64,000 nt of DNA from Chloroflexota bacterium (lineage in GTDB: Bacteria; Chloroflexota; Anaerolineae; Anaerolineales; UBA11858). Location of the stretch: the NCBI GenBank assembly GCA_018648225.1, contig JABGRQ010000081.1:6092-70091 (forward strand), given 5' to 3'. The notes under the pieces were generated by a model, which saw only the letters and a list, made by a program, of their open reading frames with translations, did not search any database and was not told where the DNA came from. Positions 1 to 64,000 of this stretch are shown piece by piece. Position 1 is the first letter of the stretch; the number at the start of each line of letters is the position of its first letter. The translations under genes were made by a program, and so were the position numbers.

Positions 1-914
1 CCGCCGAACGCCACGGACGGAAAGTGGCCTTTGTTGGCTACAGCATGGAAAACAACTCCAAAATGGCGATTAAACTAGGCTATCTTGAAGCACCCTCCGA
101 CACCGTCGTCCCCCTGGAAGAAGCGCTAAAATTGCCCGCTTCAGAAGTTGTACTGATGGCAACCGGCTCTCAAGGCGAACCCTCCTCGATGGTCGGGCGG
201 CTCTCGATGGGCACCAATCGCCGCTTCACCATCAAGGATGGCGATACCGTTGTGCTTTCCTCGCACCCCATCCCCGGCAACGAAGAAGTCATCTACCGCA
301 CCATCAACCGGCTCTTCCGCCGCGGCGCCAACGTACTTTACGAACCCCTGACGGCTGTGCATGTCTCCGGCCATGCCAAACAAGACGAAATGACCCTCAT
401 GCTACACCTGGTCAAGCCCAAATATCTCATCCCCATCCACGGTGAACTGCGTCACCTGCGTCAACATGCCGTGCTGGCACAAGATTCCGGCATCTCGCCG
501 GAGAATATTGCAGTTGTGGAAAACGGACAGATTGTCGAATTTGAAGATGGCGAATTGAATCTGGGCGACCGCATCCCCGGCGGCTATATCTTTGTCGATG
601 GCGCCCGTGTGGGCGAAGTTGGCCCCAGCGTAGTGCGCGAGCGCGAAGCCCTGGCGCGTGAAGGCGTGGTGTTGATCAGCCTGGTGCTCGATCACGGCGG
701 ACGGTTGCGCGAACTCCCCGAAATTATAACGCGCGGCTTTGTTTACAAACACGAAGCCGACGAATTACTGGATGCTGTCAGCGAACGCATCGTCGAAACC
801 GTGAAGAGCAGCCCCGGCAATATCCACGATCAGGTAGTGCAAACCGTGCGCTCTTTCCTCTACAACGAAACCAAGAGCCGCCCAATGGTGCTGGTTACGC
901 TGAGCTGGGTCTAA
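1..914 (+). CDS. rnj: Ribonuclease J (beta-CASP family), C-terminal part; 5' end lies upstream of the window
   Basis: The frame is open from the window edge. RNase J-type motifs HVSGHAKQDEM and IPIHGELRHL are present in ORF 24..914. Confidence 0.85.
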   Translation, partial: AERHGRKVAFVGYSMENNSKMAIKLGYLEAPSDTVVPLEEALKLPASEVVLMATGSQGEPSSMVGRLSMGTNRRFTIKDGDTVVLSSHPIPGNEEVIYRTINRLFRRGANVLYEPLTAVHVSGHAKQDEMTLMLHLVKPKYLIPIHGELRHLRQHAVLAQDSGISPENIAVVENGQIVEFEDGELNLGDRIPGGYIFVDGARVGEVGPSVVREREALAREGVVLISLVLDHGGRLRELPEIITRGFVYKHEADELLDAVSERIVETVKSSPGNIHDQVVQTVRSFLYNETKSRPMVLVTLSWV

Positions 915-1568
915 CTACTTTTCCCAGCCCTGTTCACCAATCAACGGAACAAAAGCCACGGCAGAAATGCGGTGGCTTTTTCGTTTATCCCCTCTACGCT
1001 GCCATAATTCCAATACCTGCTGGTAACGACTCCCCGCCGGGATCACCATACGCCCACCGTCGGCGAGTTGATCGAGCAAGGCAGGCGGGGTTTCGGGCGC
1101 CGCAGCTGTGACCATAATCGCGTCAAAGGGGGCCTGGTCGGGGAGTCCCAGTGTGCCATCGCCAACGTGCAGGTGAATATTCTCGATTTCCAGATCGGCA
1201 AAAATTGCCCCAGCAGCAGCCGACAAGGCCGCGTGCCGCTCAATGCTGTAAACTTGCGCGCACAACTGCGCCAGCACTGCCGCCTGATACCCCGAGCCGG
1301 TGCCGACTTCGAGTACGCGTTCGTGTCCCTGTAAACCCAGTGCTTCAGTCATCAACGCGACGATATAGGGCTGCGAGATGGTCTGCCCCGCTTCAATACG
1401 CAGCGCGCCATCCGAATAAGCCCATTGCTGCTGCGCCGCTGGCACGAAGAGATGCCGCGGCAGTGTGCGCAGCACTTCTAGCAGGCGCGTGTCTGTAATC
1501 CCTCGCCGTTCAATCTGATCGCGCACCATCGCGGCACGCTGTTGGGCATAGTCATCTTCGTTGTGCAT
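915..1568 (-). CDS. pcm: Protein-L-isoaspartate O-methyltransferase
   Basis: GQTISQPYIVALMTE plus SAM motif VLEVGTGSGYQAAVLA. Start set at ATG 1568 (MHNEDDY) because the longer ORF to 1622 runs into a repeat element. Confidence 0.85.
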   Translation of the reverse strand: MHNEDDYAQQRAAMVRDQIERRGITDTRLLEVLRTLPRHLFVPAAQQQWAYSDGALRIEAGQTISQPYIVALMTEALGLQGHERVLEVGTGSGYQAAVLAQLCAQVYSIERHAALSAAAGAIFADLEIENIHLHVGDGTLGLPDQAPFDAIMVTAAAPETPPALLDQLADGGRMVIPAGSRYQQVLELWQRRGDKRKSHRISAVAFVPLIGEQGWEK

Positions 1569-1579
1569 TAGGAATAGTT

Positions 1580-1683
1580 TTAACGCAATACCCTGAAGGG
1601 TACAGGCGGCGCTGAGATGCAAAGTTGCAAAGTTTCTTTTTTGTTTTTCCTTGCGCCTCTGCTTCTTTGCGTCCTTGCGTTAA
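1580..1683. repeat. Family C palindromic repeat (termini TTAACGC...GCGTTAA, GCAAAG/CTTTGC arms)
   Basis: ttaacgcaat...gcaaagttgcaaag...ctttgcgtccttgcgttaa, immediately upstream of pcm. Confidence 0.65.
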
Positions 1684-1688
1684 GAATT

Positions 1689-2687
1689 TCAGCGCATTTC
1701 CTTGATTAAGTGCCGCCAAAAATCGTCGCGCTCGCCGGGGGTAAAAGGACTGTAGAGCGAAATTCGATCAGCCAGGCCAGTATAGCGTTCCTTCAGGGCG
1801 TGGGGCACATCTTCGGATTTGGCTACCACCGCAAAAGTAGCCAGCATCTCGTCGCTGATTAAAGCAGGCATCTCCCCCCATTTGCCGCGCGCCACTAATC
1901 CAGACAATTCTTCGGCCACATCTTCCCATCCATGCAGTGCAAATACACGCCGGTACGAAGGCGTGGATGCATAGAACGAAATCTGCTGGCGGACAAAAGC
2001 CTGCTCATGGGGGTTGGTGACTATGAAAGCGGATACGGCCACAGCGATATCGGAGCGGACGCGCCCACTCGAAGTGGCTCCTGTTTCAATGGCGGGGAGT
2101 ACAACCTCGGAGAGATAGCGCGGCGAGTGCAGCGGATGCACATGGAAACCGTCGGCCACTTCTCCGGCGAGTTTTGCCAGACCGGTGTTGACCCCGGCGA
2201 TATAGATGGGAATATCGGGGTGTGAATTGGGGCCAGGGTTGAAAAAAGGCGACATCAGGGTCAGCTTGTAGTATTCGCCACGGAAGTTGAGCCGTTCGCC
2301 GTTCTGCCAGGTATCCCAAAAAGCGCGGATGGCGAGAATTTGCTCGCGCAGCTTGCCCACGACCGAATCAGGCCAGGGCATCCCAAAGCGACGCTCGACA
2401 TGCCCCTTAACCTGCGTGCCCAGGCCGAGAATAAAGCGCCCATTCGAGGCTTGCGCCAGATCCCAGGCAGTGTAGGCCAGCGTAGCCGGATTGCGCGCAA
2501 AACCAATCGCCACGGCGGTGCCAAATTGCAAATTTTGGGTGTGTTCGGCAATCAGCGGGCCGGGCAGAAAGGGATCGTGTTGGGTTTCGGTTGCCCACAG
2601 GCCATCGAAGCCCATCGCTTCGACCGCCGCGGCCAGTTTTGGCACAGAAGTAAGAAAATGCGGGGGAAGTACGGTATCGATTTTCAT
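1689..2687 (-). CDS. Luciferase-like (LLM class) F420-dependent oxidoreductase
   Basis: 332 aa. N-terminal MGFDGLWATETQHDPF and overall LLM pattern. The cofactor class is recalled from family resemblance, not proven. Confidence 0.7.
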   Translation of the reverse strand: MKIDTVLPPHFLTSVPKLAAAVEAMGFDGLWATETQHDPFLPGPLIAEHTQNLQFGTAVAIGFARNPATLAYTAWDLAQASNGRFILGLGTQVKGHVERRFGMPWPDSVVGKLREQILAIRAFWDTWQNGERLNFRGEYYKLTLMSPFFNPGPNSHPDIPIYIAGVNTGLAKLAGEVADGFHVHPLHSPRYLSEVVLPAIETGATSSGRVRSDIAVAVSAFIVTNPHEQAFVRQQISFYASTPSYRRVFALHGWEDVAEELSGLVARGKWGEMPALISDEMLATFAVVAKSEDVPHALKERYTGLADRISLYSPFTPGERDDFWRHLIKEMR

Positions 2688-2846
2688 ACTACGATTATAC
2701 CAACGCTTATTTTCACAAATTCTTCACAACTCGTTCATTATTTCATCATATGTTGGTTCTATACTATAGCCAAGTTCAAACATTTGGGCAAACACAAGCA
2801 AATTTGCCCAAAAATTATACAAAAACAACCCTACCTGGAGGTAGAC

Positions 2847-3404
2847 ATGAAAAAGACCTTGATTCTCGTAACAGTTTTGGCCTTAGCCGCAGCGCTTTTT
2901 ATGGGCGCAGCCCCAGTATTCGCAGCCGAGCTGGATAAAGGCGGCCCCGGTGGCAGCGGTGGCGGTGCAGGCGGTAATGGCGGTGGCGGCAACGGACAGC
3001 AAGGCAGCGCCGGTACCAGCACAGGAATCCCTTTGGAGCAGAATATCAACCTTGATGGTGCGCTGGATGAGCTTTTACACACCAACATGGCGACGGCACT
3101 GGGGATTGATCCCACAGAACTGGCTGCCCACATGGATGCTGGCGAAACTTTTGCCGATGTGGCTCTGAGTCTGGGCTTCGATTATACTGCTATTAGCGAG
3201 ATGCTCGCGCAGGCACGCGCCGACGCACTCACACAGGCCGTACTTGATGGCACGATCACGCAAGAACAAGCCGACTGGCTGGCTTCGACCGGCACCAATA
3301 ACCCCGCTGCCAGCTACGGCGACGGCACCTGCCTCACCGACGGCACTTGCGATGGTACCTTCGATATGCTGCAACAGGGTCAGCGCCGGGGACAAAATCG
3401 ATAG
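2847..3404 (+). CDS. Secreted hypothetical protein with Gly-rich N-terminal region
   Basis: GGAGG at 2836-2840 and ATG at 2847. Signal peptide MKKTLILVTVLALAAALFMGAAPVFA. The long 5' extension of ORF 2340..3404 overlaps the LLM gene and was discarded. Confidence 0.65.
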   Translation: MKKTLILVTVLALAAALFMGAAPVFAAELDKGGPGGSGGGAGGNGGGGNGQQGSAGTSTGIPLEQNINLDGALDELLHTNMATALGIDPTELAAHMDAGETFADVALSLGFDYTAISEMLAQARADALTQAVLDGTITQEQADWLASTGTNNPAASYGDGTCLTDGTCDGTFDMLQQGQRRGQNR

Positions 3405-3423
3405 ACAAGCATATTGCAATTAA

Positions 3424-3460
3424 AAGAGCGTGCCGGAAATTTCCGGCAAGCTCTTTTTGC
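3424..3460. terminator. Bidirectional intrinsic terminator between convergent genes
   Basis: The agagcgtgccgga/tccggcaagctct stem is flanked by A-run and T-run. Confidence 0.7.
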
Positions 3461-3560
3461 ATTCATAAATTTGTATTTCCAGACAGATTTTTATTCAGGG
3501 CTTACGCACCCCGCACATCCCTATTTTCGGTATATTTTTTTATCGTCTTGCCAAGTCCTA

Positions 3561-4043
3561 TTATTCTATTTCGATTTGAATTTTCGGTTTTTCAAGGGGA
3601 GGGGATACTGATATTTTTTGAGGAATAACCACCATTAACAAAAAGCCAATTGCAATTACAGCTTCACCCAAAATCACGCCAACGGCCTGCATTTCACCAA
3701 AATAGGGAATCACCGGCCAGGGTTGAGAGCCAAACCCGAACACATCGGCCATGCCCGAAGTAATCGCAATCACATAGCCAGTACTCACCAGGCGCAAACC
3801 AATATCCTCGGCAATTGTGCGCTCACGTCTATCCCAATTAATAGATAGGCAAAGAAATCCCCCCAGGCAAATAATCGCAATTCCAATTTCAAAAACAGCA
3901 ATTTGCACGAACCCAACTACCGGGCTACGATCTGCGCCGACAATATTCGGCTCAATTCCTAGCAAAAAGAGCAAGAAACCGATCATCACCAGCCCCAATC
4001 CCCAGCGAGTTCTGCGTGTGCCATTTACGGGTTTTCGATCCAA
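3561..4043 (-). CDS. Hypothetical integral membrane protein (about 4 TM)
   Basis: Hydrophobic segments throughout. TTG start with a GAGGA-like SD upstream. No recognisable family. Confidence 0.5.
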   Translation of the reverse strand: MDRKPVNGTRRTRWGLGLVMIGFLLFLLGIEPNIVGADRSPVVGFVQIAVFEIGIAIICLGGFLCLSINWDRRERTIAEDIGLRLVSTGYVIAITSGMADVFGFGSQPWPVIPYFGEMQAVGVILGEAVIAIGFLLMVVIPQKISVSPPLEKPKIQIEIE

Positions 4044-4073
4044 AGTAATCGTCCTCTACATAAAATTAGCTTA

Positions 4074-5150
4074 TCAGGGCAGGCTGCGCGCTAATAAATT
4101 AAGCCAGTTTTGGCCCATAACAGACTGAATATCACTTTCAGTATACCCTTTTTCGGCCAATAGCCCAGCCAGTTTTCCAAGATCGGCAATCGTATCGATG
4201 CCTTCGGGTACGCTCTGTAAGCCAAAACCGCCATCGAAATCGCTGCCAATGCCCACATGCGCGGCATCCCCGGCCAGTTGACAAATATAATCAATTTGCG
4301 CGGCCACAAAACCCAATGTTACCCGATGGCGTCCATCGCTGGCTTGCCAGCCGGGGAGCAAAAAGGGATTATAAGGCACAACACCAATGATAGCATCACG
4401 CTCGATCAGCCCGTGGATGACACGGTCAGAAAGGAAGCGATTACTATCCAGGCCGTCGAGCAAGGCAGACGCATTGGCATGAGATGCAAGCATTGTGCCG
4501 GGGAAAATATCCAGAGCCTGCAACACCGCTTTTTCGTCCATGTGGCTGAAATCGAGGCTGAAGCCAAAATCGGCCATTGCTTCGAGCAGGGCATATCCAT
4601 CGCTTGTCAGCGGGCCTGGTTCGCCGGTGCCACCGCAAAAGCGCGTCCCCGCCCAGGCCGGACCAATCAGGCGCACACCACGCTGCCACCATTCTTCCAA
4701 CTCCGATGGGTGTCCGACTGCCTCGGCAGCCTCCATCAAGATCACCAGCCCAACCGGAGGGGAGGCCGTTTCGGGCTGCCACTCGGCCAGATGCGCCCGC
4801 AAGTCAGTTTGCGTTCGAATCAGGCGGAATTTATCAGGGTGCTGATCGACCAGGCGATGGTAGGCATCCAGTTGCGCCGAATAGCGCAGTCGGGCTTCGG
4901 CGGTGTCCCGGTAACTCTGCACATCCCACTCACCCAGCGTGCGCCGCGCCGGAGACGCAAATAGTGTGGCGAAAATCACGGCGACGCGCCCCTGTTGATA
5001 TTCGTGCCAGCCGAGCAGGGTATCGCCGTTGTGACGCGGTGCAGCGCTGTGCATTTCAAGGCGGCGAGTTTCTAACGCCGAACGGGTGTAATCGCGCCCG
5101 AAGGTGAGCATATTCCAGGCCAGGTCTTGGTGGGCATCTACAATGAGCAT
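4074..5150 (-). CDS. Membrane dipeptidase, peptidase M19 family
   Basis: MLIVDAHQDLAWN start motif (HxD) and later DFDG region. Start at ATG 5150; the upstream part of ORF 4074..5483 overlaps mutY. Confidence 0.8.
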   Translation of the reverse strand: MLIVDAHQDLAWNMLTFGRDYTRSALETRRLEMHSAAPRHNGDTLLGWHEYQQGRVAVIFATLFASPARRTLGEWDVQSYRDTAEARLRYSAQLDAYHRLVDQHPDKFRLIRTQTDLRAHLAEWQPETASPPVGLVILMEAAEAVGHPSELEEWWQRGVRLIGPAWAGTRFCGGTGEPGPLTSDGYALLEAMADFGFSLDFSHMDEKAVLQALDIFPGTMLASHANASALLDGLDSNRFLSDRVIHGLIERDAIIGVVPYNPFLLPGWQASDGRHRVTLGFVAAQIDYICQLAGDAAHVGIGSDFDGGFGLQSVPEGIDTIADLGKLAGLLAEKGYTESDIQSVMGQNWLNLLARSLP

Positions 5151-5151
5151 A

Positions 5152-6222
5152 TCAGTTACCGGTTGAATGTTGAATATGGGCAGCGATTTGACGGTCAATT
5201 TTGCCCATCGGATAGTCGCTAAACGCCGACGGGACAACCCATTGGAGGCTGGCGTGGTCAATGGGCTGGGGTTCACCTTTGAGTAGGGTACAGTCAAAGG
5301 CATGCAGGGTGATTTTGAAATGCGAATAGGCGTGATCGTACACCCCAAGCGGAGCGCCAACTTCAACATCCACACCCAATTCTTCACAGATTTCACGCCG
5401 CAAACATTCGGGAAGACTCTCGCCGGATTCTTGCTTGCCACCGGGAAATTCCCACATACCACCCAGCAAACCTTTGTGTTCACGTTGCGCGATGAGAATA
5501 TGTCCGTTGCGCCGAATGACCGCCGCGGTGACGGTATGATGCGGCACAGGCGGCTTGCGCTTCTTCACCGGGCGTTGTTCCTGAACGCCCAACTCATAGG
5601 CCAGGCAAGAATCGGCTACGGGGCATTGGTCACACTTGGGCGCGCGCGGCGCGCAAATGAGGGCGCCTAATTCCATCAGCGCCTGGTTATAATCAGCAGC
5701 CTCCCCGGGGGGCAGGTATTCGCTGAGCAAAGCCCAGAGCTTATGCTCACCCTCGGTCGAACGCGCCAACTCGGTGACATTGAAAAGGCGCGCCATGACG
5801 CGGCGGATATTGCCATCCAACGCAGGAGTATCCAATCCAAAACAAATCGAAGCAATCGCTCCAGCCGTATAACGGCCAATGCCGGGGAGTTTTTGCAGCG
5901 CTTTTTCATCGGCAGGAAGTTTGCCGGCGTGCTGCTCAACCACAATCTTTGCGGCGCGGTGCAGGTTGCGGGCGCGGCTGTAATATCCCAACCCCTCCCA
6001 CTGCTGAAGCACAGCTTGCTGCTCGGCGGCAGCCAGACTGTGCAGCGTGGGAAAGCGCTCCAGCCAGCGCTCAAAATAGGGAATGACGGTATCCACGCGG
6101 GTTTGTTGCAACATAATTTCCGAAACCCAAACCGCGTAGGGATCGGGATTACCGCGCCAGGGTAGCTGGCGGGCATTGCGATGATACCAGTGGAGTAAGT
6201 TTTGGACGAAGGGAATTGACAT
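5152..6222 (-). CDS. mutY: A/G-specific adenine DNA glycosylase MutY with Nudix-box-bearing C-terminal domain
   Basis: WYHRNARQLPWR, VSEIMLQQTRV, a 4-Cys cluster (CAPRAPKCDQCPVADSC), and C-terminal YDHAYSHFKITLHAF. Confidence 0.9.
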   Translation of the reverse strand: MSIPFVQNLLHWYHRNARQLPWRGNPDPYAVWVSEIMLQQTRVDTVIPYFERWLERFPTLHSLAAAEQQAVLQQWEGLGYYSRARNLHRAAKIVVEQHAGKLPADEKALQKLPGIGRYTAGAIASICFGLDTPALDGNIRRVMARLFNVTELARSTEGEHKLWALLSEYLPPGEAADYNQALMELGALICAPRAPKCDQCPVADSCLAYELGVQEQRPVKKRKPPVPHHTVTAAVIRRNGHILIAQREHKGLLGGMWEFPGGKQESGESLPECLRREICEELGVDVEVGAPLGVYDHAYSHFKITLHAFDCTLLKGEPQPIDHASLQWVVPSAFSDYPMGKIDRQIAAHIQHSTGN

Positions 6223-6292
6223 AACGAACGCTGCAACCCAACGGGGGTGCATGGACGCTTTACATCCACACACCCCCGTTGGGTTGGGTCAA

Positions 6293-6595
6293 TTACATTT
6301 GGAAACCGGGGCGCGCGGCAACGGTTTTATACTGAAAATCTTCTACGTAGTCCAGCAAACGGTCGGTGAGTTGATCCCACTCATTTGAACGCACCGCCTG
6401 ACGCATGGAATCCATCGTATTGGTTTTCATTGTAACCAAAATTTGAGGATGGCTCCCAAAAACTGTCACCCAGGCATCAGAGGCTTCCAACCCAAGCAAC
6501 TGCATTTGGGGGATAAATTCGCGCACAACGAACTCAAAATATTCTTGCTCGCGACCTGTCTGGATATTCCAGGTCATCAATAGCTTTACCGCCAT
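6293..6595 (-). CDS. Small hypothetical protein (100 aa)
   Basis: Clean ORF with ATG at 6595 (MAVKLLMTWN). No family recognised. Confidence 0.45.
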   Translation of the reverse strand: MAVKLLMTWNIQTGREQEYFEFVVREFIPQMQLLGLEASDAWVTVFGSHPQILVTMKTNTMDSMRQAVRSNEWDQLTDRLLDYVEDFQYKTVAARPGFQM

Positions 6596-6625
6596 TGTTT
6601 GCTCCACCAAATATTCAAAAAATTT

Positions 6626-6671
6626 CTTACCTCAAAGCGTTCCTTGGTGTTTTTCATGTCTTTGTGGTAAG
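6626..6671. repeat. Family D-like small palindrome
   Basis: cttacctcaaagcg...catgtctttgtggtaag. Confidence 0.45.
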
Positions 6672-6675
6672 TCAA

Positions 6676-7317
6676 TTAGGCTTGATACGATAACACCACA
6701 ACCTGCGTTTCGTCGGGAACCGAGGAGGATGTTACCGTGAGTTCGTCTTCGGGGATTTGATCACCCAGGCCCATTTCTTTCAAGAATTTGTCTAACGGGT
6801 CGAGTTCAAGTTTGCTTTCCGGCGTGAGATACTGCATGGGAATGACAATGCCCGGTTCAAGCAAACTGATCACTTCGGCGGCTTTTGCCGCGTTGAGCGC
6901 GTTCCCACCGCCCACCGGAACCAAAACCACTTTCACATTTCCCAAAGCCTCCACCTGCGATTGGCTGGGGACACGCGTCAGCGCGCCTAAATGCGCTACC
7001 GTGATCCCTTCAAAATCAAATACAAATAACGTATTGCGCAACTCATCGGGTTGGCGCTTTTTACCATTGGTGCGTAAAGCTGTGATAAATACATCGCCAA
7101 TTTCGTATTCTCCCGGCCCTTTGAGTACGTGCTCTTTCGATTTCACCGCATTTTCGTAATTATATTCAGGCGTATCCTGGGAAACGGTGACAATATTGCC
7201 GCGCAAATTCAACGGCTGGTAGCCAACAACTTGATGGTCATACGGATCGGTAACAACGGTTGCCAGCCCGCGGGCTGATAATCGGAAACAGGAATGGCCG
7301 TGCCAGGTAATTTTCAT
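6676..7317 (-). CDS. Metallo-beta-lactamase-fold metal-dependent hydrolase (UPF0173-like)
   Basis: MKITWHGHSCFRL N-terminus is typical of this family. 213 aa. Confidence 0.75.
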   Translation of the reverse strand: MKITWHGHSCFRLSARGLATVVTDPYDHQVVGYQPLNLRGNIVTVSQDTPEYNYENAVKSKEHVLKGPGEYEIGDVFITALRTNGKKRQPDELRNTLFVFDFEGITVAHLGALTRVPSQSQVEALGNVKVVLVPVGGGNALNAAKAAEVISLLEPGIVIPMQYLTPESKLELDPLDKFLKEMGLGDQIPEDELTVTSSSVPDETQVVVLSYQA

Positions 7318-7415
7318 AGATGCTCCAAAACAGATGTCGACAGAGTACTTTGGCTCCGATTATACCATCGCGCTAAGAAGCGGCAAAATTCAAATTCCAT
7401 GATAAGATTTTGCCC

Positions 7416-8909
7416 ATGAAACGCGCACTCATCTTGATGATTCTCTCCCTGATGCTGACGGCTTGCGGGGCCGCGCCCGAGGTGGTTCCAACTGAAACAG
7501 CGGTTCCTACACTCGCTTCGCTCGCGGCGAGTCCTACGCTCGAGCCAACCCAGACCCCGACGCCGGAACCCACCCCCACGCCAGAACCCAGCCCTACGCC
7601 CGCGCCCCCACCCGAAATCCAGTACGCCATCTCCGCCGAGTTGGATTTTAGCGCCCGTTGGCTAAAGGCATCGGAAACCATCACTATCCCCAACCTGTCA
7701 GACGAACCCATCACGAATCTGACGCTGGTCGTACAACCGCGCTGGTATGAAAACGCCTTCGAATTAACCAGCCTGACCTGGGACGATGGAACGCCGATTG
7801 AGGGTTATTATTTCGACGAAATCAGCCTGATTATTCCACTGGCGGAACCGCTGGCTCCCAATGATACGCGCCGCCTGACGATGGATTTTGAACTTTTCTT
7901 GCCCCAGATTATCCAGTCGGAAGATTATGGGCCGATCCCCTTTGGATATACGCTGCGCCAGGTCAACCTGGTCGATTGGTATCCCTTCGTTCCGGCGTAT
8001 AAAGCCGGGGAGGGCTGGATCGTACACCCTACCTGGTATTATGGCGAACACCTGGTTTACCCGGTGGCAAATTTCGATGTAGCCCTGAAAGTAGTAAATG
8101 CCCCCTCGGTGACAATGATCGCCGCCAGCGCACCCGATACGGGGAATGACGATGTGCATATTTACCATCTCGAAGATGCGCGCAATTTTGTGGCTTCGGT
8201 GAGTGCTTCGTATATGCTGCTCGAAGAACAGGTTGATGATGTGCTGGTTCAGGCATATATCTTTCCGCAGCATCAGGTGGGCGGGAAAGCCGCTTTTGAA
8301 ACCGTGATTAACGCGCTGGAATTGTATACTGAACTTTATGGCGAATATCCCCACTCTAGCATGACGCTGGTCGAAGCCGATTTTTTGCACGATATGGAAT
8401 ACCAGAGCCTGATTTTTATCAGCCACGCATTTTTCAACACCTTCGATGGTACCGCTGAAACCTATCTGGTGACGATTACGGCACATGAAACCGCGCACCA
8501 GTGGTTTTACGGGCTGGTCGGCAACGATCCGTTTTTAGAGCCGTGGCTGGATGAGGCTTTTTGCACCTACAGCGAGCGTCTCTTTTACGAAAAATTGTAT
8601 CCCAACTCGCAAGATTGGTGGTGGTACGCGCGGGTGAATTATTATGTACCCTCGGGCTGGATCGATAGCGATCTGACTTACAACGGCGGCTATCGCACCT
8701 ACCGCGATGCGATTTATTTACAAGGCGCAAAATTTTTGGAAGATTTACGCTTTTTGATCGGCGATGAGGCTTTCTTCGCCTTTGTAAAAGATTATGTGGA
8801 AACCTATCGCAATCAGATTGTCACACGCCAAGATTTTTTCACCACCCTGGCACGTCACAGCAATGTGGATATCAGCGCGTTGATGACATCGTATTTTCAG
8901 TATCCGTAG
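7416..8909 (+). CDS. M1-family zinc metallopeptidase, lipoprotein
   Basis: HETAHQWFYG...WLDEAF gluzincin motif (HExxH-18-E). Lipobox LTACG. Pro/Thr-rich linker. Confidence 0.85.
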   Translation: MKRALILMILSLMLTACGAAPEVVPTETAVPTLASLAASPTLEPTQTPTPEPTPTPEPSPTPAPPPEIQYAISAELDFSARWLKASETITIPNLSDEPITNLTLVVQPRWYENAFELTSLTWDDGTPIEGYYFDEISLIIPLAEPLAPNDTRRLTMDFELFLPQIIQSEDYGPIPFGYTLRQVNLVDWYPFVPAYKAGEGWIVHPTWYYGEHLVYPVANFDVALKVVNAPSVTMIAASAPDTGNDDVHIYHLEDARNFVASVSASYMLLEEQVDDVLVQAYIFPQHQVGGKAAFETVINALELYTELYGEYPHSSMTLVEADFLHDMEYQSLIFISHAFFNTFDGTAETYLVTITAHETAHQWFYGLVGNDPFLEPWLDEAFCTYSERLFYEKLYPNSQDWWWYARVNYYVPSGWIDSDLTYNGGYRTYRDAIYLQGAKFLEDLRFLIGDEAFFAFVKDYVETYRNQIVTRQDFFTTLARHSNVDISALMTSYFQYP

Positions 8910-8914
8910 TGAAA

Positions 8915-9009
8915 GCCCTCACCCTGACCTTCGTTTTACTCAGGTTTGTCCCTCTCCCAAAATTGGGAGAGGGACGTATTCGAAGCGCAGCGAGAATCAG
9001 GGTGAGGGC
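8915..9009. repeat. Family A palindromic repeat (outer GCCCTCACCC/GGGTGAGGGC, inner CCCTCTCCC-N-GGGAGAGGG), full copy
   Basis: Nested inverted repeats read directly from the sequence. Intergenic. Confidence 0.8.
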
Positions 9010-9022
9010 ATAGTATAAAATC

Positions 9023-9934
9023 ATGGAAAAACAACTCCTCAAAACTTACGGCAGCGGGTGCGCCCGTAATATCGCTTTCCAAATTTTCAGCGTGGTGCTG
9101 GTATTTGGCCTGTTCATCATCCCGGCGCTGATTGCAGCGTTGTGGGGCGGCGACCGAGATACCAACTTCACTTTTTTCATCGTAATTTTGATCGGGCTAA
9201 TGCTGGCAGGCATCGTCGGGGTTATCATCTGGGGCTTGCGCAGCATTCGTCAACGCGCCGCGTATCTCGATGAGGTCTTTGCCGCGTGGGGGCTGGAAGG
9301 CCAGCCTTATTTACAGAACGGACGGCGCTACCAGGGCAAATTACTCGGTCGACAGGCCGATATTTATTTCCACCGCGGCCCAACATTGGAGATCAATATC
9401 GCTGTGCCGTTGAATACGCGCGCTGCAATACTTTTCAAGAGCGAAATCGGCAAATTTGGCGCTAATCTATCGGGGTATGAAGAAGTAGACCTTAATGACC
9501 CCATTTTTCGCAATTTAAGTCTCTACGCGCTGGATGCAAATTGGATGCGCAATATTCTTCACGAGCGTGCTCCGCGCACAGCCATTCGTCAATTAATGCG
9601 GGTGACTGGAGCTTATGAACTACGCCAGATTTTGGTGCAACCTGAGGGTATCAAATTTATGCTGCGCCGCATTCAACTCGAAGCGATTAACCATAAACAT
9701 ATGGAAGCTTGGGTGAATGATCTGCGTGTGCTGCTTGAAGCCATCAAAACCGCACCCAGGCCGCAAGAGATCACCATGGTAATGACTCCACTGAAGTATG
9801 GCACCGCCGAACCCACTGATCGTAAATCGCTTGCCATTCTGGGGGCGGGGGTGGGTTGCAATGTATTATTGGCGCTGATGGCTTGTGGGGGATTGGTTGC
9901 ATTGATCGGCCTGCTAGTGTCACGATTGCAGTAG
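9023..9934 (+). CDS. Hypothetical membrane protein (2 N-terminal TM plus 1 C-terminal TM)
   Basis: ATG start and clear TM segments. No family recognised. Confidence 0.5.
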   Translation: MEKQLLKTYGSGCARNIAFQIFSVVLVFGLFIIPALIAALWGGDRDTNFTFFIVILIGLMLAGIVGVIIWGLRSIRQRAAYLDEVFAAWGLEGQPYLQNGRRYQGKLLGRQADIYFHRGPTLEINIAVPLNTRAAILFKSEIGKFGANLSGYEEVDLNDPIFRNLSLYALDANWMRNILHERAPRTAIRQLMRVTGAYELRQILVQPEGIKFMLRRIQLEAINHKHMEAWVNDLRVLLEAIKTAPRPQEITMVMTPLKYGTAEPTDRKSLAILGAGVGCNVLLALMACGGLVALIGLLVSRLQ

Positions 9935-9994
9935 TCTGAGTAAATTTCGATCCCGAATAGTACAAATATCATCAAGGGCACAGGTGGCACAAAT

Positions 9995-10050
9995 GTCATG
10001 CCGAGGCGTATAGCCGAGGCATCCAGCGCAGCGTAGGGCGCTTCGCTAGA
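9995..10050. repeat. Family B-like partial copy
   Basis: gtcatgccgaggcgtatagccgaggcatcc...cgcttcgctagac. One arm only. Confidence 0.4.
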
Positions 10051-10149
10051 CACTTGTACCTGCACTCTTCTTTTGATGAATTCACTTTTTTCTAAACATC
10101 GTTTATAATGGACTAACTTTATCCACATTCCCTTCAGGAGACCTTTTTT

Positions 10150-12144
10150 ATGCAAACACTCAATCCAAATAAGTGGCAGCGCATCATCGCGGTTGCATTG
10201 CTGTTTTTGCTGGCGTTGGTCGTTTCGGCATCGATCAGCGTACGCCCGGCATTGGCTCAAGACGATGATCCCTATGTCGAAATTATTAACGAAACCGATA
10301 CAACGCTATGCGCCTTTGGCGCCGTTCCCGCGGGCGAGAGTGAAGTCGCTGCGGAACACATCTTCGCCGAGGTGGAACTCGAACCGGGTGATGATTTTTG
10401 GGATTATTATGATCTCGTGGGCACGTTCACGCTGGTGGCTGCCGATTGTGAGGACTACACCATCGTGGAAGTGGCCGAGAACGTGGAATTAGGTCAGGTT
10501 GGCGTAATATGGTATGTGGGCGACAGCGTAGAGTATGACGGTGAAGTCGTGGCGCAGGATTCTGCCAGTAGTGGAGGATCAACCTCGAGCGAGTCCACCA
10601 CCCCCAGCGGAGATGCCGCCGATAGCGGCTTCCGTCCCGAAGATAACGGCTTCAGCTTCGAAAACTATGGCAACGATTCCGTCTCCGCCAATCTCACCGC
10701 GGCTGAACTGCAGCGCATGTTTGGCGATATGGTCTGCGCCAGTTTATCCGGAGGAGAGTGCATACTCACGCCGCCTGCGCAACGCTGGATGACCGAGATC
10801 AATAATTATATGGACGGCGGGCACTGTGAAGGCATGGCTGTGCTAAGTATGTTGATGTACGACCAAATTATTGAGGCCGCACAATTCGGCGGCGATACCG
10901 CTCACGATCTTTCACTGGCCGACGAAGCTTTGCAGCGCGAAATTGCCTATTGGTGGACAACACAGGCCACATTGCCCGCATCCTCGATCAAGCTGGACGA
11001 ATCGCCCAGTGCTATTCTGGACGTGCTGATTCAGACTTTTAACGAAGGCGCAAACGCGGCTGAAAAATGGGTCATGGGCATTTATATGGCCGATTTCAGC
11101 GGCGGGCACGCGATTACACCTTACGCCGTAGAAGATCAGGGCGGCGGCATTTTCCATGTTTTGGTTTACGACAACAACTGGCCCGATATGGGACGTGTGC
11201 TGGTGATTGATAAAAACGGCAATTCCTGGTCGTATCAGGCATCCACTAACCCCAACGAACCGGAATCGCTCTATGAAGGCGATGCCAGCACGGGCACGCT
11301 GGAAATTGTGGGCATTACCAGTCGCCTTGAGCAGCAATATTGTGAATTTTGCGCTGGCGACGGAAACGCCAGTTTGGGGCGCGGGCGCGGGCTGGCTGCT
11401 CCGGCACAAGAGTTCAATCAGATTTGGCTCAACGGCCAGGCCGACCTGCTGATCACCACCGCCGAAGGCAAACGCATTGGCTTCGTGGATGGTGAGTTCG
11501 TCAACGAGATCGAAGGCGCCCGCGGCGACAATATGAAATTCGGCGTGGATATTTGGGACATCAACAACGAGCCGGTTTACTTCATCCCGCTGGGGATTGA
11601 GTTCACCATCACGGTGGATGCCAGCCGCGCCGCAGAGGGCATCACCTCCGATGTGACCATGATCGGCCCCGGCTATAACCTGGTTGTGGCCGACCTTTAT
11701 CTGGACCCCGGAGCGAAAGATGTGATTACAATCTCCCCGGATGGCAAACGCCTGGCGTACAGCACCGAATATAACGACGCCCCAGATATGATCTTCGGCA
11801 TCGAAACCCCCGCCGCCGATTACGAATTCATCGTGGCGGCTCTGGATATCGAATCGGGCGCTGAGTTCATCGTCGAACTGGATATTGAAAACGGCACGTT
11901 GAGCATCAATACCGACAACACCACGGAATACGGCACTTACGAAATTGTGATGTACCGTATCGACGATGATGGAGAAGCCTGGTTCAATAATAATGATATT
12001 TATATGGAACCGGGCGACACCGCCTTTCTCAAATTCCTGGAATGGGAAGGCCCCGGCACCAGTATGTTCATCGACATCGACTACGGCTCCGATGGTTCCA
12101 TCGATGAGACAATTGAACTTGTAGATGAGTACGTAGCGGAATAA
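10150..12144 (+). CDS. Secreted acidic hypothetical protein; possible Cys-nucleophile hydrolase
   Basis: AGGAG SD. Signal peptide ending ALAQDD. GGHCEGMA (G-x-C-x-G) and GGHAITPYAV motifs. The function is speculative. Confidence 0.6.
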   Translation: MQTLNPNKWQRIIAVALLFLLALVVSASISVRPALAQDDDPYVEIINETDTTLCAFGAVPAGESEVAAEHIFAEVELEPGDDFWDYYDLVGTFTLVAADCEDYTIVEVAENVELGQVGVIWYVGDSVEYDGEVVAQDSASSGGSTSSESTTPSGDAADSGFRPEDNGFSFENYGNDSVSANLTAAELQRMFGDMVCASLSGGECILTPPAQRWMTEINNYMDGGHCEGMAVLSMLMYDQIIEAAQFGGDTAHDLSLADEALQREIAYWWTTQATLPASSIKLDESPSAILDVLIQTFNEGANAAEKWVMGIYMADFSGGHAITPYAVEDQGGGIFHVLVYDNNWPDMGRVLVIDKNGNSWSYQASTNPNEPESLYEGDASTGTLEIVGITSRLEQQYCEFCAGDGNASLGRGRGLAAPAQEFNQIWLNGQADLLITTAEGKRIGFVDGEFVNEIEGARGDNMKFGVDIWDINNEPVYFIPLGIEFTITVDASRAAEGITSDVTMIGPGYNLVVADLYLDPGAKDVITISPDGKRLAYSTEYNDAPDMIFGIETPAADYEFIVAALDIESGAEFIVELDIENGTLSINTDNTTEYGTYEIVMYRIDDDGEAWFNNNDIYMEPGDTAFLKFLEWEGPGTSMFIDIDYGSDGSIDETIELVDEYVAE

Positions 12145-12171
12145 AAAAGATTTCGCAGAAGATGACTGCAA

Positions 12172-12207
12172 ACAGCCCCCAACCTAAAATTGGGGGCTGT
12201 TTTGTTT
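12172..12207 (+). terminator. Intrinsic terminator after the 664-aa secreted protein gene
   Basis: The acagccccca/tgggggctgt stem is followed by TTTTGTTT. Confidence 0.75.
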
Positions 12208-12316
12208 CTAAACCAAATCACAAAACCATCTAAACAAGTTCTAAACATCTCTTTGATAAGCTATTGTTACTTACACAAGTGACAGGCATTTTTTCACCTA
12301 CTATCTGGAGATTGCC

Positions 12317-14536
12317 ATGACAACAACCCCCCAATCCAATACTCGCATTCGCCAGCTCAAAACCCCGCTGGCCGTTCTCGGGCTTAGCGCCATCATTGTT
12401 TTGGGCGCGTTTTTGCGCTTCTACCAATTGGGTGCGTACAGCATTGGCAATACGTATTACGCCGCCACGGTCAAATCGATGCTCACATCGTGGCACAATT
12501 TCTTCTACGCGGCTTTCGAACCGGGCGGATCGGTGACGGTGGACAAACCCCCGCTGGGCTTCTGGGTGCAGGCGGTTTCGGCCTATTTCTTTGGCGTAAA
12601 TGGCTTCGCCCTGGCGCTGCCACAGGCATTGGCTGGTGTGTTCTCCATCGGCGTGCTTTACCATCTGGTGCGTAAATACTTCGGCGTGTGGGCCGGGCTG
12701 ATCGCGGCGCTGGTTTTGGCGGTCACACCCATCACGATTGCCACTGAGCGCAACAACACCATCGACGGTCTGCTGGTCTTTGTGTTGCTGCTGGCAGCCT
12801 GGGTATTTCTCAAGGCCGCAGAAAATGGCAAAACACGCTATCTGCTTTTCGGCGCGCTGCTGATCGGTTTGGGCTTTAACATCAAAATGCTGCAAGCCTA
12901 TATGGTGCTGCCCGCCTTCTACGCGCTCTACTTCTTCAGTGCCCGCAAGCCCTGGTGGGGACGTATCTTGCAGCTTGGCGCGGCCACAATGCTCCTGCTG
13001 GTGGTCTCTTTTGCCTGGGTCGCCGCCGTAGATTTAACAAACCCTGAAAACCGTCCCTTCATCGGCTCCAGCGACAACAACACCGTGCTGGAATTGATTA
13101 TCGGTCATAATGGTCTCAGCCGTTTGGGATTGAATAACCGCGGCCGCGGTGGAGATGGCCCGCGTGTGGCCGATGGTCCTGCTCCCGGGGCAGGGCAAGC
13201 GAACCCGGCTCCAGGTGGGGGCGTGCCCTCCGATGGTAATCCAGCCCCCGGCGCGAATCCAGCGAACGACCGCCAGCCGCCTCCCGAAGCCCTGGCAGCC
13301 TGTGCGGGACTCAGCGTTAGCGATGCCTGCACTGTCGAGTTACGCAACGGCAATACTATCGACGGCGCCTGTTCCGCATTCCCGCAGGGCGATCTGGTCT
13401 GCGGGCCCGAAGGCCGCACCCAGCCGCCCGCCAACCAAAATCCTAACGCTCCCAACGCCCAGCCTTCAACCCCCAACCGTCAACCCGGTGGCGGCATGAA
13501 CAGCAGCGAAACCGGCGCGGCGGGCGTGCTGCGCCTGTTCCTGGAGCCGCTCGTCACCGAGGCAAGCTGGCTGCTGGCGCTGGTGATGCTCGGCCTGCCG
13601 GTGGTATTGGTCATTTTGGGCTGGGCGTGGCCGCTGAGCGGCAAACATTTCAGCATTGTGCTGTGGGCGGGCTGGCTACTCCCGGCGATGGCCTATTTTG
13701 GTTTCACTACGGGACTGTTCCATCGCTATTATCTGATCATGCTGGGGCCGCCGCTGGCCGCGCTGGTGGGGATCACCTTCTGGGGTTTGGCAAAATATTG
13801 GGAACAGAATCACGCCCCGGCCTGGATCGTGACCGCCCTGCTCACCGGGATGACGATCCTTTTCGAGATTTTCACCATGCGGACGTATCCAGAATATGCC
13901 GCGGGCGTCGCCATCGCCACCATCCTGCTCTGGCTGGCCGGGATGGGTATGCTCATTTTGAAACCGCTGGCGAGAATCCGCAAAGTGGGTTTGGGCCTGG
14001 TCTTGGCGGCGTTGCTTGTCGCTCCGCTAACATGGTCGGCGTTGACGGTGTGGAATACGAGCCCCAATGTAGCCCTGCCCACAGCGGGCGTGGCCAATGC
14101 CGATCATACGCGGGCTTCGCAGATGACACCCAACGAAGAACTGCTCAACGAATACGGGCAGGCAGTGTTGGCCTACACGCTGGCAAACACCGATCCCGAT
14201 AGTTACCTGCTGGCGACCAACAACGCCCGCGGCGCGGCACCGTTCATTTTGGAAACCGGCCGCCCGGTGTTGACCTTTGGCGGCTTCAGCGGCGGGGATA
14301 ACGTGGTGGATTTGGGTGGACTGCAAGCCATGCTCGAAAACGGTGAATTGCGCTTCATTCTGGGCACGCCGCAGGGCAAGCAAGAAATTTCTCAGTGGAT
14401 GGTGAAGAATTGCTCAGTGGTGGAACTTCCGGGCATCGATGCTTCGCAGGGTCAGCCTGCCCAAGCGACTGGGCCTGGAGCTCCCGCTGGTCGACAGGAT
14501 GCTCAGAGCGAGGTGTTGTATGACTGCGGAAACTAA
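12317..14536 (+). CDS. Glycosyltransferase family 39 (ArnT/PMT-like) polytopic membrane protein
   Basis: GNTYYAATVKSM...VDKPPLGFW N-terminal signature. Many TM segments. Internal Gly/Pro-rich loop. Confidence 0.8.
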   Translation: MTTTPQSNTRIRQLKTPLAVLGLSAIIVLGAFLRFYQLGAYSIGNTYYAATVKSMLTSWHNFFYAAFEPGGSVTVDKPPLGFWVQAVSAYFFGVNGFALALPQALAGVFSIGVLYHLVRKYFGVWAGLIAALVLAVTPITIATERNNTIDGLLVFVLLLAAWVFLKAAENGKTRYLLFGALLIGLGFNIKMLQAYMVLPAFYALYFFSARKPWWGRILQLGAATMLLLVVSFAWVAAVDLTNPENRPFIGSSDNNTVLELIIGHNGLSRLGLNNRGRGGDGPRVADGPAPGAGQANPAPGGGVPSDGNPAPGANPANDRQPPPEALAACAGLSVSDACTVELRNGNTIDGACSAFPQGDLVCGPEGRTQPPANQNPNAPNAQPSTPNRQPGGGMNSSETGAAGVLRLFLEPLVTEASWLLALVMLGLPVVLVILGWAWPLSGKHFSIVLWAGWLLPAMAYFGFTTGLFHRYYLIMLGPPLAALVGITFWGLAKYWEQNHAPAWIVTALLTGMTILFEIFTMRTYPEYAAGVAIATILLWLAGMGMLILKPLARIRKVGLGLVLAALLVAPLTWSALTVWNTSPNVALPTAGVANADHTRASQMTPNEELLNEYGQAVLAYTLANTDPDSYLLATNNARGAAPFILETGRPVLTFGGFSGGDNVVDLGGLQAMLENGELRFILGTPQGKQEISQWMVKNCSVVELPGIDASQGQPAQATGPGAPAGRQDAQSEVLYDCGN

Positions 14537-14537
14537 A

Positions 14538-15020
14538 ATGATCTTGCCCTCACCCCGTCTACCGCTACGCTCTAGACTCCCCTCTCCCGATTTCGGGAGA
14601 GGGGCCGGGGGCGAGGGCAAAATTCAAAAAACGCTTACCCAAGCCTTCCGATACGCACTCGTCGGCGTTTCGAACACGCTGATTGATGCAGCAACCTACT
14701 ACACCCTGACGCGCGCGCTTGGGTTGGCGACACTGCCGGTGCTGGCAAAAGGTTTGGCCTACGCCATTGGCATGACTAACAGCTTTTACTGGAACCGTAC
14801 CTGGACATTTCGTGCTAAGGATACAATATATCGTGTCCCAATCTGGCGAGCGGCTTTCCTCTTCACACTAACACATATCGTCGCACTGGGCATCAACGCC
14901 GGGGTGATGGCCCTCAGCCTGAACTTGTTGCACGTTCCGGAAATTGTCGCTCTGATTCTGGCAACTGCGGCCGCCTTCGGCTGGAATTTCTTCCTGAACA
15001 AGTGGGTTGTTTTTAAATAA
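14538..15020 (+). CDS. GtrA-family membrane protein; N-terminus encoded by a palindromic repeat
   Basis: FRYALVGVSNTLIDAATYY and GWNFFLNKWVVF GtrA motifs. The nearest canonical start is ATG 14538, 2 nt after the GT39 stop. The start is uncertain. Confidence 0.7.
   Translation: MILPSPRLPLRSRLPSPDFGRGAGGEGKIQKTLTQAFRYALVGVSNTLIDAATYYTLTRALGLATLPVLAKGLAYAIGMTNSFYWNRTWTFRAKDTIYRVPIWRAAFLFTLTHIVALGINAGVMALSLNLLHVPEIVALILATAAAFGWNFFLNKWVVFK
14546..14618. repeat. Family A palindromic repeat at the gtrA 5' end
   Basis: gccctcacccc...cccctctcccgatttcgggagagggg...ggggcgagggc. Confidence 0.8.
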
Positions 15021-15069
15021 AGTCGGGATTGATTCGTTTTGATAGATAAATTTGTTGACATTTCCTAGA

Positions 15070-15179
15070 GTCATTTCGAGCCAATGGCGAAAAATCCCTG
15101 AGATTTCACTCAAAATTGAGCAAACGCTGACAACTATTCACGTTTCGTCACAGGGATTCCTCCCTACGGTCGGAATGAC
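15070..15179. repeat. Family B palindromic repeat (GTCATTyCGAG...CGGAATGAC type)
   Basis: gtcatttcgagcc...aaaatccctg / cagggattcc...cggaatgac inverted arms. Confidence 0.75.
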
Positions 15180-15268
15180 ATATTTCTGTCGTTGGCGGTT
15201 TTAGAAAGCCCTAAACCGGTACTTATTCCCCCTTATCCCCAATCCGCTAGTCTTGTATAATTCGGGGG

Positions 15269-16048
15269 ATGAAAACTCGCATTCTATTCAGTTTATCTTT
15301 GATTATGCTTCTGGTTGGGGTAACACTCCCGGCAATGGCGGCGGCTCCACGACAAACAACCCCCATTTTGTCGCCAACGCCCGGCCCAGACGGGCGGATT
15401 ATTTATACTGTACAAGCAGGCGATTCCGTGTGGAGTATTTCAGCCAATTTCAATATTCCGCTTGATGAGCTACGCGCGCTCAATGGTCTGGCAGATGATG
15501 CCGTCATCGCCCCCGGGGATGAGATTTTCCTGGGGCTTGGCGGCCCTGCCACGGCGGTCCCTGCCGCACAAGCCACGCCCACACCCATGCCCGCCGGGCC
15601 AACGCCTACGGTCGAAATTGGTTTTGGTATTCTATGCGTGATCTTGTATGACGATATCAACGGGGACGCGATCCGCCAGGAAGAGGAAATATCCATCCCA
15701 GGCGGAGCTATCAGCATCGGCAACGCCACCGGTACAGTTTCGATCACCGAAGATACGCTCAGCGGTTTGGATCATTTCTGCACAACCGAAATAGAAGAAG
15801 GCGAATATACGATTACTGTCGGTGTCCCCGATGGCTATAACCCCACCACTGAATTCAGCGCGGCTATCACCCTCAACCCCGGAGATGAAAGCTATCTTGA
15901 TTTTGGCGCGCAAAAGAACTCGGTCAAGGTTGCCGAAGAGCCAGCTCCAATCGGCGAAGGGCCATCCCCCACGTTAGGAATTATTGGCGCGGCTGTAATT
16001 TTGCTGGGAATCATCCTGGGCGTGTATGCTATTTTCATGCGGCGATAA
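15269..16048 (+). CDS. LysM-domain surface protein with SdrD-B/Cna-B-like domain and C-terminal TM anchor
   Basis: Signal peptide. LysM motif YTVQAGDSVWSISANFNIPLDELRALNGL. DINGDAIRQ-type repeat. Hydrophobic C-terminus. Confidence 0.75.
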   Translation: MKTRILFSLSLIMLLVGVTLPAMAAAPRQTTPILSPTPGPDGRIIYTVQAGDSVWSISANFNIPLDELRALNGLADDAVIAPGDEIFLGLGGPATAVPAAQATPTPMPAGPTPTVEIGFGILCVILYDDINGDAIRQEEEISIPGGAISIGNATGTVSITEDTLSGLDHFCTTEIEEGEYTITVGVPDGYNPTTEFSAAITLNPGDESYLDFGAQKNSVKVAEEPAPIGEGPSPTLGIIGAAVILLGIILGVYAIFMRR

Positions 16049-16057
16049 AAGTACGCA

Positions 16058-16103
16058 TAAAAAAGAGCGCAATGCTGGAAAACAGCATTGCGCTCTTTTT
16101 TTT
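16058..16103. terminator. Bidirectional intrinsic terminator (LysM gene / galE)
   Basis: Perfect 14-bp stem agagcgcaatgctg/cagcattgcgctct flanked by A6 and T8. The T-run overlaps the galE stop. Confidence 0.85.
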
Positions 16104-17079
16104 ATGCTATATACCCATGCGGATGCGTCTGGTGCCATTCCCAGGCGCTGGCGATAATATCCTTTAGGGCGGGGGTTTGAGGCTGCCAGCCCAGTTCGCG
16201 CTGTATCCGCTCGGAGGCGGCTACCAGCCGCGGGGCGTCGCCCGCCCGCCGCGGGGTTTCTTCCACCGGGATTGGATGCCCGGTGACTTCGCGGGCGGTT
16301 TCGATCACTTCCCGCACAGAATATCCCGCGCCATTGCCCAGGTTATAGACCATCTGCTCGCGTTCGCCCAATGCGTCTAATGCCAACAGGTGCGCAGAAA
16401 CCAGATCGCGGATATGAATATAGTCGCGGATGCAGGTGCCATCGGGGGTCGGATAATCTGTGCCATAGATATAGATTTTCGCGCGTTGCCCGAGGGGGAC
16501 TTGCAACGTCAGCGGGATGAGGTGCGATTCGGGCTGGTGCGCTTCCCCGCGGTGGGCAAAGCCTCCGGCGGCATTGAAATAACGCAAGGCCGCGTAATGC
16601 AGCCCGTGGATTTGCCGGTACCATTCCAGGGCTTGTTCGATCATCAATTTCGTATGCCCATAGAGATTGTTCGGCCCCAAAGGTGAATTTTCGCTAAGCG
16701 GCTCATCACTGGACTGATATACCGCTGCTGTAGACGAAAGTACAAAGCGCCTCACACCTGCCTGTACCGCGGCTTCAATCAACTCCAATGAGTAGGTTAA
16801 ATTATTCTTGAAATATTTGCCGGGGTTTTTCATGCTCTCGCCAGCCTCAATGAAAGCCGCAAAGTGCATCACAGCATCATAAGGCTGGGCGCTCAGGGCA
16901 GTTTTCAGCGCAGCCGCATCGCCCAGATCGGCCTGAATGAAGTGCGCCGCTGCCGGAATTGCAGCGCGATGACCAGTTACCAACGAATCATAAACCGTTA
17001 CAGAATGTCCATTCGCAAGCAAAGTTTCGGCAGTCGCCGAGCCAATATAGCCCGCCCCGCCAGTTAGAAAAATACGCAT
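16102..17079 (-). CDS. galE: UDP-glucose 4-epimerase
   Basis: MRIFLTGGAGYIGS Rossmann motif and YGHTK (YxxxK). 325 aa. Confidence 0.9.
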   Translation of the reverse strand: MRIFLTGGAGYIGSATAETLLANGHSVTVYDSLVTGHRAAIPAAAHFIQADLGDAAALKTALSAQPYDAVMHFAAFIEAGESMKNPGKYFKNNLTYSLELIEAAVQAGVRRFVLSSTAAVYQSSDEPLSENSPLGPNNLYGHTKLMIEQALEWYRQIHGLHYAALRYFNAAGGFAHRGEAHQPESHLIPLTLQVPLGQRAKIYIYGTDYPTPDGTCIRDYIHIRDLVSAHLLALDALGEREQMVYNLGNGAGYSVREVIETAREVTGHPIPVEETPRRAGDAPRLVAASERIQRELGWQPQTPALKDIIASAWEWHQTHPHGYIA

Positions 17080-17139
17080 ATAGAGCCTCTATTCATTACT
17101 TTTATACTCAACAACCATAGCATTAACATCAATAAAAAC

Positions 17140-17215
17140 TAACGCAAGGTCGCAAAGAAGCCAAAGCGCAGAGAATAAAATCTAAACTCTGCGACTTTGC
17201 GTTTACGTGTTTAAG
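17140..17215. repeat. Family C palindromic repeat
   Basis: taacgcaaggtcgcaaagaagccaaagcgcagag...ctctgcgactttgcgttta. Confidence 0.7.
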
Positions 17216-17303
17216 CTTCTATTGATAAATACGCTATCCATCACTTTCTTACTTTGCTCGCCTATTATACAACGCGGCAGAACGCTCTCAACAAATTTGT
17301 TAG

Positions 17304-17331
17304 TTGACTTCACTACTTGAACCCTTATACT
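17304..17331 (+). promoter_or_regulatory. Sigma-70-type promoter upstream of the Flp-like gene
   Basis: TTGACT (17304-17309), 16-nt spacer, TATACT (17326-17331). Confidence 0.45.
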
Positions 17332-17411
17332 TGAATAACAAGACTTTTCAATTCATTAACAATTCCGATACAATCGTTATCATTCACGCACATCATTCCT
17401 GGGAACTAGCT

Positions 17412-18917
17412 ATGTCGAGAGAATATCCATCTAATATAAGCCGTAATTTTTGCGCAAACCGCTCCCGCGGGCAGGGGTTGGTGGAGTACGCCATCATTCT
17501 GGTGTTGATCTCCATGGCCGTCATGGGCGGGCTGGCGCTTACCGGAACCAGCGTGGGCAATGTTTACCAAAATGTTGTTGATTCACTGCGCGGCGAAGAA
17601 CTCAGCGGGGGAGAAACCCCGCTGGAGGCAACTCCCACCCCAACACCCATCCCCGAAGACATGCTCGTAAACGTGGTCACCAGTTCGGGCAGCACAATTT
17701 CCGGCGTGAAGGTATCCGCCTTCAACAGCGAGAGCGCCCAGGTGGCCTCGGCAGAATCCAATCTTGACGGCGTCGCCACATTCTCCGGTCTGAATCCCGG
17801 ACGCTACAAATTCCGCGCCGAGTATAACGGTCAAGAATTCTGGTCGGTGACAATTTCGTATCCAGCCCAAACCAGCACGACGATTACAATTACTGTCCGA
17901 GAAATCAATGTGCATGTCATGAACGCACGCGGCCTCACCCTTGCCGACATCCCCGTTCACGCCTATACCGACGCCGAAGCCTATGCCGGAGACAGCCAGA
18001 CGACTAATCAAAACGGCATGGCAACCTTCACGCTGCCCGATGGCAGCTACAAATTCCGCGCCGATTATAAAGGCCAGCCCTATTGGTCAGAAACGATCAT
18101 CACTACCAGCACCACTTCGGTAAATATCCGCATCCCCGAAGCGCCCTTCACAGTACGCGTCACCAACCGCCAGGGGCAGGCCGTCAGTAAGGTGCCAGTA
18201 TACGCCTTCAATACGACAGGAGACTATTCAGGGATTTCTGGTCGCACCGATAAGAACGGAATAGCGATTGTGGATTTACCCGATGGAAGTTATAAATTCC
18301 GGGCGGATTACGATGGGCAGGAATACTGGTCAGACGCAGTGACCAGCCCCGATGTGGATTCAACCACCATACAGGTGGGCGGGACGCAGGTCACTGTGAA
18401 AGTGGTCACCAGCAACGGAACGGGACTCGCCAACTTGAAGGTATACACTTATTACGCCGATGATAGCTACGCGGGCAAACGCGCTTCAACCAACAAGGAA
18501 GGCCGCGCCACCCTCGAGCTAAACGATGGCAGCTATAAATTCCGTGTGGACTACCAGCATACAACCTACTGGTCGGATACCATCAACGTACCCCAAACAA
18601 CCACTGCGACGATCACCGTAGGGGCAGGACAGCTCACGGTTAAGGTAGTCGATCAACGTAAAGACCCCTTCCCCGGCGTTTATGTATATGCCTATCGGAT
18701 TGTAAAAAGCGGAAACACAACCTATTATTACTATTCCGGCCAATACGGCATCACAGATGGCAACGGTAATGTTGTACTTAAACTAAACCCTGATACTTAT
18801 CGTATTTTGGGCTACAACTACAATTACCGCAACTACAACTACCATTTCCGCTACGAATGGTCTGGTTATATCAGTGTACCGCCTACAACGGCGATCACGC
18901 TGCGCATAAATCGGTGA
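17412..18917 (+). CDS. Flp/Fap-type prepilin N-terminus fused to 5 tandem carboxypeptidase-regulatory-like repeats
   Basis: RGQGLVEYAIILVLISMAVMGG matches G-XXXX-EY plus a hydrophobic helix. Five repeats each carry the core motif xDGSYKFRADYxGQxYWS; repeat 1 has NPGRYKFRAEY, and repeat 5 is degenerate (NPDTYRILGYNY) and lacks the YKFR and GQ..YWS elements. Confidence 0.75.
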   Translation: MSREYPSNISRNFCANRSRGQGLVEYAIILVLISMAVMGGLALTGTSVGNVYQNVVDSLRGEELSGGETPLEATPTPTPIPEDMLVNVVTSSGSTISGVKVSAFNSESAQVASAESNLDGVATFSGLNPGRYKFRAEYNGQEFWSVTISYPAQTSTTITITVREINVHVMNARGLTLADIPVHAYTDAEAYAGDSQTTNQNGMATFTLPDGSYKFRADYKGQPYWSETIITTSTTSVNIRIPEAPFTVRVTNRQGQAVSKVPVYAFNTTGDYSGISGRTDKNGIAIVDLPDGSYKFRADYDGQEYWSDAVTSPDVDSTTIQVGGTQVTVKVVTSNGTGLANLKVYTYYADDSYAGKRASTNKEGRATLELNDGSYKFRVDYQHTTYWSDTINVPQTTTATITVGAGQLTVKVVDQRKDPFPGVYVYAYRIVKSGNTTYYYYSGQYGITDGNGNVVLKLNPDTYRILGYNYNYRNYNYHFRYEWSGYISVPPTTAITLRINR

Positions 18918-18927
18918 GAGTATAAAC

Positions 18928-19344
18928 ATGACTGAAGAAAAGAACATCCAAGACACCCAAGAACTGATTGAACAAATGCGCGCTAATGCGCTGGAAGAAG
19001 CCGAAGATGCCCCCTCGGTAGTCGGCAAACGTTGGGGTGCCAAAGAAATAAAAACCAAACGCTCGCCCTGGGTACTACGCAGCCTGATCATTGTATTATT
19101 CATCGCGGTATTTGCAGAGGGTTATCTCATCATCCGCCACCAGCGCACTGTGCCAGAAATCTTGATCCATTCCGCGCCGCCGATTGCAGCGCTGGCAACC
19201 CCAACCATCGAAAACCCTTTCCCCACACCCCCTATTGAAGGCTATGAAGAAGCCCCGCCCGATTTACCCGCTCCTGCCGAAGCTCCCTGGCCCGAAGGTG
19301 TGCCAACGCTCGAAGTGATTGAATTCCCCGAACCAGATGAATAA
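18928..19344 (+). CDS. Hypothetical single-pass membrane protein with Pro-rich C-terminus
   Basis: Starts 11 nt after the Flp-like gene. TM segment WVLRSLIIVLFIAVFAEGYLII. Confidence 0.5.
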   Translation: MTEEKNIQDTQELIEQMRANALEEAEDAPSVVGKRWGAKEIKTKRSPWVLRSLIIVLFIAVFAEGYLIIRHQRTVPEILIHSAPPIAALATPTIENPFPTPPIEGYEEAPPDLPAPAEAPWPEGVPTLEVIEFPEPDE

Positions 19345-19378
19345 AATAAAACGGCGGGTTTCTACTCGCGGTTTTATT

Positions 19379-20173
19379 TTATTGCCTACTTTTTAATTGA
19401 GCGCGTTGCACAAAGCCGCCGCGTTCGACAACCGCCCGTGTATGGAAACCTGCCCCGATCTGCTCTTCCGCATCCCAGGCAGATACAGCCAGTTGCACCC
19501 GTGTTTTAACAACTTCGAGAATCTCAACTTCCACACGGATCTGAGCGCCAATCGGCGTGGGGGCCAGATGCTTCACATCGACATGCGTGCCGACACTCAT
19601 CCAGCCCGCGGGGAGATGCTCGGCTATCAGCCGGTTGGAAACGCGCTCCATAAATGAAATCATCCAGGGGGTGCCCAGAACGCGTTCGTCGCCGCTGCCA
19701 ATATGATAGGCCGTATGCTGCTCTTCGACACCGAAAGTTTCTACACGCGTAAGCCCCGGATGCACTTGCGCCATTTGCGGCGCGGGACTGCCTGCATCCA
19801 AACTCGGCAGCGGCCACCACTCTTTGCACTGCTCTTTCGTAAACGATGGTGACGCAGCGCTCAGATATCGGAGTGGTATAGCTCCGGTATTCTCAAGGCC
19901 GTGCTCGGCAAATGACGAAAAGAAGATCGTATCGCCTGCATATACCTGACGCTGCTCGCCATCCACCGTCATCAAGCCGCTGCCCTCAACAATATGATAG
20001 ATTTGCTCCGGCTCATGCGAGTGCATACGCTGCACACCGCCTGGCTTCATTTCCACCAACGTGACCGCCAACTGCTCGGCCTCACCGGTTAGCTTTGAAA
20101 CCAATAGATATGATGTAATGCCATCGCGCTGATAGCGAGGGGCTGTGTTAATTTTTGCAATATACATACTCAT
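19379..20173 (-). CDS. Cupin domain fused to FlK-like hotdog thioesterase domain
   Basis: N-terminal cupin motifs (HSHEPEQIYHIVEG..., FAEHGLEN). C-terminal YHIGSGDERVLGTPWMISFME...GTHVDVKHLAPTPIG resembles the fluoroacetyl-CoA thioesterase family. Confidence 0.65.
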   Translation of the reverse strand: MSMYIAKINTAPRYQRDGITSYLLVSKLTGEAEQLAVTLVEMKPGGVQRMHSHEPEQIYHIVEGSGLMTVDGEQRQVYAGDTIFFSSFAEHGLENTGAIPLRYLSAASPSFTKEQCKEWWPLPSLDAGSPAPQMAQVHPGLTRVETFGVEEQHTAYHIGSGDERVLGTPWMISFMERVSNRLIAEHLPAGWMSVGTHVDVKHLAPTPIGAQIRVEVEILEVVKTRVQLAVSAWDAEEQIGAGFHTRAVVERGGFVQRAQLKSRQ

Positions 20174-20188
20174 CTGAATACCTTTCTA

Positions 20189-21208
20189 TCAGGCTACCGC
20201 CCACCAATCGACAGCCTCGCGCAGGCCAAAATTGGTCAGGCGTTCTCGCACGATGCTGCGGGCATGGCGAGCGCCGACCGCGGCTAAAACCACCGGGTTC
20301 TGATAGCGCCTCCACCAGGCCAACAAATCATCTGCCGCAACAATCGGTTTGCCGCGGCGCGTATTGCCAATTTTTCTGGGGTCAATATCCACAAAGACTT
20401 CAACAGGAGCGCCTTCAGTGCGCATCAGATGCTTGCTCAGGCGGCGGCCCATCATGCCTGCCCCCCAGATGATGACCGCGTCGCGCCCTATCAGCGGCCC
20501 GCGCATCAGGTAATGAGCTTTGGCGCGCAGAAAATTTTCAAGCGAGTAACGGCTGTCGGTGCGGGTAATGCGCTGGGGGTGCTCGCGCCAATCCAATAAT
20601 ATCTCAGGGATTTTAGCAAAACGCGCCCCGGCCAGATACAGGCGCAGATACAGGTCGTAATCTTCAGGCCAGCCGCGCTCGTGATAACCGCCCATCTGCC
20701 GCAGCCAGTCGGCGCGCAACATCACACTGGGATTAGGCAGTGGGCTTTCGACGAATATTTCCCGCCGAATGTCGGCATCGCTGACCAGGGCGTTAAGCCA
20801 CTCGATATAAATGCGAAAACCTTCGCGTACATCTTCGGTCGGAAAGCCACGCACCAGGCTGCTGACTACGGCAACGTCGGGATGCTGTTCGAGATACGCG
20901 GCCTGTTTTTCGAGCCGTTGAGGGTGTGCGAGGTCGTCGGCGTCGATGCGGGCAATATAGGGCGCGCGGCAGGCTGCTATTGCCGCGTTGGCCGCAGCGA
21001 TCACCCCCGCGTGGGGCTGAGTCCACACTCGAAAACGCCGATCCACCCCGGCCCGGGTCTTGAGCATCCGCCCGGTTGCATCCTCCGAGCCATCATCCAC
21101 GGCGATAACTTCAAAATCGGCTAATGTCTGCCGGGACAGGGAATCCAGCGTTTCTTCGAGCGTTTTTTCAGCGTTATAGCAGGGCAAGATCACAGAGACA
21201 GCAGGCAT
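20189..21208 (-). CDS. Glycosyltransferase family 2
   Basis: VSVILPCYNAEKTLEETLDSL...VIAVDDGSEDAT and DADD motif. Confidence 0.85.
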   Translation of the reverse strand: MPAVSVILPCYNAEKTLEETLDSLSRQTLADFEVIAVDDGSEDATGRMLKTRAGVDRRFRVWTQPHAGVIAAANAAIAACRAPYIARIDADDLAHPQRLEKQAAYLEQHPDVAVVSSLVRGFPTEDVREGFRIYIEWLNALVSDADIRREIFVESPLPNPSVMLRADWLRQMGGYHERGWPEDYDLYLRLYLAGARFAKIPEILLDWREHPQRITRTDSRYSLENFLRAKAHYLMRGPLIGRDAVIIWGAGMMGRRLSKHLMRTEGAPVEVFVDIDPRKIGNTRRGKPIVAADDLLAWWRRYQNPVVLAAVGARHARSIVRERLTNFGLREAVDWWAVA

Positions 21209-21291
21209 GGCGCGATTGTAACGTGAAAGCCCCCCGCTTGCAATTTTTGGCGAGTGCGGTATGATTGCGAGCGTTTACTCTGGAGGTGTGT

Positions 21292-22110
21292 ATGGACTCA
21301 ATTTCGTTGACGCTTCAAAATATGTTGGTCAATTTTTTGGAAATGCTGCCCAATTTAGTGGCCGCATTGGTTATTTTTATCGTCAGTTTATATCTGGCGG
21401 GCTTGCTCACAAAAATTATTGCGCGCGCATTTGAACGCCGCAATACCGAACGCGAATTGAGCTTGCTGATTGTGAAGATCGCGCGCTGGGCGGTGATCAT
21501 TATCGGCACTGTGATTGCGCTGGAACAGATTGGCTTTGATCTTTCGGCCTTTTTGGCAGGTTTGGGCATTCTTGGCTTTACGATCGGATTTGCTTTGCAG
21601 GATGTCAGCAAGAATTTTATTTCGGGCATCTTATTGTTGATCCAGCAGCCTTTTAATATTGGCGATATTATTCAAGTGGGCGATTTTATTGGCTCAGTAG
21701 CCGATGTGGATTTACGCGCCACGGAGATTTACACCTTTGACGGGCAAAATGTACTCATCCCAAATGGGGATGTATTTACCAGCCCGATTAAGAATTACTC
21801 GCGCTTCCCCAAACGTCGGGTGGATATTAGCGTGGGCGTGGCCTACGGCAGCGATCTCGACCGGGTGAGGGGTGCAACCCTCGAGGCAATTGCTAACATC
21901 CAGGGCGTGCTGCCCGATCCGGCCCCGATGGTGATTTTCAATAATTTCGGCGATTCTTCGATTGATCTCACAGCGTATTTCTGGATTGATTTGAAACATG
22001 CCGATTATTTAAAAACCATCGACGCGGGGATTGTGAATATCAACGCTGCTTTCGCCGCCAAGGGTATTGAAATTCCCTTCCCGGTGCGCACGGTGTATAT
22101 GGCGCAGTAG
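21292..22110 (+). CDS. Small-conductance mechanosensitive channel (MscS family)
   Basis: GGAGG at 21283-21287 and ATG at 21292. QQPFNIGDIIQVGDFIGSVADVDLRATEI beta-domain motif. Confidence 0.85.
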   Translation: MDSISLTLQNMLVNFLEMLPNLVAALVIFIVSLYLAGLLTKIIARAFERRNTERELSLLIVKIARWAVIIIGTVIALEQIGFDLSAFLAGLGILGFTIGFALQDVSKNFISGILLLIQQPFNIGDIIQVGDFIGSVADVDLRATEIYTFDGQNVLIPNGDVFTSPIKNYSRFPKRRVDISVGVAYGSDLDRVRGATLEAIANIQGVLPDPAPMVIFNNFGDSSIDLTAYFWIDLKHADYLKTIDAGIVNINAAFAAKGIEIPFPVRTVYMAQ

Positions 22111-22138
22111 TACCCCCATCCCTTATCCTAAAAACGCG

Positions 22139-22294
22139 TTAGGGCAAAAGTCACACATCGCATAATGTCATTCCGAACGAATGTGAGGAATCCCTGATGC
22201 AAACATTTGAAATCACCTATGCAGGTACACCAGAACACCGCGCCGTAGGGATTCCTCGCTGCGCTCGGAATGACCTGTACCACTTTTGCCCTAA
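22139..22294. repeat. Family B repeat nested within 13-bp perfect terminal inverted repeats
   Basis: TIR ttagggcaaaagt (22139-22151) / acttttgccctaa (22282-22294). Inner arms gtcattccgaacg...ggaatccct / agggattcc...ctcggaatgac. Confidence 0.8.
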
Positions 22295-22300
22295 TGGCCT

Positions 22301-22346
22301 AAAACAGAATGATCTGCCGATAACTTTCTGCGGCTCATTCTGTTTT
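22301..22346. terminator. Hairpin / bidirectional terminator (mscS / sbcD)
   Basis: Perfect 12-bp arms aaaacagaatga/tcattctgtttt. The right arm encodes the last sbcD codons. Confidence 0.55.
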
Positions 22347-23576
22347 GGCTAATTCATCCCCTTGCAGTATTTCTGCGGCCAGGGTTTGAAGTTCCTGGGT
22401 ATCGCTATCCTCGGTATGACGCGCTTGCCAGTAGATTTCGAGCAATTCCAGCGCAGTCAATGCGCCAAAATTTTGGTCGTCGGGCAGGCGCACACGATTT
22501 TCTTGCTGTGGGCGCTTGATCAGATGAAACTCAAAGGCTCCAGCAGTGTATTCGCGTAATGTAGCTTCGTCGATCATGGCCTCCCACTCACGGGGGTAGG
22601 TCATCACCAGGCGCACAATCGCCCCATCGAGCTGCTCAGCGGGCGGCAGCGCGGCGCGTAGCTGCTCGTTGATATTCTCGGGGGTTTCCAGGCTGATGGC
22701 GCAATCCACAAAGGGACGAATGCTTTTCAGTTGCCGCCATTCAACCTCGGTGGTGTTTTTCTCTACATTGGCGATAATATAGAATTTATCATCGCCAGCC
22801 TCACCAAAATCGACGCGCTCAATCGAACCGGGATAAATCACCGGAGGATGCTGGCCTTCGTTGATATTCTGCGGTTTGTGGATATGCCCCAGCGCCACGT
22901 AGTCCAGGCGCGGGTCGCGCACCAACGAGCCTGGCAGCACCAGATCGCTGCCCAGCATCACCGTGCGTTCGCCGCCATATTTAGCCCCCTGCACCGAGGC
23001 GTGCGCCGTCAAAATAGTAGGCAATTGAGGGTCAACCTGCTCATCGAGCCAGTATTTCACTTGATCGCCGAGACGCTCCTCCAACGCTGCGTAGATTTCT
23101 GCTGGAGTCTGGCCGCGCATATCCAAATGAGCCATCATGCCCGAGCGCGAAATCCAGGGCAAAGCTAAAACCTGCACAGGCAGACCTTCCAAATCGTCCG
23201 GGGTAAGAAAACAGGGTTTGTCGAGCACATGCACATGCGGCACTTTCAGGGTAGCAAACTCGCTCAGGGCGTGGGCGCGCCCCAGAGCGGGTGAAAGATC
23301 GTGGTTGCCAACCAGTAACAGGGTTGGGATTTTGGCCTGCGAAAGGCGCACAATGCGTTTGCCCCACTCGCGCTGATACGTAGGAGCCGGAGCGCGGTCT
23401 TTATAGGCATCTCCGGCGAAAATCACCAGATCAACGTTTTCGGCAATCGCCGCGTCCACGATCTCATCCAACGAGCGTAGAAAATCCATCACTCGCAGAG
23501 GCAGCCCGCTTTCAGGGTCGCGGCGCCCGTAGGTCGCCATATCAATATGCGCGTCGGCAAAATGGAGCAGTTTCAT
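22335..23576 (-). CDS. sbcD: SbcD/Mre11-family DNA repair exonuclease
   Basis: MKLLHFADAHID, FAGDAYKD and LVGNHD calcineurin-like phosphoesterase motifs. 413 aa. Confidence 0.85.
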   Translation of the reverse strand: MKLLHFADAHIDMATYGRRDPESGLPLRVMDFLRSLDEIVDAAIAENVDLVIFAGDAYKDRAPAPTYQREWGKRIVRLSQAKIPTLLLVGNHDLSPALGRAHALSEFATLKVPHVHVLDKPCFLTPDDLEGLPVQVLALPWISRSGMMAHLDMRGQTPAEIYAALEERLGDQVKYWLDEQVDPQLPTILTAHASVQGAKYGGERTVMLGSDLVLPGSLVRDPRLDYVALGHIHKPQNINEGQHPPVIYPGSIERVDFGEAGDDKFYIIANVEKNTTEVEWRQLKSIRPFVDCAISLETPENINEQLRAALPPAEQLDGAIVRLVMTYPREWEAMIDEATLREYTAGAFEFHLIKRPQQENRVRLPDDQNFGALTALELLEIYWQARHTEDSDTQELQTLAAEILQGDELAKTE

Positions 23577-24869
23577 CTATCCCCCGCCCTGAATGCGTTC
23601 CAACTGATACCAGCCCACACCAAAATTCTCGTTGAGCTTGACGGCTTCCTGCAAATCGGCGATGGCGCCATCAATATCGCCCAGGGCTTCGCGCGCCAAG
23701 GCGCGCCAATACCAGCTTTCTTCAATGGCCGGTTCGCTGGCCGTGTCTATCGTTGTGGTTGCCAGGGTGAGCACATCATAATAGCGCTGCGTATAAAAAT
23801 ATGCCCAATACGGCCCGGTTTGATACCACAGATTGCGCCAGGGTACGTTAACTTCTTCCGGATTGAGCGTTTTGGTGAGCGCAAAATACTCATCATAGGC
23901 TTGAGCTGCCCCGGTATAATCATCGAGATAGACCAGATTGGTGCCGTAGTTATACCAGGCAAACGCCCTGGCGCGGCCTTCCAGCGTAAAAATCTCATCG
24001 GAGGCTTTGGCGGCCGCAGCCTGATAATTGTAGGTTGTATCCGCATGTTGGCCGAGTAATTCCATCACCTCGGCTTCACGCGCCGGATAATATATAACAA
24101 GATAGACATAATTGAAATGCTGCCAACGTCGCAGCACATCTTCATACGAAAAACGCAGGTTCTTACTGATAAACGAATCTTGCAAAACAAAATACTGCTC
24201 GGTATCGTTGTACCCGTTGATAACTTCGTAATGCCCCATCCAGCCCTCAAAACCGGTGCCTTCGAAGCCTTTCTCGATCAACACGGGAAAACCCGCCGCA
24301 ATCAGGCGTGTCAGCATTTCTACATCGCCGCCCACGCGCCACAGGGCATTGAACTCGGTTTCTTCGTTGACATAGGCAACCATCTCGTAGGGGCTGACAT
24401 TTTTGTCGCGCGAATTCGGCTTCAGATAGGCCGCTGTATCGCGCTGGTCGCCGTTCCACTTCCAATACGAAAGCGCCATCGAGAGATTGGCCGGGCCGCA
24501 GTTATTCCAGCTTTGAACCTGGTGGATAATGCCATCCAGAACAACGGATTCGGGGATCGGGGTAGATGTGGTCGTTGGCGTGAGCGAGGGCAAAGGCGTC
24601 TCGGTGGGGCCAACCGGGCTGGGGGTCGGGCTGGCCGGAACCAAAGTGGGGCTGGGCGTTGCCGAGGGGGGTAATCCTGTATCCCCGCCTCCCTCCGGGA
24701 TAAACAAAGCCTCCTCGGGCGGATTGAGGGCATATTTGACCTGTGCCTTCCATGAATCGATGCGCCAGGCCAAACGCTCATTAATCGGCGGATAGTTATA
24801 CAATAAAGCCGCCAAAACAATAAACCCCGGGATCACAACCAGGGCAATGAAAAGTCGCTGTTTATTCAT
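23577..24869 (-). CDS. Membrane-anchored C39-like cysteine peptidase domain protein with TPR-like C-terminus
   Basis: QSWNNCGPANLSMAL (Cys) and GHYEVINGYND (His) fit the Peptidase_C39_2 pattern. N-terminal TM. Its stop abuts the sbcD start. Confidence 0.7.
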   Translation of the reverse strand: MNKQRLFIALVVIPGFIVLAALLYNYPPINERLAWRIDSWKAQVKYALNPPEEALFIPEGGGDTGLPPSATPSPTLVPASPTPSPVGPTETPLPSLTPTTTSTPIPESVVLDGIIHQVQSWNNCGPANLSMALSYWKWNGDQRDTAAYLKPNSRDKNVSPYEMVAYVNEETEFNALWRVGGDVEMLTRLIAAGFPVLIEKGFEGTGFEGWMGHYEVINGYNDTEQYFVLQDSFISKNLRFSYEDVLRRWQHFNYVYLVIYYPAREAEVMELLGQHADTTYNYQAAAAKASDEIFTLEGRARAFAWYNYGTNLVYLDDYTGAAQAYDEYFALTKTLNPEEVNVPWRNLWYQTGPYWAYFYTQRYYDVLTLATTTIDTASEPAIEESWYWRALAREALGDIDGAIADLQEAVKLNENFGVGWYQLERIQGGG

Positions 24870-25052
24870 AGTGGCTGATTATATCAAGGTTTTGCTGGTA
24901 AACAGCCACAAGCGCGAGACGTTAAAATGGGAAATTTGTACGGGGTTAATGCGAAGAACCGGGAATCACCTTGGTAGTTGCCCGTATTCGGGGGTATAGG
25001 GCTTGCGGAGCAAGCCCTATACCCCGTGCTTTCGCAGTTATTTCTTTCCAGT

Positions 25053-26393
25053 TCAGGCGGCGAGAGCTTCAGCCGCCAGTATAGCCAGCATTTCAGCGTT
25101 ATTGTCAAATTTAAAATCTTCCAGATTTTCGGTTTCGATACGGGCTTGTTCGATGGCGGTCAGTTGCTCGATTTGGGCTTTATTTACTACTGCGTGAGGT
25201 AGCATGGCGAGTTTTTGTTCAACGCTGCCCAACACATCCCCGCCAGGCGCGAGGGTTTGCAAATACTGCCAAACGGCCTCAGCCCCCATTTCGCCATCTT
25301 TGCGGGCGTATCCCACCAACCCGCTGCTGGCCTCGCGCGACCATCCAGCCACAAACACCCCTTCGATAGGCTGCTCATTTTCGGGATCATACACCTCAAA
25401 AGAGAGCTCATCTACGGGGAAACGCGGATGGTTGTTTTTGACAAAAGAATTCCATTGGATAGGCAACCCAAAGCTTTCATCTACTTTGTCGCCAATGCAG
25501 AATACTACGGTATCTACATCGAGCACGCGGCAGGTGCCCACGATTTGCGCTTTGGTCTTGCCATCGCGGAGCGCCAGCGCGGTATCGTCAATTTCTAGCC
25601 CGGTTACCTGGCCGTACTCATCGCCAATAATCTGCGCCGGGGATGAGAGGAACTCAAAACGGAAACGCGTTTCGGAGACCGGCTCGAGGGCTTTTTTCAG
25701 CCCTGAGAGGATGAACGCTTGCGCTTCAGCGGGATTCTGCCCGACGGCAAGCATCCGTTCGTTTACACGCGCCAACTCATCGTCCAGCGCGGCAAGGTCC
25801 AGATTATGGCCGATATTCTGCATCTCTTTTTTGGTGAATTTTACCTCTGCAGGCCCGCGCCGCGCTACGGCGATCACCTCATCAACATGCTTGTCGCGAA
25901 CCACCCAGTGGGCGATATCCATCATCACATTACCCACCCCGATCAGCGCAACGCGTTTGCCAATCTTGAACTCTTGCATACTGTAGGGTGGTAGTTTGTT
26001 GTAATGGTACACCAGGTCTTTGGCATGGTAGACCCCTTGCAAATCTTCGCCGGGCAGCCCGAGCCATTTTGTGCCTTGTGCGCCCACTGTGACCAATATG
26101 GCCTGAAATCCGAGCGCACGCAGATCATCGAGGCTGAGATCGCCATCTTCGCCGACGCGGATATTGCCAAAATAACTGATTTGCTCATTTTGCAGGATGT
26201 TGGCAAATTGTTTTCGCAGGCCACGTTTCATGCGATATTTGTTGTAATAAATACCGTATTCAGCCAGTCCGCCGGGTTTGATATCTCGATTAAAAATAAC
26301 TACTTGTGCACCTGCCGAAGCTAATTTTTGAGCAGCATATAACCCCGCGGGTCCAGCGCCAACTACGGCCACAGCATATTGCGGTGAGTGCAT
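25053..26393 (-). CDS. FAD/NAD(P)-binding oxidoreductase (adrenodoxin-reductase / FprA-like)
   Basis: VAVVGAGPAGLYAAQKL and a second dinucleotide motif VALIGVGNVMMD. Confidence 0.65.
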   Translation of the reverse strand: MHSPQYAVAVVGAGPAGLYAAQKLASAGAQVVIFNRDIKPGGLAEYGIYYNKYRMKRGLRKQFANILQNEQISYFGNIRVGEDGDLSLDDLRALGFQAILVTVGAQGTKWLGLPGEDLQGVYHAKDLVYHYNKLPPYSMQEFKIGKRVALIGVGNVMMDIAHWVVRDKHVDEVIAVARRGPAEVKFTKKEMQNIGHNLDLAALDDELARVNERMLAVGQNPAEAQAFILSGLKKALEPVSETRFRFEFLSSPAQIIGDEYGQVTGLEIDDTALALRDGKTKAQIVGTCRVLDVDTVVFCIGDKVDESFGLPIQWNSFVKNNHPRFPVDELSFEVYDPENEQPIEGVFVAGWSREASSGLVGYARKDGEMGAEAVWQYLQTLAPGGDVLGSVEQKLAMLPHAVVNKAQIEQLTAIEQARIETENLEDFKFDNNAEMLAILAAEALAA

Positions 26394-26513
26394 CGTGAAG
26401 CCTCCTGTTTTGCTTTGTTTATCGTGTAGATCATTTATATATCTTGTTGTGGTGCGTAAACTTATTATACATATTAATTTCGACTGATTTTGTTATAAAT
26501 TAATTACTTAAAT

Positions 26514-26529
26514 TGTGCGAAATTTCACA
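26514..26529. promoter_or_regulatory. CRP/FNR-family-like binding site
   Basis: TGTGCGAAATTTCACA (TGTGn-N6-TCACA) in the AT-rich divergent intergenic region. Confidence 0.35.
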
Positions 26530-26632
26530 ATTCTGAAGAGCTTGGCGCTTTCAAGCGGAAATTCTCGTCTGTTCAGGTAGCCGAAAGCCTGCCAATGTGC
26601 TATATTGTTAGGCGTGTCCAGGAGAAAAGACG

Positions 26633-27316
26633 ATGACATACTTTAGCCGCGACCCCGTAAGCGCACACGCTGCTGCGCGTGTTTTAGCCAGAACAATTTT
26701 CAGACGTTTCTTTTGGCAGGGGAAATTGCTGCCCGCATTTTGGACAGTGATGAGTATCTCATCTTTTGTTGTCAATATTATTTTGATCGTTTTGCTTGTG
26801 GCGTTGAGTCAGCAGGTGAGTACGCTAAAAGACCTGGTTTCAACTCAACTATTGACGGGTTTGAGTGATAATTTTGCCGCGATGGATAAAGCCGTGATTG
26901 AAACCTCCATTATAGTTGATGATACAATTCCAGTTCAATTTGATTTACCAGTTTCAACAACGACCAATGTAATCCTTACGCAGCCGACATCTATTCGCGG
27001 CGCTCAGGTAGCCATTACGTCTGGCATCCTTAGCATTAATGCCCCGGCAGATATTATACTCCCGGCGGGCACCAGTTTGCCGATTGCGCTGGATATTACG
27101 GTTCCGGTGAATGAAACCGTGCCCGTGCATCTGGTTGTAGATGTGAGTATTCCGCTCAAAGATACTGGCTTGCATGACCCGTTTGTTGGGTTGCAGCAGG
27201 TGGTTGAACCCTATAACCAGCTTTTGATGCAAGAAAGCGCTCCGTTGGATGAATGGGATTTGTGTCAGGGAGATTGGGGCTTTCTGTGTGATTTATATTC
27301 TTTATTGAAAAAATGA
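26633..27316 (+). CDS. Hypothetical membrane-anchored protein
   Basis: AGGAG SD. One TM (FVVNIILIVLLVAL). Ends 7 nt before the M16 gene. Confidence 0.5.
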   Translation: MTYFSRDPVSAHAAARVLARTIFRRFFWQGKLLPAFWTVMSISSFVVNIILIVLLVALSQQVSTLKDLVSTQLLTGLSDNFAAMDKAVIETSIIVDDTIPVQFDLPVSTTTNVILTQPTSIRGAQVAITSGILSINAPADIILPAGTSLPIALDITVPVNETVPVHLVVDVSIPLKDTGLHDPFVGLQQVVEPYNQLLMQESAPLDEWDLCQGDWGFLCDLYSLLKK

Positions 27317-27323
27317 GGTATTT

Positions 27324-28610
27324 ATGAGTAAGTCTTTTTCCACCCATCAACTCGATAACGGCATGAAAATCATGCTCAAAGAGATACACACCGCACCCAT
27401 TATTAGTAGCTGGGTGTGGTATCGCGTTGGCTCGCGCGATGAAGTTCCCGGTCAGACCGGAATTTCACACTGGGTTGAGCATATGCAATTTAAAGGTACG
27501 CCGCAGTTTCCATCGAATGTGTTGGATAAAGCCATTTCGCGCGAAGGGGGATTGTGGAACGCGTTCACCTATCTCGATTGGACGACTTATTTTGAGACGA
27601 TGCCCGCCGATAAAATTGATCTGGCCCTGAGCCTGGAAGCGGATCGCATGACCAACAGCATTTTCGACCCCGAGGAAGTGGACTCCGAACGCACGGTGAT
27701 TATCTCTGAACGCCAGGGGCACGAAAATGAGCCGCTTTTTCAGTTGGGCGAAGCGGTTCGAGCAGCGGCTTTTCGCGTACACACGTATCACCATGAAATT
27801 ATCGGCGATATGGCCGACCTGGAAACAATGACGCGCGACGATCTTTACCAACACTACCGCGCCTATTATGTGCCCAATAATGCCACGATGGCCGTGGCAG
27901 GCGATTTCGACAGCGCAGTAATGCTGGAACGCATCCGCGGGTTATTTGAAGCCCTCCCTGCGGGCGTTGAACCGCCGCGCAAAGCGCGCCCCGAACCACC
28001 CCTGCGAGGAGAGCATCGCCTGGTGGTTGAGGGTACGGACGATACAGCATTTATTCAGGCGATTTATCACGCCCCCCGAGCAGTGGATGATGATTTTTTC
28101 CCCTTTATGGTATTGGATAGCTTGCTGACCGGACCAAGCGGTTTGAATATGTTCGGCGGCGGCATCTCGAATAAAACTTCCAGCCTGTATAAAAAACTGG
28201 TCGAAGGTGATCTGGCCGTCGGCGTGGGTGGCGGTTTACCGGCTACGATTGATCCTTTTGGCTACGAGATTACCATTACGGTACATCCGGCGCGCAAGCC
28301 CGATGAAGTAATTCTGGCGCTAGATGAAGCGATTGAGCGTTTGCAGCAAGCCCCTCCCAGCGCTGAGGCTGTGGAACGGGCGGTCAAACAGGCACGTGCT
28401 TTATTTGCCTATGGCAGTGAGAGCATTACCAACCAGGGTTTTTGGATGGGCTTTGCGGAGATGTTTGCCTCCTATGAGTGGTTCAACGCCTATTTAGACC
28501 GTCTCTCGGTGGTGACGCCTACCGATGTGCAACGCATTGCGCAAACCTATCTTGTCCCGCGCAACCGCGTGTTGGGCACCTATGTACCAACAAATGGGGT
28601 GACAGCATGA
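27324..28610 (+). CDS. M16 (pitrilysin/insulinase) zinc peptidase, active subunit
   Basis: HWVEHMQFKGT inverted zincin motif HxxEH. Confidence 0.85.
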   Translation: MSKSFSTHQLDNGMKIMLKEIHTAPIISSWVWYRVGSRDEVPGQTGISHWVEHMQFKGTPQFPSNVLDKAISREGGLWNAFTYLDWTTYFETMPADKIDLALSLEADRMTNSIFDPEEVDSERTVIISERQGHENEPLFQLGEAVRAAAFRVHTYHHEIIGDMADLETMTRDDLYQHYRAYYVPNNATMAVAGDFDSAVMLERIRGLFEALPAGVEPPRKARPEPPLRGEHRLVVEGTDDTAFIQAIYHAPRAVDDDFFPFMVLDSLLTGPSGLNMFGGGISNKTSSLYKKLVEGDLAVGVGGGLPATIDPFGYEITITVHPARKPDEVILALDEAIERLQQAPPSAEAVERAVKQARALFAYGSESITNQGFWMGFAEMFASYEWFNAYLDRLSVVTPTDVQRIAQTYLVPRNRVLGTYVPTNGVTA

Positions 28611-29878
28611 GCATTCAAAATTCATCCCTCCCCGGCCCTGATGACATCACCCGCGCGGAATTGCCCAACGGCATCACCGTGCTGGCGCGCTCAAATTTCA
28701 ACAGCCCTTCGGTGACGATTAACGGTTATTTAGATGTGGGCGCGCTCTTCGATAGCGATGAAAAACTGGGCCTGGCGGATTTCACCGCCGCGGCGTTGAT
28801 GCGCGGCACACAGCAGCGCGATTTCCAGGGGATTTATAACGCCCTGGAGAGTGTTGGCGCCAGCATGAGTTATAACAGCGCGACGCATACTACTGGTTTT
28901 GGCGGGCGTGCATTGGTCGAAGATTTGCCCCTGCTACTGGAATTACTCAGCGAGACTTTGCGCCAGCCCGCGTTCCCTGCCGAGCAAGTTGAACGTCTGC
29001 GGGCGCAACTGCTCACCGGTCTGACGCTGCGCGCCCAAGATACCGGCGATATGGCCGGTATGGCCTTCGATCAGATTGTCTACAAAGATCATCCCTATGG
29101 CCGTCCGGAAGATGGCTGGCCGGAAACCATCTCGGCAATTACGCGTGATGATCTGGTAGATTTTCATGCCCAACACTACGGTCCGCGCGGCATGGTGATT
29201 GCCATAGTCGGTGCAGTAGACGCTCAACAGGCGGTCGCCTGGGTGCAGGATGCGCTTGGCGATTGGGTTAACCCTCACCAACCCGCATCACCCCAACTTC
29301 CCGCGTTGACTCCCCTTGGGGAACTGATCGAGCAGCGGGTTGAAATTCCTGGCAAAATTCAATCCAATATTATCATCGGCGCGGCGGGGCCTCCCCGAAA
29401 AGCTGATGAATTTTTCGCCGCTTCGCTGGGCAATAGCGTGCTGGGGCAATTTGGCATGATGGGGCGGATTGGCGAGGTGGTGCGCGAGCAGGCCGGGCTG
29501 GCCTATTATGCGTTCAGCCGTCTGAGCGGCGGCGTTGGGCCTGGCCCGTGGTCGGTAAGCGCGGGGGTGAACCCGGCCAATGTGGAACGGGCGGTCGAAT
29601 TGATCCGCACCGAAATTGGGCGTTTTGTGACCGAACCCGTAACGGAGGCCGAACTTGCGGATAGCAAAGCCAGCTATATTGGGCGGCTGCCGCTGGCGCT
29701 GGAATCGAATGGCGGCGTGGCCGGCGCGCTGATTAGCCTGGCGCGCTACGATCTGGGTCTGGATTATTATTTACGTTATGCTGACTTTGTGAGCGCGGTC
29801 ACGCCCGAAACGGCTCTGACTGCGGCACAGAAATACCTGCACCCCGACCGGCTGGCTGTAGCCGTGGCCGGGCCGTGA
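28607..29878 (+). CDS. M16-family peptidase, non-catalytic partner subunit
   Basis: ATGA start/stop overlap with the preceding gene. M16 fold pattern without HxxEH. Confidence 0.8.
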   Translation: MSIQNSSLPGPDDITRAELPNGITVLARSNFNSPSVTINGYLDVGALFDSDEKLGLADFTAAALMRGTQQRDFQGIYNALESVGASMSYNSATHTTGFGGRALVEDLPLLLELLSETLRQPAFPAEQVERLRAQLLTGLTLRAQDTGDMAGMAFDQIVYKDHPYGRPEDGWPETISAITRDDLVDFHAQHYGPRGMVIAIVGAVDAQQAVAWVQDALGDWVNPHQPASPQLPALTPLGELIEQRVEIPGKIQSNIIIGAAGPPRKADEFFAASLGNSVLGQFGMMGRIGEVVREQAGLAYYAFSRLSGGVGPGPWSVSAGVNPANVERAVELIRTEIGRFVTEPVTEAELADSKASYIGRLPLALESNGGVAGALISLARYDLGLDYYLRYADFVSAVTPETALTAAQKYLHPDRLAVAVAGP

Positions 29879-29885
29879 GATAGAT

Positions 29886-29963
29886 CAACCACAAAGGCAC
29901 GCAGGGCACGGAGAAATTTTTAATAGCCAAAAAATTCTCTGTGTTCCCTGTGTCTCCGTGGTG
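29886..29963. repeat. Family D palindromic repeat (CCACnnAGnCAC.../...GTGTCTCCGTGGTG)
   Basis: caaccacaaaggcacgcagggcacggagaa / ttctctgtgttccctgtgtctccgtggtg inverted arms. Confidence 0.75.
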
Positions 29964-29970
29964 AAAAGCT

Positions 29971-30615
29971 ATGGAAGCCATCTACCACTCTGGAATGCTC
30001 ACCAAAACCCTGAGTACGCGTATCAGCCCGGCGGCGTTGGAAACGATGATTGCCGCCAATCTGAATCAGGATCGCCTGTTGGCCCTGATTGGACACGATG
30101 AATATCATTTCGATAGCAATGCCTTTGAAGCCGGGTATGCCTATATGGAAGCTCAGCGCCAGATTGTGCAGCGTGTATTGCAGAATGGCGCCGATATAAC
30201 CGCAGCATGGCAGGCTTTTGGACGTTTGACGCACGCTGCACAGGATTTTTATGCCCACAGCAATTATGTTTATTTATGGCGCGATCAGTTCAACGGAGCC
30301 GAAGCACTGCCCACGCCCTCGGGGGTACCTGCCCTGGATGAAGTTTTGCTTACACATCCGGAGCTGCACTCTGGAAGAATCTACTTCGGCGAAGCGCTGA
30401 TCTATCTGCTGCCCTTTTTTACACCCTGGGTATATCCGCGCTTGCCCGAAGATTCACACGCCAAAATGAATCTGGATTATCCCGAACGCGGCGAGCTGTT
30501 CCCCTACGCGATCGCGGCTGCCGAACAGCGCACGATTTTTGAATTTGAGTTACTCGCCGGGCGTGTCACAGCAGCATTGGGGAAGGGCGTATGGAAACGA
30601 TTTATAAACGGTTGA
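29971..30615 (+). CDS. Hypothetical protein with HET-C-like H..QDF.AHSN motif
   Basis: HAAQDFYAHSNYVYLW and EDSHAKMNLD motifs. The family assignment is from memory and tentative. Confidence 0.45.
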   Translation: MEAIYHSGMLTKTLSTRISPAALETMIAANLNQDRLLALIGHDEYHFDSNAFEAGYAYMEAQRQIVQRVLQNGADITAAWQAFGRLTHAAQDFYAHSNYVYLWRDQFNGAEALPTPSGVPALDEVLLTHPELHSGRIYFGEALIYLLPFFTPWVYPRLPEDSHAKMNLDYPERGELFPYAIAAAEQRTIFEFELLAGRVTAALGKGVWKRFING

Positions 30616-30660
30616 AAGTAGCATACCACCTTCAACTATTAACCTGTAACCTTTAACTTG
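30610..30660. repeat. Family E-like degenerate copy
   Basis: ggttgaaagtagcataccaccttcaactattaacctgtaacctttaac. Confidence 0.4.
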
Positions 30661-30700
30661 ATTGGGTGTTTTTCCTTTCCTCACACATTAAGGAGCTATT

Positions 30701-32059
30701 ATGTCTAAACTCAAACCCAATGACAAGCGCGAAATTTTTGGCTGGGGCATGTACGACTGGGCCAACTCGGCCTTCAGCACTACGGTAGGGACGGTTTTCC
30801 TCGGCCCGTATCTGGCCTCGCTGGCAGCCACCGCGGCACAAGCCCATCCCGATGGCATGGCGCGTTTTCTCGGCATACCGATTGCCCCCGATTCATTTCT
30901 ACCATATGCTGTTTCTCTGTCTGTCTTTTTGCAGGTTTTGTTTCTACCCATTTTGGGCGCTATCGCCGACTATTCGCATCTGCGTAAGCAAATGATGCAG
31001 GTTTTCGCCACCATCGGCGCGGTTGCTACGATCGCCATGTTCTTTATCACTCAACCTGTATGGTGGCTGGGCGGCGTGCTTTTCTTGCTAGCCAATCTCT
31101 CATTTGGCGCCGCGATTGTTTTTTATAATGCCTACCTGCCCGACATTGCCACCGAAGATCAGCGCGACCGGGTTTCATCTTACGGTTGGGCGCTGGGTTA
31201 TCTCGGCGGCGGGTTGCTCTTGGTTTTCAACCTGGCCTTCTACATGTTCAGTGAAGACCTGGGGGTTCCCAGCAATTTGGCTGTGCGCATCAATCTGGCT
31301 TCTGCCGGTGTGTGGTGGCTGGGGTTCTCGTTCATCACCTGGGCACGCTTGCGTTCGCGCAAGGCTTCGCGCCAATTGCCCGCGGGCACAACCTACCTCA
31401 AGATGGGTTTTGGTCAGTTGCGCAAAACCCTCAAAGAGATCAGGAATTTCCCTGAAACACTTAAATACCTGTTGGCCTATTTCCTTTACAACGATGGCAT
31501 CCAAACTGTGATCGCGGTCGCAGCCACATTTGCTGCAGCGCCACTGGTGCGCGGCGGACTTGAACTCGATCAGAGCACGCTGACAATGGTCATCCTGATG
31601 ATTCAGTTTGTGGCTTTCGGCGGCGCGCTCTTCTGGGGCAAACTGGCCGGATGGGTGGGGGCCAAACGCTCCATTATCATCAGCCTGGTAGTCTGGTCGG
31701 GCGTGGTTATCTTTGCCTATGCTGGCTTGCAGGGTGAAACGCGCGTGCTGCAATTCTGGATTTTAGGCGCTTTCATCGCGCTGGTGATGGGCGGTAGTCA
31801 GGCCATCAGCCGCAGCCTTTTCGCACAGATGATCCCTGATGGGCAAGAAGCAGAGTACTATTCTTTTTACGAAATCTCTGAGCGCGGCACCTCCTGGATT
31901 GGACCGTTGATCTTCGGTATCATGAACCAGGCCTTCGGTAGTCTGCGCCCGGCGCTGCTCTCGCTGATCTTCTTCTTCGTGATGGGGCTTATCATTCTGC
32001 CCTTCGTCAACGTCGAAAAAGCCATCGCCGATGTCAAGGCGGCGGCTGGCGCAAAGTAA
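30701..32059 (+). CDS. MFS transporter, UMF1/Atg22-like family
   Basis: EIFGWGMYDWANSAFSTTV N-terminal signature. About 12 TM segments. Confidence 0.8.
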   Translation: MSKLKPNDKREIFGWGMYDWANSAFSTTVGTVFLGPYLASLAATAAQAHPDGMARFLGIPIAPDSFLPYAVSLSVFLQVLFLPILGAIADYSHLRKQMMQVFATIGAVATIAMFFITQPVWWLGGVLFLLANLSFGAAIVFYNAYLPDIATEDQRDRVSSYGWALGYLGGGLLLVFNLAFYMFSEDLGVPSNLAVRINLASAGVWWLGFSFITWARLRSRKASRQLPAGTTYLKMGFGQLRKTLKEIRNFPETLKYLLAYFLYNDGIQTVIAVAATFAAAPLVRGGLELDQSTLTMVILMIQFVAFGGALFWGKLAGWVGAKRSIIISLVVWSGVVIFAYAGLQGETRVLQFWILGAFIALVMGGSQAISRSLFAQMIPDGQEAEYYSFYEISERGTSWIGPLIFGIMNQAFGSLRPALLSLIFFFVMGLIILPFVNVEKAIADVKAAAGAK

Positions 32060-32062
32060 CCG

Positions 32063-32100
32063 CCCCTCACCCCCTGCCCCTCTCTTGCGGGAGAGGGGCA
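32063..32100. repeat. Family A repeat, partial copy between the MFS gene and menG
   Basis: cccctcaccccctgcccctctcttgcgggagaggggc. Confidence 0.7.
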
Positions 32101-32108
32101 CAAACTGC

Positions 32109-32813
32109 ATGACTCACCTCACAGGCCATGAACGGGCTTCATACGTTCAAGCTATGTTTACCCGCATCGCAGCCCGCTACGATGTGATGAACCGCTTAAT
32201 GACCATGGGACAAGACGCGCGCTGGCGGCGGGAGGTCATCCGGAGGGCGTCCCTGCCCCCCTACAAGAGCCTCGTGCTGGACCTCGGGGCGGGCACCGGC
32301 GACCTGAGTTTTGAGACCCTCAAACAGAATCCAGATTCCCGCGCCATCGCTGCCGACTTCACCCTTGAAATGATGAAGATTGGCCGGGAACGCCCGACTG
32401 GCCGGTTCGCACTTTGGTCTGCGGTCGATGCGTTGAATATCCCTTTCCCCGATAACACATTTGACGCAGTCATCTCCGGATTTTTGTTGCGCAATGTAAT
32501 TGATCTGCCTCAAGCCTTGGCGGAACAATATCGCGTGCTGAAGCCCGGCGGACGCATGATCTCACTCGATACTACCAAGCCGCGCCCCGGCCCGCTGGCC
32601 CCGCTGATCGCATTCCACATGCACACGATCATCCCCGCGTTGGGCAAGCTGCTCACCGGCGAAGCCGAAGCCTACACCTATTTGCCCGACACATCCGAAA
32701 ATTTCCTGCTGGCCGAAGATTTAGCCGAGAAAATGCGTGGCGCAGGCTTTGGTGAAGTCGCTTTTCAGCGGCGCATGTTTGGCGTGGTGGCAATCCATTG
32801 GGGAGTGAAGTGA
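32109..32813 (+). CDS. menG: Demethylmenaquinone/ubiquinone C-methyltransferase (UbiE/MenG)
   Basis: VQAMFTRIAARYDVMNRLMTMGQDARWRR and LDLGAGTGD. Start at ATG 32109, downstream of a repeat element. Confidence 0.85.
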   Translation: MTHLTGHERASYVQAMFTRIAARYDVMNRLMTMGQDARWRREVIRRASLPPYKSLVLDLGAGTGDLSFETLKQNPDSRAIAADFTLEMMKIGRERPTGRFALWSAVDALNIPFPDNTFDAVISGFLLRNVIDLPQALAEQYRVLKPGGRMISLDTTKPRPGPLAPLIAFHMHTIIPALGKLLTGEAEAYTYLPDTSENFLLAEDLAEKMRGAGFGEVAFQRRMFGVVAIHWGVK

Positions 32814-33394
32814 GTCAACGCATCATTATAGGAATCAGCGGCGCGTCAGGGGCAATCCTCGGGATACGCACCCTGAAAACCCTGCGCACCCACCCCGAGG
32901 TCGAAACGCATCTAATCGTCTCTCCGGCAGCGCGGCTCACCATTCAGCAGGAAACCGACTGGAAAGTAAATGATGTCCTCGCCCTCGCCGATGTCGTCCA
33001 CAAACACAATGATATTGGCGCATCGATCGCATCGGGTTCTTTTGACACATTCGGCATGATCGTCATCCCCTGCTCAATCAAGTCGCTCTCTGCAATCGCC
33101 AATTCCTACTCCGATAATTTGCTTTCCCGTGCCGCCGATGTGACTCTCAAAGAAGGCCGTCCCCTGCTGCTGGTAGTGCGCGAAGCCCCGCTGCATCGCG
33201 GCCACCTGCGCCTGATGGATTTGGCTGCCCAAGCCGGGGCGATTATCTTTCCACCTGTGCCTGCTTTTTATGCGCGCCCCGCTACGCTTGATGAGATGGT
33301 GAATCACATTGTCGGGCGTGCCCTGGCGCGTATCGGCATTGAAAATGACAGCTACCTAAAATGGCAATTCGGCGAAATGGGGCCTGGGGTATAA
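32810..33394 (+). CDS. ubiX: Flavin prenyltransferase UbiX
   Basis: RIIIGISGASGAILG motif. GTGA start/stop overlap with menG. Confidence 0.85.
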   Translation: MSQRIIIGISGASGAILGIRTLKTLRTHPEVETHLIVSPAARLTIQQETDWKVNDVLALADVVHKHNDIGASIASGSFDTFGMIVIPCSIKSLSAIANSYSDNLLSRAADVTLKEGRPLLLVVREAPLHRGHLRLMDLAAQAGAIIFPPVPAFYARPATLDEMVNHIVGRALARIGIENDSYLKWQFGEMGPGV

Positions 33395-33425
33395 TGAAAT
33401 CAGCTATCTGGAAAGGAACACACAT

Positions 33426-33662
33426 ATGACTGGTTTTGATCGAATAACTTTCGAATCAAATATTTTAGGGGGGCGCGCCTGCATTCGTGGAATGCGAGTC
33501 TCTGTAGCCATGATTGTTAATTTAGTATCCAATGGCCTGATGTCCAATGAGATCATCAAAGAATACCCTTACCTGGAGCCGGAAGATATTCAACAGGCCT
33601 TGCGCTATGCAGCTTTGCTTGCCGATGAGTCAATCCGTGAGTTTGAATTCGCCTCCGTATGA
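33426..33662 (+). CDS. DUF433-family putative antitoxin
   Basis: ILGGRACIRGMRVSV...EYPYLEPEDIQQAL pattern. 78 aa. Confidence 0.75.
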   Translation: MTGFDRITFESNILGGRACIRGMRVSVAMIVNLVSNGLMSNEIIKEYPYLEPEDIQQALRYAALLADESIREFEFASV

Positions 33663-34021
33663 AATTCTTGGCCGACATGGGCATCTCGCCCAAAATTGTA
33701 GATTGGCTACGCGAAACTGGTCATGATGCCGTTCATCTGCACGATGAAGACCTCGAGCGATTATCGGATGAAAAAATACTTGAAAAAGCGCGCCGCGAAC
33801 AGCGAGTTGTCCTCACACATGATTTAGATTTTGGCGACTTGATGGCACTCAGCCAACGCGATGATCCGAGCGTGATCATTTTTCGCTTACAGGATATGCG
33901 ACCAGTCACGGTTCAAATTTACCTGGCAGAGATTATAAGAAAGCATTCGGATGTATTGGATCAGGGGATTGTAGCCAGTGTTAGCGAGCGCCACATTCGT
34001 GTGCGCCATTTACCCATTTGA
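33659..34021 (+). CDS. DUF5615-family PIN-like putative toxin
   Basis: MKFLADMGISPKIVDWLRETGHDAVHL. ATGA overlap with the DUF433 gene. Confidence 0.75.
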   Translation: MKFLADMGISPKIVDWLRETGHDAVHLHDEDLERLSDEKILEKARREQRVVLTHDLDFGDLMALSQRDDPSVIIFRLQDMRPVTVQIYLAEIIRKHSDVLDQGIVASVSERHIRVRHLPI

Positions 34022-34022
34022 T

Positions 34023-34757
34023 ATGACCAACAGAGATTTCAACAAAGCCGCTTTACGCGGTGAACCCTCCTACGTCTGGCGGGCGGGGCAGGATCGCCGC
34101 TTGCAGATGATTCTGGCTGTCGCCGGGAAACGTGTGCGCGGCCGCGTGCTGGAGAATGGCTGCGGCGTGGGCATGTATGTGGAGAAATTGAGCACTTTTG
34201 GGGGCGAAGTCGTTGGGCTGGAATTCGATTTTGAGCGCGGGGCGGAAGCCCACGTTAACTCGCCGTATATTATCAATGCTGCCGGTGAATATTTACCCTT
34301 CCCCGCGGAGAGCTACGACCTGATTTTGAGCCACGAAGTTATCGAGCATGTACAGGATGACCGCGCCGCGGTGGCCGAGATGGTGCGCGTACTCAAACCG
34401 GGTGGTCGTGCGGTGATTTTTTGCCCCAACCGCGGCTATCCCTTTGAGACGCATGGCGTTTACTGGCGCGGGGAGTATCATTTCGGCAACAAGCCCCTGG
34501 TCAACTGGCTGCCGCGCCAGTGGCGTGACAAACTTGCTCCGCATGTAAAAGTCTATTCCCGCAAAGATATGCAAAAGCTGTTTGTAAATTTGCAAATTTG
34601 TACGATTGAGCACACAATCGTATTTGGCGCGTATGATAATATCATTGCCCGCTTTGGACCTTTAGGGCGCGCGTTGCGAGCCGCACTGCAACTTCTGGAA
34701 CGCACGCCGGTGCGGGTATTCGGATTATCTCATTTTTGGGTGGTAGAAAAGATATAA
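34023..34757 (+). CDS. Class I SAM-dependent methyltransferase
   Basis: VLENGCGVGMY SAM motif and LKPGGRAVIF. Start at ATG 34023. Confidence 0.75.
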   Translation: MTNRDFNKAALRGEPSYVWRAGQDRRLQMILAVAGKRVRGRVLENGCGVGMYVEKLSTFGGEVVGLEFDFERGAEAHVNSPYIINAAGEYLPFPAESYDLILSHEVIEHVQDDRAAVAEMVRVLKPGGRAVIFCPNRGYPFETHGVYWRGEYHFGNKPLVNWLPRQWRDKLAPHVKVYSRKDMQKLFVNLQICTIEHTIVFGAYDNIIARFGPLGRALRAALQLLERTPVRVFGLSHFWVVEKI

Positions 34758-34789
34758 CGCAAAACCGCGAGGGCGCAGAGACGCAATAG
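34755..34789. repeat. Family C half-copy starting at the methyltransferase stop codon
   Basis: taacgcaaaaccgcgagggcgcagagacgcaatag. Confidence 0.45.
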
Positions 34790-34837
34790 ATTTATTTCCG
34801 GTAGTGCATGATATGTAAGTGATGAAGGAAATTTGTT

Positions 34838-34946
34838 GTCACCCTGAGACGAAGTCGAAGGGTCTAGCACAGCGTAAATAATGGCATTTATCTGGTTTTT
34901 CGCTCCGCTAGATGCTTCGGCCTACGGCCTCACGCTACGCGGTGAC
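34838..34946. repeat. Family B-related palindromic repeat (GTCACCCTGAG...GGTGAC type)
   Basis: gtcaccctgagacgaagtcgaagggtctagc ... gctagatgcttcgg...cgcggtgac. Confidence 0.65.
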
Positions 34947-34968
34947 ATCATCATAGCACTACCAACGT

Positions 34969-35475
34969 TTAAACTGCACGCGCGAAGGCTGTAAGCGCCA
35001 ATACAATCACCCCCAGAACTAAATTGACTTGCAATAATAATCGTTCGCGCCGCCGAAGTTGTCCCATCTCTGGCGTGGATCGGCCGCGCGCCTGTTTGAT
35101 CGCCGCCCGCCGCAAAGCCGGTAATATCCCCCAGGTGAACGCGGCGCTAAAGGCTACCATCAACCCAAAGACCAGATGCTTAATGAGCATGGCCCCCGCC
35201 CACGAACTGTTGATTGCTAAAAATCCATCATAATGCGGGCTGGCGCTCATTTGCAGCATTCCGCTGCCCAGCAACAAAGCTGCGCTGAACCAGGCCAGTG
35301 GATCCAGTTTGCGCTGGAGCGCATCCAGCAACGCTGCATACGGATTATCGTCGAGGGCTTTGCGCGCCGCGGGGATGACAACAATCGACAAGATAGCCAG
35401 GCCACCGATCCAAACGACGGTGGCTTGCATATGGACCCAATATGCAAGCGTGAGCGCCCAGGTTGGGGTTTGCAT
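34969..35475 (-). CDS. CopD-like membrane protein
   Basis: WVHMQATVVWIGGLA motif and 4 TM segments. TGATG stop/start junction with the upstream gene. Confidence 0.55.
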   Translation of the reverse strand: MQTPTWALTLAYWVHMQATVVWIGGLAILSIVVIPAARKALDDNPYAALLDALQRKLDPLAWFSAALLLGSGMLQMSASPHYDGFLAINSSWAGAMLIKHLVFGLMVAFSAAFTWGILPALRRAAIKQARGRSTPEMGQLRRRERLLLQVNLVLGVIVLALTAFARAV

Positions 35476-36485
35476 CACTGGCAATTGGCTTGCGCCGCCA
35501 ACATCATCTCCTGATAGATGGCGTTGCCCGTATACTGGAAAGCCTGGTCATAAAGTTCATCGACATCACACCAGTAGCTCTGCGACTCGAGGAATTTGGC
35601 ATACCCAACCAGCGCATCTACATAACGCTGTGAAGCCGACCAGCCGGAGCCATCGTGCAGGTTGGGAGTGATTGAGGCGAGTTCCTGAAAATAATTGATC
35701 GCTTGCGGCCAGTCTACATCCCAGAAACTGGCTCCGGTGAGGTAGAGCCGCGCCCAGTTGCGCCAGCCATCGGCTTCGGTATCCAGTACGCCGAAACTCT
35801 CGGCTAATGTCAGATCGTAAATGCCGCCTTCCAGGCTGCCGCGGCCGATCTTCTGAATGCCGCGCATCCGCAGGGATAAGTACAAAATACCATCAATTTT
35901 CAGGGGATAAAACTCGGCGTCGCGTTTGCGAACTTCTTCCGCGGTTTCGATGGCTTCTGTCCATTCTTGATTGGCAACATGGCCGTTGGTTTTTGCAAAT
36001 AACTCTTCGATGGCACGCGTATCGGGCGTGGGGGTAATGGGAGCCTCAGTAGGGGTTGGCGCGGCCGTGGGCGTAGCCGTCACATTGAGAACCATGAGCA
36101 CCTCAGCCAGCTTGGTCGTCACTTCCGGGTAGGATGGGTCCAGACCAATCACATATTCAAAGCGCTGTCTGGCTCTGGCGAAATTCCCGGCTTCCATATC
36201 CAGCACCCCCAGGGTGAACTGTTCGGCGGTTAGCAATGCTCTTTGTTCTAATTCAAGATTCATGCGTCGGTTGATGCCATTGCGATAGCCAAAAAATCCG
36301 CTGACAAGCAGAATCAACATCAGGCCCAGCAAAACCATCCCGGCAGTTTTCATCCAGGCACGGCGTTTCTTTTTCTTCGGTGGCGTTTCTTCAGGGACAG
36401 GCGTTACCCGAGTTGGGGAAGTATCCTCCACAGAGGGAGGCGTGATATTCGTAGGTTGGGTTTCGTGCAAATTTTCTTCGCTCAT
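35475..36485 (-). CDS. Membrane-anchored TPR-like hypothetical protein
   Basis: Pro/Lys-rich N-terminus, one TM, then helical-repeat-like sequence. Confidence 0.5.
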   Translation of the reverse strand: MSEENLHETQPTNITPPSVEDTSPTRVTPVPEETPPKKKKRRAWMKTAGMVLLGLMLILLVSGFFGYRNGINRRMNLELEQRALLTAEQFTLGVLDMEAGNFARARQRFEYVIGLDPSYPEVTTKLAEVLMVLNVTATPTAAPTPTEAPITPTPDTRAIEELFAKTNGHVANQEWTEAIETAEEVRKRDAEFYPLKIDGILYLSLRMRGIQKIGRGSLEGGIYDLTLAESFGVLDTEADGWRNWARLYLTGASFWDVDWPQAINYFQELASITPNLHDGSGWSASQRYVDALVGYAKFLESQSYWCDVDELYDQAFQYTGNAIYQEMMLAAQANCQ

Positions 36486-36577
36486 GCGTCCAATTCTAAT
36501 TCGGAACAGACAATCCGTAAAGCGCAGTAATAATAACGCCCGGATTTTTTAAAGTCGCATATTGGTATAATCTAAGC

Positions 36578-36994
36578 ATGTCCAAATACCGTTTTTATCA
36601 ACCCATCACCGTGCGTTATGGCGATCTTGACCCTCAGGGGCATGTCAATAATGCTCGCTACCTAACCTACCTGGAACAGGCCCGCGTGGGCTATGCCCGC
36701 CAGCTTGGGCTTTGGGATGGCGGTTCGTTTTTCGATTTTGGCATGATTATGGCCGACGCTCACCTTACTTTCAAAGCGCCCATTCTGTGGGGACAATCGC
36801 TGCGTGTGGGCATGTGCATTACTCGCCTGGGCAATAAAAGCATGGAAAGTATTTACAGCATTGAAAACGCCCAAAGCCAGCAGATATTTGCTGAAGGCGC
36901 TTCGGTGCTGGTAGCGTATGATTACCATGCGGGTGAAACCATCCCTGTGCCCGATGCGTGGCGCAAAATTATTCGGGACTTTGAGCAACTTTGA
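36578..36994 (+). CDS. Acyl-CoA thioesterase, 4HBT/YbgC-like hotdog fold
   Basis: VRYGDLDPQGHVNNARYLTYLEQAR. Confidence 0.8.
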   Translation: MSKYRFYQPITVRYGDLDPQGHVNNARYLTYLEQARVGYARQLGLWDGGSFFDFGMIMADAHLTFKAPILWGQSLRVGMCITRLGNKSMESIYSIENAQSQQIFAEGASVLVAYDYHAGETIPVPDAWRKIIRDFEQL

Positions 36995-37018
36995 CCGCAG
37001 ACCGAGGAAAAAAGACCC

Positions 37019-38071
37019 ATGAAATCACTCCCCAAAATTGATCAGACCTATATGCTGGATTTTCTGACCGAATTGTTGAATATCCCCAGCCCAACGGGAT
37101 TCACCGAAAAGGCGATTGACTACACGGAACAAGCCCTGCGCGGGTTCCCGTTTTTGAGTCTGTCCCACACCCGCAAGGGGGCGCTGGTCGCCATCTGGCC
37201 CGGCGAGGATTCAACGGCCCCGCGCGGCGTCACCGCCCATGTGGATACCCTCGGGGCGATGGTCAAGGAAATCAAGTCCAATGGCCGCCTGAAACTGACC
37301 CGCATCGGCGGCTTCCCCTGGAATACGGTAGAAGGCGAGGGCTGCACAGTTTTCACCCGCGCGGGCGATCAAATCCGCGGTTCGCTGCTACTGACCAAAT
37401 CCAGCGTGCATGTGTACGGGAGCGATGTCGGCGAAACCAAACGCGACGACGATAGCGTCGAAATCCGCCTGGATGTGCGCGCCACATCCGCCGAAGAGAC
37501 GCGTGCCCTGGGCATTGAAGTTGGCGATTTTGTGGCCTTTGACCCGCGCGTCGAAATCACCAACGGCTTTGTGCGTTCGCGCCATCTCGACGACAAAGCC
37601 TGCGTTGCCAATATTGTGGCGGCAGTTAAAGCATTTAGCGACACCGGGCTGAAACCGGCCCAAACCACCATTCTGCATATCAGCAACTACGAAGAAGTCG
37701 GGCACGGCGCGGCAGTGGGCTTCCCCCCCGACATGGCTGAACTGCTCACCGTAGATATGGCAGCCATCGGCGACGGCCAAACTTCGGATGAGTTTCACGC
37801 CACATTATGCGTCAAAGATTCGGGCGGCCCGTATCACTATGGCATGAACGAAAAACTGCGCGCCCTGGCCGATGAATACGAAATTCCCTACAAAGTAGAT
37901 ATTTATCCTTATTATGGCTCCGATGGCGAGGCCTACTGGCGAGCCGGGGGCGATGTAACCGTCTCGCTCATCGGCCCCGGCGTGGATGCTTCGCACAACT
38001 ACGAGCGCACGCATACCGATGCGCTGGTAGCCACCACGCAATGGATTATGGCCTATTTGTTAGCGGAGTAA
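37019..38071 (+). CDS. M42-family metallopeptidase
   Basis: LLNIPSPTGFTEKAI N-terminus, HLDDKA, and EEVG metal-ligand region. Confidence 0.8.
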   Translation: MKSLPKIDQTYMLDFLTELLNIPSPTGFTEKAIDYTEQALRGFPFLSLSHTRKGALVAIWPGEDSTAPRGVTAHVDTLGAMVKEIKSNGRLKLTRIGGFPWNTVEGEGCTVFTRAGDQIRGSLLLTKSSVHVYGSDVGETKRDDDSVEIRLDVRATSAEETRALGIEVGDFVAFDPRVEITNGFVRSRHLDDKACVANIVAAVKAFSDTGLKPAQTTILHISNYEEVGHGAAVGFPPDMAELLTVDMAAIGDGQTSDEFHATLCVKDSGGPYHYGMNEKLRALADEYEIPYKVDIYPYYGSDGEAYWRAGGDVTVSLIGPGVDASHNYERTHTDALVATTQWIMAYLLAE

Positions 38072-38083
38072 AACCGAAAGCCC

Positions 38084-39022
38084 ATGCCAGCGATTATTTT
38101 GCGTGCCGACAAGCTCGTCAAACGCTATGGCAAGCTTACCGCCGTAGACAACCTCAGCCTGGAGATTTTCCAGGGGGAGATATTGGGTTTGCTGGGGCCA
38201 AACGGAGCGGGCAAAACCACTGCAATCAACATGCTTTGTGGATTGTTGCCACCCGATGCCGGGCAGGTTTTTATTCATGGCGAGTCGGTGCATGGCGGCA
38301 GTCTTTATGCGCGTACACGCGTGGGGGTGTGCCCGCAAGAGACCATTTTGTGGGAAAAATTAACCTGCATTGAACAGTTGGAATTTATCGGCGAGATGTA
38401 CGCCATGCCGCGCCGGGCAGCCCGCCAGCGCGGGGATGAACTACTCGACACCCTGGGGTTGAGTGACAAGCGCAACGAGTTGGCTGCCACACTCTCCGGG
38501 GGGATGAAGCGCAGACTCAACCTGGCCCTGGCGTTGATCCACAACCCGGAGATTCTCATCCTCGATGAACCCGAAGCTGGCCTCGACCCGCAAAGCCGCG
38601 TGCTGGTGCGCGAATACATCTGTTCGCTGGCGCGCGAAAAAACCATCATCCTGACCACGCACAATATGGATGAAGCCGAGCGCATGGCCGACCGCGTAGC
38701 CATTATAGACCACGGCAGGCTGCTGAAACTCGACTCGCCCGAGGCCCTCAAGCATTCCATTGGGGCTGGCGACGTTCTGGAGATCGCTGTGCAGAATATC
38801 TCATCGGAGGAGAAAGTGCTGGCCGTAATGCAGTCACTGGCTGCCGAAGCCACACTGACCAACGGGAAGATCGTCTTGCGCGGGCATAACATGGTTGAGA
38901 AAATTCCTGCGATTATCGGAAAATTGCGCCAGGCCGGAACCAAGATCGGCGAAGTACATTTGCGCGCCAACACCCTTGAAGATGTCTTTATCGCTCTCAC
39001 CGGGCGGGGGTTGCGCCAATGA
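38084..39022 (+). CDS. ABC transporter ATP-binding protein (ABC-2 type)
   Basis: Walker A GPNGAGKTT, signature LSGGMKRRL, Walker B ILILDEP. Confidence 0.9.
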   Translation: MPAIILRADKLVKRYGKLTAVDNLSLEIFQGEILGLLGPNGAGKTTAINMLCGLLPPDAGQVFIHGESVHGGSLYARTRVGVCPQETILWEKLTCIEQLEFIGEMYAMPRRAARQRGDELLDTLGLSDKRNELAATLSGGMKRRLNLALALIHNPEILILDEPEAGLDPQSRVLVREYICSLAREKTIILTTHNMDEAERMADRVAIIDHGRLLKLDSPEALKHSIGAGDVLEIAVQNISSEEKVLAVMQSLAAEATLTNGKIVLRGHNMVEKIPAIIGKLRQAGTKIGEVHLRANTLEDVFIALTGRGLRQ

Positions 39023-40152
39023 GATTTTGGAGCGTGTTCCGCAAATGCGCCCAGGAGCAAAAGCGCGATCTATGGGTGCTGGGTCTGAGTTTGGCCTTCG
39101 CGCCGCTCTTTGTGCTGTTGTACTGGATGTTCACCGGGGGCAATGCCTCCACCTCGTATGCAGTATTAGTCATCAATCAGGATACAAGCAGCCCCAACGC
39201 CGGAGAGCAGGCCATCCTGGAGATGCAAAATCTCACCTATAAAGATGGCAGTAATATGCTGCGAGTGCATGAAACTGAAGATCGTTCTCAGGCAGAAAAG
39301 AAACTGCGCAACCGCGGCGCGGCGTTGCTCATTATTATTCCTTCTGATTTTCCAACAGTGCTTTTGGGCGAAGATGGACAATCCACGGCGCTTGAGTTTG
39401 TCGGCGATCTTTCCAATCCCTATTACACCATTGCAGCGGTCATGGCGATGAGCGCCATAGATCAGTATATAGCTGACACGACAGGGGTGCCGCGCCCCGT
39501 TGAACTTGTGGAGACAGCTTTGGGGGCTTCGGCGGCGCGCACCGAATTCGAGATTTATGTCCCCGGACTGCTGGTACTGGCAGTCATCTTGATGATTTTC
39601 CAGGCAGCCATGCTGCTGACGCGCGAAGTCGAGAGCGGCACTCTCCGTCGCTTGCAAATGACTCGCCTGACAGCGTTTGAATTAATTGGGGGGACCACCG
39701 CCTGGTTATTAGTGATTGCAATTGCCGAAGTGCTGTTAACCTTTGGCGTAGCTGTGGCGCTGGGTTTTCGCAGTCAGGGCGCCATTTGGATGGCAATCAT
39801 AATTGGCATTATGACCGGTTTTTCAATTATCGGCACAGGGATGATTGTGGCCGCCTTCTCACGCACAGTCTCGCAAGCCTTTGTGATTGCTAATTTCCCC
39901 CTGGGGTTTTTCATGTTCCTGAGCGGTGCAGCCTTCCCCGTCCCGATGCCAGTACTGTTTCGCGTAGGCGAAATTGAGATCGGCTTGGGCGATTTTTTGC
40001 CGCCCACGCACGCTGTTTCAGCGCTGAATAAGATTTTCACATTAGGGGTAAATTTTAGCGAATTGGCCTATGAATTTTTCGCCCTGACGCTGCTATCGCT
40101 GGCGTATTTTGCTATTGGGGTGTGGCTCTTCCGACGACGACATATGCAGTAA
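39019..40152 (+). CDS. ABC-2 type transporter permease
   Basis: ATGA overlap with the ATPase gene. 6 TM pattern. Confidence 0.8.
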   Translation: MRFWSVFRKCAQEQKRDLWVLGLSLAFAPLFVLLYWMFTGGNASTSYAVLVINQDTSSPNAGEQAILEMQNLTYKDGSNMLRVHETEDRSQAEKKLRNRGAALLIIIPSDFPTVLLGEDGQSTALEFVGDLSNPYYTIAAVMAMSAIDQYIADTTGVPRPVELVETALGASAARTEFEIYVPGLLVLAVILMIFQAAMLLTREVESGTLRRLQMTRLTAFELIGGTTAWLLVIAIAEVLLTFGVAVALGFRSQGAIWMAIIIGIMTGFSIIGTGMIVAAFSRTVSQAFVIANFPLGFFMFLSGAAFPVPMPVLFRVGEIEIGLGDFLPPTHAVSALNKIFTLGVNFSELAYEFFALTLLSLAYFAIGVWLFRRRHMQ

Positions 40153-40171
40153 CGAAATTAGGAAGAAAGCG

Positions 40172-40444
40172 TTATCGTTTGGGCTGCACGTCAATCGCCC
40201 GATAAAACTCGTTTTTAACTTTTTCCCGATAATCCTTGGGAATGTCATGCCAGCGTACACCCAGAATGGCCCCCTCCAGAGCATAGAGCATATTGGCAAA
40301 CGCGGTTATATCTGTCTGCCCAATGCGGATCAATGCTTCGACGCTGCCCATCTCGGCCAGATCGTCATAGGTATTGACACCAATTTCTTTCAGTTTTTCG
40401 GCCAATACTGGCCCGATATTGGGGAGTTTTGTGAGGTCTTCCAT
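40172..40444 (-). CDS. TfoX C-terminal (HhH) domain protein
   Basis: LTKLPNIGPVLAEKLKEIGVNTYDDL helix-hairpin-helix pattern. 90 aa. Confidence 0.65.
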   Translation of the reverse strand: MEDLTKLPNIGPVLAEKLKEIGVNTYDDLAEMGSVEALIRIGQTDITAFANMLYALEGAILGVRWHDIPKDYREKVKNEFYRAIDVQPKR

Positions 40445-40446
40445 AA

Positions 40447-42717
40447 CTAATCTTGATCCGCGGGCGGCGCGGCTGGCCCATAATCGAGCACATCGCGCGG
40501 CGCCGCGCTGCCCGTAGAACCGCCGATGATGCCATCTTGCTCCAGGGTGTCAATCAGACGCGCAGCGCGGGTATAACCAATCCGCAGGGCACGCTGCAAC
40601 ATCGAAACCGAGGCGCGCCCCTTACGCCGGATCAGGTCTACGGCTTCATCGTAGAGTACATCGCGGTCCTTGTCTGGCTTCATCTTCTCTTCGTCCCAGA
40701 ATTCCAATTGCTTGAGGGGGATATGGCGCGGCACGCCATCGGGGTAGCCTCCGGCGGCAGTAGCCACCGAAGTGGGGGCAACATAGCCATGCTGCCTGCG
40801 CCAGTATTGCACCAGCCGCAAGATTTCCAGATCAGAGACAAAGACACCCTGCAAGCGCACCGCTGCGGGGGCATCGGGCGCCATAAAGAGCATATCGCCG
40901 CGGCCCAGCAACCGCTCGGCGCCGGGCTGGTCAAGGATCACGCGGCTGTCCGTCCCCGATGCTGTGGCGAAAGCAATCCGGGCGGGGAAGTTGGCCTTAA
41001 TCAGCCCGGTGACCACATCTACCGAGGGGCGCTGCGTGGCAATCACCATATGAATGCCGGTGGCGCGCGCCAATTGCGCCATGCGCGTAATCGAGCGTTC
41101 GGTCTCATCGGGGGCCAGCATCATCAGGTCGGCCAATTCGTCTATGATGACTACCAAATAGGGCAGCTTGCGCAGCCCGTGCGAATCGGCCTGGGCGTTG
41201 TAATCGATCAGATTACGCGCCCCAATATCGGCAAATTTCTCGTAACGCTGATCCATCTCGCGCGTCACCCATTGCAGCGCGCCCACCACACGGTCTAGCT
41301 CGACAACCACCGGAGCCAGCAAATGCGGAATGCCGTCATAACCGGTTAGCTCCACACGTTTGGGGTCCACCATAATCAGGCGCAGTTCATCGGGGGTATT
41401 ATGTACCAACAGACAGGCAATAATCGCGTTGACACACACCGACTTACCAGAACCGGTTGTCCCGGCGATGAGCAGGTGCGGCATGGCTGCCAGATCAGCC
41501 GCCACGGCGTTACCGGCCACATCTTGCCCCAGGGCAAAACTCAACGGACGGCTATCGAGTCGGCTGAAAGCTGCATTGGTAATGCCATCGTGCAACGATA
41601 CCAGTGCAGAATTTTCATTGGGCACTTCAATCCCCACGTAGCCCTTGCCCGGAACGGGCGCCTCAACGCGCACACGCGTGGCGGCCAACGCCAGGGCCAT
41701 ATCGTCGGCCAGGTTAGCAATTTTATTCACGCGCACGCGCCGCCGCGTACCGCGCGATTCAATAAAATCGGGCTCGATGCCAAATTGTGTTATCGTGGGG
41801 CCGCGGTTGATCTCGACGACACGCCCCGGCGCGCCAAAGGATGCCAACGTCTCTTCGATGGTTCTGGCGCGTTGGCGATCAAATTCATCATCAATCGGGA
41901 CTTCGTCACCGGCTTCCAGGATTTCATCCACCCCAGGAAGCACCCACTCGTGGGGGGGGGGCACGGGTTCGGCATTGGGCTGTTCGGTGGACAAGCCCTG
42001 TGAGGGTGCTGCCCCCTGAGGAACGGCCACCCCCGCCGCGGGCCGCGTCGGCATAGCCTGTTGGGGTGGGGGGAAAATCTTCTTCAGGATCGTCCTCATC
42101 CCATCGAAAACACGTTGCCGCGCCGAGCGAAAACTCATCCCCAAAGGAGCCAGCCAACGGAACATCTCCCAAACGGTCATATCCAGGGTGATAACCAGCG
42201 CCAGCACCAGCCAGGCGAACAAAATCACCAGCGCTCCGCCAATGCCTAGTAATGAGTTCAGTAAATTGAAAAACCACCCGCCCAGAACACCCCCGCCACT
42301 GGTTTCAGGGTTTAGTGTAATCAGGGCGCTGAGTTCAATGAGATGTGCGAAAAAAGAAAAGAGCGCCAGCAAAAACACATATAGCAGAAAAATACCGACA
42401 GCGCGTTCCAACGAGAGCTGCGGCAAGCGCTCGAAATTGCGAAAAATCAGCCACAAACCAACCACAATCAGGCCCAACGGCAAAATATAGCCACCCCAGC
42501 CAAAAAGTTGCAACACGATCCCCAGCCAGCCGCCCATGATAGCGCTGTTGTTGGGCGCGAGCATCCCAAAGAGAGTCAGCAAGCCAATCGCAGCCATGAC
42601 CACCCCGGCGATATCGAGTTTGCGATCCAGGGATAACCCCGGGCGTTTGGGGGCAACTGTTTTGCGTTTTTTGGGGCTGGTTTTTTTACGCGATGAGGAC
42701 GTTTTTTTGCGGGCCAT
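40447..42717 (-). CDS. ftsK: DNA translocase FtsK/SpoIIIE
   Basis: Lys-rich N-terminus, 4-5 TM segments, Walker A GTTGSGKS, and a C-terminal gamma winged-helix domain. Start at ATG 42717. Confidence 0.9.
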   Translation of the reverse strand: MARKKTSSSRKKTSPKKRKTVAPKRPGLSLDRKLDIAGVVMAAIGLLTLFGMLAPNNSAIMGGWLGIVLQLFGWGGYILPLGLIVVGLWLIFRNFERLPQLSLERAVGIFLLYVFLLALFSFFAHLIELSALITLNPETSGGGVLGGWFFNLLNSLLGIGGALVILFAWLVLALVITLDMTVWEMFRWLAPLGMSFRSARQRVFDGMRTILKKIFPPPQQAMPTRPAAGVAVPQGAAPSQGLSTEQPNAEPVPPPHEWVLPGVDEILEAGDEVPIDDEFDRQRARTIEETLASFGAPGRVVEINRGPTITQFGIEPDFIESRGTRRRVRVNKIANLADDMALALAATRVRVEAPVPGKGYVGIEVPNENSALVSLHDGITNAAFSRLDSRPLSFALGQDVAGNAVAADLAAMPHLLIAGTTGSGKSVCVNAIIACLLVHNTPDELRLIMVDPKRVELTGYDGIPHLLAPVVVELDRVVGALQWVTREMDQRYEKFADIGARNLIDYNAQADSHGLRKLPYLVVIIDELADLMMLAPDETERSITRMAQLARATGIHMVIATQRPSVDVVTGLIKANFPARIAFATASGTDSRVILDQPGAERLLGRGDMLFMAPDAPAAVRLQGVFVSDLEILRLVQYWRRQHGYVAPTSVATAAGGYPDGVPRHIPLKQLEFWDEEKMKPDKDRDVLYDEAVDLIRRKGRASVSMLQRALRIGYTRAARLIDTLEQDGIIGGSTGSAAPRDVLDYGPAAPPADQD

Positions 42718-42825
42718 GCTGAGGATTATAGCACAAATGGGCTGATACTCTCGGCTCAAGGAAAAGGCTTGGGCGATCAATCGCCTTGCGGTAGAATAGG
42801 CTACTTCTCGAAAGGAAAACAAATT

Positions 42826-43797
42826 TTGTTTCAGATTACTTTTCTCGGCACTTCTGCTTCGGCACCCTCGTTTCATCGCGGGCTGTCATCGCAGGTGATT
42901 CAACATAATGAACACCGCTTTTTGATCGACTGCGGCGAAGGCACCCAACGGCAAATTTTACGTTCAGGGTTGGGCTTTAAGGGGCTAAACCGCATCCTGA
43001 TCACCCATAGCCATCTCGACCATATTCTGGGGCTGGGGGGGCTGGTATCAACCCTGGCGCGCTGGGAAACGATGGATGAGATGGTGATTATGGGCTCGGC
43101 GCGCACGCTTGAGCGCATTGACGATTTGCTCTTCCAAGTTGTTTTTCGGGGCGTGCGTCCGCCCATTGATGTGCGTCTGGAAGCCATTTCGCCGGGGGTT
43201 ATTTTCACGAATAAAGATTTCAGCGTATCGGCGTTTGATGTTACTCACCGCGGGGCAGCCTCATTGGGATATTTGTTTGAGGAGACCTCGCGTCGCCCCT
43301 TTTTAACAGACAAGGCCGATGCGCTGAATATTCCCCCCGGCCCGTGGCGTGGACAACTCGTGCGAGGCGAGGTGGTGACTCTGCCCGATGGGCGCGAGAT
43401 TCACCCCGATGAGGTACTCGGCCCGGTGCGCGAGGGCGTGCGCATGGCGCTTGTCGGCGATACCGGCCGCACCGACAACTTGCTCGAACATCTGCGTGGT
43501 TTGGATGCGCTGATTATCGAATCAACGTATCTCGAATCAGAGGTGGATATGGCACGCCAATTTGGACATCTTACCGCACAGCAAGCAGCCAATTTTGCCA
43601 CCGATGCCGAAACTAAACACCTGATTCTGACACATCTCTCGCGGCGTTATCGCGAACGCGATGTATTATCAGAAGCCCGTGCCAATTTTAATAACGTGCG
43701 CGTGGCGCGCGACTTCGATAGTTACGAAATTCGCCGGGGAGAGTGTAAGCGCATTGAACCGGTATCGAAAAATTTTCATCACCGCGAAGAAAACTGA
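42826..43797 (+). CDS. rnz: Ribonuclease Z
   Basis: ITFLGTSASAP and HSHLDHILGLGGL. Start assigned to TTG 42826 after AAAGGA; the start is uncertain. Confidence 0.8.
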   Translation: MFQITFLGTSASAPSFHRGLSSQVIQHNEHRFLIDCGEGTQRQILRSGLGFKGLNRILITHSHLDHILGLGGLVSTLARWETMDEMVIMGSARTLERIDDLLFQVVFRGVRPPIDVRLEAISPGVIFTNKDFSVSAFDVTHRGAASLGYLFEETSRRPFLTDKADALNIPPGPWRGQLVRGEVVTLPDGREIHPDEVLGPVREGVRMALVGDTGRTDNLLEHLRGLDALIIESTYLESEVDMARQFGHLTAQQAANFATDAETKHLILTHLSRRYRERDVLSEARANFNNVRVARDFDSYEIRRGECKRIEPVSKNFHHREEN

Positions 43798-43822
43798 CGC
43801 CTTGACACGCCCCCCTCATCTC

Positions 43823-45364
43823 GTGAATATACTCACCAAAAAACAGATTCCTTTTCTCCTCTTGTGGAGCATTCTCTTCACACTGGCCTACTCTCAGGCC
43901 CCACTGTTCACATCCAACCAGAATCAGTACTTTCTACACGGCCTCGCAAAAGCAGGCTGGGGCGATCTCAGCGTCGATTGGTTAGCAAATACACTCGACC
44001 CCACACCAGTTTTCAGCGGATTAGTTTTTATCACCTATCGCTTGCTGGCCTGGCCGCCGGTTTTTTACCTGTATTTTGGGGTTCTGGCGGGAATTTATCT
44101 CTTCAGCTTATTGGGCATTATTCAACAGATTTTCAACACCGGGCAAACGCGGCTCTCACGCGGGCTGTTTTTAACCCTGTTCATCGGTTTTAATGCCGCG
44201 GCCCTGCGCTTTGTGCTGGTGCGCAGCCTGGGCGCAAACTGGGCCTATCTTTTTGACGGCGGCCTGGCGGGTCAGCGTCTGCTGGGCGAGGTCTTACAGC
44301 CGAGTACGTTTGGCGTGCTTTTGCTGCTGGCGATTAATCTCTTCTTGCGCGGCAAAACCCTGTGGAGCGTGCTGCCGCTGGTGCTGGCCGCCACCTTCCA
44401 CCCGACCTATCTACTCAGCGCAGGCGTACTGACCGCGGTCTTCATGGGCATTCTGTTGTGGGAACAGCGCAACATACGCCAACCGCTTTGGTTGGGGCTG
44501 CTGGCGTTGTTGGGCGTGTTGCCGATCTTGTATCATGCACTGATCGTCTTCTCTCCTACCGGGCCAACGCTGATTGCCGAAGCGCAGCGCTTGTTGGTTG
44601 AATTTCGCATCCCGCATCATGCGCTGCCCGCCGAATGGTGGGACCTAACCGCAGCCGTGAAAATCGGCCTGATGCTGATCGCCATCTATGTAACGCATAA
44701 GACGCGTTTATTCTATATTTTGCTGGTTCCTTTCCTGGTTGCCTCTCTGTTAACCGCAGCTCAAATTTTCACTGGAAATCATGTTCTGGCGTTGTTATTC
44801 CCCTGGCGCATCTCCACGGTGCTGATGCCGTTATCACTGGCGGTGCTGGTGGGCGCCGCACTGCAATGGTTTTGCCACCGTTTTGCTGCATTCATCCAAC
44901 GCCATGAGCGCGCGCTGTTGAATATCAGCCTTACCGCGGCGATTTTGCTGGCGCTGGCCGGAGCAGGCATTTTTATAGTCAACGCCCAGGATCGTGCAAC
45001 CAGCCCCGATAAAAAAATGATCGCCCACGTTGTCGAAACATTCGCCCCCGGGCAAGTTTACGTGATTCCACTCAATTTGCAGAATTTTCGTCTGGAAACA
45101 GGAGCCGCTGTCTTTGTGGAGTTCAAATCCATCCCCTATAAAGATGAGGAAGTGCTGGAATGGTACCGTCGCGTGCGCATGGCGGGTCGCCTGTATCAAG
45201 CAACAATCGCGACCTACGGCTGTGCAACTCTCGAAGAACTGTATGAAGAGGGAGTTACACACGTTGTGTTGCCTTATGACCATGCCGCCAAAAATTGCCC
45301 GACTCTACAACGCGATCACTTAGATATTAATTACGAAGTTTTCACCATAATCCCCCCAGAATAG
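43823..45364 (+). CDS. Polytopic hypothetical membrane protein (GT-C-like topology)
   Basis: About 12 TM segments plus a C-terminal soluble domain. GTG 43823 was chosen to avoid overlap with rnz. The family is not recognised with confidence. Confidence 0.5.
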   Translation: MNILTKKQIPFLLLWSILFTLAYSQAPLFTSNQNQYFLHGLAKAGWGDLSVDWLANTLDPTPVFSGLVFITYRLLAWPPVFYLYFGVLAGIYLFSLLGIIQQIFNTGQTRLSRGLFLTLFIGFNAAALRFVLVRSLGANWAYLFDGGLAGQRLLGEVLQPSTFGVLLLLAINLFLRGKTLWSVLPLVLAATFHPTYLLSAGVLTAVFMGILLWEQRNIRQPLWLGLLALLGVLPILYHALIVFSPTGPTLIAEAQRLLVEFRIPHHALPAEWWDLTAAVKIGLMLIAIYVTHKTRLFYILLVPFLVASLLTAAQIFTGNHVLALLFPWRISTVLMPLSLAVLVGAALQWFCHRFAAFIQRHERALLNISLTAAILLALAGAGIFIVNAQDRATSPDKKMIAHVVETFAPGQVYVIPLNLQNFRLETGAAVFVEFKSIPYKDEEVLEWYRRVRMAGRLYQATIATYGCATLEELYEEGVTHVVLPYDHAAKNCPTLQRDHLDINYEVFTIIPPE

Positions 45365-45389
45365 TGCAAAAATAAGAACCTGGTCTGCG

Positions 45390-45755
45390 TTAGAGCAGGC
45401 GTTGAATTTCCTCTACCAATTCTTGAATGCCGAAGGGTTTTTGCACATAACCTGCGCCCCCGGCAGCATACACTTTATTGCGCTCATCTTTCATTAGGTG
45501 CGCCGTGACCACCACAATCGGAATTGGCTTCATTTTCTGATCATTTTTGATTTGCTTCAAAACATCCCAACCATTCAGTCGGGGCATATCCAGGTCCAGA
45601 ACAATTAAATCAGGGCGAGACGCACGCGCAGCCAGTACGCCATCCTGCCCATCTTGCGCGCAAATCACTTCATATTGCTCACGCTCAAGCACGATGCGCA
45701 ACAGGGTAGTATTATCAAGATCGTCTTCAATAATCAGAACGCGTTTACCATTCAT
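45390..45755 (-). CDS. Stand-alone response regulator receiver domain (CheY-like)
   Basis: VLIIEDD, DLIVLDLDMP and TAHLMK receiver motifs. 121 aa. Confidence 0.85.
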   Translation of the reverse strand: MNGKRVLIIEDDLDNTTLLRIVLEREQYEVICAQDGQDGVLAARASRPDLIVLDLDMPRLNGWDVLKQIKNDQKMKPIPIVVVTAHLMKDERNKVYAAGGAGYVQKPFGIQELVEEIQRLL

Positions 45756-45770
45756 CGAGTTTATTCTTAT

Positions 45771-46409
45771 TTACGCAAAACGCTCTTCATCCCAAACATC
45801 GGCATCATTGTGATACCCGGCGCGCTCCCAAAATCCGGGGCGATCATTTTTGGCAAATTCAAGACCGCGCAGCCATTTTGCGCCTTTCCAAAGATAGGGA
45901 GTTTGGATGTCTTCCCGCTGGGGGATATGCCCAACCACGCCCCGCAGTGGATAGCCATGCTCGGGGGTGAGAGCTTCGCCATCGAAGTGGGTGGCTAACA
46001 AGAAATTATCTTGCAGCATAATTTCCAGCGGCAGATTGGTGGTATATCCATGTTCGGCGTGTTGAATTATATACGCGGCCTCCGCTGTGGGTTGAATGAA
46101 ACCCTCATCAATCAGCGTGCGCAATGAGACCCCTTCCCACATGGTATCGAACTTGCTCCAACGCGTCACACAATGGATGTCCATTTTGAGCGTGGTGCGC
46201 GGCAGTTTCAAAAATTGATCCCAACTCCAAACAACCGTATTCTCGACTTCGCCCCAAACGCGAAAATCCCAAGCCGCAGGCTCAAAAGCAGGCACCGGCC
46301 CGTAATGCAGCACAGGGAATTTTTGCGTCAACGCTTGGCCCGGCGGTAAACGTCCTTCGCTGCTTATACGCGCTTCATCTTCACGGCGAGAATCAAACGA
46401 TTGAAACAT
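45771..46409 (-). CDS. Sulfite-oxidase-like molybdopterin-binding oxidoreductase
   Basis: MDIHCVTRWSK and EHGYPLRGVV motifs. Confidence 0.7.
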   Translation of the reverse strand: MFQSFDSRREDEARISSEGRLPPGQALTQKFPVLHYGPVPAFEPAAWDFRVWGEVENTVVWSWDQFLKLPRTTLKMDIHCVTRWSKFDTMWEGVSLRTLIDEGFIQPTAEAAYIIQHAEHGYTTNLPLEIMLQDNFLLATHFDGEALTPEHGYPLRGVVGHIPQREDIQTPYLWKGAKWLRGLEFAKNDRPGFWERAGYHNDADVWDEERFA

Positions 46410-46532
46410 ACCAAAACCTCCAAAAGATTGTGCAGATTATATCAAACCAACCCGATTTAACTGGCAGATAACCATTAGCCCTTTAGTACTACACTAAAAT
46501 TCAGGTTTCGCGTTCAGGGGAAAGCTTCCCCG

Positions 46533-46560
46533 TTGACAATTCACAATAATATTATATAAT
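46533..46560 (+). promoter_or_regulatory. Sigma-70-type promoter of the fur-family gene
   Basis: TTGACA (46533-46538), 16-nt spacer, TATAAT (46555-46560). Confidence 0.6.
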
Positions 46561-46566
46561 ATTATT
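46545..46566. promoter_or_regulatory. Perfect 22-bp AT-rich palindrome (Fur-box-like operator) overlapping the -10
   Basis: AATAATATTAT/ATAATATTATT is an exact inverted repeat with nATwAT hexamer character. Confidence 0.55.
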
Positions 46567-46598
46567 TATTGCAAATATTCGCAACAGAGAAGATTATT

Positions 46599-47018
46599 AT
46601 GTCGCATTGCAACACCCTGATCGATACCCTGCGCCAGCGCAACTACCGCATCACCCCACAGCGGGAGATGATTATTCAGGTCATCGCCCACAGTGAGCAA
46701 CACATGACTGCCGAAGATGTACTCACCAAGCTGCGCCAGCACACTCAGGCCATCAATCTGGCAACTGTCTATCGAACACTAGAAACGCTCTGGGAAGAAG
46801 GTATGGCCTGCCGCAACGATCTCGGCGAAGGCAAAATAGTCTTCTCGGTTCGCAAGCATGGCCCGCATATTCATTTGGTATGCCGCCACTGCAACCACGT
46901 GATTGAGGCCGATTATGCTTTACTCAATCCCCTCGAAACCAATTTGCTAAACCAATACAACTTCACCGCCGACCTGCAGCATCTGTCGATTTTTGGCGTC
47001 TGTGAAAATTGCCCGTAG
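46599..47018 (+). CDS. Fur-family metalloregulator (Fur/Zur/Nur type undetermined)
   Basis: RITPQREMIIQVI winged helix, HIHLVCRHC and VCENC CxxC pairs. Confidence 0.85.
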   Translation: MSHCNTLIDTLRQRNYRITPQREMIIQVIAHSEQHMTAEDVLTKLRQHTQAINLATVYRTLETLWEEGMACRNDLGEGKIVFSVRKHGPHIHLVCRHCNHVIEADYALLNPLETNLLNQYNFTADLQHLSIFGVCENCP

Positions 47019-47024
47019 AATAAA

Positions 47025-47086
47025 TTAACACAAGGACGCAAAGAAACAAAGATTTTTATATTAATTCCTTTGCGGCTTTGCGTTAA
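47025..47086. repeat. Family C palindromic repeat between the fur-family gene and cbiM
   Basis: ttaacacaaggacgcaaagaaacaaag...cctttgcggctttgcgttaa. Confidence 0.75.
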
Positions 47087-47103
47087 GCTTTTGGAGACTC
47101 AAA

Positions 47104-48048
47104 ATGTTACTCTCTCCCACACCCCTACACATCCCCGATGGATTTCTTAACCTGGTCATCTCACTGATTTTCTGGGCGGCCACTATCATCATGGTTGGTC
47201 TGGCAATCTCAAAGACCAATAAAACCCTCGGCGAGAAACAAATTCCGCTGATGGGCGTGATGGCGGCCTTCATCTTCGCCGCGCAAATGCTCAACTTCCC
47301 CGTAGCAGGGGGCACATCCGGTCACTTTTTGGGCGGCGCGCTGGCGGCGATTGTGCTCGGCCCCTGGGCGGGCATTTTAGTTATGACCGCTGTAATTGCT
47401 GTTCAGGGTTTGCTCTTTCAGGATGGCGGCCTGTTGGTCATGGGTGCAAATATTTTCAATATGGGCATTCTCACCGCGGTAATCGGCTTTGGACTTTATC
47501 GCATGGTCGGCGGTGCGAAAAAAGGGCTGCGCCTGACTATAGCCGGAGCCGCCGCCTGGCTGGCAACCATGGCCGCCGCCCTGCTGACCGCGCTGCAACT
47601 CTGGCTGAGCGGCACTTCGCGCCTGGAGATTGTTCTACCGGCCATGCTGGGCGTGCATATTCTGATCGGCGTTGGCGAAGCCCTGATTACGGTTGCCGCA
47701 TTGGCCTTCATTGAGCGCACGCGCCCCGACTTGCTCAACGCGGAGAAAACCGCGGCCAGCGGCGGGCGCGGCTGGATTATGGCCGGAATACTTGTCACTT
47801 TTTTGGCAGTAATGATTTCTCCCCTGGCATCCGGCTCTCCGGACGGGCTGGAGCGTGTAGCCGAAAATCTTGGTTTTCTCGCCGATGGAAAAGCCGCATC
47901 CTATCAAATTTTGCCCGATTACACGATCCCCTTCCTCGGCGAAACCGCCCTCTCCACCATTTTCGCCGGAGTCATCGGCGCGCTGATTTTGATGGGGCTA
48001 CTGGTTTTGCTGGGGCGCAGTTTGCGGAGAGCAGGCAGCAGGGAGTAG
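47104..48048 (+). CDS. cbiM: ECF transporter substrate-capture subunit CbiM/NikM fused to a PDGLE domain
   Basis: LHIPDGFL motif near the N-terminus. C-terminal SPDGLERVAENLGF. GGAGA SD 6 nt upstream of ATG 47104. Confidence 0.8.
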   Translation: MLLSPTPLHIPDGFLNLVISLIFWAATIIMVGLAISKTNKTLGEKQIPLMGVMAAFIFAAQMLNFPVAGGTSGHFLGGALAAIVLGPWAGILVMTAVIAVQGLLFQDGGLLVMGANIFNMGILTAVIGFGLYRMVGGAKKGLRLTIAGAAAWLATMAAALLTALQLWLSGTSRLEIVLPAMLGVHILIGVGEALITVAALAFIERTRPDLLNAEKTAASGGRGWIMAGILVTFLAVMISPLASGSPDGLERVAENLGFLADGKAASYQILPDYTIPFLGETALSTIFAGVIGALILMGLLVLLGRSLRRAGSRE

Positions 48049-48093
48049 GCAGTATTTTTACTCCCTACTCCCTGCTGCTCTACATCACCCGCC

Positions 48094-48888
48094 ATGCACA
48101 TCCACGCCTTTGATCAATTTCGCGCCCACGAGAGCGCCCTTCACCGCCTTGACCCGCGCGTTAAAGTGCTGCTCACCGTAGGATATATCCTCTCGAATGC
48201 GCTGCTGCCCGATGGCAGTTGGCTGGCTTTTGCCGCGGCCTGGCTGCTACTGCTATGGGGTAATGAACGCGCCCATTTGGGGCTGGGCTACACCTTCAAG
48301 CGTTCGTTTGTGGCCTTGCCCTTCGCAGTCGCCGCGGTCAGCGCAATTTTTTCCCCGTCGGGCACTCCCCTCGCCGAGTGGAATCTCGGCTTCGTTACCC
48401 TCATCCCCACCGATTTCGGCGTCTTGCGTTTCTTCAGCATTCTGGCGCGCTCCTGGCTCTCAGTGCAGATGGCGATTCTACTCGTCACCACCACCCAATT
48501 CCCCGACCTGATTCACGCCTTCGAGCATCTCAAAGCCCCGCGCACCCTCACCACGATCATCGCCTTTTTGTATCGCTACCTTTTCGTGCTCACCGACGAA
48601 GCCTACCGGTTGCTGCGCGCCCGCGAAGCCCGCAGCGCCGGGTTGCCAGGATACAAGCGCGGCGGCAGCCTGTTCTGGCGCGCCAAAATTACCGGCGAGA
48701 TGGCCGGTCAGTTATTTCTGCGCAGCTACGAACGCTCTGACCGCATCTACAACGCCATGCTCGCCCGCGGCTATACCGGGCACATCCGCACACTCAACCC
48801 GCACACCATGCAGCACCGCGACTGGCTGACGCTGTTTTCTTCGATCCCCATGCTGCTTCTAATTCAACTCATCGGCTGGTACCGCTAA
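48094..48888 (+). CDS. cbiQ: ECF transporter transmembrane (T) component CbiQ
   Basis: LDPRVK start motif and ARxxR-type region ARGYTG. 264 aa. Confidence 0.8.
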   Translation: MHIHAFDQFRAHESALHRLDPRVKVLLTVGYILSNALLPDGSWLAFAAAWLLLLWGNERAHLGLGYTFKRSFVALPFAVAAVSAIFSPSGTPLAEWNLGFVTLIPTDFGVLRFFSILARSWLSVQMAILLVTTTQFPDLIHAFEHLKAPRTLTTIIAFLYRYLFVLTDEAYRLLRAREARSAGLPGYKRGGSLFWRAKITGEMAGQLFLRSYERSDRIYNAMLARGYTGHIRTLNPHTMQHRDWLTLFSSIPMLLLIQLIGWYR

Positions 48889-49646
48889 TGCCTGTAAAAC
48901 ACCCAAGCACACAACAATTTATTCTGCCCGATTGCGAGGGCGATATTCTCCAAATCGAGAAGCTTAATTTTGCCTACCCGGATGGACATATTGCCCTGCG
49001 AGATGTCCATCTGAATCTATGTTCGGGGGATAAAGTGGCCCTGGTAGGGCCAAACGGGGCTGGCAAATCAACTCTGATGCTGCACCTCAACGGGATTCTA
49101 CGTGGGGAAGGTGGTCTGACGGTTGGGGGTTTGCCCATCAGCGATGAGCATCTCCCGATGATTCGCGCCCTGGTGGGGGTGGTTTTCCAGAACCCCGACG
49201 ACCAGCTTTTCTCCCCCACAGTGTTTGACGATGTAGCCTTTGGCCCGCTGCACATGGGCCTGCCCGAAGATGAAATCTACGCCCGCGTAGAAGCAGCCCT
49301 GGCCGCGGTTCAAATGGAAGATTTTGGTGAGCGGCTTTCACATCATCTCAGCATGGGGCAGAAAAAACGCATCGCGATTGCCACCGTGCTCTCCATGCAG
49401 CCACAAATTCTCGTCCTCGATGAACCCTCCGCGGGCCTAGATCCGCGCTCCCGCCGCGCGCTAATCAACTTGCTGCGCGAGCTGCCGCAGACCATGCTGG
49501 TCTCAACGCACGATCTACACATGGTGCAGGAACTCTTCCCGCGCATGGTCATCATGGACGAGGGCCGCGTTGTCGCCGATGGCTCCACGGAAAAGTTACT
49601 GGCCGATGCCAATTTGCTCGAAGCGCATGGGTTAGAAATGCCGTAA
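48888..49646 (+). CDS. cbiO: ECF transporter ATPase CbiO
   Basis: GPNGAGKST, LSMGQKKRIAIA and LVLDEP. Confidence 0.85.
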   Translation: MPVKHPSTQQFILPDCEGDILQIEKLNFAYPDGHIALRDVHLNLCSGDKVALVGPNGAGKSTLMLHLNGILRGEGGLTVGGLPISDEHLPMIRALVGVVFQNPDDQLFSPTVFDDVAFGPLHMGLPEDEIYARVEAALAAVQMEDFGERLSHHLSMGQKKRIAIATVLSMQPQILVLDEPSAGLDPRSRRALINLLRELPQTMLVSTHDLHMVQELFPRMVIMDEGRVVADGSTEKLLADANLLEAHGLEMP

Positions 49647-49690
49647 AAAAACTCCGAGATTTATGAAAATCTCGGAGGTCTGCATTCTTC

Positions 49691-49719
49691 TTGACGGGGG
49701 CTACTGAGGGCAGTAAAAT
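49691..49719 (+). promoter_or_regulatory. Sigma-70-type promoter of the znuACB operon
   Basis: TTGACG (49691-49696), 17-nt spacer, TAAAAT (49714-49719). Confidence 0.55.
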
Positions 49720-49730
49720 TCGCCCGCAAA

Positions 49731-49745
49731 TGAAAATGTTTTTCA
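49731..49745. promoter_or_regulatory. Zur-box-like palindrome
   Basis: TGAAAATGTTTTTCA is a perfect TGAAAA-N3-TTTTCA. It lies just downstream of the predicted -10 and 19 nt upstream of the znuA start codon. Confidence 0.65.
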
Positions 49746-49763
49746 ATTAGGAGTAAACATAGC

Positions 49764-50711
49764 ATGAAATATTGGCTGACATTATTGACCGTTATCCTGC
49801 TGGCAGGCTGCGCCGCACCCGCCCCGGAGGCAGAATCGGCAGCGGGAACAGCAGGCCTCACCGTAGTTGCCACGACAACCATCGTCGGGGATGTGGTCTC
49901 GCAGGTCGGCGGGGAACATATCCATTTGGCGATTTTGCTGCCCGCCGGCGCCGATCCGCACAGTTTTGATCCCACCCCGCAAGATGTCGCCAAAGTCGCC
50001 GATGCAGATATTATTTTCGCCAACGGTGCCGGATTGGAAGCCTTCCTTGACAACCTTATCGAGAGCGCCGGAGCCGCCGAGCGGGTAGTGTATCTCGACG
50101 AGGGCATTGAATTGCTCGCCCAAGCCGACGAAGACGAAGTTGGGCACGACGGCGGCGATCACGAAGACGAAGTTGGGCACGGCGGCGGCGATCCGCACCT
50201 GTGGACAGACCCGAATAATGTGCTGGTGTGGGTGCATACGATCACGCGCAAACTCAATGAGTTTGATCCCGCCAATGCGCTCACCTATTCATCCAACGCC
50301 GACGCCTACGCCGCGGAGCTAATGCAACTGGATGCCTGGATTCGCGAACAGGTAGCGCAAATTCCTGCCGAAAACCGCCAGATTATTACCGATCACACCC
50401 TGTTGGGCTACTTTGTCGATGAATACGGTTTCGACCAAGTCGGTGCGATTATACCGGGCTACAGCAGTATGGCAGAGCCTTCGGCGCAAGAGTTGGCGCA
50501 AATTGAAGATGCGATTGTTGCGCTGGGCGTACCGGCCATTTTTGTGGGCAATTCCGTCAACCCCGCGCTGGCTGAACGCGTCGCCAGCGATACCGGCGTA
50601 CAACTGGTCTTTTTCTACACCGGTTCGCTGAGCGAAGCGGGGGGTGAAGCCGAAACCTATCTGGACTATATGCGATACAATACGAATGCAATTGTTGAAG
50701 CGTTAAAATAA
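49764..50711 (+). CDS. znuA: Metal ABC transporter substrate-binding lipoprotein (ZnuA/TroA cluster 9) with His/Asp-rich loop
   Basis: Lipobox LLAGCA. DPHSFDP and DPHLW motifs. Loop DEDEVGHDGGDHEDEVGHGGGDPH. Confidence 0.8.
   Translation: MKYWLTLLTVILLAGCAAPAPEAESAAGTAGLTVVATTTIVGDVVSQVGGEHIHLAILLPAGADPHSFDPTPQDVAKVADADIIFANGAGLEAFLDNLIESAGAAERVVYLDEGIELLAQADEDEVGHDGGDHEDEVGHGGGDPHLWTDPNNVLVWVHTITRKLNEFDPANALTYSSNADAYAAELMQLDAWIREQVAQIPAENRQIITDHTLLGYFVDEYGFDQVGAIIPGYSSMAEPSAQELAQIEDAIVALGVPAIFVGNSVNPALAERVASDTGVQLVFFYTGSLSEAGGEAETYLDYMRYNTNAIVEALK
50130..50198 (+). repeat. Tandem 33/36-nt direct duplication encoding the ZnuA His/Asp-rich loop
   Basis: gaagacgaagttgggcacgacggcggcgatcac followed by gaagacgaagttgggcacggcggcggcgatccgcac. 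Confidence 0.85.
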
Positions 50712-50733
50712 TGTTCCAAGTTAAAGGTTGAAA

Positions 50734-50778
50734 GTTGAAGGTTGAAGGTAGAGAGATCTGTAACCTTCAACCTTCAAC
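50734..50778. repeat. Family E hairpin (GTTGAAGGTTGAAGGT / ACCTTCAACCTTCAAC) between znuA and znuC
   Basis: Perfect 16-bp arms with a 13-nt loop. The arms are themselves tandem octamers. Confidence 0.8.
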
Positions 50779-50794
50779 CTGACACCCAAAACCC

Positions 50795-51646
50795 ATGTCC
50801 TTTCTCGACGAACTGCTCAAAACCAGCCAACATCTTTCCAAGCACCGCCACCCTCATCTGGATGACAAACAGATTTTACAGGCGGATGATTTAAGCGTGC
50901 GTTACGAAAGCGGCGCGGCGCTGGACGAAGTCACATTTTCATTAAACGCCGGGCAGAGGCTGGCAATTGTTGGCCCCAACGGTGCCGGAAAAAGCACTTT
51001 GCTTCAGGTTATTGCCGGGGTATTGGCCCCCACCAGCGGACAGGTACATATTTTTGGCAACGCGCCAGGCGGGCATATTTGCATTGCCTACGTGCCGCAG
51101 CGCAGCCAGGTCGATTGGAGTTTCCCGGTCACGGTGAGCGACGTGATTATGATGGGGCGCGTCGGTCAGTTGGGGCTATTTCGCAATCCCACCAAACACG
51201 ATTGGCGCCTGGTCAATCAGGCGCTGGAAGTCGTGAGTCTGACACACCTCGCCAAACGCCAGATCAGCCAGCTTTCGGGCGGGCAGCAACAGCGCATGTT
51301 TATCGCCCGCGCCCTGGCGCAAGAAGCCGAATTAATGTTGATGGACGAGCCGCTCACCGGGCTGGATGTCAACTCACAAGAGCAAATATTCAATATTCTC
51401 GATCAACTCAAAAGGCAAAATGTGACCGTGTTAATTTCGCTGCATGACCTGAAAATGGCAGCGCAGCGTTTCGATGAAGTTTTACTGCTCAACAAGCAGA
51501 TGCTCGCAATCGGCGACCCGGCGTTGGTACTGGCCCCGAAGAATCTCCTGGCGGCCTATGGAGGCCGCCTGCACCTGGTGCCCACCGAAGATGGCCTGCT
51601 GGCCCTCGACGATACCTGCTGCGAAGGGGAACACGACCATGCTTGA
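50795..51646 (+). CDS. znuC: Metal ABC transporter ATP-binding protein (ZnuC/TroB-like)
   Basis: GPNGAGKST, LSGGQQQRMFIARAL and LMLMDEP. Cys/His-rich tail CCEGEHDHA. Confidence 0.85.
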   Translation: MSFLDELLKTSQHLSKHRHPHLDDKQILQADDLSVRYESGAALDEVTFSLNAGQRLAIVGPNGAGKSTLLQVIAGVLAPTSGQVHIFGNAPGGHICIAYVPQRSQVDWSFPVTVSDVIMMGRVGQLGLFRNPTKHDWRLVNQALEVVSLTHLAKRQISQLSGGQQQRMFIARALAQEAELMLMDEPLTGLDVNSQEQIFNILDQLKRQNVTVLISLHDLKMAAQRFDEVLLLNKQMLAIGDPALVLAPKNLLAAYGGRLHLVPTEDGLLALDDTCCEGEHDHA

Positions 51647-52487
51647 GTTCATTCTTGAGCCCCTGCAATACGCTTTCATGGTGCGTGGCCTGATCGCCGC
51701 CGTGCTGGTCGGGATGGTCAGCGCGGTGGTAGGGACCTATGTAGTTTTACGCGGCATGGCCTTTTTCGGCGATGCTCTGGCGCACGCCATCCTGCCGGGG
51801 ATCGCGGTTGGCTACCTCGTTGGGGGCGGCGCGCGCGAGCCGCTTTTCTGGTGGGCGTTGGTAACAGCAATCCTCAGTTCGCTGGGTATTGGGGCGATCA
51901 GCCGCAACACACAGATTAAAGAAGACACCGCCATCGGGATCGTTTTTGCCGGGATGTTTGCGCTAGGAGTAGCGCTCATCTCTACGGTGCGCAGCTACAC
52001 CGTCGATCTGGCGCACTTTCTCTTTGGGGATGTACTGGGGGTGCGAAATACCGATCTATGGCTGATCGCGGCTTTCGGTGGTTTTGTTTTGCTGGCGATT
52101 CTGGCGTTCTACAAAGAATTTATGGTACTCTCGTTTGACCCCATTCTGGCGGCTACGCTGCGCCTGCCGGTGCGCCTGCTCGATTTTCTGCTGCTGGTAT
52201 TGATTGCCATCACCATTGTGGTCTCGCTGCAAACCGTGGGGGTCGCGCTTATGGTTGCCATGCTTGTGACCCCCGCGGCGACCGCTTATTTGCTCACCCG
52301 CCGCCTGCCGGTAATGATGGCATTGGCCGCGGCGATTGCGTCCATTTCCGGGGTAATCGGGCTGTATATTTCGTATTATCTGAGTATTGCCTCCGGTTCA
52401 GCGATTGTGCTGACCTGCACGGCAATCTTTGGGCTGGTGTGGGGGATACGGGCAGCCGTAATGCGGCGCGCGACGCGACGTTTATAA
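51639..52487 (+). CDS. znuB: Metal ABC transporter permease (ZnuB/TroC-like)
   Basis: ATG 51639 overlaps the znuC stop. FFGDALAHAILPG motif. Confidence 0.85.
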   Translation: MLEFILEPLQYAFMVRGLIAAVLVGMVSAVVGTYVVLRGMAFFGDALAHAILPGIAVGYLVGGGAREPLFWWALVTAILSSLGIGAISRNTQIKEDTAIGIVFAGMFALGVALISTVRSYTVDLAHFLFGDVLGVRNTDLWLIAAFGGFVLLAILAFYKEFMVLSFDPILAATLRLPVRLLDFLLLVLIAITIVVSLQTVGVALMVAMLVTPAATAYLLTRRLPVMMALAAAIASISGVIGLYISYYLSIASGSAIVLTCTAIFGLVWGIRAAVMRRATRRL

Positions 52488-52741
52488 TCTCCTGTTTTTT
52501 TCTGATAAATTATTGGCACTTGATTTACGATCAAATATCCGCGATAATGGATGCATAAAACGAAAGGAGGTTTCCCATAGAAAATACTCATCCTTTCCAA
52601 CCACTGGCACCTTTACCGATAAACCCCGCCCGCAGATAGGGTTGATGCTATCGCAGGAAAGCTCAGTAAGCTAATTTACAGGCTGGTGCTGGTGGACTCT
52701 CCGTAAGTGCAGGTGAAAATTGAATACGCAAGACGATCTAT

Positions 52742-52777
52742 AAACAGACCCGTTGGTTCTCAACAACGGGTCTGTTT
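52742..52777. terminator. Hairpin / bidirectional terminator at the queG 3' end
   Basis: Perfect 14-bp stem aaacagacccgttg/caacgggtctgttt. The queG stop codon lies in the loop. Confidence 0.65.
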
Positions 52778-53971
52778 CATTAAAGCCAGGGCCGCTTGAA
52801 TCTCGGCCAGCACATCGGGGTCGCTTTCGCTCTCGGCGGCAGATTTTAGCGCAGCGTGCGCCGCTTCACCACCAATCTTCCCCAAAGCCCAGGCCGCATG
52901 CCCGCGCACCAACGGTTCAGTATCACGCAGGGCCTGCGCCAGTGCAGGCGCTGCATCCGCGCCCCCAATATTGCCCAATGCAACCGCAATATTGCGCAAA
53001 TAGCCGCGCCGTTTCGTACGCTTGATCGGTGTGCCCTTGAATTTGCGATTGAATGCCTGCGGAGTGAGAGCGAGTTCTTCCGTCAATAAGCCCCATCTTC
53101 CGTCCTCCCCAAGATCAGTGGGGAAATTTTTCTCCCCCTCCCTTCTCCCAGCATTGGGAGAAGGGAGGGGGCTGGGGGGTGGGGTGAGGGCCTTATTCCA
53201 CGGGCAGACTTGCTGGCAAATATCACAGCCAAAAATCCAGTTCCCCACTTTGGGGCGCAAATCTTGGGGAAACGCGCCTTTATGTTCAATCGTCAGGTAT
53301 GAAATGCAGCGATTAGCATCGATTGTGCGATCAGGCAAAATACACGCGGTGGGACAGGCATCCAGGCAACGCGTGCACGTTCCGCAGTGATCCTGCAAAA
53401 AAGGCGCGTCGGGCGTTAACTCCACACCGAGCAATATTTCGGCCAGCAAAAAATACGACCCTGCTTTGGGATGAATCAAATTGCTGTTCTTGCCGACCCA
53501 GCCCAACCCGGCGCGCTGTGCCAATTCTCGCTCTAACACCGGGCCGGTATCGGTATACCAGCGATTGGGAACCGAATACCCCACTTGGGCTTCGATGAAT
53601 TCCACAATTGCGCGCAAACGCGGCGGCAACACATCGTGATAATCTTGCTCCTGAGCATAGGCGGCAATCTTGCCCTCACCCCTTCGCCCCTCTCCCACTG
53701 GGAGAGGGGTTGGGGGTGAAGGCGCTTCGTAGACAAACCCCAACATCAAAATCGATTCGCATTCGGGCAGAATCAACCGCGGGTCGGCGCGGCGCTGGCG
53801 GGCGCGCTCGCTTGCCATCCAGTCCATCCCGGCATGATACCCGGCATCCAGCCAACGCGCGTACACATCCAGATGCGCCGGTGGTTCTGGCGTGGTCACA
53901 CCCACCAGATGGAATCCCTGCCGCTGTGCTTCAGCCTTTATGGCGCGGGTTAACTCCGTTTTTGCGAGCAT
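52760..53971 (-). CDS. queG: tRNA epoxyqueuosine(34) reductase QueG with C-terminal HEAT repeats
   Basis: Two 4Fe-4S motifs (CGTCTRCLDACP, CDICQQVCPWN), DYHDVL, and a HEAT-like tail. Start at ATG 53971. Confidence 0.85.
   Translation of the reverse strand: MLAKTELTRAIKAEAQRQGFHLVGVTTPEPPAHLDVYARWLDAGYHAGMDWMASERARQRRADPRLILPECESILMLGFVYEAPSPPTPLPVGEGRRGEGKIAAYAQEQDYHDVLPPRLRAIVEFIEAQVGYSVPNRWYTDTGPVLERELAQRAGLGWVGKNSNLIHPKAGSYFLLAEILLGVELTPDAPFLQDHCGTCTRCLDACPTACILPDRTIDANRCISYLTIEHKGAFPQDLRPKVGNWIFGCDICQQVCPWNKALTPPPSPLPSPNAGRREGEKNFPTDLGEDGRWGLLTEELALTPQAFNRKFKGTPIKRTKRRGYLRNIAVALGNIGGADAAPALAQALRDTEPLVRGHAAWALGKIGGEAAHAALKSAAESESDPDVLAEIQAALALMKQTRC
53131..53191. repeat. Family A repeat inside the queG CDS
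   Basis: ccccctcccttctcccagcattgggagaagggaggggg...ggggtgagggc. Translated as PPPSPLPSPNAGRREGEK on the minus strand. Confidence 0.8.
53672..53723. repeat. Family A repeat inside the queG CDS
   Basis: gccctcaccccttcgcccctctcccactgggagaggggttgggggtgaaggc. Translated as PSPPTPLPVGEGRRGEG. Confidence 0.8.
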
Positions 53972-54014
53972 GGCCGCGATTATACCGCGCCGATTGGATG
54001 CTATAATCACCGAC

Positions 54015-55010
54015 ATGTCCAACAAAACGCAATTCGCACTAAACAATTTACTGGCACGCGCCCTGGCAGCCCGGTCAGGCCTGATTGATGCCGATCACGC
54101 CGCGGGGCTGCGTCTGTTCAGCGGTTTCTATGAGGGCTACCCCAATCTGGTGGCCGATATTTACGCCCGCACGCTGGTGTTATTCGATTATGGCGAATCC
54201 GGGGATGCGCTGAAAAACGCGGGGGAATTTCTGCGAGAGAGACTTCCCTGGATTAATTGCGTGATCCACAAGACGCGCTCGGCGCGTGATGCAGCTCAAC
54301 GGAGGGGGATACTCGCCTTTGGGGATGCGCCTGCCGAGAACATCCGCGAGTACGGCGTGACGTACGCCCTCGATTTACAACTACAACAAGATGCCAGTTT
54401 CTACCTCGATACGCGGGCGCTGCGCCTGTGGCTCCGGGAGAACGCCGCCGGGTGGGATATGCTCAACACCTTCGCCTACACCGGCAGTCTGGGGGTGGCG
54501 GCGCTGGCCGGGGGCGCAGCGCGGGTTATCCAAACTGACCGCAATCGTAAATTTTTAGATCTGGCACATCATTCCGCCCGACTCAATCGACTCGATTTGG
54601 GGAAACAAAAATTACAAGCTGGTGATTTTTTCAGCGTGATCGCCAGATTGAAGCAGCGTAAGGCGCGTTTCGACTGCGTCATCATTGACCCACCTTTCTT
54701 CTCCAGTACCGCAAAAGGCACGATTGATCTCGTCAACGAGAGTACCCGCCTGATTAATAAAGTGCGCCCCTTAATCAAGGATGGCGGCTGTCTGGTCACG
54801 ATCAACAACGCCCTCTTTCTTCCCGGAGCAGACTATATGCACTCGCTTAAAGCCCTGTGCATTGATGGGTACCTCAGCATCGAAACCATCCTTCCCGTTC
54901 CGAGCGATATTACCGGCTTTCCAGAAACCATCGTTGGCGCGCCGCCCGTCGATCCGGCACCCTTCAACCACGCTACGAAAATTGTCGTCTTACGCGTGCG
55001 GCGAAGATAA
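54015..55010 (+). CDS. Class I SAM-dependent (RlmI/RlmK-like) methyltransferase
   Basis: LNTFAYTGSLGVAA, VIIDPPFF (DPP motif). Confidence 0.7.
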   Translation: MSNKTQFALNNLLARALAARSGLIDADHAAGLRLFSGFYEGYPNLVADIYARTLVLFDYGESGDALKNAGEFLRERLPWINCVIHKTRSARDAAQRRGILAFGDAPAENIREYGVTYALDLQLQQDASFYLDTRALRLWLRENAAGWDMLNTFAYTGSLGVAALAGGAARVIQTDRNRKFLDLAHHSARLNRLDLGKQKLQAGDFFSVIARLKQRKARFDCVIIDPPFFSSTAKGTIDLVNESTRLINKVRPLIKDGGCLVTINNALFLPGADYMHSLKALCIDGYLSIETILPVPSDITGFPETIVGAPPVDPAPFNHATKIVVLRVRRR

Positions 55011-55128
55011 TGTACGCACTAACAAAACCAGACTTCCGAGATTTTTAAGTATGTGCCAATATCAGCAAAATTTTGGTCAAATCCCGGAAGTTTTTTGTAT
55101 CCATCATCACCGGAGAGTTTCATAGTTC

Positions 55129-56415
55129 ATGAATTTACCCCACACACACTGGCTCGCCAAACGCACCAACTTCTACTACGGTTGGATCATCCTGCCGATT
55201 TCTATTCTGGGGGCATTCTTTACCAGCCCCGGCCAGACTTATATGGTATCGGTCTTCAATCCATCCCTGCGTGAAACGTTCAATCTTAGCCTGAGCCAGC
55301 TTACCGGCGCGTATATGCTCGGTACGGTATTGGCTTCACTGCCGCAATCGTATATTGGTCAGTGGGCTGATCGAATTGGCATTCGCAAAGTGCTGTTCGT
55401 GATCGTCACCCTTTTCAGCCTGGCGTGTGTTTTTATTTCCCAGGCAAGCAGCCTGCCGATGCTGTTTGTAAGCTTTTTCTTCCTGAGGTTGCTGGGGCAA
55501 GGATCGTTAGAACTGCTCTCTGTGAATATGCTGCCGATGTGGTTCCGCAAAACATTGGGTACGGTTTCTGGCATCAAGAGTGTGGCGGTTAACCTGATGA
55601 GCGCGCTTGTACCCGTGGGGGTGTTGGCGCTCATCGGTCAAGTAGGCTGGCGCACAACTTATATCTTGGCCGGAGTAACTGTATTCGCCATTCTGATGCC
55701 GACGGTCTACTTTTTTTATATTAATCGCCCTGAAGAGATCGGCCAGCAGATCGATGGAGATACAGAAATTGACAAGCCGGCAACTTCGAAGCGCACCATC
55801 ACGGCTGTGCTCCCTGAAAACGAACTTACGCTCAACGAAGCCATGCGCACACGCGCCTATTGGATTCTGACTCTGGCATGGTTCGCCTGGGCGGCCATTG
55901 CCACGGCGATCACCTTCAATTTGTTGCCCATCTTCACAGCCAAGGGCCTCACCGAGCAACAAGCCGCTTCCAGCTTCACAATTCTGATGGTCGCTTCAGC
56001 CATCTTCCAAATTTTCGGCGGCGTGATTGCAGACCGGGTCCAACTGCGTTGGATGGCCGTCGGCGCGCTGGGGCTGTATTCTGTTGCGGTCGGGGCGCTG
56101 ATCTACGTGCCGGTTGGTTCTGTTATTTGGGTGTACACGCTCATCTTGGGGGTGGCACAAGCTTTATTTGGCGGGCTGAATAATACCATTTGGGTGCGCT
56201 ACTTTGGGCGTACTCATCTTGGTAAAATCCGCGGCAGCGTGTGGACGGCCGCCGTGGCGGGCAGCAGCGTTGGCCCGTTTCTGATGGGCGTTTCCTACGA
56301 TCAGAGCGGAGATTTTTTCATCTCGCTAGCCGTCATCGCCCTGATTTTGGTCGGACTGGCGATTTCTGGTCTTTGGGCCACACCCCCCTTGACTCCGTCT
56401 CAGCCTTCGGTATAA
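55129..56415 (+). CDS. MFS transporter
   Basis: 12 TM pattern and GQWADRIGIRK loop motif. Confidence 0.8.
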   Translation: MNLPHTHWLAKRTNFYYGWIILPISILGAFFTSPGQTYMVSVFNPSLRETFNLSLSQLTGAYMLGTVLASLPQSYIGQWADRIGIRKVLFVIVTLFSLACVFISQASSLPMLFVSFFFLRLLGQGSLELLSVNMLPMWFRKTLGTVSGIKSVAVNLMSALVPVGVLALIGQVGWRTTYILAGVTVFAILMPTVYFFYINRPEEIGQQIDGDTEIDKPATSKRTITAVLPENELTLNEAMRTRAYWILTLAWFAWAAIATAITFNLLPIFTAKGLTEQQAASSFTILMVASAIFQIFGGVIADRVQLRWMAVGALGLYSVAVGALIYVPVGSVIWVYTLILGVAQALFGGLNNTIWVRYFGRTHLGKIRGSVWTAAVAGSSVGPFLMGVSYDQSGDFFISLAVIALILVGLAISGLWATPPLTPSQPSV

Positions 56416-56625
56416 TGCCAATAATCGAATAACCGATTTGCACGGAGTCAAGTACTCGCCTAATTTTTCAGAGAGCTGCCGGTTGGTGTGAGGCAGTAAG
56501 CCAAGCGAAGAAATCCGCCCCGTCGTCCGCGACTATGTTTAGGACAATCGCTCCCGCAGGGACACTCGCAAGTTCGCCACGTCGTAAGGGAGCCGGGTTC
56601 GCCCGTTACAGTGTTTTTATGAGTT

Positions 56626-56669
56626 CGCCCTCACCCCGGCCCTCTCTCGGAGGGAAAGGGAGAAAGAGC
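56626..56669. repeat. Family A-like degenerate copy inside the serS T-box leader
   Basis: cgccctcaccccggccctctctcggagggaaagggag. The palindrome is imperfect. Confidence 0.45.
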
Positions 56670-56693
56670 GGAAAAAGCAGGTGGCACCACGAG

Positions 56694-56733
56694 CGCCCCC
56701 CTCGTCCTGCAGGATGAGAGGGGCGTGTTTTAT
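56694..56733 (+). terminator. T-box leader intrinsic terminator
   Basis: The cgcccccctcgtcct / aggatgagaggggcg stem is followed by TGTTTTATT. Confidence 0.8.
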
Positions 56734-56740
56734 TAATTCT

Positions 56741-56829
56741 TTAACGCGAAGCCGCAAAGATGCCAGGTCTCAAAGTTTGTAGTCATCATTTTTTCATTGC
56801 GCCTTTGCTTCCTTGCGCCCTTGCGTTAA
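56741..56829. repeat. Family C palindromic repeat between the T-box terminator and the serS RBS
   Basis: ttaacgcgaagccgcaaag...cattgcgcctttgcttccttgcgcccttgcgttaa. Confidence 0.75.
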
Positions 56830-56854
56830 ACTTTTCATTCTTCGGAGGTGCATT

Positions 56855-58129
56855 GTGATCGATATTAATTTAATCCGCGAAAATCCCGACATAGTACGCG
56901 AGTCACTGCGTAAACGCCAGAGCGACCCCGCCCCGGTGGAACAAATTCTGACGCTGGATGAACAGCGCCGCGAGCTAATTTTGCAAGGTGAAACCCTCAA
57001 AGCCGAGCGCAATGTGGTTTCTAAAGAAATTGGCAAAATGAAAGACGCGGCTGCGCGGCAAGAAAAAATCGATGCCATGCGCGTCGTCGGCGACCAGATC
57101 AGCGAAATCGACGAACAACTGCGCGGCGTAGAAACCGAACTCAATGCCCTGATGTCCACCCTGCCCAATGTCCCCGGCGAGCAAACTCCCTACGGCGTGG
57201 ATGAAAGCGAAAACGTGGTGTTGAAAACCTCGGGGGAGATTCCCGAGTTTGACTTCGAACCCAAACCCCACTGGGAACTTGGTCCCGAACTGAGCATTAT
57301 CGACTTTGAGCGCGGCGTCAAACTGACCGGCTCACGCTTCTATGTGCTCAGCGGAGCCGGAGCGCGCCTGCAACGGGCGCTGATTGCCTTTATGCTCGAT
57401 CTACATATCAAGCAGGGTTACACCGAAAAATACACCCCCTTCATGGTCAAAACCGAAACTGTCTACGGTGCGGGGCAACTGCCCAAATTTGCCGATAATC
57501 TCTACAAAGACCACGAAGAAGAATTGTACTTCGTCCCCACCGCCGAAGTGCCCCTCACCGGCTATCACATGGACGAAATCATCGATGAAGCCGAACTGCC
57601 GCTGAATTACACCGCCTATACGCCCTGCTTCCGCCGCGAAAAGATGAGCGCCGGGCGCGATGTACGCGGCATCAAGCGCGGTCATCAGTTCGACAAAGTC
57701 GAGATGTATATGTACACCAAACCCGAAGATTCCCCGGCGGCCTTCGAGAAAATGTTCGCCGATGCCGAAGAAACTGCCGAACTGCTGGGCCTGCCCTACC
57801 GCACGCATCAACTTTGCACCGGCGATCTCGGCTTTGGGGCCAGCATCACCTACGATCTCGAAGTGTGGGCGGCGGGCTGCGGCGAGTGGCTGGAAGTTTC
57901 CTCCGTCTCGAATGTCACCGACTTCCAGGCGCGGCGCGCCAATATCCGCTATCGGCCTGAGGGCGGGGGCAAGGTTCAATTTTTGCATACCCTCAACGGG
58001 TCTGGGTTGGGCCTCCCCCGCGTGATGATCGCTATTCTCGAAAACTATCAGCAAGCCGATGGTTCGGTCGTCGTTCCCGAAGTGCTACGCCCGTGGATGG
58101 GTGGGATTGAGGTTATTCGACCGGAGTGA
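56855..58129 (+). CDS. serS: Seryl-tRNA synthetase
   Basis: GGAGG at 56844-56848 and GTG at 56855. [11 protein letters not shown] start. Class II motifs TPCFRRE and GSGLGLPR. Confidence 0.9.
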
Positions 58130-58198
58130 AGCAACTTGCCGCACCGATTTTCGTAGACAGGTATTAGTTGATTACCTGTTCCCCCGTAAGGAGTTCTC

Positions 58199-58690
58199 AT
58201 GCCCGAATGGATTCTCGCAACAAGTCGCTTTCTCATTATCCTCACCATGGTCGTGGGGCAGCTCGGTCTGGTCATCCCTATCTTCCCCGGCAACGTGGTC
58301 ATTTGGGCTGCGGCCCTGGTCTATGGCATTTTATTTGGATTTGGCAAACCCGGCGGGATTCTCTTCGGGGTTATCACCCTGCTGATGTTCGTAGCCGTCA
58401 CCGCCGATAATGTTTTTATGGGCGCCAAAGCCCGCGAGAAAGGCGCCGCCTGGCCTTCGATTTTCGCGGCCCTGGCCGCAGCGGTAGTCTTTACCTTTAT
58501 GTTTCCCCCCATTGGCGGGTTGATCGCCGCCCCGTTGGTGCTGTACCTGATGGAGTTTCGCCGCCTGAACGACAGCAAACAAGCCACCGAGATCGTCAAA
58601 GGGCTGATGCTCGGTCTGGGGCTTTCGTTTGCAGCGCGCTTCGCGTTGGGCTTAGTGATGATCGGTTTGTGGGCAGTGTGGGCTTATTGA
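58199..58690 (+). CDS. DUF456-family membrane protein
   Basis: AAGGAG SD. LVIPIFPGNVVIWAAALVYG pattern. Confidence 0.65.
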   Translation: MPEWILATSRFLIILTMVVGQLGLVIPIFPGNVVIWAAALVYGILFGFGKPGGILFGVITLLMFVAVTADNVFMGAKAREKGAAWPSIFAALAAAVVFTFMFPPIGGLIAAPLVLYLMEFRRLNDSKQATEIVKGLMLGLGLSFAARFALGLVMIGLWAVWAY

Positions 58691-59262
58691 GGTTGAAAAA
58701 ACGTCATCCCTACCCCCAGGCGTTCCAACCCCTCTTCGGCCCAGTGGCGGATAAACGCGGAATCATCTTCGAGATAGGCAAATAATACCGGTATCGTGCC
58801 CTGATCTTGCATTTTTGCCAGGGCGCGCACGGCCTCCAGACGAACAGTTTGGGGGCCGTTTTGCATCACATCACTCAGCGCGGAAATGGCATCCGCTCCG
58901 ATGGCGATCAGCGCATCGGCGGCCAGACGGCGCAGGAGTTGGTCTTCGGCTGGGAGGGCGGCGATTAGGGCAGGGATGGCATCGGCATGGGGATGTTCTC
59001 TCAGCCCCAGGGCGGCGCATTGCCTGACAGCCAGGTCTTCGTCTTTGAGCAAACCTGCGAGTAGAGTCCCGACCTCGGGAGTAGCAATCAACGCCAAAGT
59101 CCGCGCCGCCCACCAGCGCGTATCCGCATCCGCAGCGTTGAGCAAATCCCCCAGCGCGGGAATAGCCGCTTCCCCAAACGCGGCAATCTGATGCGCGGCG
59201 GCTTCGGCGAGTTCATCATCACCAGCCATTAAATCGGCAAAGAGTTTTTTAGAATCGGGCAT
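58684..59262 (-). CDS. HEAT-repeat protein
   Basis: Repeated AAxALGxxGxxxAIPALxxAL pattern. ATG at 59262. Its 3' end overlaps the convergent DUF456 gene by 7 nt. Confidence 0.65.
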   Translation of the reverse strand: MPDSKKLFADLMAGDDELAEAAAHQIAAFGEAAIPALGDLLNAADADTRWWAARTLALIATPEVGTLLAGLLKDEDLAVRQCAALGLREHPHADAIPALIAALPAEDQLLRRLAADALIAIGADAISALSDVMQNGPQTVRLEAVRALAKMQDQGTIPVLFAYLEDDSAFIRHWAEEGLERLGVGMTFFQPQ

Positions 59263-59265
59263 GGC

Positions 59266-59326
59266 GATGAAACAAAGACACGAAGACATAATTTAAATTT
59301 CTTTGTGCCTTCGTGCCTCTGTGGTG
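59266..59326. repeat. Family D-like partial copy
   Basis: aaacaaagacacgaagac...tttctttgtgccttcgtgcctctgtggtg. Confidence 0.4.
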
Positions 59327-59331
59327 AGTAG

Positions 59332-59550
59332 CTATTTTTCTGGCGGGGGGATGGGGAGCGCATCTTTGGCGGTTTCAACCCATTTGTCGCCTTCGTCGAT
59401 GAGCATCACAGGGATGTCTTCGCGCACGGGGTATTTGCGCCCGCAGTCGGCGCAGACAAACCAGGTTTCTTTGTAGAATTCAAGTTCGCCGCCGGTTTCG
59501 CGCACGCAGGCGGGGCATCGTAAAATTTCGATAAGTTCTTGACTGACCAT
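59332..59550 (-). CDS. Trm112-family small zinc-ribbon protein
   Basis: LRCPAC...CADCGRKYPVREDIPVMLIDE. Confidence 0.75.
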   Translation of the reverse strand: MVSQELIEILRCPACVRETGGELEFYKETWFVCADCGRKYPVREDIPVMLIDEGDKWVETAKDALPIPPPEK

Positions 59551-59616
59551 TTTTTACTCCATTTTATTGTTCAGGTGACAGTCACTTTTGAAGTGACTGT
59601 CACCTGGTTTCAAAAT

Positions 59617-60114
59617 TTATACATCCTCAAAGCGAATATTGACATTGGTCATGCTGTTGCCCAGATCAACGCCCTGAATGACAATCGCTTGCCCTTTGGC
59701 GTGTCCATCAAAGACCATGCTGAAGGTAGTATCGGTGATTGCAGTGTTGATTTTTCGCTCCGTCAGGCCCATCTCGGCAAAAATGCGGCGATAAAAATCG
59801 ATCGCCTGTTCAAGGGTCATACTGGTGGCAAAATTGACCTGATCGTCGCCACCGGTGAAATTTTGTACATCATCGGGCAGGGGAAATTCGGTATCGTAAT
59901 CGCCCGATTTCCCGGGCGGCGGGCCTGCGGGCTTTTCTTCGCCCGGAGGCGGCGCTTCAAGGGTAGGTTTTGCACCAGGAGGCGCATCTTGTTGGATGGG
60001 TGGCTGGGCTTCTTCGGCAGCGGGAGCTTCAGCGCCGCCGTTGACCAGGGAACAAGCCAGGCTGGCTACCAACAAGGTGATGAGTACCCATGCAAAAAGG
60101 TGTTTATTTTTCAT
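59617..60114 (-). CDS. Hypothetical lipoprotein
   Basis: MKNKHLFAWVLITLLVASLACS lipobox and a Pro-rich linker. Confidence 0.55.
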   Translation of the reverse strand: MKNKHLFAWVLITLLVASLACSLVNGGAEAPAAEEAQPPIQQDAPPGAKPTLEAPPPGEEKPAGPPPGKSGDYDTEFPLPDDVQNFTGGDDQVNFATSMTLEQAIDFYRRIFAEMGLTERKINTAITDTTFSMVFDGHAKGQAIVIQGVDLGNSMTNVNIRFEDV

Positions 60115-60154
60115 AATATTTTTCTCTCAATATCTTTACTACGAAAGTTCACAG

Positions 60155-61015
60155 CTAACGGCAGGCCTCGCGCCAGGCATCCAAATCCCAATTTTTCTTC
60201 AGGAAATCGAAATTCAGAGCGTTGGTCTGGGGGCAAAATTCATCGCTGGCGAGTTCATATTCTACCCCAAAAACGGCTTTTCCGGCTTCAACGAAGGGCA
60301 GCAACATTTCGCACTCACCATAATAGGGGCATTCTTCGTTGAGCGCCCAATCGTAATAGGCCACCAGATCGGGGATTTGGTTGAGATCATTTTTCAGCCC
60401 AATCGAGAGACCGCGTGCGTGGGCCTGTTCGGCGAGCCAGAGATTGAAATCCAGTTGATGCTGATATGCCAGTTCAAATCCCGATGGATTTTCGTAGGCG
60501 TTGACGTTGTCGGGGTCTACGCCGTCACAGCCTTTCTCGACGGCCAGATCAAGGCGGGCAGCCATCAACGGGGCCAGCACATCCAAGGCGCGAATATCCA
60601 GCCAGTATTCGCCCGGCCAGCCCTCGAGCGGATCCCCGATGACATCTTTGGGAAACTGGCCCGCGTCGGGACGCCACTCTTCCCAACTCCCGGCGCTGAA
60701 ATAGCAAATCACCACGCGCCCATCGGCGCGCAATTGTTCGATAATCTGCTCAGAGACTTCAAAGAGATCAATATCGTACATTTCAACATCAAAGGAGATA
60801 TCCGGTCCGGCGCTGCTGAGTTCGATCTGCCAACTTGTGCCCGGGACGGGCTGCCACCACGCGCCTGTCTCCGCAGGCACGGGCGTGTTCACCGGAGCAA
60901 CCGTCGCGGGTGGCTCAATTTGCTCAGAGATACCAATACAGGCGCTAAGGGCGAAAAATAGCAGGATGAAAACCGCATAGAAAAAGGATTTGGGAAAATG
61001 AGCAGCAATTTGCAC
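60155..61015 (-). CDS. Endo-alpha-1,4-polygalactosaminidase-like glycoside hydrolase (GH114), lipoprotein
   Basis: VICYFSAGSWEEWRPD, GCDGVDPDNVNAYEN and GLSIGLKND motifs. Lipobox LSACIG. GTG start with no obvious SD. Confidence 0.7.
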   Translation of the reverse strand: MQIAAHFPKSFFYAVFILLFFALSACIGISEQIEPPATVAPVNTPVPAETGAWWQPVPGTSWQIELSSAGPDISFDVEMYDIDLFEVSEQIIEQLRADGRVVICYFSAGSWEEWRPDAGQFPKDVIGDPLEGWPGEYWLDIRALDVLAPLMAARLDLAVEKGCDGVDPDNVNAYENPSGFELAYQHQLDFNLWLAEQAHARGLSIGLKNDLNQIPDLVAYYDWALNEECPYYGECEMLLPFVEAGKAVFGVEYELASDEFCPQTNALNFDFLKKNWDLDAWREACR

Positions 61016-61030
61016 AGATTGAACCCGTTT

Positions 61031-64000
61031 TTATTGAAACGTAATCGTTTCAACGCGCACATTTTCCACCCCGGCCAATTTGCGCAACTCATCCATCAAC
61101 TCGGGGCTGATGCGGGTATTAAAATTGGGGAAATCTAGCAAATAACCGCCACCATTCTCGAAAATGTGGAAATTAAAACGATCAGCTCCCGGTGTGCTGA
61201 TGAGTTTGCCAAAAATACGCCGGATAAGCAGCACATCGCGCACCTTGCCCAGCCCCGGGCGCAACACCACCGTCAACATGCGGCGCGCTTCGCCATCCTG
61301 GGGGGCTTCGGGAGGCACAACCGGCAGCATACTACTCACTTGCTCGGCCAACGTTTCGCTCAAATCCAGCGCCGCGGTCAGCGGCGGAGCCTCCACCACA
61401 GGCTCACTCACCGGATTTGGCTCGACAATCTTGGGTTGCGAGGGAGGCAAGATTTCGGGCGGTGCGGTCTGCTTCGCTGCGGGGGCAACTTCATCCCAGC
61501 TATCATCAAAGGGAGGCGGAGGGGGTGGCATCCCGGCAGGGGCGGCGGAATCATCATAAATGGGAGGCGATTCGGCAACCTGCGGCACTCGCTGCGCTCG
61601 CTGTGCTCGGCGGGACTCACCCTGGGGTTGGTCGGTTTTCTCGGAGGCAGGTTTTACTTTAGGGGTGGGCTTTGCGCCTCCCCACCTCGGCTGCAAATGA
61701 TCCCCCGAAACTGGCTCCACAACCACCTCATCCAGGGGAACGACGTGCCGCAACTCTGTCGAAACGCGATCCACAAGAATTTTTGGCTCGCCTCGGGCCG
61801 CATCCACTTTTCCCTCTATCAGCACAATGGCATCGTGATCGAGCACTTCACGGTAGGCCGCCCAGGTGCGCGGAAAAACTACCAGATCGAAATTGCCTTG
61901 CATATCTTCGAGGGTGATAAAGGCCATCGGCTGGCCGCGCTTGGTAATATGTGGGCGAATGCGGCTGACAATACCGGCTACGCGCACGGGCTGCTGATCG
62001 CTGGCTTCGGCCAAATCGCTGGAATAGTGCGTTGTATTCTGCGCGATGGCATCGATCACCGAACTGAGGGGGTGATCGGAAACATACAGGCCAATGAGTT
62101 CACGCTCCCAATCGAGCTGGGTGCGCTGCGGAATTTCGTGGAAGGGTTCAGGGAGTTCGATATGGTCGTCCAGACCCGTTTTAGCGCCAAACATGCTCAA
62201 CTGTCCGCTTTCGGCGGCAGAAAAATAAGACGAGCTGATCGAAACCAGCCGGTCGAGAGCTTCCAGGAGTACCTGGCGCGAACCAAAACAATCGAGCGCC
62301 CCCACCTTGATGAGACATTCAAGGGAGCGCTTGCCCACCTTGCGAAGGTCGGCGCGCTGCACAAAATCGTTGATGTCGGCAAAAGGGGCCTCTTTGCGGG
62401 CTTCAATGATGAGGTCTACCGGGTTTTGCCCCACATTTTTGACGGCCCCCAGCCCAAAGCGGATGGCGGAAGAAGACCGGGTACCGGAGACCGGGGACGG
62501 GGGTAAAACTTGTTCTCCGTCTTCTGTCTTCTGTCTTCCATCTTCTATGGAGAAATCCCACAGACTCGAATTGACATCCGGCGGCAGAACCTCGATGCCC
62601 ATGCGACGGCAATCGGCCACATAAACCGCTACGCGGTCGGTATCTCCCTGGAAAACCGAGAGCAGGGCAGTCATATATTCTACAGAATAATGTGCCTTGA
62701 GGTAAGCAGTCTGCACGGCGATGACGCCATAATCGGCGGCGTGGCTCTTGTTGAAGCCATAGCGGGCAAATTCTTCCCAATCGGCGAAGATACCGGCGGC
62801 AACATCTTTGTCAATGCCCCGCTCAACCGCTCCGGCAATAAACTTGACGCTATGCTTATCAATGACATCTTTCTGCTTTTTTGAAATGGCTTTGCGCAAA
62901 TAGTCGGCTTCGGAGGCAGTGTACCCGGCCAGTTCCACGGCGGCGCGCATGATCTGTTCCTGATAAACCGGGAGGCCAAAAGTCTCCTTGAAGATTGGCT
63001 CCAAAGAAGGATGGGGATAGGTGACTTCTTCGAGACCGTGCATGCGGCGAATATAGCTGGGAATAAAATCCATCGGCCCCGGGCGGAAGAGCGAAATCAT
63101 GGCGATGACATGATCCAGATTATTGGGCTTCATTTCAACCAGATTGCGACGCATCCCCGCGCCTTCTACCTGGAAAACCCCGGCGGTTTCGCCGCGGCTC
63201 ATCAGCTCGTAGCTGTCTGGATCATCGAGGGGAATATTGTTGAGATTGAATTCGATACCGTGGCGTTCAAAAATCAGGTCGCACGCCCGCGCCATCACAG
63301 TGAGGGTGGAAAGGCCCAGAAAATCAACCTTTAGCAAACCCTGTTCATCAATCACCGACATTTCAAACTGGGTGACGGTTTTGATGGGGCTGTCTTGCGC
63401 CTGTCCGGTTGGGCGGTGCAAAGGCAGATATTCGATAATTGGCTTGTCGGCAACAACCACTCCGGCGGCGTGCGTTCCGGCGTTGCGCACCACACCCTCC
63501 ATACCTTTGGCGGTATCGATCAGGTTGCGCGCATAACTGGACGATTCGTACATCTGCTTAAAATCAGGGACATCTTCCAATGCCTGCTCGATCGTAACCG
63601 GTTTGCCAGGCACATTGGGGATCAGCTTGGCGATGCGATCCACTTCATTGATGGGAATATCCATCACGCGCCCCACATCACGGATGGCGGCGCGCGCTTT
63701 CATGGTGCCGAAGGTGATGATCTGGGCGACTTTGTCATCACCATATTTACGGGCGGTATAAGTCATCATCTCCGCGCGGCGGTCGTCACGAAAGTCGAGA
63801 TCAATATCGGGCATAGAAACGCGCCCCGGGTTAAGAAAACGCTCAAAAATCAGGCCATGTTCTATCGGGTCTACCAGCGTGATCGCCAGGGTATAGGCCA
63901 CAATCGAACCCGCCGCCGAGCCACGGGCGTTATACCAGATGCCCTCTTTCTCGGCGTAGACGCACAAATCCCACACAATCAGGAAGTAAGCGTCAAAGCC
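61031..64000 (-). CDS. dnaE: DNA polymerase III alpha subunit DnaE, C-terminal about 980 aa; 5' end lies beyond the window
   Basis: RVSMPDIDLDF, FNKSHAADYG, an OB-fold region, and a C-terminal domain. The frame is open to the window edge. Confidence 0.9.
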   Translation of the reverse strand, partial: GFDAYFLIVWDLCVYAEKEGIWYNARGSAAGSIVAYTLAITLVDPIEHGLIFERFLNPGRVSMPDIDLDFRDDRRAEMMTYTARKYGDDKVAQIITFGTMKARAAIRDVGRVMDIPINEVDRIAKLIPNVPGKPVTIEQALEDVPDFKQMYESSSYARNLIDTAKGMEGVVRNAGTHAAGVVVADKPIIEYLPLHRPTGQAQDSPIKTVTQFEMSVIDEQGLLKVDFLGLSTLTVMARACDLIFERHGIEFNLNNIPLDDPDSYELMSRGETAGVFQVEGAGMRRNLVEMKPNNLDHVIAMISLFRPGPMDFIPSYIRRMHGLEEVTYPHPSLEPIFKETFGLPVYQEQIMRAAVELAGYTASEADYLRKAISKKQKDVIDKHSVKFIAGAVERGIDKDVAAGIFADWEEFARYGFNKSHAADYGVIAVQTAYLKAHYSVEYMTALLSVFQGDTDRVAVYVADCRRMGIEVLPPDVNSSLWDFSIEDGRQKTEDGEQVLPPSPVSGTRSSSAIRFGLGAVKNVGQNPVDLIIEARKEAPFADINDFVQRADLRKVGKRSLECLIKVGALDCFGSRQVLLEALDRLVSISSSYFSAAESGQLSMFGAKTGLDDHIELPEPFHEIPQRTQLDWERELIGLYVSDHPLSSVIDAIAQNTTHYSSDLAEASDQQPVRVAGIVSRIRPHITKRGQPMAFITLEDMQGNFDLVVFPRTWAAYREVLDHDAIVLIEGKVDAARGEPKILVDRVSTELRHVVPLDEVVVEPVSGDHLQPRWGGAKPTPKVKPASEKTDQPQGESRRAQRAQRVPQVAESPPIYDDSAAPAGMPPPPPPFDDSWDEVAPAAKQTAPPEILPPSQPKIVEPNPVSEPVVEAPPLTAALDLSETLAEQVSSMLPVVPPEAPQDGEARRMLTVVLRPGLGKVRDVLLIRRIFGKLISTPGADRFNFHIFENGGGYLLDFPNFNTRISPELMDELRKLAGVENVRVETITFQ
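62468..62546. repeat. Imperfect palindrome with four tandem heptamers inside the dnaE CDS
   Basis: ggaagaagaccgggtaccggagac ... gttctccgtcttctgtcttctgtcttcc. Heptamers gtcttct/gtcttct/gtcttcc/atcttct at 62519-62546. Confidence 0.7.

Follow-up and report, generated by a model that had tools for sequence, protein, structure and literature searches.

A predicted Flp-class prepilin carrying a five-domain beta-sandwich rod, with a conserved partner gene, in Chloroflexota

Here, we describe a 501-aa protein, encoded in a 64 kb window (the whole stretch of DNA that was analysed), which joins an Flp pilin module to a rod of five beta-sandwich repeats. It is best explained as a modular type IVc (Flp/Tad-class) prepilin. 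In this reading, to which we assign a probability of roughly 0.55, a TadV-type peptidase would cleave the protein and the Flp helix would serve to display it, the likeliest place being that of a minor or tip subunit in a pilus. Tad/Flp pili are built from the smallest known pilin, a bare helix without a globular domain. The architecture reported here shows, at the level of predicted protein sequence, that such a helix can carry large grafted modules, and the giant Flp, as we call it, would represent an uncharacterised way to equip the simplest type IV pilin with a large surface or adhesion module. To our knowledge, published work on modular pilins is limited to N-methylated T4a/b-type pilins. 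Chloroflexota often possess no pilus system other than Tad pili, which have been linked to aggregation, gliding and the formation of flocs. The predicted cleavage site, the two-gene cassette and the set of homologs provide handles on how far type IVc pili tolerate bulky subunits and on how filamentous Chloroflexota build their surface.

The N-terminal Flp module

The ORF runs from an ATG at 17412 to a stop codon at 18915-18917 (17412-18917, forward strand; 501 aa). The same frame is open further 5′, up to a TTG at 17304; on 23 public contigs, however, the gene callers chose the 501-aa form, and a homolog of 85% identity (P0002) has it too. In order, a 20-aa basic leader precedes a helical Flp module of 42 aa, from which a disordered Pro/Thr/Glu linker leads into five CarboxypepD_reg/transthyretin-like beta-sandwich repeats (Table 1). 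A first-pass annotation of this DNA had proposed an Flp-like N-terminus followed by five divergent repeats over 501 aa, and both the ORF and this architecture are confirmed. The N-terminus reads MSREYPSNISRNFCANRSRG, followed directly by QGLVEYAIILVLISMAVMGGLALTG..., and fits the G/XXXXEY motif (G20/Q21-GLV-E25-Y26). It is the sole instance of a G-x4-E-[YFW]-hydrophobic N-terminus in the window, all six frames having been scanned. Cleavage had been anticipated before either QGLVEY or LVEY; the predicted cut between G20 and Q21 agrees with the first option and not with the second.

Table 1. Predicted features of the giant-Flp locus, in window coordinates
Feature	Position	Strand	Basis
Two sigma-70-like promoter matches 5′ of the ATG, TTGACT-16-TATACT and TTAACA-16-TATCAT	17304-17331, 17356-17383	+	consensus scan only
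Leader peptide, aa 1-20, basic, ending in invariant Gly20; predicted class III/prepilin leader	17412..17471	+	sequence, homolog alignment, Tad pilin profile match
Flp pilin module, aa 21-62, QGLVEY...; helix 23-43, invariant Gly45, helix 49-59	17472..17597	+	8u1k/8u2b match, Flp_Fap, short-Flp identity, AF2 helices
Flexible acidic Pro/Thr-rich linker, aa 63-80, ...GEELSGGETPLEATPTPTPI...	17598..17651	+	AF2 pLDDT <50 at residues 60-75; sequence reading
Beta-sandwich repeat 1, aa 81-161, NPGRYKFRAEYNGQEFWS	17652..17894	+	Pfam, AF2, repeat alignment
Beta-sandwich repeat 2, aa 162-242, PDGSYKFRADYKGQPYWS	17895..18137	+	Pfam, AF2, repeat alignment
Beta-sandwich repeat 3, aa 243-323	18138..18380	+	Pfam, AF2, repeat alignment
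Beta-sandwich repeat 4, aa 324-404	18381..18623	+	Pfam, AF2, repeat alignment
Divergent distal repeat 5, aa 405-501, with Tyr/Asn-rich insertions, and stop codon	18624..18917	+	AF2, repeat alignment
Conserved partner gene, 138 aa; N-terminal cytoplasmic segment with E-D-A-P motif, TM helix aa 47-74, disordered Pro-rich acidic tail	18928..19344	+	alignments, AF2, locus comparison
Terminator-like hairpin and T-run, end of the two-gene operon	19354..19379	+	consensus scan only

On sequence criteria, the N-terminus qualifies as a genuine pilin module of the Flp class, and residues 21-62 are equivalent to the entire mature 45-aa Tad pilin. A family profile built from 34 N-termini matched solved mature Tad pilins without gaps (8u1k_A, E=1.1e-6; 8u2b_A, E=1.4e-5), with E5, Y6 and G25 in register. 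Searching with the N-terminal family profile retrieved 28,257 cluster representatives, headed by stand-alone Flp pilins of 48-100 aa that stop where the module stops and match Flp_Fap at E-values of 1e-5 to 1e-7. Mean identity between the window module and short Flps is 49% over 42 gap-free residues, the second half included. Conservation within the module falls on E5, Y6, G25 and, in the amphipathic second half, a [GS][DN]V[YF] motif.

The Pfam model Flp_Fap (PF04964), by which the first-pass annotation had wanted the identity checked, does match the window protein alone (aa 24-57, E=0.012), at a score of 15.8 bits that lies below the gathering cut-off of 32.2 bits. Genuine short Flps from this clade likewise fall short of it (24.6-31.5 bits), with stand-alone ones of 48-53 aa at 26.9-31.5 bits, and the threshold is therefore too strict for the clade. 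Across the family, 29 of 58 members match the model, with a best E-value of 2.7e-5. A homolog search using the 46-aa N-terminus alone gave no matches, and NCBIfam assigned no pilin model to the 501-aa protein. Pfam scanning at E<=1 detected neither TadE (PF07811) nor any N_methyl/IPR012902-type family in the window protein, whose motif is of the Flp type, G/XXXXEY.

The sub-threshold single-sequence match, together with a prepilin peptidase gene being out of view both in the window and in the flanks of relatives, could be taken to indicate an ordinary type II signal-anchor or Sec-cleaved surface protein, in which the Flp likeness is vestigial and prepilin peptidase processing does not occur. 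We consider this very unlikely. G-1, Q+1, E+5, Y+6 and G+25 are invariant in all 58 diverged homologs (the pattern that selected them demanded G-1, E+5 and Y/F+6, and left Q+1 and G+25 free), and G-1 stays constant although the leaders range from 4 to 44 aa and are otherwise unconserved. A charged Glu in a plain anchor helix would not be expected to persist without reason, and the register of the family profile with solved Tad pilins also speaks against a mere anchor. The conserved Glu-Tyr, set beforehand as the test against a plain signal anchor, is kept in the homologs.

The beta-sandwich rod and its relatives

The repeat unit was measured as 81 aa (97 aa in the fifth repeat), which corrects an earlier estimate of ~90 aa, and pairwise identities in the repeat alignment are 26-41%. 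The carboxypeptidase-regulatory-like character initially suspected for these repeats is borne out by Pfam CarboxypepD_reg (PF13620), which matches five stretches of the window protein (E=4e-27, 94.8 bits; cut-off 32.3 bits), and by the AF2 model, which consists of a helix-kink-helix, a disordered linker and five confident beta-sandwiches (repeats pLDDT >90). Foldseek matched the rod to the Gram-positive pilin/adhesin stalks TIE, BcpA, SpaA and SdrD, with E-values down to 1e-12. What the giant Flp shares with these stalks (B. anthracis TIE, 6fwv; BcpA; SpaA; SdrD B repeats) and with MG domains is a tandem rod of prealbumin/CnaB-like beta-sandwiches, as seen in Foldseek and PDB profile matches; unlike the Gram-positive proteins, it lacks LPXTG, has an unconserved strand-A Lys and follows another anchoring principle. 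Isopeptide-stabilised CnaB domains were considered and rejected, since the strand-A Lys of isopeptide formation is not conserved across the repeats and was found only in repeats 4 and 5 of the five. A C-terminal anchor, TM segment or sorting motif (LPXTG) is absent from the 501-aa protein, which ends in ...TAITLRINR.

Approximately 58 homologs, with overall identities of 25-85%, share the complete architecture. All those placed in a genome belong to Chloroflexota, mostly to Anaerolineae, and all family members derive from MAGs. The gene is also carried, at 95% identity, by Anaerolineae bacterium NIOZ-UU35 (JACNJM01), and carriers on long contigs include JABFGG01 (CFX15), CAVPPE01 and JBNLFG01. 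We found no experimental characterisation of an Flp helix joined to a beta-sandwich rod in the literature, so that the initial impression of an architecture not recognised as characterised holds with respect to experiment; it is nevertheless a recurrent family, and some members carry the automatic labels 'Flp family type IVb pilin' or 'pilus assembly protein Flp/PilA'.

A further group of relatives, 43 of the 101 homolog matches, lacks the Flp N-terminus. These are mostly ~800-aa proteins with ordinary N-termini that share the DGSYKFRADY..YWS repeats; many bear RHS/YD Pfam domains, and they occur as YD/RHS proteins in Desulfobacterota, with the repeats at the N-terminal side. Since the repeats are common to both groups, and fusions of Flp modules to ARC toxin domains have been mentioned (PMC12605009), the window protein might be viewed as a polymorphic-toxin/RHS-related delivery protein. 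We give this view next to no credence, as it is largely refuted by domain content: the protein ends just after repeat 5, Pfam detected neither PF05593, PF25023 and PF03527 nor a toxin domain, and no immunity-like gene is apparent.

From prepilin to pilus subunit

According to the reading we prefer, the precursor would be inserted N-in/C-out in the cytoplasmic membrane and cut between G20 and Q21. The enzyme would be a non-methylating A24 prepilin peptidase of the TadV type, its gene lying in another part of the genome; we assume its presence from published work on relatives. Anaerolineales have conserved Tad clusters, and several Chloroflexota have no other pilus system (PMC4877987, PMC7332563). 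The mature 481-aa protein would be held by its Flp helix, with a beta-sandwich rod of ~15-20 nm exposed outside the cell, and the Tad machinery would take it up alongside ordinary short Flp subunits, as a low-abundance or tip subunit. In these filamentous bacteria, the rod and its aromatic-rich distal repeat could then help cells attach to one another or to surfaces, as an adhesin or a spacer. In the weakest step of this scheme, the partner protein would probably escort, anchor or regulate the giant Flp in the membrane.

Co-assembly with short Flps appears most plausible because the whole pilin-pilin contact module is conserved. Within the Tad filament, which has a rise of 4.9 Å per subunit and a diameter of about 50 Å, Tyr6 maintains the subunit register and C-terminal polar contacts matter (PMC10710030). 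As a 45-kDa appendage on every subunit would be sterically hard to accommodate at such a rise, we propose a minor or tip role, a placement that we infer purely from these considerations. The alternative would be a homopolymeric 'bottle-brush' filament or sheath in which the giant Flp itself is the major subunit, with an Flp core and one five-domain rod per subunit, produced by Tad-like assembly with the partner. The pilin module is complete, the long flexible linker could allow the rods to splay radially, Anaerolineae are filamentous, and some genomes hold two or tandem giant-Flp paralogs (L013/L019 in one MAG, L021, L008), all of which would suit such a structure. Nonetheless, we regard it as unlikely: the filament surface available per subunit, ~770 Å2 as computed from Tad geometry, is about the cross-section of one beta-sandwich and would impose extremely dense packing, the abundant ordinary short Flps recovered from the clade by profile search suit the major-pilin role, and the literature contains no report of a filament of this kind.

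Comparison with known systems helps to place the giant Flp. It is like the Flp/Fap type IVc pilins (Flp1 of Aggregatibacter actinomycetemcomitans; PilA of Caulobacter crescentus, 8u1k; Flp, 8u2b) in its basic leader, Gly at -1, E5-Y6 'flp motif', ~20-residue hydrophobic helix, Gly25 and amphipathic C-terminal half. Those pilins are helix only, ~45 aa when mature, whereas the window protein adds 439 further residues to the helix (481 aa mature) and does not lie in a tad locus. The TadE/TadF pseudopilins (PF07811) are likewise larger Tad proteins, which TadV cleaves at a site resembling G/XXXXE[YF]; they measure about 150-200 aa and have a fold of their own, whereas the giant Flp matches Flp_Fap and not PF07811. 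CofB and TcpB, which are large T4b minor pilins, combine a pilin N-terminus, a linker and beta-rich domains, and have been proposed as assembly initiators at the tip. They differ from the giant Flp in being of the T4b class and in having their genes inside the pilus operon, and no sequence similarity of the window protein to CofB/TcpB was detected.

With the modular type IV pilins, such as S. sanguinis PilB (vWA) and PilC (lectin), the giant Flp shares the plan of a pilin module, a linker and a grafted non-pilus domain. The chassis of the former is N-methylated and of T4a/b type, with a globular pilin domain and genes in pil loci (PMC8179133), while that of the latter is a domain-less T4c helix with a five-domain rod as cargo and a dedicated partner gene. 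Modular pilins on IPR012902 are regarded as adhesins exposed at the tip, PF13620 ranks among the modules most commonly grafted onto them, and CofB/TcpB are cited as a beta-repeat/beta-sandwich module (PMC8179133). That survey was restricted to IPR012902, and neither Flp nor Tad is mentioned in it (Raynaud et al. 2021; PMC8179133).

The partner gene and its surroundings

The small Pro-rich membrane protein that the first-pass annotation placed at 18928-19344 is retained as a gene, though not as an incidental neighbour. It is the sole conserved neighbour of the giant Flp, and its features are those predicted for a family-specific bitopic membrane protein. Its gene begins 10 nt past the giant-Flp stop codon, and the two are predicted to form a co-transcribed two-gene operon. 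The partner lies immediately 3′ of the giant Flp in 16 of 19 Chloroflexota loci, and loci retrieved with the partner as query had the giant Flp upstream in every case (6/6); these locus scans used closer subsets, the 58-sequence family and 14-sequence partner alignments being too divergent. Only 12 homologs of the partner were found, none of them named, and the 138-aa protein had no Pfam match. AF2 modelled one TM helix and disorder, nothing further, and this helix bears a near-invariant Glu64. The partner falls outside the known Tad components, a hint that a separate pathway may be involved.

In the 64 kb window, essentially every large ORF was scanned against Pfam, and T2SSE/CpaF, T2SSF/TadBC, peptidase A24 and TadE were all absent; nor do tad/cpa genes lie within 8-10 kb of ~25 related loci. 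The lack of nearby tad genes remarked on earlier thus extends to the whole window and to the flanks of relatives. A screen of these flanks for the CpaF Walker A and A24 GxGDxK motifs was also negative and, being a crude regex, is supportive only. One short flp gene is orphaned as well, distant from any tad locus; as even such a gene can lie away from the tad locus, the missing local tad genes are uninformative.

These observations bear on the main rival to our reading, namely a membrane-retained surface protein for which the Flp module serves only as class III signal and anchor and never enters a pilus. Here, the rod would span the multilayered Chloroflexota envelope, possibly together with the Pro-rich partner. 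Retention in the membrane would fit a gene pair that never adjoins tad genes in the window or in the relatives' loci examined, a dedicated partner from outside the Tad system that has a TM helix and a Pro-rich tail spanning the wall, the steric cost of large cargo at a 4.9 Å rise, and the precedent of non-pilin proteins with class III signal peptides (PMC3047682). The precedent is provided by the Sulfolobus bindosome sugar-binding proteins, which are also large, extracellular, equipped with a pilin-type signal and encoded apart from the pilus machinery (PMC3047682). They are archaeal, however, carry substrate-binding cargo and keep the signal only, whereas the giant Flp keeps the whole Flp module. 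Anchoring alone would leave this in-register module (E5/Y6, G25, amphipathic second half) unexplained, and short flp genes are likewise orphaned from tad loci. We therefore see membrane retention as possible, and as clearly less probable than display as a minor or tip pilus subunit. A broader proposal, which is rather doubtful, would have the Anaerolineae Flp/Tad system, or its prepilin peptidase alone, serve a cargo-bearing class of Flps with a bitopic partner, yielding either a bacterial counterpart of the bindosome or a bottle-brush filament or sheath of ~50-kDa subunits; the partner, with its intramembrane Glu, would then be a new assembly or anchoring factor.

Beyond the partner, a glycosylation-island context (PMT_2, GtrA, epimerase and GT2 neighbours) was considered and set aside as local synteny, for it is seen in close relatives only and not in distant ones. 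Rfam gave no matches in 16900-19500. Promoter-like sites in the scanned region numbered 7 against 3.3 expected, and both of those listed 5′ of the ATG fall within the putative extension of the reading frame to the TTG at 17304.

Gene structure and the N-terminal Flp module

Translation bore out the 501-aa reading frame at 17412-18917 (+) claimed in the first-pass annotation, and the ORF is genuine. The open frame reaches upstream as far as a TTG at 17304. We prefer the ATG because gene calls on 23 public contigs with an identical protein use it, an 85% identical homolog (P0002) equals the window protein in length, and two promoter-like matches (17304-17331 and 17356-17383) both fall within the putative TTG extension.

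Scanned alone against Pfam, the giant Flp protein did match Flp_Fap (E = 0.012), as anticipated, but formally below threshold (15.8 bits versus a cut-off of 32.2); TadE (PF07811) gave no match in this protein even at E ≤ 1. The family evidence is much stronger than the single-sequence match and, at the sequence level, identifies the N-terminus as a genuine Flp module. The same architecture was found in 58 of 101 homologs (324-638 aa). Numbered from the predicted cut, G-1, E+5 and Y+6 occur in 58/58 because the selecting pattern demanded them, while Q+1 and G+25 are invariant though the pattern left both free. The leader ranges from 4 to 44 residues and is otherwise not conserved, and Flp_Fap is matched by 29 of the 58 at E ≤ 0.1 (best E = 2.7e-5). 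A profile of 34 of the family's N-termini (52 columns) matched 8u1k_A, the mature Tad pilin of Caulobacter (E = 1.1e-6), and 8u2b_A, an Flp pilin (E = 1.4e-5). The alignment to the Tad pilin is gap-free over chain residues 4-42 of 45 and places profile E12/Y13 on pilin E5/Y6 and the invariant Gly on G25, a register that predicts cleavage between G20 and Q21.

Searched against 1.84 billion cluster representatives, this profile returned 28,257 proteins at E ≤ 1e-3, 2,409 of them at E ≤ 1e-10. Among the newly returned top matches, 107 of 147 are ≤100 aa, typically ending at the module end, and the short ones read '...GQGLVEYALILVLVA..LLGPxIGNVFSxI...'. One short representative carries a precomputed Flp_Fap match, and all ten that were scanned match this model (E 1e-5 to 1e-7); as these ten score just below the cut-off (24.6-31.5 bits), the Pfam threshold is set too high for this clade. 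The window module (aa 21-62) aligns with the short pilins without gaps at a mean identity of 49% (best 23/42 residues), and its AlphaFold2 model consists of a helix at 23-43, a kink at G45 and a helix at 49-59, followed by the disordered linker.

The beta-sandwich rod

The carboxypeptidase-regulatory character proposed for the repeats was upheld by a Pfam scan, in which CarboxypepD_reg (PF13620) matched five stretches (E = 4e-27; 94.8 bits versus a cut-off of 32.3), accompanied by weaker matches to the Ig/prealbumin-like models Big_1, MG4, SpaA and SdrD_B. There are five tandem repeats, as first described, but not of about 90 aa: units delimited at AlphaFold domain boundaries are shorter in repeats 1-4 and longer in repeat 5, owing to Tyr/Asn-rich insertions (see table), and share 26-41% identity. 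AlphaFold2 modelling from an alignment of 58 sequences (mean pLDDT 87.7) produced the predicted five beta-sandwiches, each above 90. With E values as low as 1e-12, Foldseek matched the model in the PDB to macroglobulin MG domains and to stalks built of several domains in Gram-positive pilins and surface proteins (B. anthracis TIE 6fwv, BcpA, SpaA, SpaC, SdrD), and a sequence-profile search was concordant. The giant Flp protein contains no LPXTG motif, C-terminal anchor, RHS repeat or toxin domain, and the strand-A lysine required by CnaB-type isopeptides is not conserved across the five repeats.

The DGSYKFRADY..YWS repeats also form the N-terminal part of YD/RHS-repeat proteins of about 800 aa with ordinary N-termini (loci L025-L088; proteins P0004, P0006, P0008 and others), mostly in Desulfobacterota MAGs, with one match on a Candidatus Hecatellales archaeon contig. 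Their shared sequence suggests that the repeat cassette moves between unrelated surface or toxin proteins.

Operon partner, surroundings and distribution

Only 10 nt separate the giant Flp stop codon from the downstream gene (18928-19344, +), and a terminator-like hairpin lies 3' of the latter (19354-19369); 17412-19344 therefore looks like a two-gene operon. The genes flanking it on both sides lie on the opposite strand. The small Pro-rich membrane protein encoded there, previously remarked on only as following the pilin, proved to be a conserved neighbour. By HMM, 16 of 19 Chloroflexota loci have the partner immediately behind the giant pilin gene; the three others are a contig end, the Chloroflexia locus and a locus where pilin paralogs stand in tandem. 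With the partner as query, the giant pilin was upstream in 6/6 metagenome loci returned, two of which are cut by contig ends yet still show repeats. A partner-profile search found only 12 homologs (133-148 aa), all unnamed, and the family occurs solely beside giant Flp genes (the window; L005-L023; L089-L094). For several of the 12, the longest contig is exactly as long as the one recorded for a giant-pilin homolog. The partner itself has no Pfam or NCBIfam match. In its AlphaFold2 model, residues 47-74 form a confidently predicted TM helix and the rest is disordered. Its N-in/C-out topology, the Glu buried in the TM helix and its strict coupling to the giant pilin suggest a function together with the pilin helix within the membrane. 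One JGI record names a family member 'cytoskeletal protein RodZ', apparently because of similar topology.

Tandem paralogs were seen at two loci: L008 has two consecutive shorter Flp fusions without a partner (10001-11014, 11484-11843), and L021 has two giant Flp genes around a weak partner-like ORF (8262-9494, 9434-9931, 9953-11608). In the MAG CALCSH01 there are two copies that are not linked; their identities to the window protein are 67% and 36%.

Consistent with the first-pass annotation, no CpaF/TadA, TadB/C, A24 peptidase or TadE turned up when practically all large ORFs of the 64-kb window were scanned with Pfam. The window ORFs are ordinary chromosomal genes (RNase J, PCMT, MutY-like, M1/M16/M19/M42 peptidases, FtsK, ABC/ECF/Znu transporters, SerRS, DnaE), and no frame of the window encodes a second G-x4-E-[YFW] pilin-like N-terminus. 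Neighbourhoods of six diverse homologs likewise contain no tad genes; beyond close-relative synteny, their sole common neighbour is a gene of 125-148 aa directly downstream. Both the dedicated partner and the absence of local tad genes favour the main rival to pilus assembly, a bindosome-like display in which the giant Flp protein would be retained in the membrane (cf. PMC3047682). However, within 8 kb of a 53-aa orphan flp from the same clade there are likewise no tad genes, and little can therefore be read from distance to a tad locus.

Among GTDB species representatives, the Flp-type architecture was found at 13 loci, all in Chloroflexota (Anaerolineae, Anaerolineales or Anaerolineaceae, 'CFX15' and one Chloroflexia), the closest being 'Anaerolineae bacterium NIOZ-UU35' (95% identical). 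The remaining 64 loci matched in the repeats only and are mostly from Desulfobacterota, within YD/RHS proteins.

The giant Flp/partner pair is set among envelope and glycan genes (12317-17079 and 19379-21208). The LysM protein, epimerase, FlK and GT2 are retained in a 67%-identical relative and none of the set in distant relatives, so these surroundings are probably local synteny. The LysM protein, conserved beside the epimerase in close relatives, is another wall-associated surface protein. The divergent intergenic region contains, within 17141-17203, a perfect inverted repeat of 14 bp (AACGCAAGGTCGCA...TGCGACTTTGCGTT) that folds at -22.9 kcal/mol (z = -3.2) and has no Rfam match; since a strong promoter-like site on the minus strand (17291-17264) lies upstream of it, the repeat may belong to the 5' leader of the epimerase mRNA. 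Pfam gave no match at E ≤ 1e-3 for ORFs 9023-9934 (303 aa), 10150-12144 (664 aa) and 26633-27316 (227 aa), or at E ≤ 1e-4 for 59996-60961 (321 aa); gene calls exist for the first two on all public contigs that carry the region.

Features of the giant Flp protein (aa), its partner and the neighbouring envelope genes (nt)
Feature	Position	Strand	Length	Remark
Repeat 1	aa 81-161		81 aa	AlphaFold domain boundaries
Repeat 2	aa 162-242		81 aa	AlphaFold domain boundaries
Repeat 3	aa 243-323		81 aa	AlphaFold domain boundaries
Repeat 4	aa 324-404		81 aa	AlphaFold domain boundaries
Repeat 5	aa 405-501		97 aa	AlphaFold domain boundaries
Partner part 1				N-terminal cytoplasmic stretch, conserved Arg, E-D-A-P motif (alignments)
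Partner part 2				basic K-E-I-K-x-R-R-S-P-W segment (alignments)
Partner part 3	E64			single TM helix with near-invariant Glu (alignments)
Partner part 4				Pro-rich acidic tail, end P-x-L-E-x-I-E-x-P (alignments)
PMT_2/YkcB_C glycosyltransferase	12317-14536			long Pro/Gly/Asn-rich insert
GtrA	14439-15020
LysM protein	15269-16048		259 aa	signal peptide, LysM, Pro/Thr linker, SdrD_B-like beta-sandwich, C-terminal TM anchor
UDP-sugar epimerase	16102-17079	minus
Cupin/FlK protein	19379-20173	minus
GT2	20189-21208	minus

Proposed mode of action and relation to other modular pilins

The precursor would insert N-in/C-out and, by analogy with established Flp maturation, a non-methylating A24 peptidase (TadV class) would cut after Gly20, the processing specificity reportedly being G/XXXXEY. 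In the Tad filament (rise 4.9 Å, diameter about 50 Å), Tyr6 maintains the register, with further specificity from polar contacts close to the C-terminus (PMC10710030). From this geometry we computed a surface of roughly 770 Å^2 per subunit, about one beta-sandwich cross-section, so a filament purely of giant Flp protein would be extremely crowded. Against membrane retention, the complete pilin-pilin interface is kept, which argues that the helix still polymerises. Crowding and the retained interface together lead us to favour co-assembly with ordinary short Flps, in which the giant protein would be a minor or tip subunit, the rod would serve as spacer and the aromatic-rich repeat 5 would be the likely binding end. 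A minor or tip role has been proposed for the modular pilins PilB, PilC and IPR012902+PF13620 architectures (PMC8179133). In Anaerolineales, Tad clusters are both conserved and expressed and are linked to aggregation (PMC4877987); in several Chloroflexota they are the sole pilus genes (PMC7332563; bioRxiv 2025.08.19.671072).

We rate the giant Flp protein as a modular pilin on a T4c chassis, restricted to Chloroflexota; its architecture is solidly established, the concept has precedent, and the function proposed here is inferred. Modular pilins are an established concept with PF13620 as a known grafted module, and the published survey covers the N-methylation signature only, with no mention of Flp or Tad (PMC8179133). 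Unlike those pilins, the giant Flp protein is built on the T4c chassis, bears a rod of five domains and comes with a partner specific to its family. A 2023 type 4 filament review gives only Flp1, TadE and TadF as T4c pilins, and ARC toxin domains fusable to Flp pilins received a passing mention in 2025 (PMC12605009). Our literature search (Flp pilin or Tad pili with Chloroflexi/Chloroflexota or C-terminal extension) found no description of the family, some members of which are already auto-labelled 'Flp family type IVb pilin' or 'pilus assembly protein Flp/PilA'.

Grafting onto Flp is not unique to the giant protein, since smaller fusions of 120-160 aa were also among the representative-search matches (P0116, P0119, P0134, P0159, P0177, P0187, P0232 and P0174, P0193, P0216). 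Small modules of at least two kinds recur at their C-termini, one resembling an Ig-like domain ('...VTVTV..TLSAGG..C..C...GTYTV...SGSY') and the other Cys- and Gly-rich; in a Pfam scan of ten proteins, these C-terminal parts matched no family, or Big_1 weakly. Some representatives of 138-182 aa (P0102-P0108, P0135, P0147, P0229, P0230) have two tandem Flp modules, and one of 418 aa has four matched stretches; all of these could be genuine fusions of tandem flp genes or else read-through/assembly artefacts.

Follow-up and report, generated by a model that had tools for sequence, protein, structure and literature searches.

Two GC-rich palindromes lie inside the reading frame of queG, a conserved cofactor enzyme gene, in a genome where related palindromes also occur between genes. 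This raises the question of which repeat family they belong to and how they have persisted as coding sequence. The locus was analyzed within a 64,000-nucleotide stretch (the window) from a marine Anaerolineales MAG of the Chloroflexota, in which the gene and its two repeats are placed as follows.

52760 to 53971, minus strand: queG, tRNA epoxyqueuosine(34) reductase, 403 aa, intact, identified from the open reading frame, phmmer, motifs and metatranscriptome contigs.
53672 to 53723, no strand assigned: site 1, a complete nested palindrome of 52 nt (BoxC/TM element) in the Cbl-insert loop, before DYH.
53131 to 53191, no strand assigned: site 2, a BoxC/TM element made of one outer arm, a spacer and an extended hairpin, directly after CPWN.

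The minus-strand open reading frame extends over 52760-54046, with the ATG at 53971 as the most likely start, which gives the 403 aa product. A phmmer search against the PDB matched B. subtilis QueG 5D08 with E = 2.8e-58 (residues 45-400) and 5D6S with E = 3.7e-43. The 7998 homologs that were found included several named QueG, and the Pfam domains of a QueG homolog were QueG_DUF1730, Fer4_16 and HEAT_2. The invariant columns of QueG include all cysteines, D110-Y111-H112 and D141-T142-G143, and the window protein keeps all invariant motifs (all Fe-S cysteines, DYH and TDTGP). Judged by its sequence, it is a QueG, with a Cbl-binding domain carrying DYH and TDTG(P), eight cluster cysteines and a C-terminal HEAT-like domain.

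Inspection of the gene confirmed two in-frame members of the window's family of nested GC-rich palindromes, and both are read through by the minus-strand frame, as a previous sequence-only reading of this DNA had stated. Site 1 has the structure GCCCTCACCCC-TTCG-CCCCTCTCCCA-C-TGGGAGAGGGG-TTGG-GGGTGAAGGC, in which an 11-nt pair of outer arms with one mismatch (53672-53682 and 53713-53723) encloses a perfect inner hairpin of 11 bp (53687-53709). Its RNA fold has an energy of -44.9 kcal/mol (z = -6.8), and the codons P84-G100 (53672-53722) read PSPPTPLPVGEGRRGEG, here called orientation A in the gene sense. Site 2 contains a perfect 17-bp hairpin (53134-53171; RNA fold z = -4.0) and a single outer arm, GGGTGAGGGC at 53182-53191, the second outer arm being absent. 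It encodes approximately A261-K281, read as ALTPPPSPLPSPNAGRREGEK. The following further family copies were located in the window.

8915 to 9009, no strand assigned: intergenic family copy with long spacers (25-26 nt) and the same arms and core; fold -61.4 kcal/mol, z = -9.2.
14546 to 14618, no strand assigned: family copy just past the stop of the upstream open reading frame (14536); z = -7.0.
About 32062 to 32099, no strand assigned: partial family copy with one arm and the hairpin, directly after a TAA stop.
56627 to 56660, no strand assigned: degenerate partial family copy with an arm and a decayed hairpin.

The copy at 8915-9009 fills the gap between an open reading frame ending at 8909 and one starting at 9023. 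Both queG segments share its arms and core, so that the common family membership proposed in the sequence-only reading holds. The copy at 14546-14618 is located within the 5' leader or the N-terminal extension of the next gene. In total, 6-7 family copies lie within the 64-kb window, and several distinct flanks were present in the same metagenomes. The core pattern CCCTCNCCC-N1-8-GGGNGAGGG gave 3 exact matches versus 0 in 100 shuffles, and the arm GGGTGAGGGC, with at most one mismatch, gave 17 matches versus 4.35 expected. Generic GC-rich hairpins were no more than two-fold in excess in queG (0.29 versus 0.14 per kb), and the palindrome enrichment in queG is specific to the two loops rather than general.

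The repeats to which the queG segments could be assigned are the BoxC, PIT or TMECO elements, reportedly described by Bachellier in the 1990s and by Hoyne and Maher in 2000. They have been known since the 1990s, and to our knowledge no function or mobility mechanism has been accepted for them. The G/C-rich class II 'intrastrand triplex motif' of this family is defined as 5'-CCCTCNCCC N3-6 GGGNGAGGG N3 GGGNGAGGG-3', a definition that tolerates one mismatch (Holder 2015, PMC4666352). On the sequence evidence both queG segments are copies of it. The plus strand of site 1 reads CCCTCTCCC-ACT-GGGAGAGGG-GTTGG-GGGTGAAGG, that is, the three blocks with one mismatch and a second loop of 4-5 nt versus 3 in the definition, and site 2 reads CCCTTCTCCC-AGCAT-TGGGAGAAGGG-...-GGGGTGAGGG, a variant core. 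By blastn, site 1 was ~81% (80.8%) identical over its full 52 nt to intergenic E. coli copies with the same architecture. Matches of 80-90% identity occurred in 4029 of the 5426 E. coli genomes, and those listed overlapped no annotated feature. A metagenome scan for the motif gave more than 120 loci with a GC content of 40 to 75%, and AceE, an Eco57I-type methylase and an SNF2 helicase also carry the element in frame. BoxC was reported to be always intergenic in E. coli K-12 (Holder 2015, PMC4666352); this habit lies outside the sequence definition and is not shared by the two queG copies, which are inside the open reading frame and in frame.

Both segments occupy length-variable, peripheral parts of QueG, in agreement with the sequence-only reading. 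In an alignment to B. subtilis QueG, site 1 maps onto the 'Cbl-insert' Tyr77-Asp104 (PMC5175355), and the loop is no longer than the B. subtilis one but equal in length. The Cbl-insert is ordered in B. subtilis QueG and props the RNA-binding domain (PMC5175355), and it is therefore not a free 'floppy' loop. Site 2 directly follows the last cluster cysteine motif CPWN (Cys247), where the Fd domain meets the RNA-binding domain. This segment exceeds B. subtilis QueG by 15 residues and the ~190 Anaerolineales orthologs by 14-24 residues, and the distance from CPWN to FNRKF is 47 aa in the window QueG versus 23-33 in most of these orthologs. The excess of about 15 aa over Bacillus QueG that had been pointed out is thus real and represents a clade-specific lengthening. 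An AF2 model, built from a 25-sequence alignment and of poor quality (mean pLDDT 66, TM ~0.47 to 5D08), had a pLDDT below 50 at 83-114 and 249-291, a weak hint that both segments may be flexible.

RNA-library (metatranscriptome) contigs spanned both repeats unspliced, with 0 differences and no joints; queG is transcribed, with the qualification that RNA libraries can contain DNA. The same sequence was present in at least 12 independent contigs, and all sampled words occurred in at least 8 DNA runs.

The age of the site-1 element was apparent from its orthologs. Those with 61-75% protein identity hold it at the same codons and with the same spacer pair. The comparison of the two orientations at the DNA level covered seven copies. 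Orientation A, with the spacers CCAAC and GCGAAG, is found at the same codons in the window and in L001, P0005 and P0017, and the reverse complement of the element occupies the same boundaries in P0023, P0007 and P0030 (orientation B). Orientation B gives the peptide PSPLRPSPxGRGVGGEG in place of the orientation A peptide. The window copy was identical to the reverse complements of P0023, P0007 and P0030 at 49, 48 and 46 of 53 positions, respectively, compared to 30-33 of 53 in direct comparisons. The sister sequences P0017 and P0023 (99* support, 88% aa identity) carry site 1 in opposite orientations. Two further sister contrasts of this kind, by peptide only, were P0044 versus P0057 and P0030 versus P0011 and P0029. 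Read from these sequences, the orientation of site 1 appears to have flipped at least four times. A simple full inversion requires the base at the loop center to be complemented; P0030 (ACT) shows this change, whereas P0023 (AGT) and P0007 (AAT) do not. P0015 carries the A form minus exactly 15 nt (spacer plus arm), and decayed or shortened forms were present in P0002, P0003, P0011, P0015, P0029 and L001.

The conservation of site 1 as DNA was unusual. Third-position identity was 0.65-0.94 within the element versus 0.37-0.49 in the rest of queG, and in four of five pairs the element ranked first in nucleotide conservation among all 17-codon stretches of queG. These comparisons indicate that site 1 was not inserted recently and that it has been kept, ~90% identical as DNA, through divergence to ~61% protein identity. 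Site 2, on the other hand, is confined to the window and its two nearest relatives, L081 and L084, and the codon alignment resolved three in-frame indel states: in L084 the arm and spacer are the same but the distal half of the hairpin is missing, and the palindrome of L081 is shorter. Site 2 is thus a clade-specific lengthening; site 1 is no lineage-specific insertion, its codons being shared and its loop not lengthened. Repeat-free orthologs do have a site-1 loop of the same length, which had been named as an observation that would speak against the repeat interpretation, yet site 1 is a true family member. No target-site duplication was present in the flanks of site 1 (GAAGCG/CCTTCA...GAGGGC/AAGATT), and no direct duplication was seen flanking site 2 (AATAAG/GCCCTC).

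Palindromes of other origin recur in the same loops. Independent, unrelated palindromes are located at site 1 in L043/L047, L031, L075, L077 and L006, and at both sites in P0012. In 1.39 Mb around queG, 7 of 16 family matches lie inside queG itself. The site-1 loop of L043 measures 24 aa versus 22-25 in its relatives, so the palindromes replace loop sequence without lengthening it. The recurrence of unrelated palindromes marks the two QueG loops as unusually permissive, or targeted.

We consider it probable that the queG segments are copies of a pan-bacterial BoxC family that have become coding, site 1 being old, vertically inherited and reshaped in place, and site 2 being younger. The element is a nested G/C-rich palindrome, CCCTCACCC - CCCTCTCCC - loop - GGGAGAGGG - GGGTGAGGG, that could fold as a hairpin or as an intrastrand triplex. 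Copies may persist because two of three frames are free of stops in either orientation (the sole stop is a TGA in GGGTGAGGG, in one frame), because the translation products are low-complexity peptides, Pro/Ser-rich and then Gly/Glu/Arg-rich, and because the QueG segments in which they sit are peripheral, one at the 'Cbl-insert' loop tip and the other in the linker that connects the ferredoxin-like domain to the HEAT-like domain. Site 1 would be an old resident inherited vertically within one Anaerolineales QueG clade. There it may have been reshaped in situ by inversion between the inverted arms (orientation A versus B), by slippage of 15 nt between the two G-blocks (30-aa versus 25-aa loops) and by point decay, with the loop length staying near that of repeat-free QueGs. 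Site 2 would have been acquired later, by the ancestor that the window shares with its two nearest relatives, and is now seen in its three in-frame indel states. The segments are presumably translated into a working enzyme. Inversion in situ is the presumed mechanism of the flips, and tolerance of the loops the presumed reason for the recurrence. The survival of stop-free, multiple-of-three copies in tolerant loops fits all the data.

A neutral element in a merely tolerant loop would not predict strong nucleotide conservation, and tolerance alone is therefore an incomplete account. Site 1 could instead function as a nucleic acid, with purifying selection on the hairpin or triplex as a translation pause, RNA-stability or processing element, and with an invertible segment yielding two loop peptides; we regard this as possible rather than probable. 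Its top-ranking conservation in four of five pairs extends to four-fold sites, of which 9-13 of 11-15 are identical compared to 0.28-0.48 elsewhere, and copies in either orientation retain the queG-specific spacers. In well-preserved copies (window, P0005 and P0017), three stem substitutions produce G-U wobbles on the sense RNA, but this count is tiny and L001 has pair-breaking changes. The word depth in the RNA libraries was much higher 3' of the site-1 hairpin (213 versus 17 in X9 and 15 versus 0-3.5 in X20), although these are assembler word depths of contigs only and a poor measure of expression. Against selection stand the many lineages that let the element decay or shorten, including P0015 and L001 among those named above. 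An Rfam search with the hairpins matched only sub-threshold miRNA and snoRNA models, which were treated as spurious, and no promoter, terminator or regulatory role emerged for BoxC in E. coli from the work of Maher and Holder (PMC4666352). The more specific version, in which site 1 is a conserved invertible coding module whose mRNA hairpin or DNA triplex is under purifying selection and whose inversion switches between two Cbl-insert peptide isoforms, is in our view doubtful; the element might then make translation pause between the two halves of the Cbl-binding domain, or it might stabilize the 3' part of the message. The exaptation suggested by the sequence-only reading is not supported beyond one hint: selection at the protein level falls far short of accounting for the conservation of the site-1 DNA.

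The A, B and other-lineage copies could also be independent insertions at a targeted hot spot, brought about by a nuclease, a transposase or microhomology-driven templated insertion. This is unlikely. Such targeting would suit the unrelated palindromes in the same loop elsewhere and in both loops of P0012, the concentration of family matches within queG and the replacement rather than lengthening of the loop, and the Pro/Gly runs of the loop (C-runs and G-runs) could supply microhomology. Of 120 loci selected for the motif, 3 had DUF559 endonuclease genes flanked by it on both sides, but neither the window nor the queG loci contained a DUF559 motif. Independent insertion is also hard to reconcile with A and B copies that agree exactly in their codon boundaries and have one specific spacer pair in common, merely reverse-complemented. 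Spacers were diverse among ~20 full metagenome copies, and GCGAAG was not seen among them; the missing target-site duplications argue in the same direction. Concerted evolution, by which ectopic gene conversion from copies in the same genome would keep the queG copy near consensus and sometimes flip it, is more improbable still. The family is multi-copy in the window, its palindromic arms can pair in either orientation, and the P0023 copy is nearer to consensus than that of its sister P0017. However, the other copies in the window have different spacers (25 nt, CTG and CGG), and in L086, L087, L088 and L211 no motif besides the one in queG is present in 11-21 kb. As the spacers are specific to queG and common to orthologs in other genomes, ectopic conversion as the cause of the conservation is mostly rejected. 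Finally, Pro (CCN) and Gly (GGN) codons are complementary, and P...G loops are weakly palindromic by nature, which would favor chance or convergent low-complexity coding. These explanations, together with an assembly artefact, were ruled out by the exact family arms, core and architecture (0 expected by chance), the full-length identity to E. coli BoxC and the independent contigs and DNA runs, and their probability is negligible.

The favored reading, BoxC copies that became coding, can be compared with known repeat systems. The MITE-like insertion of the sequence-only reading did not hold up, as the family is BoxC/PIT/TMECO and no structure of terminal inverted repeats with a target duplication was seen. 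Coxiella QMITEs and similar MITEs are reportedly non-autonomous repeats that add coding sequence to open reading frames; the elements here are much shorter (36-61 nt), without terminal inverted repeats and target-site duplication, and their arms belong to the palindrome itself. We know of no RAYT link for BoxC-type copies such as these, and of no description of Rickettsia palindromic elements (RPEs) flipping orientation at a fixed site. The queG copies resemble BoxC/PIT/TMECO in the pattern CCCTCNCCC-loop-GGGNGAGGG-loop-GGGNGAGGG, in the nested or paired palindromes and, within the 64-kb window, in the occurrence of several scattered copies, and the local indel and rearrangement instability reported for that family (PMC4666352) matches the site-2 states and the flips and slippage of site 1. 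They differ in their host, Chloroflexota (Anaerolineales) rather than the Proteobacteria in which the family is catalogued and the cyanobacteria in which it is noted, in being coding and in frame with one copy long kept, and in the longer second loop.

RPEs, as summarized in a later paper (Ogata 2000, 2002, cited in PMC3733652), are likewise palindromic in-frame repeats in genes that remain functional, typically surface-exposed and possibly more than one per gene. By that description they form an unrelated sequence family restricted to Rickettsia, with RPE-1 being longer (about 100-150 bp). Intragenic GTAG/CGTC-tagged REPs are small GC-rich palindromes in open reading frames, with units or dimers encoding 20-30 aa (Di Nocera 2013, PMC3733652), and sometimes two insertions occur in one gene, as in uvrA of O. 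terrae and uvrB of R. conorii (PMC3733652). They represent a different family: the copies at 14546, 53131 and 53672 carry no GTAG/CGTC tag at their ends, and the sole GTAG nearby, at 8915, contains the stop codon of the upstream open reading frame. The queG case is a further instance of RPE/REP-like coding repeats, and its likeness to RPEs is one of function, as a palindromic repeat read in frame.

Published descriptions place BoxC between genes, and here the family is found in Chloroflexota, carried in frame inside a conserved cofactor enzyme. For annotation, BoxC accounts for the unusual P/S/G/E/R-rich stretches of QueG loops, which should not be taken for errors or for protein-level innovations. 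Site 1 offers a natural system in which to ask whether the nucleic-acid structure of the repeat is selected and how short palindromes invert in place. If it were indeed a selected invertible module, the unexplained BoxC family would have its first coding copy that is long-lived and linked to a function.

The minus-strand ORF that carries both palindromes was assigned to QueG on its sequence similarity to the epoxyqueuosine reductases of B. subtilis and S. thermophilus (5D08, E = 2.8e-58; 5D6S, E = 3.7e-43). Its homologs number in the thousands, several of them named QueG and from Anaerolineales or Chloroflexota MAGs, and the sequence was present in runs of seawater or marine metagenomes. The gene and the repeat copies of the window are as follows.

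52760-54046, minus strand: queG ORF, most likely start ATG 53971, 403 aa
53672-53723, in queG: site 1, complete nested palindrome with an 11-nt outer pair (one mismatch) and 4-5-nt spacers
53131-53191, in queG: site 2, 17-bp perfect hairpin plus one outer arm
8915-9009: family copy, truly intergenic (ORF end 8909, next ORF start 9023)
14546-14618: family copy, 10 nt past the stop of the upstream ORF (window 14538-14620)
about 32062-32099: family copy
56627-56660: family copy

The inner hairpin of site 1 is a perfect 11 bp with a one-base centre. Reading of the ORF bore out that both queG copies lie in frame: site 1 is translated as P84-G100, PSPPTPLPVGEGRRGEG, and site 2 as about A261-K281. 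The arms and core of the family recurred at the four further positions, and the intergenic copy at 8915-9009 shares them, as the sequence-only reading had claimed. The gene following the copy at 14546-14618 probably starts downstream of it, because translating the copy would need a far-upstream ATG. The exact core pattern occurred 3 times in the window and 0 times in 100 shuffles, and as RNA both sites folded much more stably than shuffles (z = -6.8 for site 1 and z = -4.0 for site 2).

Holder et al. (2015; PMC4666352) described a G/C-rich intrastrand triplex motif, "TMECO", as CCCTCNCCC-N3-6-GGGNGAGGG-N3-GGGNGAGGG and identified it with two repeats named earlier, BoxC from the 1990s and Hoyne and Maher's PIT elements. 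Their count over 262 proteobacterial genomes was 3610 copies, and they state that every copy in E. coli K-12 is intergenic and that no function is known for the motif. Of 5426 complete E. coli genomes, 4029 contained a match to the 52-nt site-1 segment at 80-90% identity; the best matches were full length and lay in DNA without an annotated feature. One E. coli copy between two genes consists of arm, 2-nt spacer, core hairpin, 2-nt spacer and arm, which is the site-1 architecture. By sequence, the window repeats belong to this known BoxC/PIT/TM motif. The family is very widespread, since an exact-pattern scan of metagenome contigs found it at more than 120 loci on contigs of 40 to 75% GC. Neither a GTAG/CGTC tag nor a target-site duplication was seen at the repeat copies, which rules out a classical REP or MITE; the earlier proposal of MITE-like insertion was thus not upheld, there being no such duplication. 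That proposal was right in kind, the repeat being palindromic, in frame and placed in loops that tolerate it; such a repeat can be likened to the RPE/REP coding repeats. It missed that the family was already known.

The sites were placed in the protein by HMMER alignment to 5D08 and the residue numbering of Dowling et al. (2016; PMC5175355). Site 1 (Y81 to D110) coincides exactly with the B. subtilis "Cbl-insert" (Tyr77-Asp104), an extended loop of the cobalamin domain that, with the Fd-insert, makes a platform for the HEAT-like RNA-binding domain and terminates at the DYH motif with the catalytic His106 (PMC5175355). The loop has the same length in B. subtilis and the window, and therefore the element replaced loop sequence without lengthening it. 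Site 2 starts directly after Cys247-Pro-x-Asn, at the passage from the Fd domain to the RNA-binding domain. Here the window has 15 residues more than B. subtilis, matching the sequence-only estimate for the loop after CPWN, and the CPWN-to-FNRKF distance is 47 residues; among about 190 Anaerolineales orthologs it is 23-33 in most. In an AF2 model, residues 83-114 and 249-291 had pLDDT <50, a hint only as the model was poor overall (mean pLDDT 66).

In the protein alignment some orthologs (62-69% identity) shared the site-1 peptide; others had a second one, PSPLRPSPxGRGVGGEG. Seven copies were compared as DNA. The window, L001 (P0004), P0005 and P0017 carry the element in orientation A, with identical codon boundaries and the spacers CCAAC and GCGAAG. 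In P0023, P0007 and P0030 it is reverse-complemented (orientation B) within the same boundaries: the window matched these reverse complements at 49/53, 48/53 and 46/53 positions, respectively, against 30-33/53 in direct comparison. In a tree of 120 homologs built with both sites excluded, the two orientations were scattered through one half, requiring at least 4 orientation changes. P0017 (A) and P0023 (B) are sisters (support 99, 88% identity); further contrasts, seen in the peptide only, were P0044/P0057 and P0030 versus P0011/P0029. As the B-copy spacers are the A-copy spacers swapped and complemented, whereas other family copies in the window and metagenomes have diverse spacers, re-insertion and ectopic conversion are less favoured than in-place inversion across the inverted arms of 10-11 bp. 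Simple inversion does not account for one detail: the loop centre base is complemented in P0030 and unchanged in P0023 and P0007. Loops of 25 aa were common, as in P0015 (PSPPAPPPKGEG). Its DNA differs from the A form by the loss of exactly 15 nt (spacer and distal arm), as slippage between the direct G-blocks GGGAGAGGG and GGGTGAGGG would be expected to cause. P0003 and P0002, the latter syntenic and of 77% identity, have decayed or shortened versions. Site 1 is best read as a long-standing resident that was inherited vertically and inverted repeatedly.

At site 2, repeat-like sequence was found only in the window and its two nearest relatives. L084 (P0003) has the arm and spacer of the window, GCCCTCA[T/C]CCCACCCCCC[G/A]GCCCCCTCCC; the distal hairpin half is missing from it, as are roughly 20 more codons. 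In L081 (P0002) the palindrome is a different one and shorter. The reading frame is preserved in each of the three states, which match the local instability tied to the TMECO motif by Holder et al. (PMC4666352). The notion of lineage-specific insertions holds for site 2 and fails for site 1.

The queG neighbourhood (window 51474-55010) is conserved in L081, L086-L088, L209 and L211. ZnuA/ABC_tran/ABC-3 metal transporter genes are present at every one of these loci, and CbiM-CbiQ and Fur-family genes at some (L081, L087 and L211); in the nearest relative a divergent SAM methyltransferase adjoins queG. A perfect 14-bp hairpin, AAACAGACCCGTTG / CAACGGGTCTGTTT, at 52742-52777 overlaps the stop codon of queG, whose terminator it probably is. 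An inverted repeat of tandem AGGTTGA/AGGT units lies at 50725-50780 (19 nt, 95% complementary, 18 nt apart). Many Anaerolineales have a GC-rich 12-15-bp hairpin near the queG coding 5' end, at about nt 25-60 (locus coordinates about 10025-10060; L031, L036, L039, L044, L049, L053, L072, L075, L077 and L079). It is made by the codons of a conserved K-A-E-A-R-R-L-G-F / A-R-Q-L-G-F-x-L-A-G motif and varies in sequence by lineage; the hairpin scan listed none in the window's own queG.

Contigs from several metatranscriptomic libraries matched queG with no differences. X9 and X23 each span both sites, and no joints skipped either repeat, so queG may be transcribed with its repeats unskipped, DNA carry-over in RNA libraries being possible. 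Contigs tended to break at both sites, as expected of repeated sequence. Around the site-1 hairpin (53662-53760), assembler word depths in RNA libraries were much higher 3' than 5' in mRNA sense (213 vs 17 in X9, 15 vs 0-3.5 in X20), though such contig depths are a poor gauge of expression; DNA runs were flat.

Independent site-1 palindromes were found in other Anaerolineales, of the BoxC family in other registers (L043, L047, L031, L075) and of other families (L077, L006). That of L077 (about 10230-10330) is an unrelated third palindrome, GGGGATAGGGGATAAGGGTGAAGGG...CCCTTATCCCCTGTCCCTTATCCCC (-60 kcal/mol), translated into a 43-aa Cbl-insert loop. P0012 (L210:1912-3120) has strong C-run/G-run palindromes at both sites, with runs of 7-13 C and G; both are translated and fold at -76 kcal/mol (site 1) and -63 kcal/mol (site 2). 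The DNA surrounding queG in about 80 species (1.39 Mb) contained 16 family matches, not all independent; 7 of them lay inside queG, which makes up ~7% of that DNA. The two QueG loops are either unusually permissive or unusually targeted. The motif is also in frame in a pyruvate dehydrogenase E1 (between two domains), an Eco57I-type methylase and an SNF2 helicase. Five metagenome loci (L096, L110, L111, L122 and L139) share a BoxC variant in which another small hairpin, GGCCGGAGGCC, separates core from arm; the L096 copy (4191-4250) lies in frame between the middle domain of pyruvate dehydrogenase E1 and its C-terminal domain. Among 120 metagenome loci chosen by repeat pattern only, 3 had motif hairpins on both sides of a DUF559 gene (L140, examined over its whole length; L177 near 597; L182 near 7649). 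That of L140 (686-1125; 115 aa; PF04480, E = 1.5e-36) is flanked by two inverted BoxC/TM units with GGGGTGAGGGG / CCCCTCACCCC blocks toward the gene. No DUF559 gene was found in the window or the queG loci.

In well-kept copies, the 51 coding nt of the site-1 element were 84-94% identical, against 62-71% for the rest of the gene. Third-codon-position identity was 0.65-0.94 in the element versus 0.37-0.49 elsewhere; at four-fold sites of identical residues, one example had 11/12 identical versus 0.41 elsewhere. In 4 of 5 pairs the element exceeded all other 17-codon queG windows in conservation of nucleotides or third positions, including those with the Fe-S and catalytic motifs. Selection at the protein level cannot account for such conservation in a Pro/Gly-rich loop, and unbiased correction of one arm from the other would, we infer, leave the long-term substitution rate unlowered. 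Either selection acts on the nucleic-acid sequence or structure, or some biased process protects the element; any nucleic-acid constraint is not universal, since many lineages let the element decay. The suggested exaptation is unproven. The nucleotide-level conservation of site 1 is a real, unexplained signal, and the unusual evolutionary behaviour of this element merits a focused test.
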